Shown one piece after another: positions 1 to 64,000 of a stretch of 64,000 nt of DNA (position 1 is its first letter; every line of letters begins with the position of its first letter). Below the pieces are notes generated by a model that saw nothing but the letters and a program-made list of their open reading frames with translations, did no database searches and was not told where the DNA came from. A program made the position numbers and the translations under genes. Source of the stretch: Candidatus Enterousia sp. (GTDB taxonomy: Bacteria > Pseudomonadota > Alphaproteobacteria > Rs-D84); the NCBI GenBank assembly GCA_045617905.1, contig JAZLJO010000014.1, positions 72,743 through 136,742 on the forward strand, written 5' to 3'.

Positions 1-336
1 TAATTTACCTTCATCCGTTAATGTGTATGTTTGAACCGTTTCTAAAAATTTGAAATAATCTTGTTCTATTTCCATTTCATTCAAAGGCCCCATCATCATT
101 GTTGATGCAATTGGTCCAAAATTGATTTTATCACCGTTTAATTCATACGTTCCGTTATATAAATTAACGACACGACCATTTACACGCATTTCATCATTGG
201 CAAACGTTAAAACAATATTTGCCCCACGTTCATCGGAAACAAAATTTGTGCCACGCAATGGATTTGCATTATCATTTTGTCCACATGCCGCAACCGTTAA
301 CAATGAAACAGATATTAAGACATTTTTTATATTCAT
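1..336 (-). CDS. META-domain (HslJ-like) lipoprotein, 3'-truncated by window edge
   Basis: Minus-strand ORF missing from the track because it has no in-window stop. ATG at 336 follows AAAGGGG. Signal peptide plus lipobox LTVAAC. META-domain-like pattern NGRVVNLYNGTYEL..GPIASTMMMGP. Confidence 0.5.
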   Translation of the reverse strand, partial: MNIKNVLISVSLLTVAACGQNDNANPLRGTNFVSDERGANIVLTFANDEMRVNGRVVNLYNGTYELNGDKINFGPIASTMMMGPLNEMEIEQDYFKFLETVQTYTLTDEGKL

Positions 337-429
337 TATTTACCCCTTTTCCATAATAAATTGGTTTTATGACACAAATCATACACCAGACAAAAAAATA
401 TGTAAATATGAAATAAATCATAAAAAAAT

Positions 430-457
430 ACGCATCAAACAATGATGCGTATTTTAT
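430..457. terminator. intrinsic terminator hairpin, bidirectional (acgcatca-aacaa-tgatgcgt, flanked by A6/T-run)
   Basis: Perfect 8-bp stem with T tract on both strands, immediately downstream of the minus-strand tRNA-Asp. Confidence 0.5.
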
Positions 458-462
458 AACTG

Positions 463-539
463 TGGCGGGATGTAAGGGGCTCGAACCCTCGACCTTCTGC
501 GTGACAGGCAGACGCTCTAACCAGCTGAGCTAACACCCC
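463..539 (-). tRNA. tRNA-Asp (anticodon GTC)
   Basis: Reverse complement reads GGGGTGTTAGCTCAGCTGGTTAGAGCGTCTGCCTGTCACGCAGAAGGTCGAGGGTTCGAGCCCCTTACATCCCGCCA. Canonical cloverleaf, anticodon loop CUGUCAC, T-loop GGTTCGAGCC, encoded CCA. Confidence 0.85.
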
Positions 540-866
540 AAGCGCTTTATATAATATACTGTTTGAAATATAAATGCAAGTATTTTTTAAAATTTTATCA
601 ATTAATTATACATAATTGTATATCTGAATAAAAAAACATAACCAATAAAATCTAACCAACGTTTTTTATTCATGCAGGAATCATATCACAAAATGCCAGA
701 AATCTCAATCTTTTTGTCTTTAATTATAATAAAAATCTAACGTTCGATTAATCTTTCTTCTAAAACACAAAAATATCCCGATCCACAGGTTGATTGTGAT
801 ATTGCAAATATCGACATTATTGAACGTAATTTACACCCCGATATATTAAAAATATTATTATCGGAC

Positions 867-1721
867 ATGACAACCGGGCATAACATTGTATGGGCATGTG
901 ATGATTATATTATATATGGGAATAAATATAAACCCGGCTGTCAAATCACAAAAGATTTAATCACACACAAAACAAATAAAAACATTATCCAACCACGTAT
1001 TTTAAAAGAAAAGTGTTATCAACGCGAACGCACCAAAACCCATGCCGAGGTTTTTACCCCATCCTGGATATGCAATGAAATGAACAATTATTGTGATGAA
1101 GAATGGTTTGGCAGAAAAGACGTTTTTAACACAGTAAATAATGATAACACATGGACGGCGACAACAACACCAATATATGTCCCGGGTGACAAACAATGGC
1201 ATCAATACGTTTTATCAAAACGAATTGAAATTACCTGTGGCGAGGCCCCGTATTTAGTATCACCATACGACACAACCACAGGAAAAATTATTCCAATTGA
1301 ACAACGTATCGGACAATTGGACCGAAAATTACGTGTAATAAACGAAAATATGAATTCGGAACGTTATTGGTTTGATTGGGCGGCAAAGGCATACCAAAGC
1401 ACATACGGATATGAATTTCAGGGTGATAATTTATTATTGGCACGTGAAAATCTGCTTTATACGTTTATTGATAATTACAAATTTAAATTTGGCAAAGAAC
1501 CAAATATTCAAAAACAAAAGAAAATAGCCCAAATAATCGCATGGAATATGTGGCAAATGAACGGTTTAACAGATTGCACACCGTTCAGTTCTGAATCCGG
1601 CGACTTTTATCAAATGGGCATGTTTGGCAGTGCCCCATTACCATGCCGGATTATTGATTGGGAAAAAAATTTACAAATATTTTTCAAAGATTTAAAAAAG
1701 GAAAACAGCAATGAAATTTGA
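867..1721 (+). CDS. N6-adenine DNA methyltransferase (Eco57I/TaqI-like gamma class), N-terminal fragment; reading frame breaks in an A6 run
   Basis: Motif I-like AEVFTPSWICNEM and an SAM-loop-like IEITCGEAPYL. The frame ends 10 nt after the start of the next ORF, which continues in the +1 frame. Confidence 0.55.
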   Translation: MTTGHNIVWACDDYIIYGNKYKPGCQITKDLITHKTNKNIIQPRILKEKCYQRERTKTHAEVFTPSWICNEMNNYCDEEWFGRKDVFNTVNNDNTWTATTTPIYVPGDKQWHQYVLSKRIEITCGEAPYLVSPYDTTTGKIIPIEQRIGQLDRKLRVINENMNSERYWFDWAAKAYQSTYGYEFQGDNLLLARENLLYTFIDNYKFKFGKEPNIQKQKKIAQIIAWNMWQMNGLTDCTPFSSESGDFYQMGMFGSAPLPCRIIDWEKNLQIFFKDLKKENSNEI

Positions 1722-2724
1722 TTTTTGCATTGGTAATCCACCATATCAGGAAATGAAACAAGATACTTCTGATAAACCTGTTTATGATAAATTTATGATT
1801 GCTTCATATGATATCAGTACTGTTGTAGAATTAATTACACCTGCTAGATTTTTATTTAACGCAGGAAAAACTCAAAAGCACTGGAATGAAAAAATGCTTA
1901 ATGATGAGCATTTTAAAGTTTTGCATTATTTTCCAGATGCAGGCAAGGTATTTCCTAATACAGATATTAAAGGGGGAGTAGCTGTTCATTTATACAACAA
2001 AACTCAAAAATTTGCAGCAACACAAATTTTTACATCATTCATGGAATTAAATAGCATTTTAAACAAGGTCCGTGCAAATGAAAATTTTTTTATAGATTCT
2101 TATGTTTATTCAGAAAGTAGTTATAGGTATACTCAAGAACTTATGAATGAAAAACATGAATTAGTCCAGAGATTAAAAAAATCCAGTCAAAATTTTGTTG
2201 CTTCTAATGCATTTGAAATTCTTCCGGAAATATTTTCTGAAAAAAGGAATGATGATGACATAGAAATAATAGGACGTTTTTGTAATTCTAGAACATCACG
2301 ATTTATAAAAAAGAAATATATCAATGGCCCAGATAATTTTGATAAGTATAAAATATTTTTACCTAAAGCAAATGGTTCAGGAGCATTAGGAGAAATACTT
2401 TCTACTCCACTGATTGGCCATCCACTGATTGGCCATACCCAAACATTTATATCCATAGGATTGTTTGAAAAAGAATCTGAGGCAGAAGCCTGTTTAAAAT
2501 ATATAAAAAGTAAATTTGCAAGAGTTTTGCTAGGTGTCCTTAAAATAACACAAGATAATAAGAAAAATGTTTGGAAGTATGTCCCATTACAAGATTTTAC
2601 AGAAAATTCGGATATAGATTGGTCAAAGTCTATTCATGAAATAGATTTACAATTATATAAAAAATACGGTTTGGATGATGCCGAGATTGATTTTATCGAA
2701 ACACATGTAAGGGAGATGCAGTAA
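1711..2724 (+). CDS. N6-adenine DNA methyltransferase C-terminal fragment (catalytic motif IV NPPY plus target-recognition region)
   Basis: FDFCIGNPPYQ motif IV at the N-terminus. Its frame is open upstream only back to 1696, inside the A6 run (1694-1699). Deleting one A fuses it in frame with 867-1721. Confidence 0.6.
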   Translation: MKFDFCIGNPPYQEMKQDTSDKPVYDKFMIASYDISTVVELITPARFLFNAGKTQKHWNEKMLNDEHFKVLHYFPDAGKVFPNTDIKGGVAVHLYNKTQKFAATQIFTSFMELNSILNKVRANENFFIDSYVYSESSYRYTQELMNEKHELVQRLKKSSQNFVASNAFEILPEIFSEKRNDDDIEIIGRFCNSRTSRFIKKKYINGPDNFDKYKIFLPKANGSGALGEILSTPLIGHPLIGHTQTFISIGLFEKESEAEACLKYIKSKFARVLLGVLKITQDNKKNVWKYVPLQDFTENSDIDWSKSIHEIDLQLYKKYGLDDAEIDFIETHVREMQ

Positions 2725-5700
2725 TGAAAAAACTGAATATCAAAACTCGTTCTGCTGTTGTTCCAATGTGTTATGCATATACCACACCGGAAATACAGCG
2801 ACATAATGGTTGGACAAAAATAGGTTATACTGAAAATGATGTAAAACAACGTATTGCACAGCAAACACAAACCGCGGATGTTCGGACTGTTTTACATTGG
2901 TACGAAAAAGCAATCTATGCAGATGGCAGTGGTGATACTTTTTCTGACAAAGATTTTCATACATATTTAATCAAAAATGATGTTGCGCGTTTAGATAATA
3001 CTGAATGGTTCAAAATATTACCGGATAAATCCCATGATATGTTTTTCGATTTTACTAAAAATCGTGGGGTATTAACCAGTTTTGGCGCAATTGATTATAC
3101 ATTACGCGCAGAACAAGCAAAGGCCGTTCATGATGCCAAAAGATATTTTGATGCTAAAACATCTTTAGATGAACCAGAATTTTTATGGAATGCCAAACCA
3201 AGATTTGGAAAGACATTATCAGCCTATGATTTATGTAAACAATTGGGGGCACAAAAGGTTTTAATTTTAACCAATTATCCTGCGGTCGCAAATTCTTGGT
3301 ATAATGATTATGTTAAATTTTTGGGAACAGAATCCGGATATTATTTCGTTAGCCAGGTCGATGCATTAAAAGGAAAAAAATACGTTTTAAGCCGTGAACA
3401 ATATACAAAACATTTATCAGACCCCAACCATAAGGGATGTATTGAATTTATATCGCTGCAGGATTTAAAAGGATCCAGATATTTTGGTGGACAATACGAT
3501 AAATTACAGGAAGTGGCCACGATAAAATGGGATTTGTTAATTATTGATGAAGCACATTATGCCGTAGATACATTTAAATCCGGTATTGCTTTTGATCATA
3601 TACAACGAAAATACACATTACATTTATCTGGCACCCCGTTCAAAGCCATTGCAAATATGAAATTTGATAACGATGCCATATTCAATTGGACATATGTTGA
3701 TGAACAAACCGCAAAACGTAACTGGCCAAAATATAGCGAAGAAGAAAATCCATATGCTGTGATGCCACAACTAAATATGTACACATATCAAATGTCCGAT
3801 ATTGTGCGCGATAAATTACAACACGGTGCAGATTTTGATAATGATGGTGAAGACGAGGCGTATGCATTTGATTTGAACGAATTTTTTATAACAAATGCAG
3901 ATGGAAATTTTAAACACGACGAATCTGTTGATAAATTTTTGAATGCACTGGTTACACAAACCCGTTTCCCATTCTCTACACCTGAATTACGTAATGAATT
4001 AAATCATACATTCTGGTTATTACAATATGTTGACAGTTGTAAAGCATTAGCTAAAAAGTTAAAAGAACATCCCGTATTTAAAGAATACGAGATTGTACTG
4101 GCTGCTGGTGATGGCAGACTAGATGAAGAAGAAGCAAGTATAAAAGCATACGATAAGGTTGTTAAGGCAATAAAAGAACACGATAAAACCATTACATTAT
4201 CCGTTCGTCAACTGGCAACCGGTATCACAATTCCGGAATGGACAGCAGTATTGATGTTAGGTAACATGAAAACGCCTGAATTATATATGCAGGCTGCATT
4301 TCGTGCACAAAATCCATGCTTGTTTAAAACAAAAGATGGCAAATTGCAACGGAAAGAAAATGCATATGTATTTGATTTTGATCCATCCAGAACATTAACT
4401 GTGTTTGATGACTTTGCAAACAATAACCATTCTGGGACTGCTGGGGGACGTGGCGATACAGATACACGAAAAAAACAAATAAAAGAACTTTTAAACTTCT
4501 TTCCTGTATATGGCGAAGATGATAGTGGTGAAATGATATCGTTGGATCCAGAAAAGGTTTTGACGATACCACGCAAAATTCACGCCAAAGAAGTGGTTCA
4601 TCGTGGTTTTATGAGTAACTTCTTATTCCAAAACATACATAATTTATTCAATGCCCCACAAAGCGTAATCGATGCCGTTAATAATATTGCAGCGGTTAAA
4701 GAACCAACAACAATTACCCCTAAAACAGGCGAATCATTGAATATTAATCCAGAAACCGGCGACATTGAAATACCACAAGAAACTGTTGTTGGGTTGGCCA
4801 CAGATGTATTTGGCGAAAAAATTTATGGCAAACAAGAAATTGAATCAAACAAACAACCTGCCATAAATATTCCAGACAACATAAACAAAAATTCTGTTTT
4901 AGATGAAATGAAACAGGATTGTAAAAATAATGTAATAACACCTTTAATAGATAAAGCAAAAGAAAAATACGGCAAAGATGTAACGAAAACTACAATACAA
5001 TCTATCGAAAAAAAAGCTGTTGCTGCGGCTGATTTCGAAATTAATAAAATTTATGCTGATCACCAAATTGAAAAATCCACATTAGAATCACAAAGACAAG
5101 ACGCAATTGCTGTTGCATTAACCAAAGACGACAAAAAAACCGTAGAATTACTGTATGACGCAAAACAGGCAGAATTAGATCAACAATTCAAACAAACAGT
5201 TGCAGAAAAAGAGAAAGAAATAATAAAGCAAACCTGTGAAACGATTGTTACGCAGATTGAAATTAATAAAAATAATAAAGAAAAAAATAAAAAAGAAGAC
5301 GAAATACGCGACCATTTACGTGGTTTTGCACGCAGTATACCGGCGTTTTTGATGGCATATGGGGATGAAAATACCACATTGGAAAATTTTGACACTATTA
5401 TTCCCGCCAATGTTTTTCAAGAGGTCACTGGTATAACGCTGGATCAATTTATAATGTTACGCGATGGTGCAGATTATTTTGATGAACAGACCGGTACTAC
5501 CCAGCATTTTGAAGGACATTTATTTGACCCTATTGTTTTTAATGATTCTGTTATCGAATTTTTAAATAAAAAACAAAACTTGGCAAACTATTTTGATGAA
5601 AATAATACAGAAGATATTTTTGATTACATTCCACCACAAAAAACCAACCAAATATTTACACCCAAAAAGGTTGTGAAAGAAATGGTTAATTATTTGGAAC

Positions 5701-6038
5701 AAGAAAATCCCGGATGTTTTGATGACCCAAATAAGACTTTTATCGACCTGTATATGAAATCAGGTTTGTATATAACAGAAATTGTTAAACGCCTATATAA
5801 TAGTATCGGGTTAAAATCTGCATATCCCAACGGGGCGGAAAGATTAAGACATATATTTGAAAAACAAATATACGGACTTGCCCCAACAGAAATTATATAT
5901 CGTATTGCAACAAATTATATTTTGGGTTTTGATAAAACATCACAAATAACAAAACATAATTTAAAAATGTTTGACACATTACCTTCGGCCCAAAAAGGAA
6001 CACTTGAACAGGATTTAGATAATGTTTTTAAAAATTAA
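2724..6038 (+). CDS. defence-type fusion protein: N-terminal T5orf172/GIY-YIG-like domain + SF2 (DEAH) helicase + coiled-coil linker + C-terminal methyltransferase motif-I fragment (no NPPY)
   Basis: GWTKIGYTEN...RLDNTEWF (T5orf172 signature ending EWF). Walker A RFGKTLSAY, motif II LLIIDEAHY, motif III LHLSGTP, motif VI QAAFRAQNP. C-terminal QIFTPKKVVKEMV...FIDLYMKSGLY resembles Eco57I-family motifs X/I. Start overlaps the previous stop (ATGA). Confidence 0.6.
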   Translation: MKKLNIKTRSAVVPMCYAYTTPEIQRHNGWTKIGYTENDVKQRIAQQTQTADVRTVLHWYEKAIYADGSGDTFSDKDFHTYLIKNDVARLDNTEWFKILPDKSHDMFFDFTKNRGVLTSFGAIDYTLRAEQAKAVHDAKRYFDAKTSLDEPEFLWNAKPRFGKTLSAYDLCKQLGAQKVLILTNYPAVANSWYNDYVKFLGTESGYYFVSQVDALKGKKYVLSREQYTKHLSDPNHKGCIEFISLQDLKGSRYFGGQYDKLQEVATIKWDLLIIDEAHYAVDTFKSGIAFDHIQRKYTLHLSGTPFKAIANMKFDNDAIFNWTYVDEQTAKRNWPKYSEEENPYAVMPQLNMYTYQMSDIVRDKLQHGADFDNDGEDEAYAFDLNEFFITNADGNFKHDESVDKFLNALVTQTRFPFSTPELRNELNHTFWLLQYVDSCKALAKKLKEHPVFKEYEIVLAAGDGRLDEEEASIKAYDKVVKAIKEHDKTITLSVRQLATGITIPEWTAVLMLGNMKTPELYMQAAFRAQNPCLFKTKDGKLQRKENAYVFDFDPSRTLTVFDDFANNNHSGTAGGRGDTDTRKKQIKELLNFFPVYGEDDSGEMISLDPEKVLTIPRKIHAKEVVHRGFMSNFLFQNIHNLFNAPQSVIDAVNNIAAVKEPTTITPKTGESLNINPETGDIEIPQETVVGLATDVFGEKIYGKQEIESNKQPAINIPDNINKNSVLDEMKQDCKNNVITPLIDKAKEKYGKDVTKTTIQSIEKKAVAAADFEINKIYADHQIEKSTLESQRQDAIAVALTKDDKKTVELLYDAKQAELDQQFKQTVAEKEKEIIKQTCETIVTQIEINKNNKEKNKKEDEIRDHLRGFARSIPAFLMAYGDENTTLENFDTIIPANVFQEVTGITLDQFIMLRDGADYFDEQTGTTQHFEGHLFDPIVFNDSVIEFLNKKQNLANYFDENNTEDIFDYIPPQKTNQIFTPKKVVKEMVNYLEQENPGCFDDPNKTFIDLYMKSGLYITEIVKRLYNSIGLKSAYPNGAERLRHIFEKQIYGLAPTEIIYRIATNYILGFDKTSQITKHNLKMFDTLPSAQKGTLEQDLDNVFKN

Positions 6039-6070
6039 TATATGATTTATATAACATAGCATAACTATAA

Positions 6071-6099
6071 AAAACGCCCCAAAAGGGGGCGTTTTTTAT
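6071..6099. terminator. bidirectional intrinsic terminator (aaaaACGCCCCaaaaGGGGGCGTttttt)
   Basis: GC-rich hairpin with A-run and T-run flanks between the convergent 2724-6038 (+) and parC (-). Confidence 0.6.
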
Positions 6100-8328
6100 T
6101 TTCCAAATTTACCACTGCGTGGGAAACCCAATGGAATTGTTCGTCCCTGTGATGCACGTTTTGCCACCCACGGTTTCCAATCATCTAACTTTGTTGTTCC
6201 CCGTCCTGTTGTCCATCCAAAACCATTTGCCGCATCAAAGAACATAACGTCCAAAACATATGTGCGTTCTGCGTTATATTTTTGCAATATTACCCCTTTA
6301 CCACGGGCCATTTCTGGAATTTCAGATGCAGCAAATATTAACAATTTGTCGTTTGAACCGGATACAGCAACCGTATCACCAGATGCCGGCAAACACATTA
6401 TTGCAGGATTCTGTGCATCAACATTCATAACCTGTTTACCATTTTTGGTTTGTGCAATACAGTTTTCACCGGATACAACAAATCCATTTCCATGTCGTGC
6501 AACAACCAAATATTTAGCATTCGTATCCAAAACAAATATACGAACAATTTCTTCATCCGCACCAATATCCGCCATCATACGAACAGATTCACCAAAACCA
6601 CGCGCCGATGGCAAATCGTTTGCCGATAATGTAAACATTTTCCCAGATGATGTAAACATATTAATTTTATCCGTGGACATCGCATGGAATGCCGTCTGCA
6701 ATGCATCACCTTCTTTGAATTTAACATCTAAATTATTCAAATCCATATGCCCCTTGGCGGCACGAATCCACCCCATTGTCGACAATATTACCGTCAATGG
6801 TTCTTTTTCAATAAATTCATCTGTATTAACAACGATTTCTTCAGATTGTTCCGCCCACTCTGAACGACGACGACCCAACGCTGTTTTTTTATCATAACGC
6901 TTTTTAATATCTGCAAACCATAACTTTAATTGATCATTTTGTGCAGATTCATTCGCCAATAAATCTTGTAATTTTTGCTGTTCTGCACGTAAATCCGCAT
7001 CTTCACGACGAATTTCCATTTCTTCCAATTTACGCAAACTGCGCAGACGGGTATTTAATATGGCTTCGACCTGAATGTCCGTCAAATTAAATTCTGCAAT
7101 CAATACAGTCTTTGGATCATCTTCGTTACGGATAATTTCAATAACACGATCCAAATTTAAATACACAATCAATAAACCACCCAAAACCTCCAAACGGCGT
7201 TCAATGTTTGTTAAACGCCACTTTGTACGACGTTGTAAAACATCTTTTTGATGTGCAATAAATTCACGTAAAACATCACCAATTCCCATAACACGTGGTG
7301 CCCCTTTGGAATCAATGACATTCAAATTCATATTAAACCGATATTCTAAATCTGTTGTGGCAAACAGATGGGCCATCATCTTATCAGCCGGCACATTACG
7401 ATTTTTTGGTGTAATAACAATCCGAACATCGGTTGTTGATTCATCTGCGATATCATCAACCAATGGTAATTTTTTAGAATCGATTAACCCTGCAATCTGT
7501 TCAACCAATTTTGATTTTATTATCCCGTATGGAATTTCTGTAATCACAGCCTGCCATCCACCACGTTCCAAATTTTCAACAGACCATTTTGCACGAATAC
7601 GAAATGCCCCACGTCCTGTTTCATAATTCTTAATAATGGTATCCATGCTATCAATCAAAATACCACCGGTTGGAAAATCTGGCCCCGGCATTCTTTTTAT
7701 AATCTGGGCCGTCGTCGCATCGGGGTTATCTATAACCAATGCCAATGCATCACAAACCTCGGCCACGTTGTGTGTTGGGATATTTGTTGCCATACCAACC
7801 GCAATTCCCATACCACCATTGGCCAACAAATTTGGAAAAGCACCCGGCATAACAGTCGGTTCCAGCGTTGTACCATCAAAATTTGGCATCATTTCAACAC
7901 TGTTTTCATCGATTCCTTCCATAATCAACATGGCGGCATCAGTCATTTTTGATTCAGTATAACGGTATGCCGCCTGCGGGTCACCATCAATATTACCAAA
8001 GTTTCCCTGACCATCAATTAAAGGATATCTGACCGAAAAGTCTTGGGCCAAACGCACCATCGCATCATAAACAGAACTGTCACCATGTGGATGATAATGT
8101 CCCAACACATCACCAACAACCGTGGCACACTTACGGAACGCAGCCGCAGGCGACAATTTTTGGCGTAACATGGAATACAAAATACGACGGTGCACAGGTT
8201 TCAATCCATCACGTACATCAGGCAATGCACGTGATACAATGGTACTGACCGCATATGATAAATAGCGTTCGGACAACGCCTCGGCTAATTGTTGTGAATC
8301 AATATTCTCTATTATTTCCTTACTCATG
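6096..8328 (-). CDS. parC: DNA topoisomerase IV subunit A (ParC); GyrA not excluded
   Basis: [20 protein letters not shown] active-site region. ~743 aa and no obvious GyrA box favour ParC. Start taken at MSKEII; the track's longer N-terminal extension is judged spurious. Confidence 0.65.
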
Positions 8329-8402
8329 ACGACTGAAAATTTATAACATTTCAAAAAAAATAACAACAGAAAAATAGCCCACACATTTTGTAGGCCATAT
8401 TT

Positions 8403-8678
8403 TTATCCAATTTTATGTTTTATTTCACGTATGCGCGCTAAAATTTCACGTAAATCCGCATCTGTTACAGATGGCGTCGGTCGGTTTTGCAATTCATCCG
8501 CCAAAACAATACATAACGTCGCCAACAAAGAATTTTCAGGCAATGGCCCTATTTTATCCAAAATTTCACGTGCACGTGCATCAACCATACGTCCCAAATC
8601 AATCAATCGAGATTCTTGACCGTCTTCACATCCCATGGGATAATTTTTATTAACAATCGGTATTGAAACAACACTCAT
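8403..8678 (-). CDS. zapA: cell division protein ZapA
   Basis: 91 aa with the ZapA pattern IPIVNKNYPMGCEDGQESRLIDLGRMVDARA..LLATLCIVLADEL. Overlaps the upstream gene by ATGA. Confidence 0.6.
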   Translation of the reverse strand: MSVVSIPIVNKNYPMGCEDGQESRLIDLGRMVDARAREILDKIGPLPENSLLATLCIVLADELQNRPTPSVTDADLREILARIREIKHKIG

Positions 8679-8884
8679 GATAAATTCTCTAATATTGATA
8701 TTGATTGATCAATCAGTTCAGCTGCCCTTGCGTGTTCATCCCGCAATATTTTAACCTGTTTATTCAAAACAGCAACTTCTAAATCCGTTTGCCGTCCTGC
8801 ATCATTCGCCATTCCACGCAGGCGGGATGCAGCCTCTTCCAGACTGGTTAATTCTTGAAAAATTTGTTGTTTTAAATCTGCCAT
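8675..8884 (-). CDS. DUF4164-like coiled-coil protein (ZapB-like), upstream partner of zapA
   Basis: 69-aa coiled-coil. A DUF4164–zapA pair is typical of alphaproteobacteria. Confidence 0.45.
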   Translation of the reverse strand: MADLKQQIFQELTSLEEAASRLRGMANDAGRQTDLEVAVLNKQVKILRDEHARAAELIDQSISILENLS

Positions 8885-8967
8885 ACTGCCAGTTTAAAAT
8901 ATTTTTTATATGCGTTCAATACAAAATATGATATAATATACCAGATTAATTTATGGGGAAAAAATCA

Positions 8968-10092
8968 ATGAAAACAAAAATCATATATATTTCAGGCAGT
9001 GAATTTTTTGACATGTCCGATATCCGGACCGCATTTGAACAGGTTCGGACCGCTGCATCTTTGCCAACAGACACCGTATTATTTGGCATCCCCGTTGATT
9101 CTGATGACGCATTGGCAACAATTAATACCAATAATATAAAAATTTCAATATCAAACGAAACAAATAAAATGGACGAAAATCCCCAAACAAACGTCCCAGA
9201 AATTACCGAGAATACAATTACATCTGACATAACAGATAATGATAATAATAATAATAATACAATTTCACAAAACGACCAGGTATCTGTTACAGACACAGAC
9301 ACCCCAAAGGTCCCTAAGAAATCCCGTCGTCGTATAAAAACAGAATCGGAACCTGTTTTAAATCATAAAGATACCCCACACACAGTTGACGATACAGATA
9401 TCACATCCATTTCAACAACAGACGCCACACCCGTTCCAATTTTATCGGTATTGGCAAAACATAACAATAACACAGAATCTGTTTCACAATCTGACGCCAC
9501 AGATATTCCAGATTATAAACCAACATCAGGAATCGTTTCAGAAACATCTGAAACAATTGATGATTCAAACGATGTTGAACAAAATACAATCGAACAATCC
9601 CAAAAAAATCCAATATCAATTGATGAAGAAATTGTTGCTAACGATCCCGACACAATAAACCAAATTGAAAATATTGCCGATAAAATCGCGGAAAATCCAC
9701 CAATGGAAATAACAACATTGGAAGAATTACTGGATGGGATGGAACCATTAAGTGAATTTCATGAGACAAAACAATCTATAGTTTCATGGGACGAATCTTC
9801 AACTGAAAACACAACAACATATCAAACCACCGACGCAACAACCGAAGATGGAACCGATATGACATTAGAAAAATTGGCCAAAGATTTATTAAACAGTGAA
9901 AATCAGTATTCCGAAACACCACATGAATCCCACAGTAAAATCGGCAAATTAAAAAACATATTACCATTTAAAAAAGCCAAACGCGATGATTCTGGCATAA
10001 TGGGTATGGGCGATTTATTCGGATGGGCAGGCGTGGCAAATGATGACGATTTTACCATGCCAGGATTTTTCACCAGCACATCTAAAAAATAA
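8968..10092 (+). CDS. hypothetical acidic, Asn/Asp/Thr/Ser-rich, largely disordered protein with a structured N-terminal ~60 aa
   Basis: ORF with GGGGA 9 nt upstream of the ATG at 8968 (track starts it at 8953). Low-complexity poly-N and acidic tracts. No recognisable domain. Confidence 0.45.
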   Translation: MKTKIIYISGSEFFDMSDIRTAFEQVRTAASLPTDTVLFGIPVDSDDALATINTNNIKISISNETNKMDENPQTNVPEITENTITSDITDNDNNNNNTISQNDQVSVTDTDTPKVPKKSRRRIKTESEPVLNHKDTPHTVDDTDITSISTTDATPVPILSVLAKHNNNTESVSQSDATDIPDYKPTSGIVSETSETIDDSNDVEQNTIEQSQKNPISIDEEIVANDPDTINQIENIADKIAENPPMEITTLEELLDGMEPLSEFHETKQSIVSWDESSTENTTTYQTTDATTEDGTDMTLEKLAKDLLNSENQYSETPHESHSKIGKLKNILPFKKAKRDDSGIMGMGDLFGWAGVANDDDFTMPGFFTSTSKK

Positions 10093-10108
10093 ATTCAAAT
10101 AACCACGT

Positions 10109-11011
10109 ATGGAAACTGAAAATATTCTTAGACTGTTATCGAATTCCGGATTTAATATTCTGGCATCAGATAACATGTACATATATTTAGAAAACCCGGC
10201 ATGTATAACGCGTGCATTTCAAACATTTACAGAATATGCATGGGCAATTATATGTGTTATCACAGGTATGTTGTTTTTTGGATGGGCAATATCTATGATT
10301 CGTGGTGCAAAAAACGATTTATTCACCAACACACGAAATTTGATTTTAATATTGGGAACATTAAGTATTGCCGGTCCAATTGTTAACGCAATATATGGTA
10401 ACGATTTATTCGCCCAAGGATGCAGAACAATAAATGTTTCGATAAATGAAATTAAACAAATTTTAAAAACAAAAGATTTATCCAACCTGGATAAAATTAC
10501 AAAACCAAACGATTATCCTGTTTCACAAAATAATTCCAATTCAGATTCACCTGAAAACACACCGCACGCCATATCGGCCGTTCAAACATCCGCCAAAACC
10601 GTTGTATACACAACCCCAGATGGGCAACGTTTTCAACGTTCAAATGGTTCCGCAGCATGGCGAAACTTTAACCCCGGCAATATCCAATACGGTAAATTTG
10701 CACAAAGTATGGGGGCAATTGGACGTGCGGGCCGTTGGGCCGTATTTCCAGATGAAGAAACCGGTATGGCTGCGATTCGTGCATTAATGCGAACCGGTTC
10801 ATATCGTAATTTAACAATTGCACACGCCATTGAAAAATACGCCCCACCACATGAAAATGACACTGTGGCATATTATAATCACATTGAAAAGTTAACCGGT
10901 TTATCCATTAATCGTCGTGTTGGCGATTTAAATGATACAGAATTAGACAGTATGGCACACGCCATAAAAATTATCGAAGGATGGATACCCGGCCAAACAA
11001 CATTTTTATAA
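10109..11011 (+). CDS. hypothetical membrane protein (2 TM) with conserved C-terminal domain (WRNFNPGNIQYGK...)
   Basis: ORF with hydrophobic helices at aa 40-100. C-terminal 130 aa look globular and conserved, family not recognised. Confidence 0.45.
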   Translation: METENILRLLSNSGFNILASDNMYIYLENPACITRAFQTFTEYAWAIICVITGMLFFGWAISMIRGAKNDLFTNTRNLILILGTLSIAGPIVNAIYGNDLFAQGCRTINVSINEIKQILKTKDLSNLDKITKPNDYPVSQNNSNSDSPENTPHAISAVQTSAKTVVYTTPDGQRFQRSNGSAAWRNFNPGNIQYGKFAQSMGAIGRAGRWAVFPDEETGMAAIRALMRTGSYRNLTIAHAIEKYAPPHENDTVAYYNHIEKLTGLSINRRVGDLNDTELDSMAHAIKIIEGWIPGQTTFL

Positions 11012-11022
11012 AGGGAAAAACA

Positions 11023-11646
11023 ATGTATACAAATACTGTAACAAACCAAAGATATAAAAACGTAATCACATTATCTGTAATGGTATTATTAACCGCCGTG
11101 GTATTATTATTTTATTTTTTTACAAAAAATTATGATAAACACACAAACAATAAAAATGTCACCGATACGCACATTTCACAATATGTCCAACCCCAAGAAA
11201 TAAATCTAAGCGGTTTTGACGATGGATTGGGCCATCCAACAGACAGGGTTATAAAAACAATAAAAAATCAAACCCATACAATAGATACATTTAACCATGA
11301 CATAAATGGTGATGGAACAATCGATAAAATTACACGCACACACATTGATGAAGAAACCGCACATTTTTATGACGAATACAAAATCGAATTAAATATTAAT
11401 GGTGAATTTCATAACATAACCCCAGATGATTTTAGAACCATCAATGGGGCAGATTGTGCATTACAACTGTTACATTTTACATTTAGCCCAAAATTTCATA
11501 TAAAAAAAATATCACGTCCATGGCATGATACTTGGACCACCCCAACATTGGCAACTAAAACAGAATTTGCAATATACAAAAACAAATTACAAATTACAAC
11601 AAACCAACCATTAACAAACATATGTGATGTAGCCGAATTATTTTAA
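11023..11646 (+). CDS. hypothetical N-terminally anchored protein with EF-hand/dockerin-like DINGDGTID loop
   Basis: AAGGGA 8 nt upstream of ATG 11023. One TM helix, then a DxNxDGxID calcium-binding-like motif. Confidence 0.4.
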   Translation: MYTNTVTNQRYKNVITLSVMVLLTAVVLLFYFFTKNYDKHTNNKNVTDTHISQYVQPQEINLSGFDDGLGHPTDRVIKTIKNQTHTIDTFNHDINGDGTIDKITRTHIDEETAHFYDEYKIELNINGEFHNITPDDFRTINGADCALQLLHFTFSPKFHIKKISRPWHDTWTTPTLATKTEFAIYKNKLQITTNQPLTNICDVAELF

Positions 11647-12321
11647 TAAATTAGAATCTTTCGCCGAATAAACAACTTCGCCAGATACCACATAATGATC
11701 ATACAACCCGATATCTACAACCTTTAACAGATTACTAATCTGTTCTGTCACAGCAATATCCTGTGAAGAAAATGCAGTCCCAATTGTTGGATGATTATGT
11801 ACCAGAACAACACTGCGTGCATTTAAATCCAGCGCACGCCGTAAAATTTCACGGGGATACGCCACAGTCGTATTAAATGTTCCATTTGAATGTAAATCGT
11901 CCGACAACATCCGCCAATCGGCATCAAAATACAAAACATGTAATTCTTCGACCGTTTTTCCACCCAATTTTAATACACAATAATTTTTTAATAACGCATC
12001 ATTGCGATACAGGGGGGCTTCCTTTAAACCGCCACGGTATCCATCCAACATAATTTGTCCGACAACCTTAATAAATATCGCGGTATTTCTGCCAACACCA
12101 TCAAACTCAATCAACCGATCCATAGGTGCAGTCAATATTTGATATACCCCACCAAAATGTTCAATTAAATTACGCGCCAACAAATGAACATCACGACGCG
12201 GAATTGCATAACTGATTAACAATTCCAATAATTCGTAATCGGTTAATTTATCATCCAAAAATTTTTGACGTAACCTTTCACGGTGCCCAATATACCAGGC
12301 AATTTTCTTTACATCATCCAC
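11638..12321 (-). CDS. radC: RadC-family JAB-domain protein
   Basis: HNHP..G..S.QD JAMM-like motif (LVHNHPTIGTAFSSQDI) and an N-terminal HhH region. Confidence 0.75.
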   Translation of the reverse strand: MDDVKKIAWYIGHRERLRQKFLDDKLTDYELLELLISYAIPRRDVHLLARNLIEHFGGVYQILTAPMDRLIEFDGVGRNTAIFIKVVGQIMLDGYRGGLKEAPLYRNDALLKNYCVLKLGGKTVEELHVLYFDADWRMLSDDLHSNGTFNTTVAYPREILRRALDLNARSVVLVHNHPTIGTAFSSQDIAVTEQISNLLKVVDIGLYDHYVVSGEVVYSAKDSNLLK

Positions 12322-12336
12322 AGTAAATATCCAGAT

Positions 12337-13098
12337 TTAAATCATACGTTCTGTAAATATTGTAACCCCATCTTCTGTAATCCCCAACGTATGTTCCCAT
12401 TGGGCCGACCAACCACCATCAACCGTACGTGCCGTCCATCCATCTGCATCAATCTTACATTCGGGGCGTCCCATGTTTATCATAGGTTCGATTGTAAAAA
12501 CCAATCCTGGGACCATCTTTATTTTATCAAAATGTTTATCATAAAAATGCAAAATTTCTGGTTCGTCATGCATTACCTTACCAATACCGTGACCTACAAA
12601 ATCATGCGATATTGAAAACCCATGTGGTAAAACGACAGATTCTATTACACGCCCTATTTCAGACAACGGAACCCCCGGTGCACAAACTGAAATTGCTGCA
12701 TTTAATGCATCCTGACATACCTGAACCAATTCACGTGCCTTTGGGGCAACATTACCAATCATAAACATTCGTGATGCATCACCATGGAAACCTTTGTATT
12801 CAGCGGTCAAATCAACATTAACAATATCACCATCTTTTAAAATAACATCATCACTGGGGATTCCATGAACAATAACATCATTTACAGATGTACATATACT
12901 TTTCGGATATCCATGGTAACCCAAATCAGATGAACGGGCACCATTTGCACGCAAAAATTCCACAACCATTCTATCTATTTCACCTGTTGAAATTCCGGCC
13001 CGAATATGCGGTGTTATATATTCAAAACAACGTGCAACCAAATCACCAACAACACGCAAACGTTTAAAATCTTTGGGTGCATATACAGATGGTAACAT
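12337..13098 (-). CDS. map: methionine aminopeptidase type I
   Basis: 253 aa with typical MAP1 metal-ligand motifs (VHGIP, DIVNVD, GFHGD, HDFVGHGIG, EPM). Confidence 0.85.
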   Translation of the reverse strand: MLPSVYAPKDFKRLRVVGDLVARCFEYITPHIRAGISTGEIDRMVVEFLRANGARSSDLGYHGYPKSICTSVNDVIVHGIPSDDVILKDGDIVNVDLTAEYKGFHGDASRMFMIGNVAPKARELVQVCQDALNAAISVCAPGVPLSEIGRVIESVVLPHGFSISHDFVGHGIGKVMHDEPEILHFYDKHFDKIKMVPGLVFTIEPMINMGRPECKIDADGWTARTVDGGWSAQWEHTLGITEDGVTIFTERMI

Positions 13099-13099
13099 T

Positions 13100-14092
13100 T
13101 TACATTCTCCTTTTCAAAGCCAATTTACTTGCGCGTACAGCCAATTTCAATGCAAAATCACGTAATAAAACCTCAGCCGGCATACCGGTTTGACGTAACT
13201 GTTTTTCCAATTCATTCAAACGAAATAAAACCCCGGCAATTTCCGATTCTGGCCAAATTTTTCTGGCCCGATCAAATTTATCCGCAATTTTCCAAAACGT
13301 CGCCTGTGGCAACTGTCCCGTTACCACGGCGGTCATCAATTTTTTGAAATGTGCGTCTAATTTTCGAACCAATAAATTTGGTTCTGTATTGTCATATAAC
13401 AAACGATCCAATGCCGTCATTGTCTGTGTAATATACCCCGCCGTTAATGAATATAAAAAATCATCAGTATCCGCAGCCCCAGTATCGGGCAAACATTTCT
13501 CAACATCATCCAATTCAACAATTTTTTTATCATCAACATATAATGCAATCTTTGCCAAAAAACTACGCGTAATCCCACGATCACCACCTAAATGGTTTTT
13601 CATATATATCATTGCATCTGGTGTAATCTGCACAATACCAGCAGCGGCAGATAATTCACCACGAATCAGTTGTTCCAATTTTTCTGCATTATCTGTATAA
13701 CACGGCAATATTGCGATATCACTGCCCCCTTCGAACAAAGATCGCAAACCACCACCCGCGCGTAAATCACCGGCGGTAACAATAACTGTTGCACACAAAC
13801 CAGGATGTGTCACCAAATCGGCAATCTGTTTAGCATCACCATCTGCCGCCCCAGAAATAACAACCATTTTCTGTCCACCAAACATTGATGGACTGCAACT
13901 TTCGGCAAATACAGCCTCTTGTTTTTCCCGTAATTCATCTGCATCCAATGCAAACAAATTATCTTTTTCTATATTTAATTTTTCAATCGCTTTATCGCAA
14001 TATTCATCAACTTGACCGGCATCAGGTCCATAAATTAACAATGCTTTGATTTTGGTTATTCCACCATTAAAATCCGTATCTTTCCATTTCAT
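13100..14092 (-). CDS. holA: DNA polymerase III subunit delta
   Basis: 330 aa with a LLIYGPD...  N-terminus. Conserved lptE–holA synteny. Confidence 0.6.
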   Translation of the reverse strand: MKWKDTDFNGGITKIKALLIYGPDAGQVDEYCDKAIEKLNIEKDNLFALDADELREKQEAVFAESCSPSMFGGQKMVVISGAADGDAKQIADLVTHPGLCATVIVTAGDLRAGGGLRSLFEGGSDIAILPCYTDNAEKLEQLIRGELSAAAGIVQITPDAMIYMKNHLGGDRGITRSFLAKIALYVDDKKIVELDDVEKCLPDTGAADTDDFLYSLTAGYITQTMTALDRLLYDNTEPNLLVRKLDAHFKKLMTAVVTGQLPQATFWKIADKFDRARKIWPESEIAGVLFRLNELEKQLRQTGMPAEVLLRDFALKLAVRASKLALKRRM

Positions 14093-14565
14093 TACTTGTT
14101 ATCCCCAGAATGTTTTACAGTTTCTGCAATAACACGGGTACCTATTTTATCCGCCAATACCAAAATTGTATTTTGCACTGCACTGTTATACGACGCATTG
14201 GCGGCCACCAAATAACGAACGAATGTATATGATTCGGACGCCGTTTCAACCCCACGTGCAATTTCCACATCATCACGATATAACGTATATTCTGCACGCA
14301 AAATTATTTCTTGCCATGTGGCGTTTCCCGTTTGTTCCAATGCTTTGTATTTTGTTTTAGGTTCACTTAATTTAATCATCAACACATATTCTGCCCCAGG
14401 ATTTTTTTGCCCCCCAAACTGAGCGTTTAACGCATTTCGCAATTCTATACCATTGATACCACTGATTGGTTTAACATAAATATCCGAACTGTTTCCAGTA
14501 AACATCGGCTTAAAACCACATGAACATAAAATCAAAACACATAACACAATCAATAATTTTTTCAT
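14092..14565 (-). CDS. lptE: LPS-assembly lipoprotein LptE
   Basis: Lipobox LILCSC. ~157 aa, immediately upstream of holA (conserved leuS-lptE-holA context). Confidence 0.6.
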   Translation of the reverse strand: MKKLLIVLCVLILCSCGFKPMFTGNSSDIYVKPISGINGIELRNALNAQFGGQKNPGAEYVLMIKLSEPKTKYKALEQTGNATWQEIILRAEYTLYRDDVEIARGVETASESYTFVRYLVAANASYNSAVQNTILVLADKIGTRVIAETVKHSGDNK

Positions 14566-14641
14566 ATTTAATCCGTCTATCTGTTTTCCTGTTGCATTTT
14601 TTTCATATATTACCTAGACTTTTAATAAATCGCAAGGGGGA

Positions 14642-15874
14642 ATGATGAATATTTTTGTTATGGTATTGGTCGCAATCTTTGTCGCTGGTTATTATGTCTT
14701 GACTGCACCTAATACCCGTACCCCTGAACAAGAAACGATGTATGCAATTGAACGTTCGGATCTACGTTCTGTTGCTGAATGTACAACCGCAGTACACAAT
14801 GCACAACTGCATGGCGAAACATTTGATGATATATGTGTTCAACAAAATAATATCATCAGTCAAAACGTATGTTTAAACAAATCATCAAAAATCATCCCAT
14901 GCGATTCAACAAAAACACCTGTATTAAATTATGTCATAACAACGACAAATGTTTTACCTGAATCAAAATTTAATGCAATGACAGAAATCTTGGAACAATA
15001 TTATTCAAACATAGGAACATTTGGAATATTAACGAATAAAAATATAGTTTCCGGTGGCATGCAAAGCAAATATTCTGTTCCAAACACAATCGTATCAAAT
15101 TTAAAATTACAAGATGGGCAATTAATATACATAACCCAATATGCAGTCCCCATAAAAAAAACAGTTTCCATCACCCCAACACAACAAAGCATAGGTTGTC
15201 CAAACGGAACGGTAAAAACGTATCGTTTTGGTCGTTGGCAATGCATTGCAACCAATGATAAAACCACATGTGGTGGTGATATGGTTTGGAATTCCGAACT
15301 GTTAGAATGTATGCCTGATGAAACCAGAAAACCATTATGTGCAAACAATCAAACCGCCGTTATGATTGATGATATATGGAATTGCATGGACCCAATACCA
15401 GAAAACGCATGTTCGGATAATCAGGTTTTACAAATGAATTATGACACAAACACATGGGAATGTATTTCATCCCCAACAGAAACAAACATATCTACAAAAT
15501 GTTCAAATATAAAATCGAACGATTATTATATAAAAATTGGCACAACAACACGCATTCCAATTTCATCGTGCACAGATTGTGAAAAACATATACTGGATAC
15601 AAATACGTGCAAATCGTATTGTATCCCAGATCCAACAAAAATTGGCACCCCTGGATGTTACGCGGACGCGAAAAAATGCACCGGCCAACGACATGGTTTT
15701 TATTTTGGCTTTCCAAACGCAGAATACATTACACACATACCGGATATTGAAAAAAAATATGTCCCCATAGATGCACATCATTCACAAAACAGAAAATTTA
15801 ACTGTCTAGATTGTGGCGATGGCACCATTGATACAGAAAAATCATTTCCACCATATATTGCAATATGTAAATAA
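14642..15874 (+). CDS. hypothetical secreted/anchored cysteine-rich protein
   Basis: AAGGGGGA RBS. N-terminal TM/signal. ~30 Cys spread through 410 aa. No known domain. Confidence 0.45.
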   Translation: MMNIFVMVLVAIFVAGYYVLTAPNTRTPEQETMYAIERSDLRSVAECTTAVHNAQLHGETFDDICVQQNNIISQNVCLNKSSKIIPCDSTKTPVLNYVITTTNVLPESKFNAMTEILEQYYSNIGTFGILTNKNIVSGGMQSKYSVPNTIVSNLKLQDGQLIYITQYAVPIKKTVSITPTQQSIGCPNGTVKTYRFGRWQCIATNDKTTCGGDMVWNSELLECMPDETRKPLCANNQTAVMIDDIWNCMDPIPENACSDNQVLQMNYDTNTWECISSPTETNISTKCSNIKSNDYYIKIGTTTRIPISSCTDCEKHILDTNTCKSYCIPDPTKIGTPGCYADAKKCTGQRHGFYFGFPNAEYITHIPDIEKKYVPIDAHHSQNRKFNCLDCGDGTIDTEKSFPPYIAICK

Positions 15875-16089
15875 CAAATTACTTCAGTTTATGGACTTTG
15901 TTGTTTTCCATAATTGTTGTCCGAATAATTAACCCAATAAAGCGTGGGACGAACCGAAATCCGTCCCAATAAACAATTAAAGGGTAATTATCCGCAGTCC
16001 GAGCCGTAACTCGAATCAACGAATCTCTATTTTACACGTCTGGCGTATACACTGTATACTAAATCACGTGTATTTATTTCTGGTATTAT

Positions 16090-16362
16090 CTACTTTTTTT
16101 TATAATTCATCAAAGTGCCCAAGATATATCCCAATTTTTCCCGTTTCAATACCTGCAACATTTTTTGTTCGATACCAGATATTTGCTCTCTAACCATATC
16201 TAAATCTTTTTCCAGTAATGGAATATTTGGACGGTCACTGGGATCATCTGGATCCATACAGCACAATTCATTTTCTAAATTATGTTGTTCTTTGAAACAA
16301 CTTTCTAATTGTTTTTTCAATTGTTCCTTTTCAAAATTCAAATTCATTTTTGGGTTAACCAT
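16090..16362 (-). CDS. hypothetical coiled-coil protein (operon partner of the upstream glycosyltransferase-like gene)
   Basis: 90-aa ORF 8 nt downstream of the 16371-17261 gene on the same strand. Confidence 0.35.
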   Translation of the reverse strand: MVNPKMNLNFEKEQLKKQLESCFKEQHNLENELCCMDPDDPSDRPNIPLLEKDLDMVREQISGIEQKMLQVLKREKLGYILGTLMNYKKK

Positions 16363-16370
16363 ATTTTTTC

Positions 16371-17261
16371 CTATTTTTTAATCGGTTGAAATTTTAATAA
16401 AATTTCGAATATCTCTTTTATTTTAGACATTTCTTGCAATTGTAATCTACAGTTTTCATAATTTGCTTTTTCTACTTTATTATTATATTCTTTTACGATT
16501 TCTTCTAGTGCAGATATCAATTTAGATACCATATCCTTATTTACCGCCAACGCTTGCCGTATTTTTGGGTTGTTAACTAAATCCCCCAATATACAAACCG
16601 GTGCTTTTTTCAAATAAATATTTAAATATTTTTTCTCATCTTCTTTAGAATTATACTTATTCGATAAAAAATTGTTTGACTGTTCAATTTTCTTTATCAT
16701 CTTTTCTCGTCTTATCAAATTTTTTTCAAAATCACAAATATTTTTTTCTTTTATAATTTGTAAAGCATCGCGTAAACACTTCAACAAATTATAATTATCT
16801 ATCAAATCAATTTCTCCACTAATTTTAAATCCATCCGTCCACGACGGCCCATTCATCCACCATGGTTTAATAGCCTTAGCAACTGCTTTGAACACAGCTT
16901 TAGCCTCATCACTGTATCGTTCATCATATTTATTATAAAAATCACAAAAACGCCCTAAATCGTTTTTTCCCATAAACAAAAATGGTGATTCTGTTCCAAA
17001 AACTTCTTCATTATATGACATCTGTTCCCACAACGTATTACATATAACATCACCGTCTATATATCCGACATCTCCCCAATGAGGCCAACCATTTGTGTTA
17101 AACCCTCTTCTATGAAACGCCTTATATGCCTCATAAACCGTCCCAAAACATAATTTATCTGTAAAATAACATTGTTGGGCAGAATAACCAATTTTTTCAT
17201 TTAAAAAATTCATATACTTTTCTGTATACTGTGGTATTTTAGTAATCTGGCGACGATACAT
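16371..17261 (-). CDS. putative DXD-motif glycosyltransferase (GT-A, Gly_transf_sug-like) with Lys-rich coiled-coil C-terminus; effector candidate
   Basis: Start at MYRRQ, preceded by AAAGGAG. WPHWGDVGYIDGDVI resembles the GG(I/V)YxDxD sugar-binding DXD region. Confidence 0.4.
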   Translation of the reverse strand: MYRRQITKIPQYTEKYMNFLNEKIGYSAQQCYFTDKLCFGTVYEAYKAFHRRGFNTNGWPHWGDVGYIDGDVICNTLWEQMSYNEEVFGTESPFLFMGKNDLGRFCDFYNKYDERYSDEAKAVFKAVAKAIKPWWMNGPSWTDGFKISGEIDLIDNYNLLKCLRDALQIIKEKNICDFEKNLIRREKMIKKIEQSNNFLSNKYNSKEDEKKYLNIYLKKAPVCILGDLVNNPKIRQALAVNKDMVSKLISALEEIVKEYNNKVEKANYENCRLQLQEMSKIKEIFEILLKFQPIKK

Positions 17262-17345
17262 AAGAAACTCCTTTAGACAAAAATAATTTATTCCACAGCA
17301 ATTGTCAATTTTTTTATTCGGCAATAAATTATATTTCAAAAAAAT

Positions 17346-17374
17346 CATCCGCCCAAAGGCGGACAATTTTTTAA
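17346..17374. terminator. intrinsic terminator (tCCGCCcaaagGGCGGa + T-run)
   Basis: Hairpin with T-run downstream of the acyl-CoA synthetase gene on the minus strand. Confidence 0.5.
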
Positions 17375-17403
17375 ATATCAACCAATGATACAAATATACA
17401 CTT

Positions 17404-18990
17404 TTATTCTGTCGGTAATGTAAATTCACCACGTTCTAACATTTCTTTGACCATAAAATGTTTAATTTTACGGGCCGATGTTTGTGGTAATTCATTTTCC
17501 GTTATTGCAAAATGCTTTACCCATTTATATGGGGCAATTTTAAGGTTCGACGCCTTCAACAAGACGGCAACACGTGATGTTGTAACCCCAGGGGTAACCT
17601 GAAATACTGCAAATGGAACAACTTTACCATTTATCACGTATTCAAAAACCGCGGCGGCCAATATTTCATCATTTTGCATATACAGATCTTCTAATTCATC
17701 TGGATAAACATTTTTGCCACTGTCTAAAACAATAACCTGTTTTTGACGTCCCTTTACAATTAAACGTTTTTTATTGTCTAACTTTCCCAAATCACCCGTT
17801 TTAAACCAACCGTCTTCGAATGCGGCTGCATTGGCGTTATCATTATCAATATACCCCGGCATAACCATGTTACCGCGCATCATGATTTCACCAACGCCGT
17901 CTTTATCTGGATTATTAATTTTTATTTCATTTCCCAACAATGGTCCCGCATACCACATGCGTCCATCATCACGACGAAATGCAAAATTAAAATTGGCGGG
18001 GCCGGTTGTTTCCGTCAAACCATAACAATCCCCAACAGCAAAATCCAACCGTTCAAAGAAACGACGAATCGTTGGTTTTAATGTTGCACCGGCAGACACC
18101 AAGACCTTGGTATTACCACCAAATAATTCATGTATAGGACGGGTTACCTTATTAACAATCCAACCCAAACCAATTGCACGTAAAATGCCACGCATTGATA
18201 CAACAACACGCATCAATGTATAAACATGTTTTTCTTTGGCAGCATCAATAATTTTTTTATAAAACGTTTCCCAAATACGTGGAACCGCAGGAATAACCTG
18301 TGGATGATATTTTTGAAAATCGTTCATAAATTCACGTGGATTTAAAACAGGCTGCAATAACAATTGTCCCTGCAAAACAATTGGTACAATTATATTAATC
18401 ACAACACCATATATGTGATACAATGGCAAAAATCCATAAAAAATATACCCTGGACGAATTACTGGACTATAAAACAACGCCCCCTCAGCCAACGATAAAA
18501 CATTATTATGTGTCAAACCAACAACTTTTGGATTACCGGTTGAACCAGATGTAAATGACAACATTGCAACATCATCACGCGATACATCTGCGGCCACAAA
18601 ATCATTTGGATTTGTTTCATCAATGCTTTCAATATCAAACATTTCTGCACCACCATCAACAAAATGCGATTTTTGCGCCAATGCCAATTTACAATTTGTC
18701 CGTGTCATCATATTAACATGTTCTGCCGGTGATAAACCGGTATCCAACATCAATACTTTTGCCCCCTGGGATAAAATTGCAAAATATGACCGAATAAAAT
18801 CCGGTGTATTCCCAGACAATAATGCGACCGTATCACCCTTTTTAATACCAAATTTTTGTGCCAACAAAACCGCACGTTGTTTTACTTTGTTTAACAAATC
18901 TGCATACGTTTCATTCTGTCTGACAAAGAAAATACGATCTTTGTTCTGCACGCAGGCGTTATGCAACATTTCATATATGTTTTTTACCAT
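17404..18990 (-). CDS. AMP-dependent synthetase/ligase (long-chain acyl-CoA / acyl-ACP synthetase family)
   Basis: AMP-binding signature SFTSGSTGNPKVVGLTHNN. 528 aa. AAGGA RBS. Confidence 0.75.
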   Translation of the reverse strand: MVKNIYEMLHNACVQNKDRIFFVRQNETYADLLNKVKQRAVLLAQKFGIKKGDTVALLSGNTPDFIRSYFAILSQGAKVLMLDTGLSPAEHVNMMTRTNCKLALAQKSHFVDGGAEMFDIESIDETNPNDFVAADVSRDDVAMLSFTSGSTGNPKVVGLTHNNVLSLAEGALFYSPVIRPGYIFYGFLPLYHIYGVVINIIVPIVLQGQLLLQPVLNPREFMNDFQKYHPQVIPAVPRIWETFYKKIIDAAKEKHVYTLMRVVVSMRGILRAIGLGWIVNKVTRPIHELFGGNTKVLVSAGATLKPTIRRFFERLDFAVGDCYGLTETTGPANFNFAFRRDDGRMWYAGPLLGNEIKINNPDKDGVGEIMMRGNMVMPGYIDNDNANAAAFEDGWFKTGDLGKLDNKKRLIVKGRQKQVIVLDSGKNVYPDELEDLYMQNDEILAAAVFEYVINGKVVPFAVFQVTPGVTTSRVAVLLKASNLKIAPYKWVKHFAITENELPQTSARKIKHFMVKEMLERGEFTLPTE

Positions 18991-19221
18991 ATGTGTTTCC
19001 TTTTTTGTTTATAAAAAAAATCTGGTCACCACAACACACCAGACAACAAACATTGTATATTGTTTTCTAGGAATTGCAACCTATTCTAAAAACACCACCA
19101 TAATACTGTAACATCTGCTTTTATATACTATCAACATATAGTCGATTTTCATCAATCTATATCTATATTTTGTATTTTTTAATTTATCCGAATCACTTTT
19201 TATTTAAAAAGGCAACTTTTT

Positions 19222-19248
19222 TTGACACAAAAGTTCGTTTGGTATAAT
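19222..19248 (+). promoter_or_regulatory. candidate sigma70 promoter for nrdD (TTGACA-15 nt-TGgTATAAT, extended -10)
   Basis: Consensus -35 and extended -10 about 180 nt upstream of the nrdD ATG. Confidence 0.4.
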
Positions 19249-19426
19249 ACACATAAACCGTATCTATATATGAATTGGGCAGAAAATCCGCATTTTCAAA
19301 TGTAAAGTAAAAAAAAGAAAAAAATTTACTTTTTCTATGTTGCAGCAAATTCAAAAAAACTATATGTTGTTACTATAAATTCAAAACAACCACTACATAT
19401 AGTATTTTTAAAGAATCGGGGCAACA

Positions 19427-21475
19427 ATGAGTAACGACACACAAAACGAATTAAAAATGCAGTTAATTCCTACATTTAAATCATCTTTGGCATCTGTCCA
19501 AAAACGCAATGGTGAAACGGTTGCATTTGATGGACATAAGATATTTAACGCTATCAAAGGGGCTGTTGCTTCAACCAAAGAAATATCAGACGATCAAATC
19601 GTAACAATAACACAAACCGTTTTGGATAAACTGGATGCTAAATTCACAAATCAGGTTCCGAGTGTTGAATCGATTCAAGACATTGTTATCGAAACATTAA
19701 TGGATACCCATGCATATAAAACTGCCCAAGCATATATCATATACCGTCAAAAACACACAGAAATTCGTAATTCATACATAGACGCCGTAGATGTTATTGA
19801 CAGTTACGTTGGTGGTTCAAATTGGCGCATCAAAGAAAATGCAAATATCGGTTATTCAATTGGCGGATTAATTTTACGAACCAGTGAACGCGTTACAGCC
19901 GAATATTGGTTAAATCTGTTTCCACACGAAATTGCCGAAGCACACAAAAATGCGGCAATCCATATACACGATTTAGGTTGGTTAACCGGTTATTGTGCAG
20001 GTTGGTCATTACGTGAATTATTATACGAAGGTTTTAACGGTGTTCCAGGCTATTTGCAATGTGAACCGGCAAAGCACATGGCAACCGCAATTTCACACAT
20101 GGTTAATTTCTTGGGAACATTGCAAAATGAATTTGCGGGTGCCCAGGCATTTTCATCGGTTGATACATATTTGGCACCATATGTTAGATTGGATAAATTA
20201 TCATATCCCGATGTAAAAAACGCAATGCAAACATTAATTTTTAATTGCGCCGTTCCATGTCGTTGGGGGACCCAAACGCCATTTATAAACTTTACATTTG
20301 ATTGGACCTGTCCCAAAGATTTACGTGCACAACATCCTTTTATTGGTAAACAACAGGTTGAATTTACATATGGTGATTTGCAACCAGAAATGGACATGAT
20401 TAACAAAGCATTTTTAGAAGTCATGACCGAAGGTGATGCACAGGGCCGTCCATTTACATTTCCAATTCCAACATACAATATTACAGATGATTTTCCATGG
20501 AATCATCCAAATGTAAAACCATTGTTTGAATTGGCGGCAAAATATGGTATTCCAAATTTCCAAAATTTCTTGAATTCAGATTTGAATCCAACAGATGTCC
20601 GTTCAATGTGTTGCCGTCTGCGTTTAGATGTTCGTGAATTATTAAAACGCGGTGGCGGTTTATTTGGTTCCGCAGAAAAAACGGGATCAATCGGTGTTGT
20701 AACAATTAACTTGTCCCGCCTGGGGTATTTACACAAAGGCGATCGCGATGGTCTGTTCCGCGAATTACAACAATTATTGAATTACGGCCGTCAAGCATTG
20801 GAAATCAAACGCAAGGTAATATCTAAAAATATGGAACGTGGTTTATACCCATTCACACGCCGTTATTTGGGGAATTGGAACCATCATTTTTCAACAATTG
20901 GTGTAAACGGGGCAAACGAAATGGTTCGCAATTTTACAAATGATCGTGAAAATATTGCCACCCCAATGGGTAAACAGTTGGTATTGGATGTAATGGATTT
21001 TATTCGTGAAAACCTGGCAAATTTCCAAGAAGAAACTGGCAATTTGTATAATTTAGAGGCAACCCCAGCCGAAGGTTGTTCATACCGTTTTGCAAAAACA
21101 GATACTAAAAATTATACAGATATTATTACCGCTGGAACCAAAGATGCGCCATATTACACCAATTCAACACAATTACCTGTAAACTATACAGATGATCCAT
21201 TTGTTGCACTGGAACACCAAGAAGAATTGCAACGTAAATACACGGGTGGAACAATGTTACATTTGTATATGGGCGAACCTGTATCATCTGGGGACGCAGC
21301 ACAAAAGATTGTTCGGACGATTTTTGAAAACTACAAAATACCATATATGACATTAACACCAACATTTTCAATATGTCCAAAACATGGATATTTGCCAGGG
21401 CGCCATGAATTCTGTCCAAAATGTGATGCAGAAATTGCGGCAAACCAAAATCATGAACATTCTGAAAACAATTAA
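19427..21475 (+). CDS. nrdD: anaerobic ribonucleoside-triphosphate reductase (class III) large catalytic polypeptide; lacks the glycyl-radical motif
   Basis: N-terminal ATP-cone and class III RNR core. Ends just after the Zn-ribbon CPKHGY...CPKCD, with no R(V/T)CGY motif. Confidence 0.8.
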   Translation: MSNDTQNELKMQLIPTFKSSLASVQKRNGETVAFDGHKIFNAIKGAVASTKEISDDQIVTITQTVLDKLDAKFTNQVPSVESIQDIVIETLMDTHAYKTAQAYIIYRQKHTEIRNSYIDAVDVIDSYVGGSNWRIKENANIGYSIGGLILRTSERVTAEYWLNLFPHEIAEAHKNAAIHIHDLGWLTGYCAGWSLRELLYEGFNGVPGYLQCEPAKHMATAISHMVNFLGTLQNEFAGAQAFSSVDTYLAPYVRLDKLSYPDVKNAMQTLIFNCAVPCRWGTQTPFINFTFDWTCPKDLRAQHPFIGKQQVEFTYGDLQPEMDMINKAFLEVMTEGDAQGRPFTFPIPTYNITDDFPWNHPNVKPLFELAAKYGIPNFQNFLNSDLNPTDVRSMCCRLRLDVRELLKRGGGLFGSAEKTGSIGVVTINLSRLGYLHKGDRDGLFRELQQLLNYGRQALEIKRKVISKNMERGLYPFTRRYLGNWNHHFSTIGVNGANEMVRNFTNDRENIATPMGKQLVLDVMDFIRENLANFQEETGNLYNLEATPAEGCSYRFAKTDTKNYTDIITAGTKDAPYYTNSTQLPVNYTDDPFVALEHQEELQRKYTGGTMLHLYMGEPVSSGDAAQKIVRTIFENYKIPYMTLTPTFSICPKHGYLPGRHEFCPKCDAEIAANQNHEHSENN

Positions 21476-21507
21476 ACAACGCATAACAAAGAAAAAAGGA
21501 GAGTATT

Positions 21508-21693
21508 ATGCAATCAGGTTGCACACAAAGAACACCATGTGAAATTTTTTCCCGTTCAATGGGTTTTATCCGTCCGGTATCAAATTTCAATATCGGTAAA
21601 TATTCTGAATTCTGCGAAAGAAAAACATTTACAGAAAACAACAGTTTAACGACGGGTGCACGTCACAATGATTTAATGAAAATGGCTGCATAA
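21508..21693 (+). CDS. glycyl-radical C-terminal domain of NrdD, encoded as a separate 61-aa polypeptide
   Basis: RSMGFIRPVSNFNIGKYSEFCERK aligns to the E. coli NrdD C-terminus RRVCGYLGSPDARPFNAGKQEEVKRR (radical Gly plus N-GK-E-R). Own RBS AAAGGAGAG 7 nt upstream. Fusion with nrdD needs two or more mutations. Confidence 0.6.
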   Translation: MQSGCTQRTPCEIFSRSMGFIRPVSNFNIGKYSEFCERKTFTENNSLTTGARHNDLMKMAA

Positions 21694-21697
21694 TAAA

Positions 21698-22396
21698 ATG
21701 TCTGATATTCAAATTGGGGGGGTGGTCTCGTTTACAACAATTGATTATCCTGGGAATCTGGCCGCGGTATTGTTTTTGGTTGGATGTCCATTACGATGTG
21801 CATATTGTTCGAACCCCCATTTGTTGTCTTTTCGTTCGGGTGATTATGATCCGATTAAAGTTTTTGAATGGATTCGTTCCCGCGTTGGAAAATTAGAGGC
21901 CATTGTATTTTCTGGGGGCGAAGCATTAATGCAATCTGATGCATTGATACAATATATGCAACAGGTTCGTCAATTGGGTTTTAAAATCGGATTACATACC
22001 AATGGTTTTTATCCTGAAAATTTAACGCGTGCAGCCCCATTTATTGATTGGATTGGCTTAGATTACAAGGCCACACGTGAAAAATATCCCGATTTAACGG
22101 GGCAAAATATTGCATATAACCGTATGATTGATTCACTTAACATTTGGCAATCCACGGGCAAAGATTATGAAATTCGCGTAACATGCGACCCACGTTTTAT
22201 ATCACCAAATGATTTATTAACAATTGCGAACGATTGTGCAACACGTGGTGTAAAAAATTTTGCGATTCAAAAATATATTCCACATTTTGAAACAGATACC
22301 GATAATACAACATCGGCAGATCGCGAACAATTTTTCATCCCGGACATTAAAAATACAATTAATACAATGTTTGAAAATGTAATTTGGCGTGAATAA
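21698..22396 (+). CDS. nrdG: anaerobic ribonucleotide reductase-activating protein (radical SAM)
   Basis: CPLRCAYCSNP radical-SAM cluster motif, 232 aa, immediately downstream of the nrdD pieces. Confidence 0.8.
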   Translation: MSDIQIGGVVSFTTIDYPGNLAAVLFLVGCPLRCAYCSNPHLLSFRSGDYDPIKVFEWIRSRVGKLEAIVFSGGEALMQSDALIQYMQQVRQLGFKIGLHTNGFYPENLTRAAPFIDWIGLDYKATREKYPDLTGQNIAYNRMIDSLNIWQSTGKDYEIRVTCDPRFISPNDLLTIANDCATRGVKNFAIQKYIPHFETDTDNTTSADREQFFIPDIKNTINTMFENVIWRE

Positions 22397-22420
22397 AATT
22401 CGTTTAGTCAATTTAATAAA

Positions 22421-22450
22421 AAAACACCGAATTTTTTTCGGTGTTTTTTT
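22421..22450. terminator. bidirectional intrinsic terminator (aaaaaCACCGAAtttttttCGGTGttttttt)
   Basis: Hairpin flanked by A/T runs between convergent nrdG and the 22453-23124 gene. Confidence 0.6.
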
Positions 22451-22452
22451 AT

Positions 22453-23124
22453 TTATGCGGCCCGTTGTTGATTTTGAAAAATCTGCCGTACCTGTTCTTT
22501 TCTTTGTTCAATCGCCATTATCATTATTTTCAATTTTTCCGTTCCATGTTTCATTTTCTGTTGGGTTATTTGTTCAGCCCCCGCACCGGCTGGATTTTGG
22601 ACGGGCAAATCTTTTGGATTAGTATTCGGGTTTCCCATCGCTGATGGTAATTTGGGACCATGTCGCAACGCCTGTTGACTGCGTTGTGGTATATTCGGGG
22701 CACTTTTTTCTATTTCCATCATATTGCCTTTGTATTTTTCCATAACCTGTTTTAACGTATCGACCGCTTTTTGTATCTTGCGAATATTTTCTGCACGTGC
22801 TGCGTTGTCCAGTTCTTGAACAGATTCACGTTTATTATCCAACATTGATTGTTTTGCCTGTTCTTTGGATTTATCTTCATGAAATTTACGTAAATATTGT
22901 GCTGCAACACCATTATTGGATTTTTTACTGTCAATAAAACCTTTAACCTGTTGGGTTGCCATATACATCGATTTTCCATAACTGTGTCCATGTGCCCCAT
23001 TCATGGCGACCAATGCTTTGTTCAATTCAGCATATGCCCGTTCGATAATTTTTTTATCTTCTATCGATATTTGTATACCGCTTTGGTTGACTGCATCTGC
23101 TATATTCTGCTGATTTACTGCCAT
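22453..23124 (-). CDS. hypothetical Lys/Gln-rich coiled-coil protein
   Basis: 223-aa ORF with no recognised domain. Confidence 0.35.
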   Translation of the reverse strand: MAVNQQNIADAVNQSGIQISIEDKKIIERAYAELNKALVAMNGAHGHSYGKSMYMATQQVKGFIDSKKSNNGVAAQYLRKFHEDKSKEQAKQSMLDNKRESVQELDNAARAENIRKIQKAVDTLKQVMEKYKGNMMEIEKSAPNIPQRSQQALRHGPKLPSAMGNPNTNPKDLPVQNPAGAGAEQITQQKMKHGTEKLKIMIMAIEQRKEQVRQIFQNQQRAA

Positions 23125-23278
23125 TTCTGCCCCCTTTGGTTATGGTGACGCTCACACCCACCAATTTATATATAATGCGCGCATAAGGTATTTCAACCTA
23201 ATTGTCAAGAAAATTGTTTTTTTGACAATAATCCTATTCTATGTCAGGCTGTATTTCGGACATGTCATAAAACATGCT

Positions 23279-23329
23279 GTTGCCAATAATGGGCGGCATG
23301 GATATGCCCCGCGGTCTTGCCAATAATGG
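23279..23329. promoter_or_regulatory. two direct copies of TTGCCAATAATGGG spaced 37 bp, upstream of the outer-membrane protein gene
   Basis: Exact 14-bp direct repeat at 23279-23292 and 23316-23329, 35-85 bp upstream of the ATG at 23366. Confidence 0.35.
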
Positions 23330-23365
23330 GGGCCGTCGAATTTCATCAAGACCAAAAGGAGTATA

Positions 23366-24517
23366 ATGATGAAAAAATCTGTAAAAATGGCTGTTGCCGC
23401 ATCGATGTTGGCAACACCTGCAATGGCGAATGCCGGTGCATTGAAAAACATGGAAAATCCGTTATATATGCCGGATGCCCATGGGGTATATTCGAAACTG
23501 ACAAACGGCGTTATGTTAAAAGTTGCCGACAGTTCCGAAGCACACAAGGATAAACACCACGATGGTGCAACAGAATTTCCGATTATCCGTATTCAGGAAG
23601 AATTGGGATACGGTATAACCGATCGTTGGATGGCGCATTTTTCTGCACAATACACACATGATGACGATATTTCCCGTACCGGTTTGTCTGGTGGTCGTTT
23701 AGGGACAACATATCGTTTGTTCACGCCAGAACACAATAACGGTTGGACAGTTGATGTCTATGGCGATTTACACCTGGGTGGATTAGGTGAAATGCGTGGC
23801 CAGTATAATATTGAAGGAAAAACATTGTCGACCACAGAACAAACAAAGATTGTAACGGAAGCAACCACGGCGGGAATGGAGCCAACAACAGCATTGGCAG
23901 GTTATTCTCTGAAAAATGCATCTGGTGTAATTGATTATGATAACTATTCAAATGGTATGTGGGGTTATCATGTTGGAACAAAGTTTGGTCGTGTATGGAA
24001 TGACCGCTTTACAACATCTGCATTCGTAGAAGTTTTGCGTACATTCGGTGACGACAACAGTCGTATCCGTTTGGTTGGTTCAAATACAGAGGTTTTGCCA
24101 AGTACTTCAACAGCATTGATTTTGGCAAAATTGGCCGCGCCATCTGAAGTTACTGCAAAATTCAAATCAACAACTGAAATCAATGCTGGTTTGAATACGT
24201 TTTATCAGTGGTCATCTAAATGGTCAACGGGAACATGGTTCCGTTATAACCAACATGCGTCCCAGGGCGTAGATAAAATCACAACCAATGTTTCAAGTGC
24301 TTTGGAACCAGTTAAAAAGGCATTGGAAGAAAAACTGTCTGATATGCAGGACGGATTTGACGAATACATCATTGGTTTGTCCGTTGCACACCAGTTTACA
24401 GACCATGCCCAGGTTGCACTGTATGGTGAATACACATTTGACACTGCTGAAAAACGTTCCCAGAACGGTACAGATGTCAAAGCAGAAATGGGTGTTCGTG
24501 TAAACGTAAAGTTTTAA
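23366..24517 (+). CDS. outer-membrane beta-barrel protein (porin/surface-antigen-like), C-terminal Phe
   Basis: Signal peptide MMKKSVKMAVAASMLATPAMA. Alternating amphipathic strands. Terminal ...RVNVKF. Confidence 0.55.
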   Translation: MMKKSVKMAVAASMLATPAMANAGALKNMENPLYMPDAHGVYSKLTNGVMLKVADSSEAHKDKHHDGATEFPIIRIQEELGYGITDRWMAHFSAQYTHDDDISRTGLSGGRLGTTYRLFTPEHNNGWTVDVYGDLHLGGLGEMRGQYNIEGKTLSTTEQTKIVTEATTAGMEPTTALAGYSLKNASGVIDYDNYSNGMWGYHVGTKFGRVWNDRFTTSAFVEVLRTFGDDNSRIRLVGSNTEVLPSTSTALILAKLAAPSEVTAKFKSTTEINAGLNTFYQWSSKWSTGTWFRYNQHASQGVDKITTNVSSALEPVKKALEEKLSDMQDGFDEYIIGLSVAHQFTDHAQVALYGEYTFDTAEKRSQNGTDVKAEMGVRVNVKF

Positions 24518-24553
24518 AAAACGAACATAAAATACTATAAACTATATTGGACA

Positions 24554-24582
24554 AAACCCGCCCTTTTGGGCGGTTTTTTTAT
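24554..24582 (+). terminator. intrinsic terminator (aaaaCCCGCCCttttGGGCGGttttttt)
   Basis: GC hairpin plus T-run after the OMP gene. Confidence 0.6.
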
Positions 24583-24652
24583 ACGTATATGCATATAAAA
24601 TAACTTTTTTAACGGGGCATTTTATGATATAATACCAATAACAAAAATCGGA

Positions 24653-25783
24653 TTGGAAATGAGAAAATTCAGTATTTACGCCACATTTGCGGGCATTTGT
24701 GCGTTTTTATCACACGCATCCCATGCAGCGTACCCAATATATCAGGGGGGGATTCCAAATGGTCAAATGATTGCTATGCCACAACAGCAAATGATGGTAC
24801 AACAACCGGTAATGTATGTTCCCCAACTGTCCAATCGTGCAATTTCAACCGCGGCGGCAATGAATTCACGCCATGGTAATGCCGCCAGTGCAAATCGTAT
24901 AACGGGTGCATTACCGCGGGTTGGTTCAAACGCAACAAATGCCGGCCGCCAATATTACCAGGCATCTGATTATGATCGTTTAGCCGACAGTGGTTTATAC
25001 ATTGGCCTGTCCGCGGCATACGCCATCAGTGTTATGGGCGATATGTCTGCAGATTATCAAAACGAACAAAATGCATTCTTTGTTCCCGGTGCCTTTAAAC
25101 CGGCCAGTTTTAATTACGATTCCGTTATTCCATTACAAATATCCGTTGGTGCCGCAATTAATAATGATATGCGTATTGATTTTTCATATTTGCGTTACAC
25201 CGGTCTGGGATACAACAACACCGCCGAAACGTCCGATGGGGGTGGCGGTTATGTTCAAACCAAGGTTGATGGTGGGGCAATCACCGCAAACACCACAATG
25301 TTGAACATATATTATAACATTGATTCATACACTGGATATTTGGCGGGTGGGTCATTACGTCCATATGTTGGTGCGGGTATTGGTGTATCATTGAATACCA
25401 TTGCTGATTACGTTGTTTATGATAAATCTTTTTATTCTGAAATGGATCCCGCCTATGCAGGTGCCGGTGATTTAACCGCAATTTCTGATGTTACGGCATA
25501 TCATAATGGGGGGACAACAGAACAATTCGCATTTATGTTGGAAGGTGGGCTGACCACAGAATTAAACGGCGGAATAAAAATGGATTTTTATGTCAGATAC
25601 ACCAACCTTGGGCGTGTAAAAACATCGGGTAGTAATGTTGTTTCACAGGTGGAATGGTTGTCCGATGGTGCCGGCAGTGAATACGAAGCCCCATACGACA
25701 GCGTATTCCATTATACCAATTGGTACGAAAGCGGTCGTCTAAGCACGGTTGATTTGGGCGTCCGTGCCAGATTGCAGTATTAA
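24653..25783 (+). CDS. outer-membrane beta-barrel protein, C-terminal aromatic residue (paralog-like neighbour)
   Basis: Signal peptide, Gly/Tyr/Asn-rich beta-strand pattern, terminal ...RARLQY. Confidence 0.5.
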   Translation: MEMRKFSIYATFAGICAFLSHASHAAYPIYQGGIPNGQMIAMPQQQMMVQQPVMYVPQLSNRAISTAAAMNSRHGNAASANRITGALPRVGSNATNAGRQYYQASDYDRLADSGLYIGLSAAYAISVMGDMSADYQNEQNAFFVPGAFKPASFNYDSVIPLQISVGAAINNDMRIDFSYLRYTGLGYNNTAETSDGGGGYVQTKVDGGAITANTTMLNIYYNIDSYTGYLAGGSLRPYVGAGIGVSLNTIADYVVYDKSFYSEMDPAYAGAGDLTAISDVTAYHNGGTTEQFAFMLEGGLTTELNGGIKMDFYVRYTNLGRVKTSGSNVVSQVEWLSDGAGSEYEAPYDSVFHYTNWYESGRLSTVDLGVRARLQY

Positions 25784-25805
25784 AACAAAAAATAACGGAG
25801 AGAGA

Positions 25806-27506
25806 ATGCCCAACAAAACCGCAATTTGTTCAATATTAACCATTGTGGCCGGTGTAATGGTTACACAATATTCGGCGATTGCCGCCGTCCACGTCAGCAA
25901 TGCCGCCCGCAGCCGCGCTGATGCGTATAATCAGGTCAATCAAATGATTGCCGCATCACAATCACAACAAATAACGGATGAAAATTCTTTGCCTGTTCGT
26001 GTTGCAGACGCAGATTTGGCCCGCAAATTAATCCAAGGCGACACCAGTATTCATGTAACATTTACCGATTTAAATAACTGCAAAGAAACATACCCGGCTG
26101 CAGAATTTGCATGGGACAAACCAAATGTTGGTCTGTCTTCAAACAAATCAGATCAATGCGTCGGTGTTGTAAGAATGTACGGTTATCAAATGGGCCCCGG
26201 TGGTTCAGATGCATTATTGGCCACCGCAAATTTACCAATCGATGGCAGCATAAAATGCAACATTTCAGAATTTCCAGAATCAGGTTACACCACATATGCA
26301 GGCCAGGTAACCTTCCCCGCCGATAACGAACCAACAATGGATGATGTAAAACGTGCCATGAATCGGGAATCAAAACAAAACGCCGGATTAAAAATTGCTG
26401 CAATGGCGTTAACCGGTGGTGTTATTGGAAATATGGTTGGAAACAACCCTGAAAACCCTGGGAATATTTTTGGATCAAACAAAGAAAAAATCCACAGCAC
26501 CGCAATTGGTGCAACGTCGGGCGCCGCATTGGCCGCCGCCAGTGCATATTCCGGCAAAGTTGCGGGGGACGCAATTTTAAACGCGGGTATTGCCGCCGCA
26601 GGTGGTGGAATTATTGCGAATATTAGTGCATCCACAAACCCTGACAGTAATAAATTACGTATTGAAAAATGTACAATCGACGGCAAAGACACAACCTGTC
26701 TGTGGGGTTATGCACTAGAAATCGAATCAGGAAACGATGCGTTCAATATGTTTTACGATTTTAATTCACATGTATCATATAAATGCAACAATGAATTAAA
26801 AGAATGCGAACAAATTCAATTACATGACACTGAGCTTCTTCAACCAATATCCAACAAATCTGGAACAGTATCTAAAATAGAAAAAATAAATATAGATGAT
26901 TTAAAAGCAAATCTCGGTCGGAATGAAAGATATTATATACATACAGATATCAATGACAGCAAATGCAGCGGTGGTATCAAAATATGTTTAACCCAAATAC
27001 AGCCTTCAAATGTAGATAATGACAAACTGCCGCTTATTTTAAAAGTAAAAGGTAATATTATTAAAAAGAAAATACCTGCAATGATTGAATATGAAGATGG
27101 TAATACGTTTTTTGGAAAAAACAAAGCCAGTTGGTCAGAATATAAGGATAAACATATAAACGGTACAGTTTATGGACGTCAGGCTGGTGGCATCCAAATT
27201 CCACTATTAGGAAACTATAACATTGACAATTTTGAACCTATGACCATTGGTGCCGATGATGATCATGGTAATATTATTGATTTATCCAACAAGGCCCGAT
27301 TGGGTGATACTGTCAAAGGTGCCGCCGCCGGTGCCGGTTTGGGTGCATTGTCGGGTATTCAGGGGGCCAATACAGAAATTTCTGAACGTTATGTTTCTGC
27401 GGTTGCAGAATACAACGGATCATTACAAAAAATATATTGCAAATCGGGCGAGCGATATTTGGGTAAATATAACGATATTGTTGAAATTCCAAACATACAA
27501 CAATAA
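25806..27506 (+). CDS. hypothetical secreted/membrane protein with Gly/Ala-rich segments
   Basis: GGAGAGA RBS before ATG 25806. N-terminal hydrophobic segment. No known domain. Confidence 0.4.
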   Translation: MPNKTAICSILTIVAGVMVTQYSAIAAVHVSNAARSRADAYNQVNQMIAASQSQQITDENSLPVRVADADLARKLIQGDTSIHVTFTDLNNCKETYPAAEFAWDKPNVGLSSNKSDQCVGVVRMYGYQMGPGGSDALLATANLPIDGSIKCNISEFPESGYTTYAGQVTFPADNEPTMDDVKRAMNRESKQNAGLKIAAMALTGGVIGNMVGNNPENPGNIFGSNKEKIHSTAIGATSGAALAAASAYSGKVAGDAILNAGIAAAGGGIIANISASTNPDSNKLRIEKCTIDGKDTTCLWGYALEIESGNDAFNMFYDFNSHVSYKCNNELKECEQIQLHDTELLQPISNKSGTVSKIEKINIDDLKANLGRNERYYIHTDINDSKCSGGIKICLTQIQPSNVDNDKLPLILKVKGNIIKKKIPAMIEYEDGNTFFGKNKASWSEYKDKHINGTVYGRQAGGIQIPLLGNYNIDNFEPMTIGADDDHGNIIDLSNKARLGDTVKGAAAGAGLGALSGIQGANTEISERYVSAVAEYNGSLQKIYCKSGERYLGKYNDIVEIPNIQQ

Positions 27507-27520
27507 CACATATAAATTTA

Positions 27521-27550
27521 AAACGGGGGATACAAAAGTGTCCCCCCTAA
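27521..27550. terminator. hairpin GGGGGAtacaaaagtgTCCCCC (putative terminator)
   Basis: 6-bp G/C stem downstream of 25806-27506. The T-tract is only on the minus strand. Confidence 0.35.
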
Positions 27551-27786
27551 AGAGAACAAAATCAAACCGTGCAACAAAAATTTTGGTCAAATGTATAACC
27601 CAAAAAAACAGGCTTTCTACAATAATATCATGGAATTTGATATCACACCCCAACCACGATTATTTCATATAATATGTCATAACAGCATTAACATAAATCG
27701 TAAATAAATTATTGAACGCCATAACTATACAACTTTTTTACATCCAGCATTCGGAATGTATTGCATCGCCCCCAAAGGCATAACCT

Positions 27787-29466
27787 TTAATTTATATCGC
27801 TGCTATATACCCAATAAATTTGATTATTGTATTTAATTTTTAATACATTCTTACTATCATCAGAAATGAAATGTGGTTCTGTTGAAGCATTCGTATAAAA
27901 ACGTTTTCCATCGTATTCAACCACCAACGCATGTTCCGTATTTTTTATTTGCGACATATACATTGTCATATTGCCAACATGCAACAATCTGCCACATGAT
28001 AATTCTTGTGATGAACCGGCGGGACATACCAAACCAGTTAAACACGCATTTACCCCCGATGCATTATCTTCATCAACAGACATCTTACCACCCGGACACC
28101 AAGAATTTGCAGGACATATTGAACAATCTGTAGAATTGGCCGGTAAATAATATCCACGTTCACACAAAATAAAACATTCATTTATTTTGGTTGCGCCAAC
28201 ATCAGATGTCGTGCCATTTGGACATTTTGTACACGCCACACGATTGGTAAAATATTTTTCAAACCCTGTGATAAATTGATAATCACCTGCATTACATTGC
28301 GTATTCAATTTGGTTCCATAAAAAACATTTGTCATTTGATTCGAAGCGGTATAATTTATATCAACATTTGCAAATAATCTTTGCGGAACATCCCCCGTTA
28401 ATCCGGATGCACCGTAAAATGTTTCTTGAAACATTTTATTGGCGGGCCGTCCTGATATTCCAGCGAATAAATTTTCTGGTATTGGGCCGGTTAATTTTGA
28501 ACACCCTCTAAACGTGCCTTGAAACATACTGGTGGCTGGGTTGCCGGATATTCCCACAAACAAATATTCCGGTATTGGGCCGGTTAATTTTGAACATCCA
28601 TAGAATGTTTCCAAAAACATGCTGTTAATGGGACGGCCAGATATTCCCGCAAATAAATCTTCTGGGATTGTCCCAGTTAAATTAGCACAATCTTTAAACG
28701 TATACGCAAACATACTGTCGGCTGGGGGACCGGATATTCCGGCAAACAAATTTTTCGGTATTGTCCCCGTTAATCCCGTACAATTAAAAAACACGCTTCG
28801 AAACATACTTTCGACCGGTGTCCCAATTGCCCCAGCAAATAAATCGGGCGGGACATCCCCATAAACCCCTGAATTGTTAAACGTTTCCCAAAACATAAAC
28901 GGTTGCGGCTGGCCAGATATTGAACCGAATAAATTTGGTGGCAAGGTACTTTTTAAATTTGCAGCAAATTTAAATGTTCCAACAAACATATACGGCACCC
29001 ATTCACCACTTAATGAAGAAAATAAATTTTCTGGAATATTTCCCTGTAAATTTTCACACCGTTGAAACGTTCTGTAAAAACGCGGATTTCTTTGTTCACC
29101 AACCGTCAACGTTCCAAATATATCGGATAAAGAACCACTTATTTGTGCCAGATTTTTGTTTTCTTCAAAACTGATCGTTGCAACATTTATATTTGTATTA
29201 TATGCCGTTGCAGTACCAGATATTCCAATATCATATACCCCAGAATTTTTGTAAATATGTGAATATGTTGTAGATTTTACATCTGTTTGTGATATATTTT
29301 CAATATTACCATCACCCCAATCAATTATAAAATCACCTGTTGCAGCAATAGAAAACGAAAATTGAGACGTTCCATCAATCGTTTTTACCCAAAACGCAGA
29401 TTCCGCGAATACCGCATTTGCAGAAAAAATAATAAATATATAAAAAACTATTTTTCGCAGTTTCAT
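27787..29466 (-). CDS. secreted repeat protein: ~8 tandem 31-aa BspA/DUF285-like LRR repeats (C..LTG.IPE.LFAGISG.PA.SMF..TF.G) followed by a Cys-rich furin/EGF-like C-terminal region
   Basis: Signal peptide MKLRKIVFYIFIIFSANAVFA. Near-identical 93-nt repeats at ~28380-28960. CxxCPxG..C motifs near the C-terminus. Confidence 0.55.
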   Translation of the reverse strand: MKLRKIVFYIFIIFSANAVFAESAFWVKTIDGTSQFSFSIAATGDFIIDWGDGNIENISQTDVKSTTYSHIYKNSGVYDIGISGTATAYNTNINVATISFEENKNLAQISGSLSDIFGTLTVGEQRNPRFYRTFQRCENLQGNIPENLFSSLSGEWVPYMFVGTFKFAANLKSTLPPNLFGSISGQPQPFMFWETFNNSGVYGDVPPDLFAGAIGTPVESMFRSVFFNCTGLTGTIPKNLFAGISGPPADSMFAYTFKDCANLTGTIPEDLFAGISGRPINSMFLETFYGCSKLTGPIPEYLFVGISGNPATSMFQGTFRGCSKLTGPIPENLFAGISGRPANKMFQETFYGASGLTGDVPQRLFANVDINYTASNQMTNVFYGTKLNTQCNAGDYQFITGFEKYFTNRVACTKCPNGTTSDVGATKINECFILCERGYYLPANSTDCSICPANSWCPGGKMSVDEDNASGVNACLTGLVCPAGSSQELSCGRLLHVGNMTMYMSQIKNTEHALVVEYDGKRFYTNASTEPHFISDDSKNVLKIKYNNQIYWVYSSDIN

Positions 29467-29580
29467 CCCTTCCCATATATAAGGGGATAATATAAAAAAC
29501 ACAAAATAAAATCAATAAAACATTCCCCTGGAACAACAAAAAAAACAGCTCTGAACATTGTCCAAGATGTTAAATTTTAC

Positions 29581-29625
29581 TGGCGGAGACGAAGGGATTG
29601 TCTGATTCCCATTTGCATACATTGG
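29581..29625 (-). repeat. degenerate tRNA-Ser 3'-end-like segment (copy B)
   Basis: TGGCGGAGACGAAGGGATTGTCTGATTCCC aligns with the tRNA-Ser 3' end at 30006, but the T-loop is non-canonical. Confidence 0.35.
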
Positions 29626-29754
29626 CGCAAATGGGCCCCTTTCGCTACGTAAGGCTCAAACTTCGCAAAACGGCTGGTTTTCGCCAACTGACGCCCCGAA
29701 CCCTGCAATCACAGATTGCACGATGTTTCGTCCACACCGCAACACCAACAGTAA

Positions 29755-29786
29755 TAAAAAATACCCCATCTGGGGTATTTTTTTAT
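29755..29786. terminator. hairpin ATACCCCAtctgGGGTAT with T-run (intrinsic terminator)
   Basis: Perfect 8-bp stem followed by a T7 run, between tRNA-like copies A and B. Confidence 0.45.
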
Positions 29787-29789
29787 TAC

Positions 29790-29870
29790 TGGCGGCTCAA
29801 AAGGGATTCGAACGCCCGGTAGATTTGCCCACCTGTGCGAAGTATTCTCTTTTAGACGAACTATCTCCAC
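29790..29870 (-). pseudogene. tRNA-Ser-like 3' portion (copy A): canonical T-loop and CCA but no matching 5' acceptor strand
   Basis: Minus strand reads ...GGTGGGCAAATCTACCGGGCGTTCGAATCCCTTTTGAGCCGCCA. It parallels tRNA-Ser(TGA) through the variable arm, but the 5' half does not pair. Confidence 0.35.
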
Positions 29871-30005
29871 TTTATTTTTACCGCGTACACGCCCATAATT
29901 CTCGCAAAAAATGCCTTAAAAAATAATAAAAAACGATAAAAAAAGAGTCATCATTTTTACCTAAGTTTATTTTAAATTTCTTAAGTAAAAACAATGACTT
30001 AATCC

Positions 30006-30095
30006 TGGCGGATGGTGAGGGATTCGAACCCCCGGTGGAGTTACCCCCACAACGGTTTTCAAGACCGTCGCATTCGACCGCTCTGCCAACCATCC
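30006..30095 (-). tRNA. tRNA-Ser (anticodon TGA), type II with long variable arm, CCA encoded
   Basis: GGATGGTTGGCAGAGCGGTCGAATGCGACGGTCTTGAAAACCGTTGTGGGGGTAACTCCACCGGGGGTTCGAATCCCTCACCATCCGCCA. Confidence 0.85.
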
Positions 30096-30193
30096 GAAAA
30101 GATCATGTGCTAACAACACACAACGGACACATTCTATATATTTTTTTTCTTAAACGCAACCGGAAATTACAATATAAACAAAATTTTAATTTA

Positions 30194-31162
30194 TTACATA
30201 TTTGTGGTATTTATATCAAAATCTGCAAATGCATCTTTGCAATCTGGATTCATGGTTAAATTACGCATTTCTTCGGCGGATAATATGGACTTAAATATAT
30301 CAACAATAAATCTGCATATATTATTTATCGCCGCCTGGCGATATTTTCCATGACGCGTCATCAAATACAAATTAAAATGACAATCCCATCCAGGCAATGA
30401 AAACTCCACAATATCTGGCATGTATTTAATCATAAAAAACGGCACCATTGATACCAAATTTTCCGATTGCACCAATGACAATTGCATTTCAGAATTAGAC
30501 ACAACATAATCCAACGATTTCGCCATATTTCTGCGTTCTTCGTATTTTGGATCATAAATTGCGGTTTCTGTGTTTATTACAATATGGTGATTGCATAACA
30601 AATCTTCAATTGATTTCGGAACCCCATAATCGGCAATATGTTGTCGGGTTGTTATTAACGCAATTCGCACAGGTATTTTAAACAACACATCAACATCAGG
30701 TGATCTAATATACTCATATGTTAAACACACATCTGCATTATCCATACTGTGACGGTTCATTTCCTGTAATCCAATCACCTGAAACACAATTTCTGGATGC
30801 ATTTTACGCATTTGATGCAAAAATTTTTGCTGAAACGTTGTAAAGCACATATTGGGCACTGCAATACGTATTGTTTCTGATTTTGCATTATCCAAAAAAC
30901 GATGCGGCAAAGATGACAAAACATCATTTATTTTTTTGGTAATTCTATAAACCTGATCACCGGTTGGCGTCATCTTTAACCCATGACTTTGCCGGATGCA
31001 TAATCTGGCGTTTAATATCTGTTCCAACAAACATACCTCAGATGATAAATTTGATTGTCGCATTCCCAATTCATCAGCCGCACGCTTTATCTGGCCATAT
31101 CGTGCCACAACGGCAAAATGTGCCAGCAATTTATACAATAGTATATTTTTTTGAACCGACAT
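30194..31162 (-). CDS. LysR-family transcriptional regulator
   Basis: N-terminal HTH VARYGQIKRAADELGMRQSNLS plus a LysR substrate-binding-type C-terminus. Start taken at MSVQKN. Confidence 0.7.
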   Translation of the reverse strand: MSVQKNILLYKLLAHFAVVARYGQIKRAADELGMRQSNLSSEVCLLEQILNARLCIRQSHGLKMTPTGDQVYRITKKINDVLSSLPHRFLDNAKSETIRIAVPNMCFTTFQQKFLHQMRKMHPEIVFQVIGLQEMNRHSMDNADVCLTYEYIRSPDVDVLFKIPVRIALITTRQHIADYGVPKSIEDLLCNHHIVINTETAIYDPKYEERRNMAKSLDYVVSNSEMQLSLVQSENLVSMVPFFMIKYMPDIVEFSLPGWDCHFNLYLMTRHGKYRQAAINNICRFIVDIFKSILSAEEMRNLTMNPDCKDAFADFDINTTNM

Positions 31163-31289
31163 GATAAAATTGTGACACAATAAAAAAACGCTGTCAATAT
31201 GCCGTATTTATAATTGTGATTTATATTTTTTTCATATTTCTTTTAATCCTGGGGATGTTATCATACCAATATATAAAAAAGGTGTATAT

Positions 31290-31466
31290 ATGACATACAA
31301 CACAGCAAGTTTCGGTGCATCCAAAAACAGCATTATTGATGATTTTATGGACGCCATCTGCCAAGCGTTTTCAATAAAAAATCATAATCTGTATGAAATT
31401 TATGATCCCAGCAAAGTATCTGCAAAAAAACGCATAAAAAATCTGTTCGGTTGTTTTGATAAATAA
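31290..31466 (+). CDS. small hypothetical protein (58 aa), divergent from the LysR regulator
   Basis: ATG with AAAAGGTG 8 nt upstream. Absent from the ORF track, probably below its size cutoff. Followed by a terminator. Confidence 0.3.
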   Translation: MTYNTASFGASKNSIIDDFMDAICQAFSIKNHNLYEIYDPSKVSAKKRIKNLFGCFDK

Positions 31467-31483
31467 TTATATTTTCACAAAAA

Positions 31484-31511
31484 CAAAACGCCCCATTTGG
31501 GGCGTTTTATC
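31484..31511. terminator. bidirectional intrinsic terminator (aaaACGCCCCatttGGGGCGTttt)
   Basis: GC hairpin with A/T flanks between the small ORF and the convergent autotransporter gene. Confidence 0.6.
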
Positions 31512-31519
31512 AATAATAA

Positions 31520-34500
31520 TTAGAACACATAACGTAACCCCAACGTTCCGCCGATTTCGGTGTAATCGGTATCTGTGCTGTACGTTAATTCAAAATACAA
31601 ATTTGTTGAATCGTTAATATTATGCCAATTCATACCAAATCCGTATTCCATCGCATTCTGTGCTTCATCTGTGTTATACCGTTCATTGTTTATACTTAAT
31701 ACAGTTTTTTTAGATGCATCATTTGTATAGCCAATTTTTGCATACGTCTGTAATTGACCATTTTTCATTTTCCAACGCGGTCCACCAACCAATGCGGCAT
31801 TTAATATTACATTGGTATCGCCACGCACAGTCATTACCCCATTAACATCAACATCGGACATGTTTATTGTTGTTAATTCCACAGACGGTGTCACAAATAC
31901 AGATACGGATTCTAATCCCATATCAAATACAAATTGTTTACCAATTTCCGTATTTAATGTCATGGCATTATAACCATCGGTTCCATCCAAATCGACAATA
32001 TGTTCACGAAATGCGACATCAACAAACCACCCATTTTGTGTTGTTAACATTCCATATGCACCGACCCCATATGACGTTGAATTTAAATTAACATCACTGT
32101 TATCAGATTGTGCCATTGATATATAACCCAAGGCCCCTGCATATACATCAAATGATTTACCCGCAAATAATTTTCGGTCATATCCAAATTCAACACCAGA
32201 TTGACCAACGGACACATCACCAATTTCTGCATTTTTATAAATACCGCGTGTCCAGAAACCATTTTTACCGGCATCAGTATAAACACCTGTTTTTTCATTA
32301 CGCCACATTAATTCACCAACACGTTTTTGCATACTGTTTGTCATTTGACGAACCAAGTGTTTTGATATTTTGCCAGATGCAATTCCATCGTTAACAGCCA
32401 CAGGATTCGTTTTTTCGGATGCAATTTTAACAAACCATTCATTGGCAATTTGCGACAATTCCAAATCATATATTTTCGTATATGTATCAATTGTATTATT
32501 TTGCAATTCAAATACATTATCGTTTGTATTAACCGTCGCAAATAAAATTGGTGTATCTGTTAACGCAAAACTTAGTCCATTAAATGTAACCTGTACTTTT
32601 TCATCATTGTCCAATTGCAAATCAGATATTGATACATAATCAACCGCATTTGTTTTTGCATCAATATCAAAATTAAATTTATTATTTCCTGACAAATATA
32701 ACGTCGGCAAATCCAACGATTGAATAAACCCATTGGATAAATCTAATGTTGAATTTTCCATTGAAAATTTAACTGTAATATCCGTTACATCATTTGCAAA
32801 ACCACCAAACGTTTCTGTTCCTGTATAGGCATCTGGTGTCTTTCCAAATCCAATTGTGGAATTAATTACAGATACACTTGTTGGATCATATATTTTATTA
32901 TTAAAATATACACCACCTGTATTATCACCATTTATTTCAATATCATATTTTGTATAATATTCTTTTGTACTTGCATAATCTTCATCATCCGGATCCATTG
33001 TTTCGGCGATATGTGCATCAAAATAATTTATACGTTTACCTATATTTTCCGTATCCCACTCATGCATCAATGCGATATTATCGTTTATAGTATATGTTCC
33101 ATTATTTAACGCTGATATGTTTAATATACTATTAAACTGCACTGTAATCGCATTATCAAAACGATATATTTTGGAACTTTCAAGATCTTCATATTTTTGA
33201 TAATTATTTGAAATCAAATAACTGTTACCATCAGCCAATAATGCGATATTACCAGTGCTATAAATTGCCCCACCTATCAATCCAGTGTTTTTAATTAAAT
33301 TTCCTGACAAACGTCCAATATTTCCATAAATTGCCCCACCAAGATCACTAGAATGATTGTCTATGAAACTGCCATTCATCGTTTCAATGTGTCCATAAAT
33401 TGCACCAGCCATATGTTCAGATGTGTTTCCTATAAAATCACCCGTCATATTTGTTATATCACCATATACAGCACCACCGGGACCACCAGCAGCAGAATTA
33501 TTAATAAAATTCCCCTTCATATTTGCTATATCACCGTATACAGCACCACCAACACTACTAGATTTATTATTGATAAAATCACCCGTCATGTTTGTTATAT
33601 TACCGTGTACAGCACCACCGGGACCACCAGCAGCAGAATTATTAATAAAATTCCCCTTTATATTTGCTATATCACCGAATACAGCACCACCATTACTACT
33701 TGATTTATTATTGATAAAATCACCCGTCATGTTTGTTATATTACCAAACACAGCACCACCGGGACCACCAGCAGCAGAATTATTAATAAAATTCCCCTTC
33801 ATATTTGCTATATCACCGTATACAGCACCACCAACACTACTAGATTTATTATTGATAAAATCACCAGTTATATCACCGACCGTTCCACCATAAATCTCAA
33901 TTGCCCCACCAACACTACTACTATTATTAATAAAATCACCCGTTATATTACCAATTATTCCACCCGAATTAGAAATCGCCCCACCATTAGAAGAAATATT
34001 TCCTATAAAATCACCCGTTATATTACCGACCGTTCCACCAGAATTATAAATCGCCCCACCAGGTGCATTGGTTGAATTATTAATAAAGTCGGCCTTAATA
34101 TCCCCAATTGTTCCGCCAGCATTATAAATCGCCCCCCCCGGACCGCCATAGATACCACCAACAGATTGATTCTTTATAAATTTTCCAGAAATTTGACCAA
34201 TTATACCATTACCGTTATTATAGATAGCCTTACCATTAGAACCATTGTTACCAATAAAAATTCCAGCAATATTATCAATTACCCCATTATTACCAATAGC
34301 AGAACCGTTTGCACTGTTATTATTAATAAAAACGCCCGAAATATTTCCAATATGCCCCGTTTCATTTGCTATTGCCCCATAATTACCCGCATAATTATTT
34401 ATAAATGTACCCGTTATATAATCCATATATACCAAAGAATTATTATAAACGGCCGCACCATTTCCACCACCATCGTTATTAATAAATACCCCGTTTACAC

Positions 34501-35113
34501 CACCATTAATTTCTGCAACCTGCGATGCAGAACCATAATAATAATTATTATTGGAATTATATATAACACCATTCCCATTTAACGATGGAACCGAAATAAA
34601 TACACCGTTAACCGATTCTATTAAACCATCTGTATTATGTATATTCGCCCCAAACCGTCCGCTATCAATTTCTTTTCCGTCGACAATTCGTGTCCATTTA
34701 TAAAATTTTGCCACCCATTCCCCATCCGCATTTTTTTGATACGTTTTTATAATATTGGCACTTTGCAGGCTTGGTACAGCTGCATTTTGATATTGTGCAC
34801 TTTCGGTTTCACTTAACTCAATAAATTTTAAATTATTATTTTCATACGATTTAATACTTGGAATCTTTGTATTATCATTATACTTATAACTGTAAAACTT
34901 AGCAATCCAATCACCAGATTTATCGCGTTCATACGTTTTTATAATTCCATTATCATGCAATTGTTCATCGGTGTATTGTGATACTAATAAATAAATTTCA
35001 TCTGTTTTAGTAATTTCTGAAAACAACAGATTTTTATTATCATTTTGAATTGCCACGGCATTTGCAGCCAAACAAACATTCAATGCAATTGCACTTATCA
35101 GTGTTTTTTTCAT
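31520..35113 (-). CDS. autotransporter adhesin with polymorphic-membrane-protein (Pmp)-type GGA(I/V)/FxxN repeats and C-terminal beta-barrel translocator
   Basis: Signal peptide MKKTLISAIALNVCLAANAVA. Dozens of GGAIYN/GGAVYG and GDFINN motifs. C-terminal ~280-aa beta-domain ending LGLRYVF. Confidence 0.75.
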   Translation of the reverse strand: MKKTLISAIALNVCLAANAVAIQNDNKNLLFSEITKTDEIYLLVSQYTDEQLHDNGIIKTYERDKSGDWIAKFYSYKYNDNTKIPSIKSYENNNLKFIELSETESAQYQNAAVPSLQSANIIKTYQKNADGEWVAKFYKWTRIVDGKEIDSGRFGANIHNTDGLIESVNGVFISVPSLNGNGVIYNSNNNYYYGSASQVAEINGGVNGVFINNDGGGNGAAVYNNSLVYMDYITGTFINNYAGNYGAIANETGHIGNISGVFINNNSANGSAIGNNGVIDNIAGIFIGNNGSNGKAIYNNGNGIIGQISGKFIKNQSVGGIYGGPGGAIYNAGGTIGDIKADFINNSTNAPGGAIYNSGGTVGNITGDFIGNISSNGGAISNSGGIIGNITGDFINNSSSVGGAIEIYGGTVGDITGDFINNKSSSVGGAVYGDIANMKGNFINNSAAGGPGGAVFGNITNMTGDFINNKSSSNGGAVFGDIANIKGNFINNSAAGGPGGAVHGNITNMTGDFINNKSSSVGGAVYGDIANMKGNFINNSAAGGPGGAVYGDITNMTGDFIGNTSEHMAGAIYGHIETMNGSFIDNHSSDLGGAIYGNIGRLSGNLIKNTGLIGGAIYSTGNIALLADGNSYLISNNYQKYEDLESSKIYRFDNAITVQFNSILNISALNNGTYTINDNIALMHEWDTENIGKRINYFDAHIAETMDPDDEDYASTKEYYTKYDIEINGDNTGGVYFNNKIYDPTSVSVINSTIGFGKTPDAYTGTETFGGFANDVTDITVKFSMENSTLDLSNGFIQSLDLPTLYLSGNNKFNFDIDAKTNAVDYVSISDLQLDNDEKVQVTFNGLSFALTDTPILFATVNTNDNVFELQNNTIDTYTKIYDLELSQIANEWFVKIASEKTNPVAVNDGIASGKISKHLVRQMTNSMQKRVGELMWRNEKTGVYTDAGKNGFWTRGIYKNAEIGDVSVGQSGVEFGYDRKLFAGKSFDVYAGALGYISMAQSDNSDVNLNSTSYGVGAYGMLTTQNGWFVDVAFREHIVDLDGTDGYNAMTLNTEIGKQFVFDMGLESVSVFVTPSVELTTINMSDVDVNGVMTVRGDTNVILNAALVGGPRWKMKNGQLQTYAKIGYTNDASKKTVLSINNERYNTDEAQNAMEYGFGMNWHNINDSTNLYFELTYSTDTDYTEIGGTLGLRYVF
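33420..33900. repeat. ~3.3 near-perfect tandem copies of a 144-bp (48-aa) unit inside the autotransporter passenger domain
   Basis: gggaccaccagcagcagaattattaataaaattcccctt recurs at 33475, 33619 and 33763. Translated unit: TGDFINNKSSSVGGAVYGDIANMKGNFINNSAAGGPGGAV.GNITNM. Confidence 0.8.
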
Positions 35114-35191
35114 ATTCTCTCTCCGTTTTAATATGATTTATTTCACAGGTATTATATCACAGACAAATACCGCTTTCAAATTTCAGCAATC

Positions 35192-35220
35192 AAAAACGCC
35201 CCAATTGGGGCGTTTTGTTT
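35192..35220 (-). terminator. intrinsic terminator (aaaaACGCCCCaattGGGGCGTtttgttt) after lgt
   Basis: GC hairpin with T-run on the minus strand. Confidence 0.6.
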
Positions 35221-35232
35221 CTACATAACAAC

Positions 35233-36033
35233 CTATTTCTTTCGGTATATCGCCAATAAAAATATTATTGTCCCCGCCACAAACATTATCCCCGACAGCA
35301 ATTGCCCCATCGTTAAGCCCCACGATGTCAAAAAGCCAATTTGCACATCTGGTGCTCGAAACAATTCACAAAAAACACGTGCACAGGCGTACCCAATCCC
35401 CATAATTCCGGCCAATGCCCCAGGTCGATTACGCAACGACGTAAAACGATGTAAACAAAACATTAAAACAAATAACAACACACCTTCAGTTGCGGCTTCA
35501 AACAATGGGCTGGGGTAATGAGGGACGGTATCAACACCCGCAAACATTACACCGAACGGCGAATCCGTGACCCGCCCCATCAATTCCATATTTATGAAAT
35601 TTGCAATACGTCCAAAAAACAATCCAATTGGTGCAACAACCGCCATCATATCTAATATTTTCCATGCGTTTATTTTGCGTTTTCGTGCAAACAAAATAAC
35701 CGCACACACCAAGCCAACCAGCCCACCATGAAAACTCATTCCACCATGCCACAAGGCAAATATTTCCAACGGATTCGATATAAAAAATGGTAAATTATAA
35801 AATAAAACATACCCTAAACGACCACCAAGTATCACACCAAATATCACAAACGTTAATAAATCATCCAATTGATGTTTATCCAATTTTAACTGTGTATCTG
35901 TACGAGCCATCAAATACTTAAATAAATAATACCCCCCAACAAATCCCGCAATATACGCCAACGCATACCAGCGCACAGGTAAACCAAATACAGAAAACGC
36001 AACCGGTGAAATCGGATTGATCATAACGGACAT
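35233..36033 (-). CDS. lgt: prolipoprotein diacylglyceryl transferase
   Basis: 266-aa polytopic protein with an Lgt signature region (..HGGLVG.. / YPSPLFEA). Confidence 0.8.
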   Translation of the reverse strand: MSVMINPISPVAFSVFGLPVRWYALAYIAGFVGGYYLFKYLMARTDTQLKLDKHQLDDLLTFVIFGVILGGRLGYVLFYNLPFFISNPLEIFALWHGGMSFHGGLVGLVCAVILFARKRKINAWKILDMMAVVAPIGLFFGRIANFINMELMGRVTDSPFGVMFAGVDTVPHYPSPLFEAATEGVLLFVLMFCLHRFTSLRNRPGALAGIMGIGYACARVFCELFRAPDVQIGFLTSWGLTMGQLLSGIMFVAGTIIFLLAIYRKK

Positions 36034-36054
36034 TTTATTTTTACCAATTCCTAA

Positions 36055-36354
36055 TTAATATTGTTTCAGCCGAAAAATTTCCCTAATAATTTTAACAATA
36101 TCTGTTCTGTTTTTATCTAAATTTTCCAGATAATTCAACGAACTTTTACAACTTTTTAAAAGAATTTCCACATTTTCTATATTTTTATAAGTTTCTTTAC
36201 TTTTTTCTTTTTCGTTTTTCAAACGTTCTAATTTTTTACTGTATACATCTATCAAAAACAGTTGTGTATTAACACATTCTTCATACGAGTTGGGTTGAGT
36301 TGCGTGCGTGTGTTTTAAATATTTTGATTCTTTTGCAATTTTATTGATATCCAT
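36055..36354 (-). CDS. hypothetical Lys-rich coiled-coil protein
   Basis: 99-aa ORF upstream of lgt. Confidence 0.3.
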   Translation of the reverse strand: MDINKIAKESKYLKHTHATQPNSYEECVNTQLFLIDVYSKKLERLKNEKEKSKETYKNIENVEILLKSCKSSLNYLENLDKNRTDIVKIIREIFRLKQY

Positions 36355-36431
36355 AACTATATTCCTTTTAATCTTGAAAATCGTACCAAATTATACCATA
36401 CTTATTTTGAAAATCAAAAAGGAGTTTTTCA

Positions 36432-37127
36432 ATGAGAACACAAAACAATGGTATGCAATTGTACTTTAAACGCATATTTGCATTAATGTTTGGTGCCGTT
36501 GCATTAACAGCCATTTCGGCGTTTATTACAATATCAACCCCATTGTGGTCCATGTTATTCGGCAGCACCGGTTTCAGTCCACTGTACTACATATTGGCAT
36601 TTGGTGGTGTTGGATTATCCCTGTGGACACAGGCCCGAGCATTTAATATGCGCCCCACAACCGCAGGATTAATGTTAGCAATATATTCCATTACATTGGG
36701 CATCGTAATGACACCCTTGTTATTGGTTGCCGTAACAAACAATCCATTTACAATATTGGCCGCATTTGTAATTGCCGCATTAATGTTTGCATGCATGGCT
36801 TTGTTTGGCTATAAAACAATCAAAGATCTGTCGTTTTTGGGTGTATTTTTAACAATCGGCATGATTGGATTAATATTGGTTGGATTGGCATCATTTATAT
36901 GGCCGACAATCATGGCCGGTGCATCTGGAACAATAATATGTTTAATTGGCGTATTGGTTTTTGCACTGTTTACCGCATATGACATGCAAACATTGAAGAA
37001 TGTATACAACCAAATGGGCAGTGATGAAAAACAACGTAATCAATTGGCGGTTTTGGGTGCATTGCATTTATACATATCGTTTATTGCAATGTTTGAATAC
37101 ATATTAAGCCTGTTAAATCGCGATTAA
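36432..37127 (+). CDS. Bax-inhibitor-1/YccA family membrane protein
   Basis: 7-TM, 231 aa, with the BI-1 family C-terminal pattern ...LHLYISFIAMFEYILSLL. Confidence 0.65.
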   Translation: MRTQNNGMQLYFKRIFALMFGAVALTAISAFITISTPLWSMLFGSTGFSPLYYILAFGGVGLSLWTQARAFNMRPTTAGLMLAIYSITLGIVMTPLLLVAVTNNPFTILAAFVIAALMFACMALFGYKTIKDLSFLGVFLTIGMIGLILVGLASFIWPTIMAGASGTIICLIGVLVFALFTAYDMQTLKNVYNQMGSDEKQRNQLAVLGALHLYISFIAMFEYILSLLNRD

Positions 37128-37166
37128 TTAACCAATTAACACAAAACAACAAAAAAAGGAAAACAA

Positions 37167-37349
37167 ATGGCGTATAAAATAGATAATTCAAAATGCATTG
37201 GTTGTCATACATGCATGGGTGGATGCCCGGTTGGTGCAACGTCGGTTGGACCAGACGGAAAATGCATTATAGACACAACAAAATGTATGTCATGCGGAAC
37301 ATGTGCTGCAATATGTCCAGTTGCTGCGATTACACCAGATATGAAATAA
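37167..37349 (+). CDS. 2x[4Fe-4S] ferredoxin
   Basis: CIGCHTCMGGCP and CMSCGTCAAICP cluster motifs in 60 aa. Confidence 0.75.
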   Translation: MAYKIDNSKCIGCHTCMGGCPVGATSVGPDGKCIIDTTKCMSCGTCAAICPVAAITPDMK

Positions 37350-37359
37350 AAAACAAAGA

Positions 37360-37386
37360 AACGGGGAATTTCCCCGTTTTTTTTTA
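37360..37386 (+). terminator. intrinsic terminator (aACGGGGAAttTCCCCGTttttttttt)
   Basis: Hairpin plus T9 after the ferredoxin gene. Confidence 0.65.
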
Positions 37387-37596
37387 CACCCAAAGCGTAT
37401 CTTTATTCCATTTGTTTCGTAATTTATTTCATTAATCAAATTACTGTACCCACATTATCAAATATATCAAAAATACATAACCATATATCTGCATACGTAA
37501 TATATTTTTATTCGTCAAAAACATTATCGATTTTTTATATTGCAAAAATGCGGTTTGTATATCACAATATATCCCGTTAAATTCAGAGGTTAAAAT

Positions 37597-38958
37597 ATGC
37601 CAGCAAAAACAGTTAATGATATTGTCGCATTATGCAAACGACGTGGTTTCATATTCACAGGTTCCGAAATTTATGGTGGTTTGGGTGGTGCATATGATTA
37701 TGGTCCATATGGTGTTGAATTAATGAAAAACATTAAAAATGCCTGGTGGAACGCAATGATTTATTCGCGCAATGATATCGAAGGGTTAGACGCCGCGTTA
37801 ATCAGCAATCGCTTAATGTGGAAATATTCTGGGCACGAAGGCAGTTTTTCTGACCCATTGGTTGAATGCAAAAAATGTGGTGCACGTATGCGTCAAGACA
37901 AAATGATTGACCAAACAAAATGTGATAATTGTGGCAGCACTGAAATCAGTGCCCCACGTGAATATCAATTAATGATGGGATTGTCAATCGGTGCAACAGC
38001 AGATGGTGCAATTAACGCATATTTGCGTCCAGAGACAGCCACAACGACATATGTTAATTTCAAAAATGTATTAGACGCTAAACCACATAAGTTACCGTTT
38101 GGAATTGCCCAAATTGGTAAAGCATTTCGCAATGAAATTTCACCACGTAATTTTGTATTTCGTATGCGTGAATTTGAACAGGCTGAAATGCAATATTTTG
38201 TTCGTCCAGGTGATGACGAGACACAACACGAACAATGGAAAAAAATCCGCATGGATTGGTGGATAAATGTTTTAGGAATACCCGCAGAAAAATTACGTTT
38301 CACCCCACACGATAAATTAGCCCACTATGCCAAGGCAGCCTTTGACATTGAATACGAATTTCCAGATGGGTTTGATGAAGTAGAAGGAATTCACAATCGT
38401 CAAGATTTTGATTTAGGTTCACACACAAAATCACAAAGCGAATTCAAAATCAACGCAAATGTATTGGAAAACAAAGACAGCATAACCAAATTATCATACA
38501 GTGACCCACAAACCGGTGATAATTTTATACCGTTTGTAATCGAAACCGCAATGGGTGTAAACCGTGCAATGTTGGCCGTTATGATAGAAGCATATACAGA
38601 CGAACAATTACCTGATGGTAAATCGCGCACAGTATTGAAATTAAAGCCCAAATTAGCCCCTGTAAAGGCCGCTGTTATACCGTTGGCACGAAATGTTCCA
38701 GAATTGTTGGATACTGCAAATAACATTGAAAATGAATTACGTAAATTGGCCATTGGACGCATTGAATTAGAAAATTCCGGCAACATTGGTAAAAATTACC
38801 GTAGACACGATGAAATTGGTACCCCAGTATGTATAACTGTTGATCACCAAACATTGGAAGATGATACGGTAACATTACGTCATCGAGATACAATGTCCCA
38901 AGAACGTGTTAATATTAAAGACGTCCCAAAACGTGTTCTGGAAATAATTAACAGTTAA
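37597..38958 (+). CDS. glyQS: glycine--tRNA ligase, alpha2 (GlyQS, eukaryote/archaeal-like) type
   Basis: IVALCKRRGFIFTGSEIYGGLGGAYDYGPYGVELMKN... matches the dimeric class II GlyRS N-terminus. 453 aa. Confidence 0.8.
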   Translation: MPAKTVNDIVALCKRRGFIFTGSEIYGGLGGAYDYGPYGVELMKNIKNAWWNAMIYSRNDIEGLDAALISNRLMWKYSGHEGSFSDPLVECKKCGARMRQDKMIDQTKCDNCGSTEISAPREYQLMMGLSIGATADGAINAYLRPETATTTYVNFKNVLDAKPHKLPFGIAQIGKAFRNEISPRNFVFRMREFEQAEMQYFVRPGDDETQHEQWKKIRMDWWINVLGIPAEKLRFTPHDKLAHYAKAAFDIEYEFPDGFDEVEGIHNRQDFDLGSHTKSQSEFKINANVLENKDSITKLSYSDPQTGDNFIPFVIETAMGVNRAMLAVMIEAYTDEQLPDGKSRTVLKLKPKLAPVKAAVIPLARNVPELLDTANNIENELRKLAIGRIELENSGNIGKNYRRHDEIGTPVCITVDHQTLEDDTVTLRHRDTMSQERVNIKDVPKRVLEIINS

Positions 38959-38962
38959 GGAA

Positions 38963-38986
38963 AAAACGCCCTTTGGGGCGTTTTTG
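38963..38986 (+). terminator. intrinsic terminator (aaaACGCCCtttGGGGCGTtttt)
   Basis: Hairpin plus T-run after glyQS. Confidence 0.6.
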
Positions 38987-39041
38987 TATTACATAATTTT
39001 TATGTTATAATTTCATAAAACATATAAAGGTTCTTTATACA

Positions 39042-41675
39042 ATGGAATACCAAGGTCTAACATCTGCCCAAGTAATTGCAAACCGTAAAAAATACGGTGC
39101 AAATATTTTACCAAAACAAAAAACAAAAAACATTTTTGACTTTTTATACGAAATTTTTACAGACAAACTGAATATGATTTTAGTATTCCTAGCATTGGTA
39201 TTCATTATATTATCAATTCTGGGAATGGGCAGTTTAACCGAAGCCATAGGTATACTGTTCATATTATTTTTAATTGCAATAATTGATACTGCAACAGGAT
39301 TACGTGCACAACACCATACACAAAAATTACAAGAATTAGTCACGTTGCGGCATTGCGACGTCATCAGAAATGGGAAAATACAAAAAATTAAAACAACCGA
39401 TATTGTGGTTGATGATATAATAATATTACACACAGGTGATTCTATTCATGCCGATGGCTATTTATTATCTGGTGAAATATCTGTTGATAATTCTATATTA
39501 AATGGTGAATCAGAACCCGTAAAAAAACATTCTATTAACAATTATAAATATAATCCGGACAAAAAAATTACCGGTGATTCATACGTTGATAAAAACAGTC
39601 TATTTGCAGGAACAACCATACAATCTGGTCGCGGCATAATGATTGCGACACGTGTTGGCACCGGCACAGAAAATGGAAAAATATTGACCAGCATTCAAAA
39701 CATTTCTGCCCCAAAAACATCATTGGATATTCAATTAGATAACATGGCAACCAAAATCAGCAAATGGGGAATCATTGGTGCCATAATTGTTGGTACAGCT
39801 ATAATTACAACAGATATTATTAATCTGGGCGGAATAAATGCATTTTTTACAGACAACAAATTAAATATAATTTCAAACATATTATCTGCATTGGCAATTT
39901 CGTTAACAATTATTGCAGCCGCTGTTCCAGAAGGGCTGCCATTAATTGTCAGTTTAATAATATCACAAAATGCACGTAAAATGGTTAAACATAACGTGTT
40001 GACCAAATATGCCAATAAAATACCCGAAGCCGCAAATATTCAAATACTGTGCACAGATAAAACCGGAACATTAACACATGCAAGTCTATCCCCTGTTGCA
40101 AATTTTTTAGGCAATGGGACAAAAATATCATTTATCGCCAACACCAAAACAAATGAAATATTTTTTCATAACGTTATATTGAACAGTGGTGCCACATACG
40201 ATACAAACAATAACATATCAGGTGGAAATGCAACTGGACGGGCGTTATTAAATTTAATTAAACCCAACAACAAAATTTTTACAAAATTAAAATCAGATAA
40301 AATTCAACGTGAAATTCCCTTTGACAGTTCCAACAAGTATTCTGCGACTGAAATAAAAAACGATATGCAAACATATACATATGTTATGGGGGCCCCAGAA
40401 CTGTTATTAAAAAAATGTACCAAATACATGGATGAAAACGGAAATATAAAAAAATTAAATCGTAAAAAAATAACCGATTTAATTTTAGAAAAATCTGATC
40501 AAGCCATGCGCTTAGTTGCCACAGCATATTGTAACAAGCCATTAGAAAAAAATGGCTTGCCAAATGAGATGATTTTTATATGTTTAACATCATTACGCGA
40601 TAAAATTCGTGACGGTGTTCCACACGCAGTTAAAACAATGCAAAATGCCCATGTACAAGTTGTTATGATTACAGGCGACGCATTGAATACGGCACGCGCA
40701 ATTGCATATGACACAAAAATAATGAATAAAAATTCTGATGATATTGCAATAAATGCAACTGAATTAGATAATATGTCAGATAATGAAATATTAAAAATAT
40801 TACCACGTTTGCGTGTTGTTGCACGTGCAATACCATCAACAAAATTAAAATTAGTACATTTGGCACAAAGTATGGGACTGTGTATCGGCATGTGTGGGGA
40901 CGGAACAAATGATGCACCAGCATTAAAATTAGCCGATGTAGGCTTTGCAATGGGATCAGGAACAGACGTTGCCAAATCGGCTGCCGACATAATAATCACA
41001 GATGATAATTTTGTTTCAATAACAAATGCAGTATTATTAGGGCGTACATTTTTACATAATATAAAAATGTTTTTGCATTTCCAATTACCAATAAATATTT
41101 GGTTAATGACGATTTGTTTGATTTTTCCACTGGTTACAGGGGAACCAGCATTTTGGGCAACACAAATTTTAATAATCAACATTATTATGGACAGTTTAAA
41201 TTCGTTGGCATTTGGGGGCGAGCCCCCAAAACCAGAATACATGTATGACCCAATTGTGGCTAAAGGGACCGCATTGATACCAACCAAAGACATTCATAGC
41301 ATTATATGGAGTATTACGGGGTTTATGTTTACATTTGGGTTATTGTATATTCCACAAATTGCCAACCAATTTAATACAACCGGTCAAATGATAACCGCCC
41401 GTTTTGTATTATTAATTTTTGCAGCGATGTTAAACGGATTTAACATACGATCAACAACAATAGATCCTTTGTACAAAATACAGACAAACCCAATATTTTT
41501 GTTAATAACATTATTGGTATTTTTTGCAACAATACTTATGGTACAATTTGGTGGTCCCATGTTTCATATTGATAAATTAAATACCCATCAATGGTTAATA
41601 TTGTTTTATATTTCTTTGTTAATATTACCATGGGGAATAATCGGAAAAATGCTACAAAACAAAAAACGTGGTTGA
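39042..41675 (+). CDS. cation-transporting P-type ATPase (type II, Ca2+/Mg2+-ATPase-like)
   Basis: DKTGTLT phosphorylation motif, hinge GDGTNDAPALK, TGES-like region, 10 predicted TM helices. 877 aa. Confidence 0.8.
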   Translation: MEYQGLTSAQVIANRKKYGANILPKQKTKNIFDFLYEIFTDKLNMILVFLALVFIILSILGMGSLTEAIGILFILFLIAIIDTATGLRAQHHTQKLQELVTLRHCDVIRNGKIQKIKTTDIVVDDIIILHTGDSIHADGYLLSGEISVDNSILNGESEPVKKHSINNYKYNPDKKITGDSYVDKNSLFAGTTIQSGRGIMIATRVGTGTENGKILTSIQNISAPKTSLDIQLDNMATKISKWGIIGAIIVGTAIITTDIINLGGINAFFTDNKLNIISNILSALAISLTIIAAAVPEGLPLIVSLIISQNARKMVKHNVLTKYANKIPEAANIQILCTDKTGTLTHASLSPVANFLGNGTKISFIANTKTNEIFFHNVILNSGATYDTNNNISGGNATGRALLNLIKPNNKIFTKLKSDKIQREIPFDSSNKYSATEIKNDMQTYTYVMGAPELLLKKCTKYMDENGNIKKLNRKKITDLILEKSDQAMRLVATAYCNKPLEKNGLPNEMIFICLTSLRDKIRDGVPHAVKTMQNAHVQVVMITGDALNTARAIAYDTKIMNKNSDDIAINATELDNMSDNEILKILPRLRVVARAIPSTKLKLVHLAQSMGLCIGMCGDGTNDAPALKLADVGFAMGSGTDVAKSAADIIITDDNFVSITNAVLLGRTFLHNIKMFLHFQLPINIWLMTICLIFPLVTGEPAFWATQILIINIIMDSLNSLAFGGEPPKPEYMYDPIVAKGTALIPTKDIHSIIWSITGFMFTFGLLYIPQIANQFNTTGQMITARFVLLIFAAMLNGFNIRSTTIDPLYKIQTNPIFLLITLLVFFATILMVQFGGPMFHIDKLNTHQWLILFYISLLILPWGIIGKMLQNKKRG

Positions 41676-42746
41676 TTATTCAACCACGTCTTCTTTTAAT
41701 TTTTCACGAATTTGTGCGACACGATGGGCACGAACTTCTATCATGTCATTCAAATTTGCCTTTGTTAAATCAGTCGTAAATTTGATTGAATTTGCAAACG
41801 CCAACGCATCACTGTTTCCATGCGTTTTAACCGCAAATCCTTTCAAACCTAAAAACGTTGCACCGGCATATGAACGCGGATCAATTTTATGTTTTAAACG
41901 TTTAAAAACATGAACCAAAAAGAAACCACCAACAATAGCCAAAACAGATTTTTTCAAATTTTCAACCAACACACGTTTTATCAAACGCGCAGTTCCTTCA
42001 ACCGTTTTTAATACAATATTACCAGTGAACCCATCGGTTACAACAACCTGAACATTACCAGCACTGATATCATTACCTTCAACAAAACCAACGTATTCAT
42101 ATGGTAATTCATCTTTGTGGGCCGCCAAGACATGATTTAAACGTTGTAATGTTTCATTTCCCTTGGTATCTTCTTCACCGATATTTAATACCCCCAATTT
42201 TGGTCGCGGCATTTTTCCAATAACTTCGGCATAAACACTGCCCAATATGGCAAAATCAAACAAAATAGTTTCATCACATTGAACATTTGCCCCTAAATCT
42301 AAAACAACCACACGTGAATCACCACCACCAGACGGTAACATTGTTGTAATTGCCGGTCTTGAAATACCATCAATTGTTTTTAATGCCAATTTGGATAACG
42401 ACATCAAAATACCGGTATTACCCGCACTAATAACCGCAGCACTATTACCTTCGCGGACATCTTTGATTGCCATATACATTGATGTATCCTGGGCATGACG
42501 GATAACATCACGAACCTTATCTGTTCCTTTGACAACATCCGGTGCATGAACAATTTGACAGTTACGTGCAACACGGGGATATTTTGCCATCAAACGTGTT
42601 AAAACCTGTTCATCTCCAAAAACACGAAAATGAACATTATCTTCGCCATATTGATACAAGAATTGATTTATTCCACCCAACGCAGCATTTGGGCCTTTGT
42701 CGCCCCCCATAGCATCAATAGAAATAATTTTTTTATCAGACATCAT
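41676..42746 (-). CDS. plsX: phosphate acyltransferase PlsX
   Basis: MMSDKKIISIDAMGGDKGP... Start trimmed from the track's longer ORF. plsX–rpmF synteny. Confidence 0.8.
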   Translation of the reverse strand: MMSDKKIISIDAMGGDKGPNAALGGINQFLYQYGEDNVHFRVFGDEQVLTRLMAKYPRVARNCQIVHAPDVVKGTDKVRDVIRHAQDTSMYMAIKDVREGNSAAVISAGNTGILMSLSKLALKTIDGISRPAITTMLPSGGGDSRVVVLDLGANVQCDETILFDFAILGSVYAEVIGKMPRPKLGVLNIGEEDTKGNETLQRLNHVLAAHKDELPYEYVGFVEGNDISAGNVQVVVTDGFTGNIVLKTVEGTARLIKRVLVENLKKSVLAIVGGFFLVHVFKRLKHKIDPRSYAGATFLGLKGFAVKTHGNSDALAFANSIKFTTDLTKANLNDMIEVRAHRVAQIREKLKEDVVE

Positions 42747-42818
42747 TATAATATAAAAAAAGCAGAAAGGCACCTTGGTGTGCCCTTAAATCTGCCTAAT
42801 TAATTTTTAACCCAAGCA

Positions 42819-42968
42819 TTACTTTGAACCACATGCGGCACAAACATGATGTGGACGTTTCTTTTCACCACAAGTCTTGCATACCCCACATGGCATAATT
42901 GTCAAAGCATCATGTGAACGACGTTGTGCTGAACGTGCTTTACTGGTCTTACTTTTTGGCGTTGCCAT
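42819..42968 (-). CDS. rpmF: 50S ribosomal protein L32
   Basis: MATPKSKTSKARSAQRRSH...CGEKKRPHHVC. AAGGA RBS. The track's ORF carries a spurious N-terminal extension. Confidence 0.8.
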   Translation of the reverse strand: MATPKSKTSKARSAQRRSHDALTIMPCGVCKTCGEKKRPHHVCAACGSK

Positions 42969-43107
42969 TTCAATATCCTTTTTATTTACAATTTTGTATT
43001 TTATTACAATCTGACGGCATTGCAAGAAAAACTTTCACTGCAATCCGCAATCTTTATTGTCCCTTTGGCACATAAATTGTATGCACCAAAGGAACGATCT
43101 TAATGGA

Positions 43108-46100
43108 TTATATATCCATCAACTGTTGTTGTTCCCCGCCTTCGCGTGCCAATTTTTCTGCCTTTTCTTCGGCTTTGGCAATTTCACGAACACGACGGAC
43201 ATACGCACCTGTACCAATTGGAATCAAACGACCAACAATCAGGTTTTCATTGATACCAACCAATTTATCAGTTGAACCAGAAATCGCTGCATCCACCAAT
43301 ACCTTTGTGGTTTGTTGGAACGATGCATTTGATATAAATGAACGTGACGTTAATGATGCACGGGTTAAACCAACCAACACCTGAGATGCTTCGGCTAATT
43401 TTCCCCCATCACGTGCAACACGTGCATTTTCTTCTTCAAAATCAACACGATCAACAACCTGTCCCATCAAGAATCCAGTATCCCCAGGATTCGTGATTTC
43501 AACACGACGTGTCATTTCACGTATCAAGATTTCAATATGTTTATCATTGATACTTACACCCTGCAAACGATAAACCTGTTGAATTTGTTCAACCATAAAT
43601 GTTGCCAATGCTTTTTGTCCCAAAATACGCAAAATATCTTGTGGAACAGAATCACCATCAACTAATTTATCGGCTTTGCGAACAACATCACCGCTGCGAA
43701 CCAACAAATTTGTTCCCTTTGGCACAGCATATTCGAACGGTGCAGATCCATCATCCGGTTCAATACGAATTATTATCTTAGATTTTGCATCTTCCAACTC
43801 AACTGTACCATCTATCTCAGCCAACAATGCAGGATTTGCGGGACGACGAACTTCTAATAATTCATTAACACGTGGCAAACCACCAGTAATATCCCCAGTC
43901 TTTTTCGCCTGTACTGGAATACGTGCCAAAACATCCCCAGCAGCAACCGTTGCACCATTTGCAACATTCAACACAGAATATGTTGGAACCATATATTCGG
44001 CAATCTTTTTACCACCCAAAGATACAACATTACCCTTTTCATCAACCAATGTGATTGATGGGTTTAATGCCTTTTTAGTATTCGCTTTCCAATTAATAAC
44101 CTTGCGTGAAACGATACCTGTCATTGGATCAACTTCTTCCTGATAAGAAACGTTTTCTACCAAATCTTTGAATTGAACGATACCGTCTTTTTCTGCAATT
44201 ATTGTATTGGAATATGGATCCCATTCCGCAACCTTGGCACCTTTTTCAACCTTATCCCCATTATTAACAATCAACATTGACGAATACGGTAAATCTGCTG
44301 TAAATAACTGTGTTCCAGCTTCATCAACAACAGACAATTTACCATTGCGTGACAAAACGACAACACGACCAACAGAATTCTTAATCGTATTTACACCCGT
44401 TAATTCAATTTTACCAGCAACCGGGACTTCGATAAAATGACTTTCCGCACTGCCACCGGCAATACCACCGATATGGAAAGTACGCAATGTCAACTGCGTT
44501 CCAGGTTCACCAATAGATTGTCCCGCAATAACCCCAACAGCTTCACCAACATGAACCAAAGCATTACGCGACAAATCCATACCGTAACATTTTGCACACA
44601 AACCATCACTGCAACATGTCAAAACACTGCGAACATCAACAGATGGCAAACCAGATTCATTAATTTTTCTGGCGGCAACCTTATCAATGTATTCACCTGC
44701 TGGAACTATCATTTCTTTGGTAATTGGATGAATAATATCACGTGCAGCGGTACGTCCAAATACGACATCACCCAATGCAACAGACAATGTTGCCCCCTGA
44801 TAAACAGGTTTTGCAGTAATGTATTCAGATGTTCCACAATCATGCTCTGTAATAACTGTATTTTGTGCCAATTCAACCAAACGACGTGTCAAATATCCAG
44901 CATCAGCTGTTTTCAACGCTGTATCTGACATACCCTTACGCGCACCGTGTGTAGACGTAAAGTATTCCGCCATTGTCAAACCTTCTTTAAAGTTCGAAAT
45001 AATTGGAACTTCAATAATCGAACCATCTGGTTTTGCCATCATACCACGCATACCCGACAACTGTTTAATCTGGTCCTTGGAACCACGGGCACCAGACAAT
45101 GCCATCATCAAAACCGAGTTCCAATTATCACCGGTTGTTTTACCCAATGCAGCATATGCCAAATCAGCCAATTTATCTGTTGTTTTCTGCCACAAATCGA
45201 TCAATTTGTTATGACGTTCACCACCAGATAACAAACCGTTTTGATATTGTCCTTCGATTTCTTCAGCCGCTTTGTTTGCCTCTTCTATCATGGATTTCTT
45301 TTCAACAGGAATCACAATATCATCGAAACCAATTGAAATACCACTGCGAGCTGCTTGTTCAAAACCTGTATTTTTCAACGAATCAGCTAAGATAATCATC
45401 GCCTTGTCGCCACAACGTTCATATGTTGTTGCCAACAAAGATTCAATTTCTTTTTTGCCCATAACTTTGTTTACCAAATCAAATGGCATATTATCTGATT
45501 GTGGCAACAATTGTCCCAAAATCATACGTCCCGCGGTCGTTTTATAAATTTTACCGTTGATACGGGCAATAATTGGTGTATGTAAAGTAATGGTTTTGTT
45601 TTCCAACGCCATTTTTACCTCATCCATACTGGCAAAACGTGATGATTTTTCAGTATGTTCACCATTAATCAATGAAATATAGTAAACACCCAAAACCATG
45701 TCCTGTGTCGGAACAATCATTGGCTTACCATTTGCTGGTGACAATACATTATTTGATGCCAACATCAATGTACGGGCTTCTAATTGGGCCTCTAATGAAA
45801 TTGGAACGTGAACAGACATCTGGTCACCGTCAAAGTCGGCATTAAATCCAGCACAAACCAATGGATGTAAACGTATGGCCTTGCCTTCAATCAAAACAGG
45901 TTCAAATGCCAACAATGACAAACGATGCAACGTTGGTGCACGGTTCAACAAAACCGGATGTTCATAGATAACTTTTTCCAAAATTTCCCATACGATATCT
46001 TCACCATTTTCAACCATTTTGCGTGCTGTTTTCAATGTATTCGCATAATCACCAGCCAATAAACGTGCAAAAACAAACGGTTTAAACAATTCTAATGCCA

Positions 46101-47217
46101 TTGCCTTCGGCAAACCAACCTGATGCAATTTCAAACTTGGTCCTGATACAATAACAGAACGTCCGGAATAATCAACACGTTTACCCAACAAATTCATACG
46201 GAAACGTCCTGACTTACCACGCAAAGAATCCGATAATGATTTTAATGGACGGCGGTTTTGTGAAACCATTGGACGTGCCTTGTGTCCGTTATCGAATAAT
46301 GAATCAACTGCTTCTTGCAACATACGTTTTTCATTACGAACAATAATCTCAGGTGCATGCATTTCCATGAAACGCTTTAAACGATTATTACGTATAATAA
46401 CACGACGATACAAATCATTTAAATCAGATGCCGCAATATTCCCAGCATTTAACGTTACCAACGGACGCATATCTGGTGGTATTACCGGCAAAATATCTGG
46501 CAACATCCAAGCTGGATCTGTCTTTGAATCCAAAAATGCTTCAACCAATTTCAATTGCTTAATCATTGCCTTGCGCTTAGATTCAGATTTTGTTTCCGGT
46601 AATTCTGCACGTAAACGAGTCCGTTCATCACCCATATCTAAGTTTGCAATTATGCTGCGAATGCCTTCGGCCCCAATACCGACACGAAACGCATCTGCCC
46701 CAAATTCTTCAACCGCATTTTGATATTCATCTTCACTGATAACATCATACTGTTTCAAATTAGTCAAACCTGGTTCGATAACGATGTATGCATCGTACGA
46801 AATAACCTGCTCTAATTTTTTCTGTGGCAAATTATTTAACAATGTTGCGATTTTACCTTCACGTAAAAACCATGTATGTGCAACAGGTATTGCCAATTTA
46901 ATATGTCCCATACGTTCGCGGCGAACAGATGACGAACCAACCTCAACACCACAACGTTCACAAACGACACCACGGAATTTTATTCTTTTATATTTACCAC
47001 ATGCACACTCATAATCTTTGACTGGGCCAAAAATCTGCTGACAAAACAAGCCCTCTGCCTCTGGCTTTAACGAGTGATAATTAATCGTTTCTGGTTTTTT
47101 TACCTCTCCATGAGACCACGACAGAATTTCTTCTGGTGACGCAATGGTAATACGTAATGCGTCAAATTGCTCTTTATTTTCTATTTGTCCAAATATCTTC
47201 TGCAACATATTTGTCAT
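43108..47217 (-). CDS. rpoC: DNA-directed RNA polymerase subunit beta'
   Basis: 1369 aa. Zn-finger CxxC...C.C, NADFDGD active site. AAGGAG RBS. Confidence 0.95.
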   Translation of the reverse strand: MTNMLQKIFGQIENKEQFDALRITIASPEEILSWSHGEVKKPETINYHSLKPEAEGLFCQQIFGPVKDYECACGKYKRIKFRGVVCERCGVEVGSSSVRRERMGHIKLAIPVAHTWFLREGKIATLLNNLPQKKLEQVISYDAYIVIEPGLTNLKQYDVISEDEYQNAVEEFGADAFRVGIGAEGIRSIIANLDMGDERTRLRAELPETKSESKRKAMIKQLKLVEAFLDSKTDPAWMLPDILPVIPPDMRPLVTLNAGNIAASDLNDLYRRVIIRNNRLKRFMEMHAPEIIVRNEKRMLQEAVDSLFDNGHKARPMVSQNRRPLKSLSDSLRGKSGRFRMNLLGKRVDYSGRSVIVSGPSLKLHQVGLPKAMALELFKPFVFARLLAGDYANTLKTARKMVENGEDIVWEILEKVIYEHPVLLNRAPTLHRLSLLAFEPVLIEGKAIRLHPLVCAGFNADFDGDQMSVHVPISLEAQLEARTLMLASNNVLSPANGKPMIVPTQDMVLGVYYISLINGEHTEKSSRFASMDEVKMALENKTITLHTPIIARINGKIYKTTAGRMILGQLLPQSDNMPFDLVNKVMGKKEIESLLATTYERCGDKAMIILADSLKNTGFEQAARSGISIGFDDIVIPVEKKSMIEEANKAAEEIEGQYQNGLLSGGERHNKLIDLWQKTTDKLADLAYAALGKTTGDNWNSVLMMALSGARGSKDQIKQLSGMRGMMAKPDGSIIEVPIISNFKEGLTMAEYFTSTHGARKGMSDTALKTADAGYLTRRLVELAQNTVITEHDCGTSEYITAKPVYQGATLSVALGDVVFGRTAARDIIHPITKEMIVPAGEYIDKVAARKINESGLPSVDVRSVLTCCSDGLCAKCYGMDLSRNALVHVGEAVGVIAGQSIGEPGTQLTLRTFHIGGIAGGSAESHFIEVPVAGKIELTGVNTIKNSVGRVVVLSRNGKLSVVDEAGTQLFTADLPYSSMLIVNNGDKVEKGAKVAEWDPYSNTIIAEKDGIVQFKDLVENVSYQEEVDPMTGIVSRKVINWKANTKKALNPSITLVDEKGNVVSLGGKKIAEYMVPTYSVLNVANGATVAAGDVLARIPVQAKKTGDITGGLPRVNELLEVRRPANPALLAEIDGTVELEDAKSKIIIRIEPDDGSAPFEYAVPKGTNLLVRSGDVVRKADKLVDGDSVPQDILRILGQKALATFMVEQIQQVYRLQGVSINDKHIEILIREMTRRVEITNPGDTGFLMGQVVDRVDFEEENARVARDGGKLAEASQVLVGLTRASLTSRSFISNASFQQTTKVLVDAAISGSTDKLVGINENLIVGRLIPIGTGAYVRRVREIAKAEEKAEKLAREGGEQQQLMDI

Positions 47218-47300
47218 AAATTCTGCTCCTTTTCAAGTCGCGTTAAATTGAATATCCGTATTGATCGAATGGGAAAATCCCACCCGATCAATTTTGATTT

Positions 47301-50300
47301 TTAGTCGATTTTCTTTGGTGTCAATGCTAAACCCAAACCACGTAATTCGCGAACGAACACATTAAACGCTTCGGGCGTTCCGGTTTGAATATCATCACTG
47401 CCAGAAATAATCGATTCATACATTTTATTTCGGCCAGCAATATCATCAGATTTCACAGTCAGCATTTCACGCAACAAATGTGCTGCACCATGTGCTTCCA
47501 ATGCCCATACTTCCATTTCACCCAGACGCTGACCACCCATGTGCGCTTTTCCAGATAATGGCTGTTGGGTTACTAATGAATAACTGCCGACAGAACGTGC
47601 ATGAATCTTTTCGTCTACAAAATGATGCAATTTCAACATGTACATTACACCAACGGTTACAGGACGTGCAAATTTTTCACCCGTCATACCATCGTACAAA
47701 TCGAACTGACCAGATTCAGGCAAGTTTGCCAATTTCAACATATTATGAATATCATCAGGTGTTGCACCGTCAAACGTTGGGGTTGCCATTGGAACACCAT
47801 CGCGCAACAAAGCTGCTTCGGCACGAACATCGGTATCCGTCATCTTTTCTAATTTTTCTGCGACGTCTTTACCGTATATTTTACCCATAACAGAACGCAA
47901 ATCGTCTGTAACAGCACGTTTCTGTTTAACTTCTTCCAATACCTGACCAATTTGTTCACCCAATGCACGGGCAGCCATACCAAGGTGGGTTTCCAAAATC
48001 TGACCAATATTCATACGTGAAGGCACACCCAATGGATTCAACACCAAATCAACCGGTGTACCATCCGCCAAGTGTGGCATATCTTCGACCGGAACAACCT
48101 TTGACACAATACCTTTATTACCATGACGTCCAGCCATTTTATCACCAGGTTGCAATTTCATTTTATGTGCAATATAAACTTTAACTTCTTTTAAGTCACC
48201 TGCACTTAAAGAATTGCTTTCTGTTGCTTTGGCAACTTCGGCATCTGCTTTTTCATTCAAAGCCTTTAATTTTGCAACATGTTGTTCACGCAATTCATCA
48301 ATCTTGATCTGTGCGTCTTTATTACGCACAACCAATTTTTTGACGTCTGCTGGTCTGATACCATCGAATACTTCTTGGGTTAATTTTTTGCCAACAAATG
48401 GTTTCAAACTGCCGGTACCGGAATCAATGATTTGCCCTTCTGCAATTTGGAATATCTGATCCGCAAAACCCTTTTCTATAATATTCGTTTCTTCTTCACG
48501 ATCCTTGTTAATCTTTTCAATTTTTTGCAGTTCTATCATTTGGGTACGTTCATCTTTTTTAACACCATGACGTGTTAAAACATTAACCCCAATAACAGTT
48601 CCTTCTTCATTTGGACCAACACGCAAAGAAGTATCTTTTACATTCAAAGCCTTTTCACCAAAGATATTGCGTAATAAGGCTTCTTCTGGTGTCAACAATG
48701 TTTCAGATTTTGGCGAAACACGGCCAACTAATATGTCCCCCTGCTTTACACGGGCACCGACATAAATAATACCGGATTCGTCCAAATTCTTTAATGCTTC
48801 TTCACCGACGTTTGGAATATCACGTGTTAATGTTTCTGGTCCTAATTGTGTATCACGAACACGGAATTCTTTTTCAACAATCTTAACCGAAGTGAAAACA
48901 TCTTCACGTGAAATACGTTCAGAAATAACAATAGAATCTTCATAGTTGTATCCACGCCATGGCATAAATGCCACCAATACATTACGTCCCAACGCCAATT
49001 CGCCATAATTCATAGACGAACCATCCGCAATAATATCCCCGGCCGCGATACGATCACCAACACGAACCAACGGTTTTTGATGAATTAACGTTTCACTGTT
49101 GCTGCGTTCAAATTTTTCTAAATTATAAATATCAACCCCAGTTACAACGTTGCGACTGTTCATACATTTAACAACAATACGGTTTGCATCAACAGATTCA
49201 ACAACCCCGCTGTGTTTTGCAACCGTCCCTGTACGTGAATCACGTGCAACCTCACGTTCAATCCCCGTACCAACTAATGGTGCCTGAACACGCAATAATG
49301 GCACAGCCTGACGTTGCATGTTTGATCCCATCAATGCACGGTTAGCGTCGTCATTTTCAACGAACGGTATCAATCCCGTTGCAATCGATACAACCTGACG
49401 TGGTTCAACGTCAATTAAATCGATTTCATCTTTTGGAATCATGGTAAATTCACCGTCAACACGTGCAGTAACCATTTCTTCTGCCAAAACACCTGCAGAT
49501 GTTGTTGGGGTATTTCCCTGAGCAATTTTATGTCCCAATTCCTCGTCTGCGGTTAAATACACCATTTTATCAGTAATCTTGCTGTTTTCGACAACATAAT
49601 ATGGCGTTTCAATGAAACCATATGGATTTACACGTGCGTATGTCGATAAATGGTTAATCAACCCAATATTTGCACCTTCTGGGGTATGAATCGGACACAG
49701 ACGACCATAATGCGTTGGATGAACGTCACGAACATCAATACCGGCACGGTCACGATTCAATCCACCAGGTCCCAATGCAGAAATACGACGTTTATGTTCC
49801 AACTCAGACAACGGGTTATATGAATCCATAAACTGAGATAACTGTGACGTTCCCAAAAATTCAGAAACCAATGACATTAACGGTTTTACATTAACGACGT
49901 CTTGGGGTTGCATGTTTGCAATATTTGGACTGGACAAACTTTCACGAACCAATCGTTCTATACGAACCATACCTGTGCGGAAATTTTGTTCCAACAATTC
50001 GCCAACCATACGAACACGACGATTTGATAAGTTATCAATATCATCAATTGTATCTTTACGATCAATAATATTGGTTAATGTCTTCAACACCGCCAAGAAA
50101 TCACCCTTGGTTAACAAACGTTCATCCTCTGGTTTTTTACCCGTTTCTATTCTTAAACGTTTGTTCATTTTGAAACGACCAACCGCCGACAAATCATAAT
50201 ACGCGGCATCAAAACCTTGGCGCATAAATAAATTTATTGCGGCTTCTAACGTCGGACGTTCACCCGGACGAATAATGTTATATATTTCAATCAATGCTTC

Positions 50301-51437
50301 TTCACGGTTGGTTGTTTTATCTGCAACCAATGTATTACGCATATGTGCACTGATTGTTGCATTATCAATTGAAATCAATGAAATATTTTTGACGTCCATT
50401 TTTTCTAAATCTGTCAAAACTTCTTCTGTGATTTCTGTACCGGCTGGGAAAATAACCTCATCGCCATTTTTGATTGCATCAAACAAATATTCACCAACCA
50501 GATTTTCTGTCATAATACCAAACTCTTTGGCGGCAGATGTAATTTTAGCCAAACGTTTAGCATTTATACGATCACCCTTGGATGCCAAAACCTTTTTATC
50601 TTTTGGGTTAATCAAATCATAATTCAATCGATATTTATCCAATCCTTCGAAAACGGATGTTTCACCACACCACAATTTTCCGTCAAAATTCAAGGCAATG
50701 CGTTTATAAAATGCACCCAAAATTTCTGCATCATCCATTCCACGTATTGTTGTCTTATGTGGATCGGCAATCCATTTCTTTTCATCTTCCGCTGTTGGCA
50801 AACAACGCAACAAAACTGTTGCTGGGACTTTACGACGACGATCTATGCGAACATAAATTACCCCTTTGGATTCTTCAAAATCAATCCAACTGCCGTGTTC
50901 TGGAATAATACGCGCGGTATACGTTGTTTGATTGCCTGCAATCTTCGATTCTTTGGTTGTATCAAAAACAACACCCTGGGCACGATGCATTTGTGAAACA
51001 ATAACGCGTTCAACACCAGACGCAATAAAACTGCCGCGTTCAGTCATTAACGGCACTTCGCCCATAAATATCTCTTGTTCTTTAATATCGCGTAAAGTCT
51101 TTTTACCGTCTTCTGCGACATCCCATAAAATCAACCTCAGCTTCAACTTCAATTTGCTGGAATATGTCATATTACGCAACATACATTCTTTAACCGTATA
51201 AACAGGCTGGTCCAATGTATATTCAATGAATTCCAAATCAGCAATTCCCGCATAATCTTTAATTGGGAACATAGATTTGAATACATTCTGTAACCCAATA
51301 TTTTTTCTGTTTTCTGGGGCTACATCTGCCTGTAAAAAATCTCGGTACGAATCGTACTGAATTTCAACCAAATCAGGAAGCGGGGTTTGCAAAAAACTTT
51401 TTCCAAAAGATTTTCTAAATTTTTGAATGACTGCCAT
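47301..51437 (-). CDS. rpoB: DNA-directed RNA polymerase subunit beta
   Basis: ~1378 aa with conserved RpoB blocks. Start taken at MAVIQKF; the track's start is a TTG 3 codons upstream. Confidence 0.95.
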   Translation of the reverse strand: MAVIQKFRKSFGKSFLQTPLPDLVEIQYDSYRDFLQADVAPENRKNIGLQNVFKSMFPIKDYAGIADLEFIEYTLDQPVYTVKECMLRNMTYSSKLKLKLRLILWDVAEDGKKTLRDIKEQEIFMGEVPLMTERGSFIASGVERVIVSQMHRAQGVVFDTTKESKIAGNQTTYTARIIPEHGSWIDFEESKGVIYVRIDRRRKVPATVLLRCLPTAEDEKKWIADPHKTTIRGMDDAEILGAFYKRIALNFDGKLWCGETSVFEGLDKYRLNYDLINPKDKKVLASKGDRINAKRLAKITSAAKEFGIMTENLVGEYLFDAIKNGDEVIFPAGTEITEEVLTDLEKMDVKNISLISIDNATISAHMRNTLVADKTTNREEALIEIYNIIRPGERPTLEAAINLFMRQGFDAAYYDLSAVGRFKMNKRLRIETGKKPEDERLLTKGDFLAVLKTLTNIIDRKDTIDDIDNLSNRRVRMVGELLEQNFRTGMVRIERLVRESLSSPNIANMQPQDVVNVKPLMSLVSEFLGTSQLSQFMDSYNPLSELEHKRRISALGPGGLNRDRAGIDVRDVHPTHYGRLCPIHTPEGANIGLINHLSTYARVNPYGFIETPYYVVENSKITDKMVYLTADEELGHKIAQGNTPTTSAGVLAEEMVTARVDGEFTMIPKDEIDLIDVEPRQVVSIATGLIPFVENDDANRALMGSNMQRQAVPLLRVQAPLVGTGIEREVARDSRTGTVAKHSGVVESVDANRIVVKCMNSRNVVTGVDIYNLEKFERSNSETLIHQKPLVRVGDRIAAGDIIADGSSMNYGELALGRNVLVAFMPWRGYNYEDSIVISERISREDVFTSVKIVEKEFRVRDTQLGPETLTRDIPNVGEEALKNLDESGIIYVGARVKQGDILVGRVSPKSETLLTPEEALLRNIFGEKALNVKDTSLRVGPNEEGTVIGVNVLTRHGVKKDERTQMIELQKIEKINKDREEETNIIEKGFADQIFQIAEGQIIDSGTGSLKPFVGKKLTQEVFDGIRPADVKKLVVRNKDAQIKIDELREQHVAKLKALNEKADAEVAKATESNSLSAGDLKEVKVYIAHKMKLQPGDKMAGRHGNKGIVSKVVPVEDMPHLADGTPVDLVLNPLGVPSRMNIGQILETHLGMAARALGEQIGQVLEEVKQKRAVTDDLRSVMGKIYGKDVAEKLEKMTDTDVRAEAALLRDGVPMATPTFDGATPDDIHNMLKLANLPESGQFDLYDGMTGEKFARPVTVGVMYMLKLHHFVDEKIHARSVGSYSLVTQQPLSGKAHMGGQRLGEMEVWALEAHGAAHLLREMLTVKSDDIAGRNKMYESIISGSDDIQTGTPEAFNVFVRELRGLGLALTPKKID

Positions 51438-51608
51438 AGATCTCAATCCTTTTTTTCCGTGCGCTTTGCAAACAAATATTTCTATATACGTTTTAACGTC
51501 TCAGGGCCCGCTTGGAAAAAGACTTTCCAAGCGGGCTTTCGACGGTGGGTGTCGCAATATCACACCCCCCTTTTTTTTCGGAACAAAAACTGTTCCGCCA
51601 TTATCAAA

Positions 51609-51974
51609 TTATTTCAATTCGATTTTGGCACCAGCTGCTTCCAATGTAGCTTTCATTTTTTCAGCTTCATCTTTTGCAACTGCTTCTTTGATAGCTTTTG
51701 GTGCAGATTCAACCAAAGCTTTGGCTTCACCCAAACCTAAACCTGTAATATCTTTAACAGCTTTGATAACAGCTAATTTATTTGCACCAGCTTCAGCTAA
51801 AACAACATCAAATTCTGTTTTTTCTTCAACTGCGGCTGCGGCTGGACCGGCTGCAACTGCAACAGCAGCAGCGGCACTAACGCCCCATGTTTCTTCCAAA
51901 GCTTTGGACAATTCAACTGCTTCCAAAACTGACAATTTTGACAATTCTTCAACCAATTTTTGAATGTCTGCCAT
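51609..51974 (-). CDS. rplL: 50S ribosomal protein L7/L12
   Basis: 121 aa with an Ala/Val-rich hinge and a conserved C-terminal domain. Confidence 0.9.
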
Positions 51975-52021
51975 TTTTTAACTCCTAGTTTTTATATAAT
52001 CAAAACGTTATATTTTGATAA

Positions 52022-52498
52022 TTAATTTTTCTTCCCATACTCGGCAGAAACACGTGCCAATCGCGATGCCGGTTCGACCAAAATACGTGCGATTGTTCCA
52101 CGAATTTCCAACAAGGATGGCAATTTGGATAATTGCACAACGCCGTTCACATCCAGAACATCTGCATCCATTTTACCACCAACGATTGTCAAATTTGGAT
52201 GTTCATCTGCAAATTTGGCCAACACTTTGGTAACTGCCAACGAATCAGTTGCAACCGCAACCGCCGTTGGACGTTTCATCATATCGGATACAGGTGCAAA
52301 ATCAGTGTCTTTCAACGCCAATTTCATCAAACGGTTTTTAACCACCTTGAACAAAGAAACCATTGGGCGCAATTCATTACGCAAGGCTTCCATTTCTTTT
52401 ACGGTCAAACCATGATTTTCAATAACGAAAATACCGTCTGCTTCTTTCAAGGACGACTGCAACGCAGAAATCAAATCTGATTTTTCTTCGCGTCTCAT
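52022..52498 (-). CDS. rplJ: 50S ribosomal protein L10
   Basis: 158 aa in the position between rplA and rplL. Confidence 0.85.
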   Translation of the reverse strand: MRREEKSDLISALQSSLKEADGIFVIENHGLTVKEMEALRNELRPMVSLFKVVKNRLMKLALKDTDFAPVSDMMKRPTAVAVATDSLAVTKVLAKFADEHPNLTIVGGKMDADVLDVNGVVQLSKLPSLLEIRGTIARILVEPASRLARVSAEYGKKN

Positions 52499-52713
52499 AT
52501 CTTTTATCCTTTATCCTGATTGCGAAAATTTCGCAACCCCCGTTTTGTTAAACTTTCCATCCGGTTTCCCGGAATGGGGCCTTGGTTCCTGCCCCAAAGA
52601 ATTTTATCTTTGTCTATGATGGGAATTAAGCCAATCTTTTCTGTGGCACCATCAGTCTCGGACAGAAATCTGCTTTATGGTGTGCAACATTCAATTACAC
52701 ACCATATACTTTA
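52499..52713 (-). promoter_or_regulatory. putative rplJ (L10) leader / autoregulatory 5'UTR
   Basis: 215-nt structured GC-richer spacer between rplA and rplJ, the classical site of the L10(L12)4-binding leader. Inference from synteny only. Confidence 0.3.
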
Positions 52714-53388
52714 TTATTTTACCTCTATCTTCAAGCCTGGACCTTGTGTCGTCGCAACAGACGCCCCCAAGATATATTGGCCTTTAGAGGATGCAGGTTT
52801 TACTTTCTTTAATTGTTCAACCAATGCATTTACATTTTCAACCAATTGTTCTGTTGTAAATGACATTTTACCAACACCTGCGTGGATGATACCCTTCTTT
52901 TCGGCACGGTATTCAATCTGACCCGCTTTGGCTGTTGCAACAGCTTCTGCCACATTGTTTGTTACCGTTCCCAATTTTGGATTAGGCATCAAACCCTTTG
53001 GTCCCAATATACGTGCAACCTTTGACATTTTTGGCATCATATCAGGCGTTGCAATAACGCGGTCAAAATTAATCTCACCCGCTGCAACCCTTTCAATTAA
53101 ATCTTCACCACCAACAACATCAGCCCCCGCCTTTTTAGCTTCGTCCGCACTGTTTACAGTAAACACTGCAACACGAACAGTTTTACCCGTTCCGTTCGGC
53201 AAAGACAACATACCACGAATATTTTGATCAGCCTTAGTCACATCAATTCCCAAACGAATCGCAACTTCCAAGCTTTCATCAAATTTTTTAGATACATATC
53301 CACGTAACGCTTCGATTGCATCGGTCAAAGAATAAACCTTTTCCTGATCCAATTGTGCCCACGTTTTCTGTCTTTTGGTAATTTTCAT
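52714..53388 (-). CDS. rplA: 50S ribosomal protein L1
   Basis: 224 aa. Conserved L1 family sequence. Confidence 0.9.
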   Translation of the reverse strand: MKITKRQKTWAQLDQEKVYSLTDAIEALRGYVSKKFDESLEVAIRLGIDVTKADQNIRGMLSLPNGTGKTVRVAVFTVNSADEAKKAGADVVGGEDLIERVAAGEINFDRVIATPDMMPKMSKVARILGPKGLMPNPKLGTVTNNVAEAVATAKAGQIEYRAEKKGIIHAGVGKMSFTTEQLVENVNALVEQLKKVKPASSKGQYILGASVATTQGPGLKIEVK

Positions 53389-53391
53389 ATC

Positions 53392-53823
53392 TTAATCCTC
53401 CACCTTTACGCCCATAGAACGGCACTGACCCGCAACAATATTCATCGCAGATTCAATGGTAGAGCAATTCAAATCCGGCATTTTATTTTCCGCAATTTGC
53501 TTTATTTGTTCTTGGCTAATTTTACCAACAAAATCACGACCTGGCTTATGCGAACCAAGTTTCAACCCTAATGCCTTTTTAATATAATACGACACTGGTG
53601 GCAATTTCATAACAAATTCAAAACTGCGATCTGTATAAACTGTAATAATACATGGAATTGGCATTCCAGGTTCTTTATCAGATGTTTTATCATTAAACTG
53701 TTTGCAGAATTCTGCAATATTAACACCAGCCGCACCCAACGCCGGCCCAATCGGGGGAGCAGGATTCGCCTGTTTTGCTGGGACTTCTATTTTAACTATC
53801 CCTTTTAATTCTTTTTTTGCCAT
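53392..53823 (-). CDS. rplK: 50S ribosomal protein L11
   Basis: [30 protein letters not shown]... GGAG RBS. The track's N-terminal extension was trimmed. Confidence 0.9.
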
Positions 53824-53934
53824 TGTTTTTACTCCATTTTTTATCGAGTCACGTGGTACGATGTGGCCCATCCACCACGACATTCTTGCAGAATTCTATA
53901 GAAAAAATTCTAAAAATCCACAAAAATCTTTCAC

Positions 53935-54468
53935 TTAGATACGTTCAACCTGTGTAAAATCTAACTCAACACTGGTTTCGCGTCCAAAAACCAAAATACT
54001 AACAGTCATTTTTTGTTTCAAATTATCAACTTCGGCTGCAATACCATTAAAACCTGCAAACGGACCATCCGTAACATGAACTTCTTGTCCAACAGAATAT
54101 TCTGCAACATCCGTAGAAAACGCACCATCTTCAACCTGTTTTAACAAACGGCGTGCTTCTTCTTCACTGACTGCAATAGGTTTATTTTTTGCCCCCAAAA
54201 ACATAACAACCTGAGGCATCAATTTTACCAACGAAAAGGTTTCATTATTCAAAACCATTTGAACAACAATATACCCTGGGAAAAACTTCTTTTCAGTTTT
54301 CACACGTTTTCCACCCTTAATCTCGGTAACTTCGCGTGTAGGAACCAAAATTTCCCCAAACAGCGCATTTAATCGACGTTTATCAATTTGTTCACGCAAA
54401 CCACGTGCTACTTTATCTTCACACCCTGTATGAACATTTACAACAAACCATTGCATATTATTTTCCAT
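53935..54468 (-). CDS. nusG: transcription termination/antitermination factor NusG
   Basis: NGN plus KOW domains. Start MENNMQWFVV with AAAGGGTG RBS. Confidence 0.85.
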   Translation of the reverse strand: MENNMQWFVVNVHTGCEDKVARGLREQIDKRRLNALFGEILVPTREVTEIKGGKRVKTEKKFFPGYIVVQMVLNNETFSLVKLMPQVVMFLGAKNKPIAVSEEEARRLLKQVEDGAFSTDVAEYSVGQEVHVTDGPFAGFNGIAAEVDNLKQKMTVSILVFGRETSVELDFTQVERI

Positions 54469-54488
54469 TACACACCCTTTTGTACGTT

Positions 54489-54668
54489 TTAGAAAATCCA
54501 ACCAACCAACATATTCAGCAACCCATCAATTAAAAAGAAAAACAGGGCCGCCAAACCCGAAAAAACTAAAATCATCATCGTCGCCCGCACAACCGAATCA
54601 CGCGCCGGCCATACAATTTTAAACCATTCATTACGAACCGATTTAATATATTCCAGTACTTTTTTCAT
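54489..54668 (-). CDS. secE: preprotein translocase subunit SecE
   Basis: 59-aa single-TM protein MKKVLEYIKSVRNEWFKIVWPARDSVV... between tRNA-Trp and nusG. Below the ORF-track cutoff, found by manual translation. Confidence 0.7.
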   Translation of the reverse strand: MKKVLEYIKSVRNEWFKIVWPARDSVVRATMMILVFSGLAALFFFLIDGLLNMLVGWIF

Positions 54669-54721
54669 AAAAACTATCCATAATTTCCGACCATCAACCG
54701 CATAACAGTCAAGAATCTTCT

Positions 54722-54795
54722 TGGCAGGGGCTAAAGGAATCGAACCCTTATCCGCGGTTTTGGAGACCGATATTCTACCGTTGAACTAAGCCCCT
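54722..54795 (-). tRNA. tRNA-Trp (anticodon CCA)
   Basis: AGGGGCTTAGTTCAACGGTAGAATATCGGTCTCCAAAACCGCGGATAAGGGTTCGATTCCTTTAGCCCCTGCCA. Canonical position upstream of secE-nusG. Confidence 0.85.
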
Positions 54796-54964
54796 GTATT
54801 GATCATAACTGTACACAACAACCACACGCAATTCACATGGTCTGCGATACGGTATCACACCTGACAAAAAAATCAAGTATAAATATTATACTTTTTTATC
54901 CACATTCACGCAAGCATTTTTTGGCTGACCAGCCAACTTAGATTAAAATCAACCGCTTTTTTGC

Positions 54965-54994
54965 TTGCACAACATAACAAAATTTGTCTACAAT
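54965..54994 (+). promoter_or_regulatory. candidate sigma70 promoter for the virB8-10 operon (TTGCAC-18 nt-TACAAT)
   Basis: Near-consensus hexamers ~40 nt upstream of the virB8-like start. Confidence 0.3.
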
Positions 54995-55029
54995 TATCAA
55001 AGAATTAATGAAAGCGAGGGAATTTTATT

Positions 55030-55722
55030 GTGCAAAACCGCATAGAGCCACCAGTTTTACTGTCCAGATTACTGACCTTTGTATTGGCCGGTGCGTTGGT
55101 TGTTTTAATAACACTGATCGTAACCCTGTATAAAATGTTTCCCATTAATCGCCCCCAGGTGTTTTTTTTATCAGCCAGACCCCAAAATGATTTGCAGATA
55201 ATTTTAAACGAAATCCCACCGACAAATAAAAACATGGATTGGTATAAACGTTCATTTATACGTGAATACATACGGGTGCGAAATGAAATCGTCCCGAATA
55301 TAAGTGAAATGCATAATCGTTGGTCAAATAATGCAGGTGGCCTGGTTCGTGCATGGTCAACAACACCCGTATTCCAAGAATTTACCCAAACAAAATTATG
55401 GGCAGTCATGATGAACAACGTGTTGGGAAATTATTTTACATGTCGTGTTGAATTCAAAGATGGGGCTTTGACACCACGAACACACGATACATATTCGGTA
55501 GAATTCAAATATTTTTGCACAGATATTAGTGGACAGGAATACCAAAAAGATTATACAATCGTTATAAAATTAGAACAAGAAAACACAACCCCAATGAAAT
55601 GGTTCGAAATTTTAGACAACCCGTTGGGATTACGTGTATCAGAATATAAAATAGAATCCGATAACGGTGACCCATTAAATATTGGATACCAAATGATTGG
55701 TAATCAAAACGGAATCTATTAA
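55030..55722 (+). CDS. virB8: type IV secretion system protein VirB8/TrbF family
   Basis: GTG start with GAGG RBS. N-terminal TM helix. Periplasmic domain carries an NPxG motif (DNPLGLRVSEY). Confidence 0.55.
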   Translation: MQNRIEPPVLLSRLLTFVLAGALVVLITLIVTLYKMFPINRPQVFFLSARPQNDLQIILNEIPPTNKNMDWYKRSFIREYIRVRNEIVPNISEMHNRWSNNAGGLVRAWSTTPVFQEFTQTKLWAVMMNNVLGNYFTCRVEFKDGALTPRTHDTYSVEFKYFCTDISGQEYQKDYTIVIKLEQENTTPMKWFEILDNPLGLRVSEYKIESDNGDPLNIGYQMIGNQNGIY

Positions 55723-55750
55723 CAGACATACAAAGCTAAGGAATGTTGAC

Positions 55751-57271
55751 ATGTTATTAAGAAATGCAGTCAAATTAAATACATCTATATTCTGTTTGGT
55801 ATTGGCAATGATGACTAATGTCTCATTTGCAGACGAATACGGTGTACAAACGGCTTGGGACAATCCAAGTGCCAATATGACCAGTGGCAGCAGTAAACCG
55901 GGATACGCCCAATTATCATGGGCCGCGGGCAGTGTGTTACCAATCAAATTACGTAATGGGATGGTAACAATGTTAACATTGCCAAATGGCGAACAAATTG
56001 CAGATGCCGTTGTTGGTGACAACGGTTTGTTTGCCATTGATGCCGCCCAGGGTGACCGTACAATGTTCATCAGTCCGGCACCAGAAAATCAAGGTTCGGA
56101 TACAAATTTAATTGTAACAGGGAAATCCGGCAATAAATACATATTTTATTTGCGCAGCGAACCACGAAATGCCAGTGAAATTACATATTCCCAGGTTGAT
56201 ATTGTTTTGGATGGCAATGCCACATTACCGGGTGCTGCAAATACTGCAGTTACATCGGGTGGTGCAAAATCTATATTTAAAAAATCAGCCCCTGCCCAAA
56301 GTGTCGTGGGGGTTGACGGCGAAGATTATGGTTGGATAAAATCAATGAAAATAGATCCATCTGAATTCAGATTTGATTTAGATATATTTGTTCCAAATCC
56401 AGATGATTATGTTATCGCCCCCGAACGTGTATGGCGTGATAGAATATTTACATACATTGATTTTGGTGACAAAGTTATTGCGATGACACAACGTCCGGTT
56501 GTATCACTGTTAGTCGAAGGTGGGGAAGCCCCGGTTGGTTTCCGCACAGATGGCGAAGATGGGCGTCTATTAATTGTCGAAGCGGTCGGTGATATGGTGT
56601 TGCGCAGTGGTCAACGTTTGGTATGTATAAAAAAACGTGAAAAACCGTTCTTAATCGCAGATACCGCATCTGTTATGGCATTAGCAGAGGCAAACGTTGC
56701 CCAATCCATGATGTCCAATCAATCGTTAAATAACATTGCATATACAATGAATCAAAATGCAATTAACATGAGCGGAATGAACTATACTGGAACCCCCGTT
56801 ATGATGGGTAATATGCCAAATAATTCAGCCGCTGGTTATTACATGCCAACATCGTATTCCGCGTCACAAAATTATGGTACCAATACGGGATTAACAATGA
56901 TACCAACAGAACGTGTAACGGCTGGTTCATATTTACCACAAACAAATATCCCATTAATTACCAGCAATCAAAACGGTGTTGCCGTTGAATTAAAGGCCGA
57001 CACTTCTGTCAAAGCCTTAGACGATTACTGGGCCGGATTATTATCAAAATTCAGTGGTGAAGATGGTCAAGGTTTATTAACACCATACAAAGACAAAGTA
57101 TTCTTTGCCGTTGATGAACAGGGTGTTGGTGATTTGGGGGCCGCTTCATCAACAGCACGCCTGTATCGTTTACGCATTGGTCCATTATCGGATATTGACG
57201 TAGCACAAACACTGTGTGACAAATTATTAAAATTCAATGGCACCAGTTGCAGTGTGGTTCGTATTCAATAA
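55751..57271 (+). CDS. virB9: VirB9/TrbG-like T4SS protein with Q/N/M-rich linker and C-terminal SPOR-like domain
   Basis: Signal peptide. TNLIVTGKSGNKYIFYLRS matches the VirB9 TNLxVxTxxxxYxFxL block. C-terminal YRLRIGPLSDIDVAQTLCDKLLKFNGTSCSVVRI is SPOR-like. Confidence 0.5.
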   Translation: MLLRNAVKLNTSIFCLVLAMMTNVSFADEYGVQTAWDNPSANMTSGSSKPGYAQLSWAAGSVLPIKLRNGMVTMLTLPNGEQIADAVVGDNGLFAIDAAQGDRTMFISPAPENQGSDTNLIVTGKSGNKYIFYLRSEPRNASEITYSQVDIVLDGNATLPGAANTAVTSGGAKSIFKKSAPAQSVVGVDGEDYGWIKSMKIDPSEFRFDLDIFVPNPDDYVIAPERVWRDRIFTYIDFGDKVIAMTQRPVVSLLVEGGEAPVGFRTDGEDGRLLIVEAVGDMVLRSGQRLVCIKKREKPFLIADTASVMALAEANVAQSMMSNQSLNNIAYTMNQNAINMSGMNYTGTPVMMGNMPNNSAAGYYMPTSYSASQNYGTNTGLTMIPTERVTAGSYLPQTNIPLITSNQNGVAVELKADTSVKALDDYWAGLLSKFSGEDGQGLLTPYKDKVFFAVDEQGVGDLGAASSTARLYRLRIGPLSDIDVAQTLCDKLLKFNGTSCSVVRIQ

Positions 57272-57297
57272 AAATTATATTGGTGGATTAGATTACA

Positions 57298-59850
57298 ATG
57301 AAACTAATAAAGAAAAATATTTTTAATCTGCATTCAATACCCCAAAATACCCAATGGTTATTATTGGCGGCGGCATTCATATTAGTTTTGATAATGTTAA
57401 CATTGGTGTTAACAGACCACAAATCTGCCACCGTTATTGATGATGATACACCCGTCAATTTAACAATCACACCGGATTCAAAATCCATTGATTGGACAGA
57501 TACCCCCCTGAATGTAACAAAAACGGAAACATTTACAATCGGTGCCACTGCGGCGGCAAAAGTATTATCAGTTGAATTTGCCCCAGAAATTGCGGGCATA
57601 GCCCAACCACAAGAAACCTGTTCACATATTGGTGAAATTGATGACAAAATAACATGCACAATAACAATAAAATATACCCCTAAATTGGAAATGATGGCCC
57701 AAAAGGCCACACTAACAATTAAATGGCACGTTGCTGCCGAACCGGATGAAATGCAAAAAACGGACACTATTGGATTTATTGTTGGTGCAAAAAATACAAA
57801 AAAAATCGTAACGGCCAACACTGAAAGTGAAACACAAAATAAAAAAATAGATGACACAGATAAAAATGCAACGTCTGAAAAAACGGTGACAACGCCCCCT
57901 GTGGAAAAAGATATTGTTGCGTCAACACCAACAGCGGCATCCACCATCCCAACAATCACACCAGACGAATATGACGATGTTGATGATACAGATAACGTGA
58001 TCGATATTATTGACACCCCAAAGGTAAATAATACAAAAACAGAAAAAACTGTATCACAACCCATATCACCCACACCGGAAAAATCAAACGTTGTTCCACG
58101 TGCCGAATCGTGTTCAGATTTTGCATTTCCGGGATACGACACAGGCGGTAAACAAATTGGTTGGATACGTCCCGAAAAAGGTTCATATTATTTTCACCCC
58201 TTTTCCGATAAAAAATGTGACACCCCAACCGGTAAATATAATCCAGATACCGGTATGATTTATGATATAAATAATGCCGGCAAAAAAATTGGAACCGATG
58301 CCGACCATATGGGTCGTACCAATATTCGTGCCAACGGCGTATTACCACAATTGTCGTCCAAACCCGCAAAAAATATTAACCGTGCGAAACAATTTGATTC
58401 CATCGAATCTCTTCAAAATTCAGGTGGGATGACACGTTTCAATCCAAATGCCAAAGAAGGTGAAAATGCCGCCCGCAATATTGACACCGGATTAAATATA
58501 ACCCGTAAACAGGATCCCACAATTGTTGGAACCAGTGGCACAGCCAGATTTTCATCTGACCCGTTTGACAGAACATTTGTATTACGTCAATATAAACCGA
58601 TTCCCGCCACAATAGTATCAGAGGTTCGTGCAGACCCATCACTGTATGATGGGAAAACAAAATCTTTACCCGTCCGTGCAACGGTTGACCGTAATGTATA
58701 TTCAGACAATGGACGCACAATTATTATACCAACCGGAACATTATTATTGGGTTATGTTAATGGAGAAATTCCTGGTCCCTATAAATCAATTGGTCGAATG
58801 AATATCAGTTGGTATCAATTTATTTTGCCAAATGGTGTAGAATTTAATTTTGAAGGTAATCCAGAGACAGATCCATTTTCAGGTGATTCACAGGGCCGTT
58901 CCGGTGTTCCAGGCCACGGCAGTACCGATTATGTTCAACAAATGGTTATGCCAATGTTAACGGCAATTATTCCGGCGGCGGTAAATATGATTGCGCCAAT
59001 ATCCGATAAATTTGTAAATCAAATTAATTTGGATAACAATACCGTCGTGCAATCGGGTACGGTTCGTTCATCGGAATTGGCAAAAAATGAAATTGTTACC
59101 GCTTGGAACAAGGTTGCACAAAAATTAATGGTTGATATGTTGGATAATACCGTTCCGCCATTTTCCATTGCCGCCGGCACACGTATAACCGTATATACCC
59201 CCGAAGATTTAGTTATTACATGTGGGAAAGATGATTCAAAAAAATGTTCTGTAAACAACGTAAAAGCCAACTCGAAAAAGGAATCTGATAAGCGTGCCAC
59301 TTGGAGTCATCAAGGCATAAAAGTGCCGAACGATGGCTCTTGGACTGGTCAGGTTGCCAGTCTGGATTTGGAAGATTTTTGTATGAAAAATCCCAAAGAT
59401 GAAAATGCAAAAACCGCAAAACCATATGCTGAGATTGCTGGGGACATAGAAAAATTAGGTTACAGTTATAACACAATTGCAATGTATTGCCAGGCCAGTC
59501 AATATGAAGCTATAAATAGTGTTAAGCAAAAGGCTGTATATCAAAATCAACAAAGCAGTTCCAATCAAAACAGCATAGCCGCAATTGGTGGGGGCGAAAT
59601 AGGCACTAAAAAATACAATGAAAATGTCTTGGGATTAAAATACGATGAAAATGGTGCGATTGAAAACCCATTTGCAAAACCCGCCACCCCAGAATCCGAA
59701 CCACAGGCTGCAACAATCACATGTGAAGACGGCACCGTCCCAGATACCAATGGTTGTTGTACCGGTGAAATATACACAGATATGGGCGAACAGGGATTTA
59801 ATTGTTGCCCCGAAACAGGTGGCGATTGTTTCCCACCAATACCAATGTAA
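57298..59850 (+). CDS. virB10: VirB10/TrbI-family T4SS protein with extended N-terminal linker and Cys-rich C-terminal tail
   Basis: TM WLLLAAAFILVLIML. C-terminal barrel region RATVDRNVYSDNGRTIIIPTGTLLLGYV...RMNISWYQFILPNGVEF matches the VirB10 signature. Confidence 0.6.
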   Translation: MKLIKKNIFNLHSIPQNTQWLLLAAAFILVLIMLTLVLTDHKSATVIDDDTPVNLTITPDSKSIDWTDTPLNVTKTETFTIGATAAAKVLSVEFAPEIAGIAQPQETCSHIGEIDDKITCTITIKYTPKLEMMAQKATLTIKWHVAAEPDEMQKTDTIGFIVGAKNTKKIVTANTESETQNKKIDDTDKNATSEKTVTTPPVEKDIVASTPTAASTIPTITPDEYDDVDDTDNVIDIIDTPKVNNTKTEKTVSQPISPTPEKSNVVPRAESCSDFAFPGYDTGGKQIGWIRPEKGSYYFHPFSDKKCDTPTGKYNPDTGMIYDINNAGKKIGTDADHMGRTNIRANGVLPQLSSKPAKNINRAKQFDSIESLQNSGGMTRFNPNAKEGENAARNIDTGLNITRKQDPTIVGTSGTARFSSDPFDRTFVLRQYKPIPATIVSEVRADPSLYDGKTKSLPVRATVDRNVYSDNGRTIIIPTGTLLLGYVNGEIPGPYKSIGRMNISWYQFILPNGVEFNFEGNPETDPFSGDSQGRSGVPGHGSTDYVQQMVMPMLTAIIPAAVNMIAPISDKFVNQINLDNNTVVQSGTVRSSELAKNEIVTAWNKVAQKLMVDMLDNTVPPFSIAAGTRITVYTPEDLVITCGKDDSKKCSVNNVKANSKKESDKRATWSHQGIKVPNDGSWTGQVASLDLEDFCMKNPKDENAKTAKPYAEIAGDIEKLGYSYNTIAMYCQASQYEAINSVKQKAVYQNQQSSSNQNSIAAIGGGEIGTKKYNENVLGLKYDENGAIENPFAKPATPESEPQAATITCEDGTVPDTNGCCTGEIYTDMGEQGFNCCPETGGDCFPPIPM

Positions 59851-59855
59851 AAAAA

Positions 59856-59888
59856 TATATGCTTGCCATCGGCAAGCATATATTTTTC
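59856..59888 (+). terminator. intrinsic terminator (ATATGCTTGCCatcgGGCAAGCATAT + T5)
   Basis: Perfect 11-bp stem after virB10. Confidence 0.65.
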
Positions 59889-60200
59889 CCACACAACCCA
59901 CCAAACACAAATTGATATTATACCGTTTATCGTTTTTCCCTGTATAATTTATACATTAACATTTTCCAAATATTTATCGTTTTAATCGTCACCAGATATG
60001 TATTAATTTTACAACGAATTGTTTTCATCAAAAAAATTATATTAAATGCCGGGGCATGTATTTCAATCGCACTGTGGTACCAATGTATATTTACATATCT
60101 ATACCCGTCGCCATTTACACCAAAGAAACACATTAAATTGTTTTTTATATTATTTATACCAATTATCCCATGAATATTATTCATAATTAAATACAATTAA

Positions 60201-60233
60201 AACAAACCGCCACAAAAGTGGCGGTTTGTTTTA
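60201..60233 (-). terminator. intrinsic terminator (AAACCGCCACaaaaGTGGCGGTTT) after yidC
   Basis: 10-bp stem with a T-run on the minus strand. Confidence 0.6.
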
Positions 60234-61790
60234 TTATTTTGCACGTTTTTGCAAAATATAAATTTGAGCAATTCCGCACAGATTTGATACCGTCCAATAC
60301 AAAACCAATCCCGCTGGGAAAAATGCAAACATAACCGTAAATATAATTGGCATCCAACGCATTGCTCGCTGTGTTGCAACCGCCATATCATTACCATTTG
60401 ATGTTGTACGTGTCGTATTTTGCATTTTTTGTTGCAACCACATTGTTCCCCCCATCAATATCGGCAATATAAAATATGGATCCATAACTGCCAAATCAGA
60501 TATCCATAAAAACTGTGCACTGCGCATTTGAACAGACACCAATAATGCTTTGTACAAAGCAAAGAAAATCGGAATCTGAATCAACATCGGTAAACATCCG
60601 GACATCGGCGATGTTTTATGTGTTTGATACAAACGCAACAATTCCATCTGCATACGTGCTTTGTCATTTGCATATAATTTTTGAATACGTGCCATTTCCG
60701 GTTGCATTTTTTGCATTGCAATCATTGATGTGAATGATTTACGCGTCAATGGCCATATCAATAAACGCAACATTATTGTAAATAAAATAATCGCGATACC
60801 ATAATTACCAACAATGGCATTTAATGAATTTAATGACCACAACATCGGCCGTGTCAAAAATGCAAATGTCCCGTAATCCATGGTTTTATTTATTCCAATA
60901 ATTTTACCCGACGCGGCATTTAATACATTCTGATCACGTGGTCCAGCAAACATTTGCGTTGTAAATGAACGCGATTGACCGGCCGGTAATACAACCGGTG
61001 CAACATTTATATCGGCAACATAAATATCTGCATTCTTACGAATACGCATTGTTTGATCTGATGCATTTACCTGAGCAATTGTTTCCCAATATTGATCGGC
61101 AAATCCTAAAAAACCATTAACAGTTGAATACATATATGATTTTTTATCTAAATCAATCCAATCAATATTTTCAATATCTGAATTTATGTATGCAATTGCC
61201 CCAGTATCAACACCAGTATTTTTATTTTTTACGTCACGTGCCATACGTACAAATGGGGCCACAGATACATCATGATGTGTTACATTATTTATAGTATCTG
61301 TAATCGTTACAATATTTCCATCAATTGAGAATTCACGACGATACGAAACACCGTCTATGGCACGCCAAACATATGCGGCGCCATCACGTGTCCATACCGT
61401 ATTCGCCATAGGCCCCGTGGTCCCCGTCATTTGAAAACCGATTTCTGCATAACATTCTGCACAGTCCAATAATGTAACTGCAGACGCATTATCCGAAAAA
61501 TCATTTAATTTAATATTTGAAATTCGTAATCCCTGAACACGTGCGGATATTTTTTCAGAATTAAATTCATCCACCGGCACAGCCGAAATATCTATATCAT
61601 CCAAAAACTTTATGTTTGTATTATCGACATTTGTTTTATTAAAACCGCCAAATATCCATAACAATGCAACGAATACACCCGTCCACATAAAAAACGATTT
61701 TAATTGGAATTTTTTATTATTGTTTTCTGCATTACGATTTGCATTCCATTGTGCAAACCCAGAATTTTGATTATTTAAAAATTGAACCAT
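60234..61790 (-). CDS. yidC: membrane protein insertase YidC
   Basis: Conserved C-terminal 5-TM core (...MQKMQPEMARIQKLY...LYWTVSNL...). Start MVQFLNN with AAAGGTGA RBS. Confidence 0.85.
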   Translation of the reverse strand: MVQFLNNQNSGFAQWNANRNAENNNKKFQLKSFFMWTGVFVALLWIFGGFNKTNVDNTNIKFLDDIDISAVPVDEFNSEKISARVQGLRISNIKLNDFSDNASAVTLLDCAECYAEIGFQMTGTTGPMANTVWTRDGAAYVWRAIDGVSYRREFSIDGNIVTITDTINNVTHHDVSVAPFVRMARDVKNKNTGVDTGAIAYINSDIENIDWIDLDKKSYMYSTVNGFLGFADQYWETIAQVNASDQTMRIRKNADIYVADINVAPVVLPAGQSRSFTTQMFAGPRDQNVLNAASGKIIGINKTMDYGTFAFLTRPMLWSLNSLNAIVGNYGIAIILFTIMLRLLIWPLTRKSFTSMIAMQKMQPEMARIQKLYANDKARMQMELLRLYQTHKTSPMSGCLPMLIQIPIFFALYKALLVSVQMRSAQFLWISDLAVMDPYFILPILMGGTMWLQQKMQNTTRTTSNGNDMAVATQRAMRWMPIIFTVMFAFFPAGLVLYWTVSNLCGIAQIYILQKRAK

Positions 61791-61806
61791 TTTATTTTTC
61801 ACCTTT

Positions 61807-62334
61807 TTATTTTTTTGCCCCACGATGCTTATATGCAACATACCAATTCAACGCATATAAACCAACGCCAACACATATACAGATATCCGCAACATTAAAT
61901 GATGGATAATGCCATGCACCAATATGAAAATCCAAGAAATCAATCACCGCCCCAAAACGTATGCGATCGATTAAATTACCAAATGCGCCACCACAAATTA
62001 ATGCCAATGGCACACGTTCCGCATTTTCAGCACGCATGAACATATAATGTCCCAAAAAACCAATAACAAATGCTGTTAACAGAATTATAATCAATGGTGC
62101 AAATTCACCGATATTTCTAAATAATGAAAATGCCGTCCCCGGATTCCACGTAAATACAATATTAAAAAAATTTGTTACATGTGTTATAAAATATGGATAC
62201 GGCACCAATTCCCAGGCAGCCCCCACAACCGGCACATGTCCCGATACCATGTATAACAATACACCTTTGGAAAAAACATCGGCAACAATAACTGCCAATG
62301 CAATCGTAATATATTTTATCCAACCATTCTTCAT
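61807..62334 (-). CDS. lspA: lipoprotein signal peptidase (signal peptidase II)
   Basis: NPGTAFSLF and FNVADICI catalytic Asp regions. Start at MKNGW with AAAGGG RBS. Confidence 0.8.
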   Translation of the reverse strand: MKNGWIKYITIALAVIVADVFSKGVLLYMVSGHVPVVGAAWELVPYPYFITHVTNFFNIVFTWNPGTAFSLFRNIGEFAPLIIILLTAFVIGFLGHYMFMRAENAERVPLALICGGAFGNLIDRIRFGAVIDFLDFHIGAWHYPSFNVADICICVGVGLYALNWYVAYKHRGAKK

Positions 62335-62442
62335 ATACATCCCTTTGATTACATAGCAAAATATACCACGCGATAATACAAAATCAAATACAAATCGCAT
62401 ATCCAATCATGGTTATGCGATTTAATTTATACATAAAACATA

Positions 62443-64000
62443 CTATTTATCTGGTGCATTATCCGCATCCAACATCGTATAATTATTCGCACGCAATAAA
62501 TCCAGTGTTTCATCAATTTGTTTTTCATCAACCCCCAATATTCCCAAAACGTTGTAACCTAACATAAATGATGTTTCAATTGTTTCAGGTAATGCCTGTG
62601 ATGCACCATCTTTGACCAATACACGCGATTCTGCTAAATTACGTGCCCGTGCAAAAATTTTTACGCGTGGGACGATACTACGAACAATTTGTACAACATT
62701 TTGTGATTCTGCCGCATTATCCAATGCAACAACGACCGCACGTGTATTACGATTTAAGCCCATTTCACGCAAAACATCCGCATTTTTACAATTACCGTAT
62801 ACAACATTATCACCCCGTTCACGTCCCATCATTACCGAATCAACCCCCAAATCAATTGCAACATACGAAACGTTATGCATAGTCAACATTTTTGCAACGA
62901 TCTGACCAACACGTCCAAAACCACATATAACAACCGACGGGGCATCTGCACCACGCATATTCTTTGCCTGTGCCGCGGCCTGAGTTAACAATTTACCAGA
63001 CCGTTGCAATCTGTCATAAATCGCCAATAACAATGGTGTTACCATTATGGACAATATGATTGTCGCAGTTAAAATCTCTTGATGAGAATTTGACAACACA
63101 TCAATCCCTGATGTCCGCATTGTCTGCAACATTAACAAACCAAATTCCCCCCCCTGTGACAAAATCAATGCGATTTTTGCTGCATCATTTACAGGTACAT
63201 GACGAACACGGGCCACAATAAATATTGCCCAGAATTTAACTGCAACCAATCCAATAACACCCGCCAATATCATATACCAACGCGATAACAACAACGGTAA
63301 ATTCAATCCCATTCCTAATGAAATAAAAAAGAATGCCAAAAATAGTGTTGCATATGGACTGATTTCAGCAACAATTTGATGTCGATAAATTGTTTCTGAC
63401 ATCAACATACCGGCCAAAAATGCCCCTAACCCGGCAGGCAATCCAATTAATGTAATCATCACAGCCCAGAATACAATATTTAACATTGTTGCTAATAAAA
63501 ATGCTTCTTTGGATTTTAATTTTGATACCTGACGCATTAATGGGTTTAAAACAAAACGCCCAACCACAGCCGCCCCAACCACCAATGCAGCAGACGATAC
63601 CGTAATATCAATAACAGACGCACCAAAACTGAACGTTTTACCGGCAAATACGGGTAACATTGCCAACAATGGAATCGATAACAAATCCTGAAATAATAAT
63701 ATGGAAAATGTTTGACGCCCCATATCGGTATTTACCTGATTTCTGTCTGCCAATAATTGCAAATCTTCAGACGTACTGGACATCGCCAACATTAATGAAA
63801 CCATTACGCATACCATAACCGACCAATTAGTTATCCCAAACAACATTGGAAATAACATCACAGCCACCATCATAACCTGGGTTATGCCAAAACCAAATAT
63901 CGTTCGACGCATTTCCCATAAACGACGCATATTGATTTCCAACCCCAAATTAAACCACAAAAATAATATTCCCAATTCACCCAGGAAACTCCATGTTTCG
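62443..64000 (-). CDS. monovalent cation:proton antiporter (KefB/KefC-type) with C-terminal RCK/TrkA-N domain; 5' end runs off the window
   Basis: CPA2 TM core plus VVICGFGRVGQIVAKML Rossmann (RCK). Frame stays open to position 64000. Confidence 0.7.
   Translation of the reverse strand, partial: ETWSFLGELGILFLWFNLGLEINMRRLWEMRRTIFGFGITQVMMVAVMLFPMLFGITNWSVMVCVMVSLMLAMSSTSEDLQLLADRNQVNTDMGRQTFSILLFQDLLSIPLLAMLPVFAGKTFSFGASVIDITVSSAALVVGAAVVGRFVLNPLMRQVSKLKSKEAFLLATMLNIVFWAVMITLIGLPAGLGAFLAGMLMSETIYRHQIVAEISPYATLFLAFFFISLGMGLNLPLLLSRWYMILAGVIGLVAVKFWAIFIVARVRHVPVNDAAKIALILSQGGEFGLLMLQTMRTSGIDVLSNSHQEILTATIILSIMVTPLLLAIYDRLQRSGKLLTQAAAQAKNMRGADAPSVVICGFGRVGQIVAKMLTMHNVSYVAIDLGVDSVMMGRERGDNVVYGNCKNADVLREMGLNRNTRAVVVALDNAAESQNVVQIVRSIVPRVKIFARARNLAESRVLVKDGASQALPETIETSFMLGYNVLGILGVDEKQIDETLDLLRANNYTMLDADNAPDK

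Follow-up and report, generated by a model that had tools for sequence, protein, structure and literature searches.

Gene organization of the locus

The window analyzed here, a stretch of 64,000 nucleotides from Candidatus Enterousia sp. (GenBank assembly GCA_045617905.1, contig JAZLJO010000014.1, positions 72,743 to 136,742), contains three consecutive genes: nrdD-large (19427-21475, 682 aa), a small open reading frame (ORF) of 61 aa (21508-21693) and nrdG (21698-22396), which encodes a radical-SAM activase of 232 aa. These genes, and all features described below, lie on the forward strand. Two putative sites, which we take to be NrdR boxes by the generally known published consensus (PMC13584703), precede nrdD: box 1 (19357-19372, AAACTATATGTTGTTA) agrees with the consensus ACACWATATATWGTGT at 12 of 16 positions, and box 2 (19390-19405, CCACTACATATAGTAT), located 33 bp downstream of box 1, at 13 of 16. 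Paired NrdR-type boxes were also present upstream of nrdD in the relatives inspected, with agreement of up to 16/16 (for example, L058 and L070). It should be noted that the spacing in relatives was 33 bp where both true boxes were measured, and that most measurements represented overlapping matches 2 nt apart.

The large chain comprises an ATP-cone (residues 23-112, 19493-19762; PF03477, E 4.4e-22), a catalytic barrel with the finger-loop cysteines C395-C396 (SMCCRL; 20609-20614), whose motif class has been described (PMC9669993), and a Zn ribbon, C650-x2-H653 ... C663-x2-C666 (21374-21424). Beyond the ribbon there is only a 16-aa tail (DAEIAANQNHEHSENN, 21425-21472), which ends with N682 and is followed by the TAA stop codon at 21473-21475. 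Inspection of the sequence of the 682-aa chain revealed no R-x-x-G-[YF] motif, that is, no glycyl-radical loop. An intergenic spacer of 32 nt (21476-21507) then carries a Shine-Dalgarno (SD) site, AAGGAGAG, at 21496-21503, whose GGAG lies 6 nt before the ATG of the small ORF. The small ORF encodes a glycyl-radical loop, the next helix and a C-terminal extension, and its predicted radical site is Gly19 (SRSMG19F; codon at 21562-21564). Its frame is +2 relative to nrdD and is closed upstream by a TAA at 21484-21486. nrdG starts 4 nt past the stop codon of the small ORF. Rfam searches gave no match in the 32-nt spacer. Promoter and terminator scans identified none between nrdD and the small ORF, and the sites found overall were fewer than in shuffled sequence.

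An earlier note on this stretch had claimed that nrdD ends after its Zn ribbon without the radical motif, that a 61-aa ORF with its own ribosome-binding site follows 32 nt downstream, and that a single indel cannot fuse the two ORFs. All three claims held: the chain ends 16 residues past the ribbon, the coordinates and the GGAG were confirmed, and both the frame and the upstream TAA are as described above. The further claim that the detached piece is the glycyl-radical domain held only in part. In Prevotella copri NrdD, this domain is defined as the Zn site together with the Gly loop and tail (PMC11226230); here only the loop and tail are detached, and the large chain has kept the Zn ribbon.

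Both chains belong to one NrdD family

Profile searches assigned the large ORF to the class III RNRs. It matched positions 3-656 of the 684 positions of NCBIfam NF006126 (1033.6 bits, cutoff 548), positions 1-529 of 562 of Pfam NRDD (570.8 bits), TIGR02487 (465 bits, cutoff 326) and Pfam ATP-cone (78.9 bits), and its sequence matches in PDB were class III RNRs. The small ORF matched the remaining ends of the same profiles, that is, positions 649-683 of NF006126 (E 9e-4) and positions 527-562 of Pfam NRDD (E 4.6e-5). At 22.7 bits, the latter match falls just short of the gathering score of 26.2. No match of the small ORF to the pyruvate formate-lyase (PFL)-type Gly_radical family (PF01228) was found at E <= 1, so that NRDD was the only relevant match; the profile check proposed in the earlier note thus gave an NRDD C-terminal match of subthreshold score and none to PF01228. 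When the small ORF was used as a single-sequence query against PDB, no NrdD was found and the best matches were irrelevant (E >= 0.55), the ORF being too short for phmmer. On the other hand, 240 homologues could be identified in a collection of 5.8 billion proteins, and the best 120 were all 57-92 aa long and 77-100% identical. With so many homologues, the small ORF is far beyond chance. The nrdG product matched TIGR02495 (NrdG2) with 171.6 bits (cutoff 131.15) and contains the CxxxCxxC motif. Thus, the large and small ORFs complement each other within one NrdD profile without overlap, and a bona fide NrdG is encoded next to them.

Alignment of split and unsplit relatives showed that C395/C396 and the Zn ligands C650, C663 and C666 are invariant, and G654 is conserved. 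The CPxHGY...CPxC Zn pattern also occurs in unsplit relatives. We infer that the Zn site just ahead of the radical loop has been retained on the large chain, an inference made from sequence alone and without metal-binding data. Gly19 of the small ORF aligns with the RxxGY glycine of unsplit NrdDs. Its motif here is SMGF, in which Met precedes Gly and Phe usually follows, whereas others have V/T/C-G-Y; Met before Gly was also observed in four unsplit relatives (P0130, P0131, P0170 and P0223).

Conservation across Candidatus Enterousia

All 81 species-level Ca. Enterousia genomes examined had the same order of an nrdD stop, a spacer, an ORF of 56-64 aa and nrdG. The spacers between nrdD and the small ORF were 21-52 nt long (79 loci surveyed by regular expression and 2 by eye), and the relative frames 0, 1 and 2 occurred in 34, 22 and 23 loci, respectively (n=79). 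An SD-like core was located no more than 16 nt from the ATG of the small ORF in 75 of 76 loci, and nrdG started 2-7 nt past the small-ORF stop in all 76. Strong purifying selection acts on the small ORF (NG86 dN/dS of about 0.064 at dS of about 1.5). Its 54-aa core is gap-free, and the R, S, M and G of the radical motif, including Gly19 itself in 81/81 loci, are invariant together with several residues of the extension, whose conserved pattern is G-x-R-H-x-x-L-x-K-x-A-A. The large chain was 83-98% identical across 80 Enterousia genomes; its 16-aa tail differed among the 81 loci in both sequence and length.

Split NrdDs beyond Enterousia

The layout of nrdD, small ORF and nrdG recurs in distant lineages (L081, L083, L084 and L085), including the complete genome of the cultured bacterium Thermosulfurimonas marina (CP042909.1), which has the three-gene split layout and whose NrdD is 1600 aa long. 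In other lineages nrdD and the small ORF overlap by 4-14 nt. Among the representatives of the 50%-identity clusters closest to Enterousia NrdD, 80 of the 144 that could be classified stop after the Zn ribbon without the radical motif. For a second family of stand-alone radical peptides, 512 matches were obtained, the best 120 of which were all 48-86 aa, from Thermodesulfobacterium, Thermosulfurimonas, Caldimicrobium and others. The split NrdD arrangement is therefore widespread and not peculiar to the genome of the window.

The break is always located in the linker that connects the Zn ribbon to the Gly loop, with variable ends on either side; in unsplit relatives such as P0130 and P0131, a simple linker of 12 residues joins the two. 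This NrdD subfamily is also rich in inteins, with representatives reaching 900-1879 aa and containing 2-5 matched stretches. A neighbour-joining tree of the 144 representatives implied about 21 switches between the split and the unsplit state. This figure was rejected as a count of events because distances were saturated, inteins were stripped only approximately and no support values were available.

Not every loop-less NrdD has a radical peptide nearby. A phage-like contig (L082) carries a loop-less NrdD and nrdG and has no radical peptide within 4 kb, and a hidden Markov model built from 240 small peptides detected no radical loop anywhere in this 10.9-kb locus, which is part of a contig of 70 kb. 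Thus, the partner peptide gene is not always adjacent. We also searched 50,697 phage records with a stand-alone radical peptide by tblastn and obtained three matches, which provide no evidence of the split in deposited phage genomes; the one inspected, from an Oceanotoga phage, was the C-terminus of an ordinary unsplit NrdD. As a separate observation, an orphan stand-alone radical-peptide gene was identified in L088.

These data bear on two rival explanations. The first is that the sequence or its assembly is in error or that the gene has recently become a pseudogene; in its favor, the window and most of its relatives are metagenome-assembled genomes. However, the 81 independent assemblies, from many hosts and studies, all agree, dN/dS is low, and the layout is also found in a complete isolate genome, so that an artefact is practically ruled out. 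The second is recoding, in which stop-codon readthrough, frameshifting or ribosomal bypass would fuse the ORFs into one canonical NrdD chain. The two ORFs do share a frame in 34/79 loci, some of which (for example, L003) have no further in-frame stop in the spacer. In contrast, in 45/79 loci the two ORFs are in different frames, offset in one direction or the other, neither the length nor the sequence of the spacer is conserved except for the SD site and the ATG, and the extra TAA blocks the frame of the small ORF in the window. In addition, TAA is the stop codon in most loci, and the ORFs overlap in other lineages. We therefore regard recoding as highly improbable.

The claim of the earlier note that the split is natural and not a frameshift artefact is strongly supported by its presence in 81/81 genomes, the purifying selection, and its occurrence in distant lineages and in the complete genome of an isolate. 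The check that the note had proposed, a search for the same two-gene split in related genomes, found it in all of the Enterousia genomes examined and in distant lineages as well.

Predicted structure of the joined chains

When the two chains were joined and modelled by AlphaFold2 with an alignment of 88 rows, the mean pLDDT was 90 and pTM was 0.85. Residues 9-38 of the small chain had pLDDT values of 92-93 and were predicted to form a hairpin around Gly19, which lies between strands 694-699 and 702-705 of the joined model. The junction, including the 16-aa tail of the large chain, was less well defined (pLDDT 62-75). The best Foldseek matches of the model were all class III RNRs, with 9d3x, 8p23, 4coj and 1hk8 at the top. 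Thus, the Gly19 hairpin is placed with confidence in a class III reductase fold, but only as a prediction from an artificial covalent join, and no Gly-Cys distance is available. It should also be noted that the placement leans heavily on the unsplit homologues in the alignment as well as on the join; without an alignment, the joined chains gave a pLDDT of 35 and the model was useless.

A proposed two-chain class III RNR

We propose that the locus likely encodes an obligate two-polypeptide class III (anaerobic) RNR, although neither biochemical nor expression evidence exists for either chain. The operon would consist of nrdD-large, the small ORF and nrdG, preceded by the putative NrdR boxes. 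In this view, the 682-aa chain would supply the ATP-cone, the Zn ribbon and a barrel of ten strands that holds the finger-loop cysteines, and the 61-aa chain would supply only the glycyl-radical hairpin with Gly19, the helix behind it and the conserved C-terminal extension. Translation of the small chain would be driven by its own SD site. Because nrdG starts 4 nt after the stop of the small ORF, the radical acceptor is probably produced along with its activase.

The remaining steps are inferred and have not been shown. NrdG and S-adenosylmethionine would remove the C-alpha hydrogen of Gly19, the hairpin would dock next to C395/C396 inside the barrel without a covalent link, where single-chain NrdDs have their covalent loop, and the radical would then pass from Gly through Cys to the substrate. 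In P. copri NrdD, the radical domain shows high mobility and may not be visible in cryo-EM data (PMC11226230), and free YfiD can be activated and complements PFL in trans (PMC8683613). Glycyl-radical enzymes are cleaved by oxygen at the radical glycine. In the two-chain enzyme, such cleavage would cost only a replaceable 7-kDa peptide and not the whole enzyme, which we infer to be a likely advantage of the split. Exchange of the peptide after oxygen damage, as the earlier note had suggested, is plausible but has not been demonstrated; it is still a hypothesis without experimental evidence.

Comparison with known systems

The two-chain system has much in common with the canonical NrdD/NrdG of E. 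coli, phage T4, T. maritima, P. copri and S. thermophilus, including the fold, the profile family, the ATP-cone, the finger-loop cysteines, the Zn ribbon, the adjacent radical-SAM NrdG and the NrdR boxes. The canonical Gly-loop pattern SR-x-x-G-[YF]-x-RP...N-x-GK is also present here. Apart from the Met before Gly, which departs from canonical NrdD, the difference is that the radical glycine and the barrel are on one polypeptide in every solved or characterized enzyme, whereas here the glycine is on a separate 61-aa product. To our knowledge, no characterized glycyl radical enzyme has its radical glycine off the catalytic chain.

By analogy, the small ORF resembles GrcA/YfiD and T4 Y06I, which are small stand-alone glycyl-radical-loop proteins with a cognate activase and action in trans (PMC8683613, PMC13450708). 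The earlier note had drawn the analogy with GrcA, and it held in part: a radical loop would act in trans in both cases, but GrcA belongs to PF01228 and serves as a back-up for a PFL equipped with a radical domain of its own. The Enterousia peptide, in contrast, is NrdD-type, is the sole loop of its core, is half the size of GrcA and is encoded inside the operon. It could still be argued that the small ORF is a spare part of this kind for a full-length NrdD encoded elsewhere, and that the adjacent truncated nrdD is decaying or regulatory. The analogy with YfiD and T4 Y06I for PFL and the existence of orphan radical-peptide genes, as in L088, would favor this explanation. However, the catalytic and Zn residues of the adjacent large chain are invariant, and this chain scores 1033 bits on an equivalog model and is conserved (83-98% identity) across 80 genomes of about 0.9 Mb (PMC12306168). 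Furthermore, the small ORF has no PF01228 match, and the adjacent partner lacks a loop in 81/81 genomes. A second nrdD elsewhere in the genome has not been excluded; nevertheless, we consider the spare-part explanation very unlikely. Since the core itself lacks a radical loop, the small peptide is better regarded as an obligate subunit than as a GrcA-type spare part.

An architectural parallel is provided by the split class II RNR of Pseudomonas aeruginosa, NrdJa and NrdJb, which has been termed a unique split RNR in a free-living organism (PMC4520616). It likewise has a separate, adjacent C-terminal module that is needed for activity. However, it belongs to the B12-dependent class, and its detached module is a Cys-rich Zn-finger/IscU-like reductive domain and not the radical site. 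The Enterousia core is not a B12-dependent NrdJ, as the profiles assign it to class III, and the likeness is one of architecture only.

Phage RNR genes may also be in pieces, as in nrdA-a/nrdA-b of Aeromonas phage Aeh1, with mobE, and the fragmented nrdD of phiAS4. The catalytic gene is broken in these cases too, and function is retained in the split Aeh1 RNR (PMC3653736). However, the phage breaks either are of recent origin or are associated with a homing endonuclease, intron or intein, and their position in the protein is different; none has been reported to detach the glycyl-radical loop alone or to be conserved across a large cellular clade. Between the Enterousia pieces no intervening mobile or splicing element was found, the 32-nt spacer, like those of 21-52 nt in relatives, holding only the SD site.

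A further rival is that the split, although mechanistically genuine, is neutral to selection: the chains would reassemble, and peptide exchange would bring no benefit. It may go back to an insertion or deletion in a tolerant linker at the surface, such as one left by an intein, a homing endonuclease or another mobile element that was later lost. The abundance of inteins in this NrdD subfamily, the splitting of phage RNR genes by mobile elements and the constant break site with two variable ends all speak for it. On the other hand, the spacers contain no mobile-element remnant, the split state has lasted across 81 species at dS of about 1.5 and in several distant clades, the unsplit relatives show that a simple 12-residue linker is viable, and the tight coupling of the small ORF with nrdG has been kept. 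These points stop short of proving an advantage, and we consider the neutral explanation possible but less likely than not.

Implications

No description of a split NrdD was found in the literature that could be searched, which agrees with the impression of the earlier note that the arrangement was undescribed. According to a review of June 2026, formate lyases are the only enzymes for which small spare-part radical proteins are known (PMC13450708). If the two-chain reading is correct, a radical loop existing as a separate protein of 6-7 kDa would change the subunit picture of class III RNRs, and the small peptide would be a natural minimal substrate for the activase NrdG. With such a substrate, the question of how activases reach a glycine buried in the barrel would become directly testable. 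The split also suggests a strategy of repair by replacement against oxygen damage in gut and thermophilic anaerobes.

A bolder reading of the two-chain enzyme is possible, although we offer it only tentatively. The peptide of about 60 aa might be a diffusible, consumable radical cofactor that is charged by NrdG while free, docks reversibly, is sacrificed to oxygen and is replaced without resynthesis of the core; as part of the same claim, the core would often be laden with inteins, and the detachable module might be traded between viruses and hosts. Because the module would be detachable, such trading would explain both orphan peptide genes on virus-like contigs and phage-like NrdD plus NrdG without a nearby peptide gene.

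Finally, most such peptides are now annotated as 'hypothetical protein', and a truncated nrdD may be mistaken for a pseudogene, an annotation problem that bears on how the dNTP-making capacity of reduced genomes is judged.

Organization of the nrd operon

The nrdD gene occupies positions 19427-21475 on the forward strand and encodes a large chain of 682 aa that ends at a TAA stop codon (21473-75). The last conserved element of this chain is the Zn ribbon (...TFSIC650PKH653GYLPGRHEFC663PKC666), which is followed by a tail of 16 residues (DAEIAANQNHEHSENN). After a spacer of 32 nt, which contains AAGGAGAG at 21496-21503 with GGAG placed 6 nt upstream of the ATG, a small ORF on the same strand (21508-21693) encodes a peptide of 61 aa, MQSGCTQRTPCEIFSRSMGFIRPVSNFNIGKYSEFCERKTFTENNSLTTGARHNDLMKMAA, which carries the predicted radical glycine (Gly19). 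The activase gene nrdG (forward strand, 232 aa) starts at 21698, 4 nt past the small-ORF stop. The small ORF and nrdD lie in different frames, and the frame of the small ORF is closed upstream by a TAA at 21484-86. All coordinates that the earlier note had assigned to nrdD and the small ORF held when we read positions 19300-22400 and listed the ORFs.

Profile searches showed that the large and small ORFs are complementary parts of a single family. The large chain matched positions 3-656 of the 684 in NCBIfam NF006126 (1033.6 bits; cutoff 548) and positions 1-529 of the 562 in Pfam NRDD, together with an N-terminal ATP-cone. The small ORF matched NF006126 at 649-683 and Pfam NRDD at 527-562 (E 4.6e-5; 22.7 bits, slightly below the gathering score of 26.2) and gave no match to PF01228, the PFL-type Gly_radical domain, in a profile search. 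The third ORF was an NrdG2-type activase (TIGR02495, 171.6 bits; cutoff 131.15).

Upstream of nrdD, two 16-mers resembling NrdR boxes (19357-19372 and 19390-19405) lie 33 bp apart. Such a pair was also present in the inspected Enterousia loci, with the same 33 bp spacing where a true pair was measured and a perfect consensus match (16/16) in some relatives. An antisense ORF of 171 aa (21126-21641, minus strand) runs across the 3' end of nrdD and the small ORF; strong coding conservation on the plus strand makes it most likely a spurious ORF.

Conservation of the split in Candidatus Enterousia

We used the large chain to scan GTDB, with a single genome for each species, and obtained 527 confirmed relatives. 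The best 80 were 83-98% identical, and nearly all bore the label Candidatus Enterousia or were listed as uncultured Alphaproteobacteria of animal-gut origin. Enterousia belongs to the order Rs-D84, with reduced genomes of ∼0.75-1.0 Mb (PMC12306168). The split layout was common to the window and all 80 of these loci (81/81), as detected by regular expression in 79 loci and by eye in two (L059 and L076). In these loci nrdD stops with TAA or TAG ∼13-25 residues past CPKC, the spacer measures 21-52 nt and carries a GGAGG-like site, and the small ORF encodes 56-64 aa. A Shine-Dalgarno site was found in 75 of 76 loci, the rest of the spacer being unconserved. A core of 54 aa in the small ORF could be aligned without gaps; the R, S, M and G of the radical motif were invariant, as were several residues of the C-terminal extension (G, R, H, L, K and the terminal A). 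For the small ORF, pairwise Nei-Gojobori dN/dS was ∼0.064 at dS ∼1.5.

The layout shared by 81 loci, the Shine-Dalgarno site, the dN/dS and invariant residues of the small ORF and the nrdG spacing exclude both a sequencing error and pseudogenisation as the origin of the split. A further alternative is that a general recoding mechanism joins nrdD and the small ORF into one product; the two genes stood in relative frame 0, 1 and 2 in 34, 22 and 23 loci, respectively, and we consider such a mechanism very improbable. The split of nrdD that the earlier note had observed was thus confirmed by ORF reading, profile searches and the 81 loci, and its claim that the split is natural rather than a frameshift artefact was supported.

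In all 76 loci where it was captured, nrdG starts 2-7 nt past the small-ORF stop. This spacing suggests that the radical peptide, as acceptor, and its activase are translationally coupled. In Thermosulfurimonas marina, the nrdG ATG directly abuts the small-ORF stop. No clear Shine-Dalgarno site of its own was seen for nrdG in the Enterousia loci (window, 21691-21700; L001-L080).

Distribution beyond Enterousia

With the large chain as query, we searched 1.84 billion 50%-identity representatives exhaustively by HMMER, took the 150 closest clusters and sorted their representatives by the presence or absence of a radical motif after the Zn ribbon. The motif was absent in 80 (hereafter GRD-less), present in 64 and uninformative in 7. 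For six of the GRD-less representatives, the DNA around them or around their peptides was then retrieved. In L081, nrdD bears an intein, and the next ORF, of 67 aa, has a 4-nt overlap with the nrdD stop and precedes nrdG; L083 has the order nrdR, nrdD, 61-aa ORF and nrdG; L084 has nrdD and a 60-aa ORF; and L085, in a phage-like context, has nrdD and a 63-aa ORF. The complete genome of the cultured T. marina (L087, CP042909.1) contains a 1600-aa nrdD (1212-6014 of L087) and, behind GAGGAGG, a 56-aa ORF; the two overlap by 14 nt, and nrdG begins right after the stop of the 56-aa ORF. The peptides of these five loci carry classical TRVMGY, TRIVGY or SRVVGY motifs. A search with the L084 peptide gave 512 matches, the best 120 of which were all 48-86 aa; their sources included Thermodesulfobacterium sp. 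TA1, Thermosulfurimonas sp. F29, T. marina, Thermodesulfatator, Caldimicrobium, Ca. Hydrothermota and one Pacearchaeota-labelled contig, and one large chain (P0151) was labelled Caldimicrobium sp. The split is thus not confined to the Enterousia clade, and the search for it in related genomes proposed in the earlier note found it in 80 relatives as well as in distant lineages. In a crude NJ tree, too unreliable for counting events, split forms were scattered over several clades.

The sixth locus (L082, 4001-7619; ENA ERZ15610527 NODE_400, 70 kb) has a T4-type spanin and is phage-like; it encodes a GRD-less NrdD (P0121, 955 aa) followed by nrdG after a gap of 55 nt with a hairpin. Regular-expression and HMM searches found no radical peptide within ∼4 kb, nor in the 10.9 kb retrieved. 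The gene for the peptide may lie in another part of the contig, or the host may provide the peptide; the case remains unexplained. An orphan NrdD-type radical peptide of 71 aa (…CEIYSRVVGYFRPVSNWNIGK…) was seen at 1711-1926 of a viral-looking 5.2-kb contig labelled Pacearchaeota by NCBI (L088, JGI 3300013103 Ga0164318_10030650); nrdD and nrdG were absent from this contig, and the neighbours of the peptide were small unannotated ORFs. Inteins were abundant in this NrdD subfamily, many of the representatives P0121-P0270 being 900-1879 aa long with 2-5 separate matched stretches.

Radical motif and predicted structure

The radical motif of the window, SRSMGF (21553-21567), has Met before the radical Gly, as do all 120 listed Enterousia-type peptides (RSMGF in 97, RSMGY in 23). 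Phe is the usual residue after the Gly (97/120), and the second peptide family has RVVGY or RIVGY. The same unusual Met occurs in RVMGY of the unsplit P0130, P0131, P0170 and P0223; P0130 and P0131 are the closest unsplit relatives, with a linker of only 12 residues between CPxC and the radical loop. The C-terminal extension of the peptide (21634-21690; …G-x-R-H-x-[DE]-L-x-K-x-A-A) is probably not an adaptation to the split, since the unsplit P0143 ends similarly (…ERKLLLKKAA).

None of the large-chain cysteines C650, C663 and C666 (Zn ligands) or C395/C396 (finger loop) varied across split and unsplit relatives. In P. copri NrdD, the glycyl radical domain combines a Zn site with a buried loop, which bears Gly711, and a C-terminal tail across the surface, and it is highly mobile, being invisible in dATP-bound states (PMC11226230). 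Compared with this domain, the Enterousia enzyme is cut between the Zn site and the Gly loop. An AlphaFold2 model of the two chains, simply concatenated (alignment of 88 rows), had a mean pLDDT of 90 and a pTM of 0.85. Residues 9-38 of the small chain (pLDDT 92-93) were predicted to form a beta-hairpin around Gly19 (694-699 and 702-705 in joined numbering) and then a helix; the artificial junction of large-chain tail and small-chain head had pLDDT 62-75, and the conserved extension was a low-confidence helix (47-78). The top Foldseek matches in the PDB were only class III ribonucleotide reductases (RNRs), from S. thermophilus (9d3x), P. copri (8p23), T. maritima (4coj) and T4 (1hk8), all single-chain, unlike the split enzyme. 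By this model, the peptide is compatible with the canonical radical-loop position. It should be noted that the model does not prove non-covalent assembly, because unsplit homologs in the alignment guide it.

An additional Cys pair in the tail past the Zn ribbon was seen in 10 of 72 GRD-less large chains (for example, P0121, P0128, P0129, P0135 and P0189), and a terminal Cys pair in 22 of 120 peptides of the second, Thermodesulfobacteria-type family (for example, …RRSCGC in T. marina). These pairs recall the cysteines that act as a redox shuttle at the C-terminus of class I and II RNRs; the large-chain tail of the window has none.

Proposed mechanism and relation to known systems

By fold, profiles, catalytic motifs and activase, the Enterousia system is a class III RNR, but one classical feature is unmet in that the radical glycine lies off the catalytic chain. 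Gene order, independent initiation signals, purifying selection and a cognate activase are established here, as is the retention of catalytic, Zn and radical-motif residues. The best-supported reading is probably an obligate heteromeric class III RNR, with glycyl radical formation, assembly and catalysis inferred. By established chemistry of glycyl radical enzymes (GREs), NrdG with SAM would take a hydrogen from Gly19, the hairpin of the peptide would fill the barrel beside the finger-loop cysteines, and the radical would pass from Gly to Cys and on to the substrate.

The earlier note had compared the peptide with the spare part GrcA/YfiD, which held only partly: the working mode is partly similar, but the peptide lacks PF01228 and falls outside that family, and there is no loop in its core for it to back up. 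The split class II NrdJa/NrdJb offers an architectural parallel, yet a different C-terminal module is detached there. According to a 2026 review, formate lyases are the sole GRE class with small spare-part proteins (PMC13450708). We found no description of an NrdD with its glycyl-radical loop as a separate gene in open-access RNR/GRE reviews, phylogenomic surveys or a phage split-RNR survey, although mention elsewhere cannot be excluded. In databases the peptides are mostly named 'hypothetical protein' and sometimes, automatically, 'anaerobic ribonucleoside-triphosphate reductase'. Enzymologists who study RNRs and GREs should find a split class III RNR of considerable interest.

The reason for the split remains open. 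Cleavage of GREs by oxygen takes place at the radical glycine (PMC13450708); therefore, a detachable 7-kDa loop would limit the damage to a cheap part. A free peptide should likewise be more accessible to the activase than a loop that has to leave the barrel; as YfiD demonstrates, a free radical-loop protein can undergo activation and act in trans. A serious rival, which may equally apply, is that the split is neutral, with a 'gene in pieces' broken at a linker that tolerates it; this view gains weight from the many inteins in this subfamily and from known precedents in phages.

Genomic surroundings

The window is ordinary core chromosome, with gyrA/parC-like, rpoB, rpoC, yidC, aminoacyl-tRNA synthetase and type IV secretion genes. 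Of ten sizeable ORFs on the flanks of the nrd operon (13100-17432 and 22453-29502), nine had no Pfam match at E ⩽ 1e-5, which indicates that the proteome of this reduced-genome lineage is very divergent; the sole matching flanking ORF was an AMP-binding enzyme (17404-18990). CagX/VirB9-like and TrbI/VirB10-like type IV secretion components (55030-59850) adjoin core genes.
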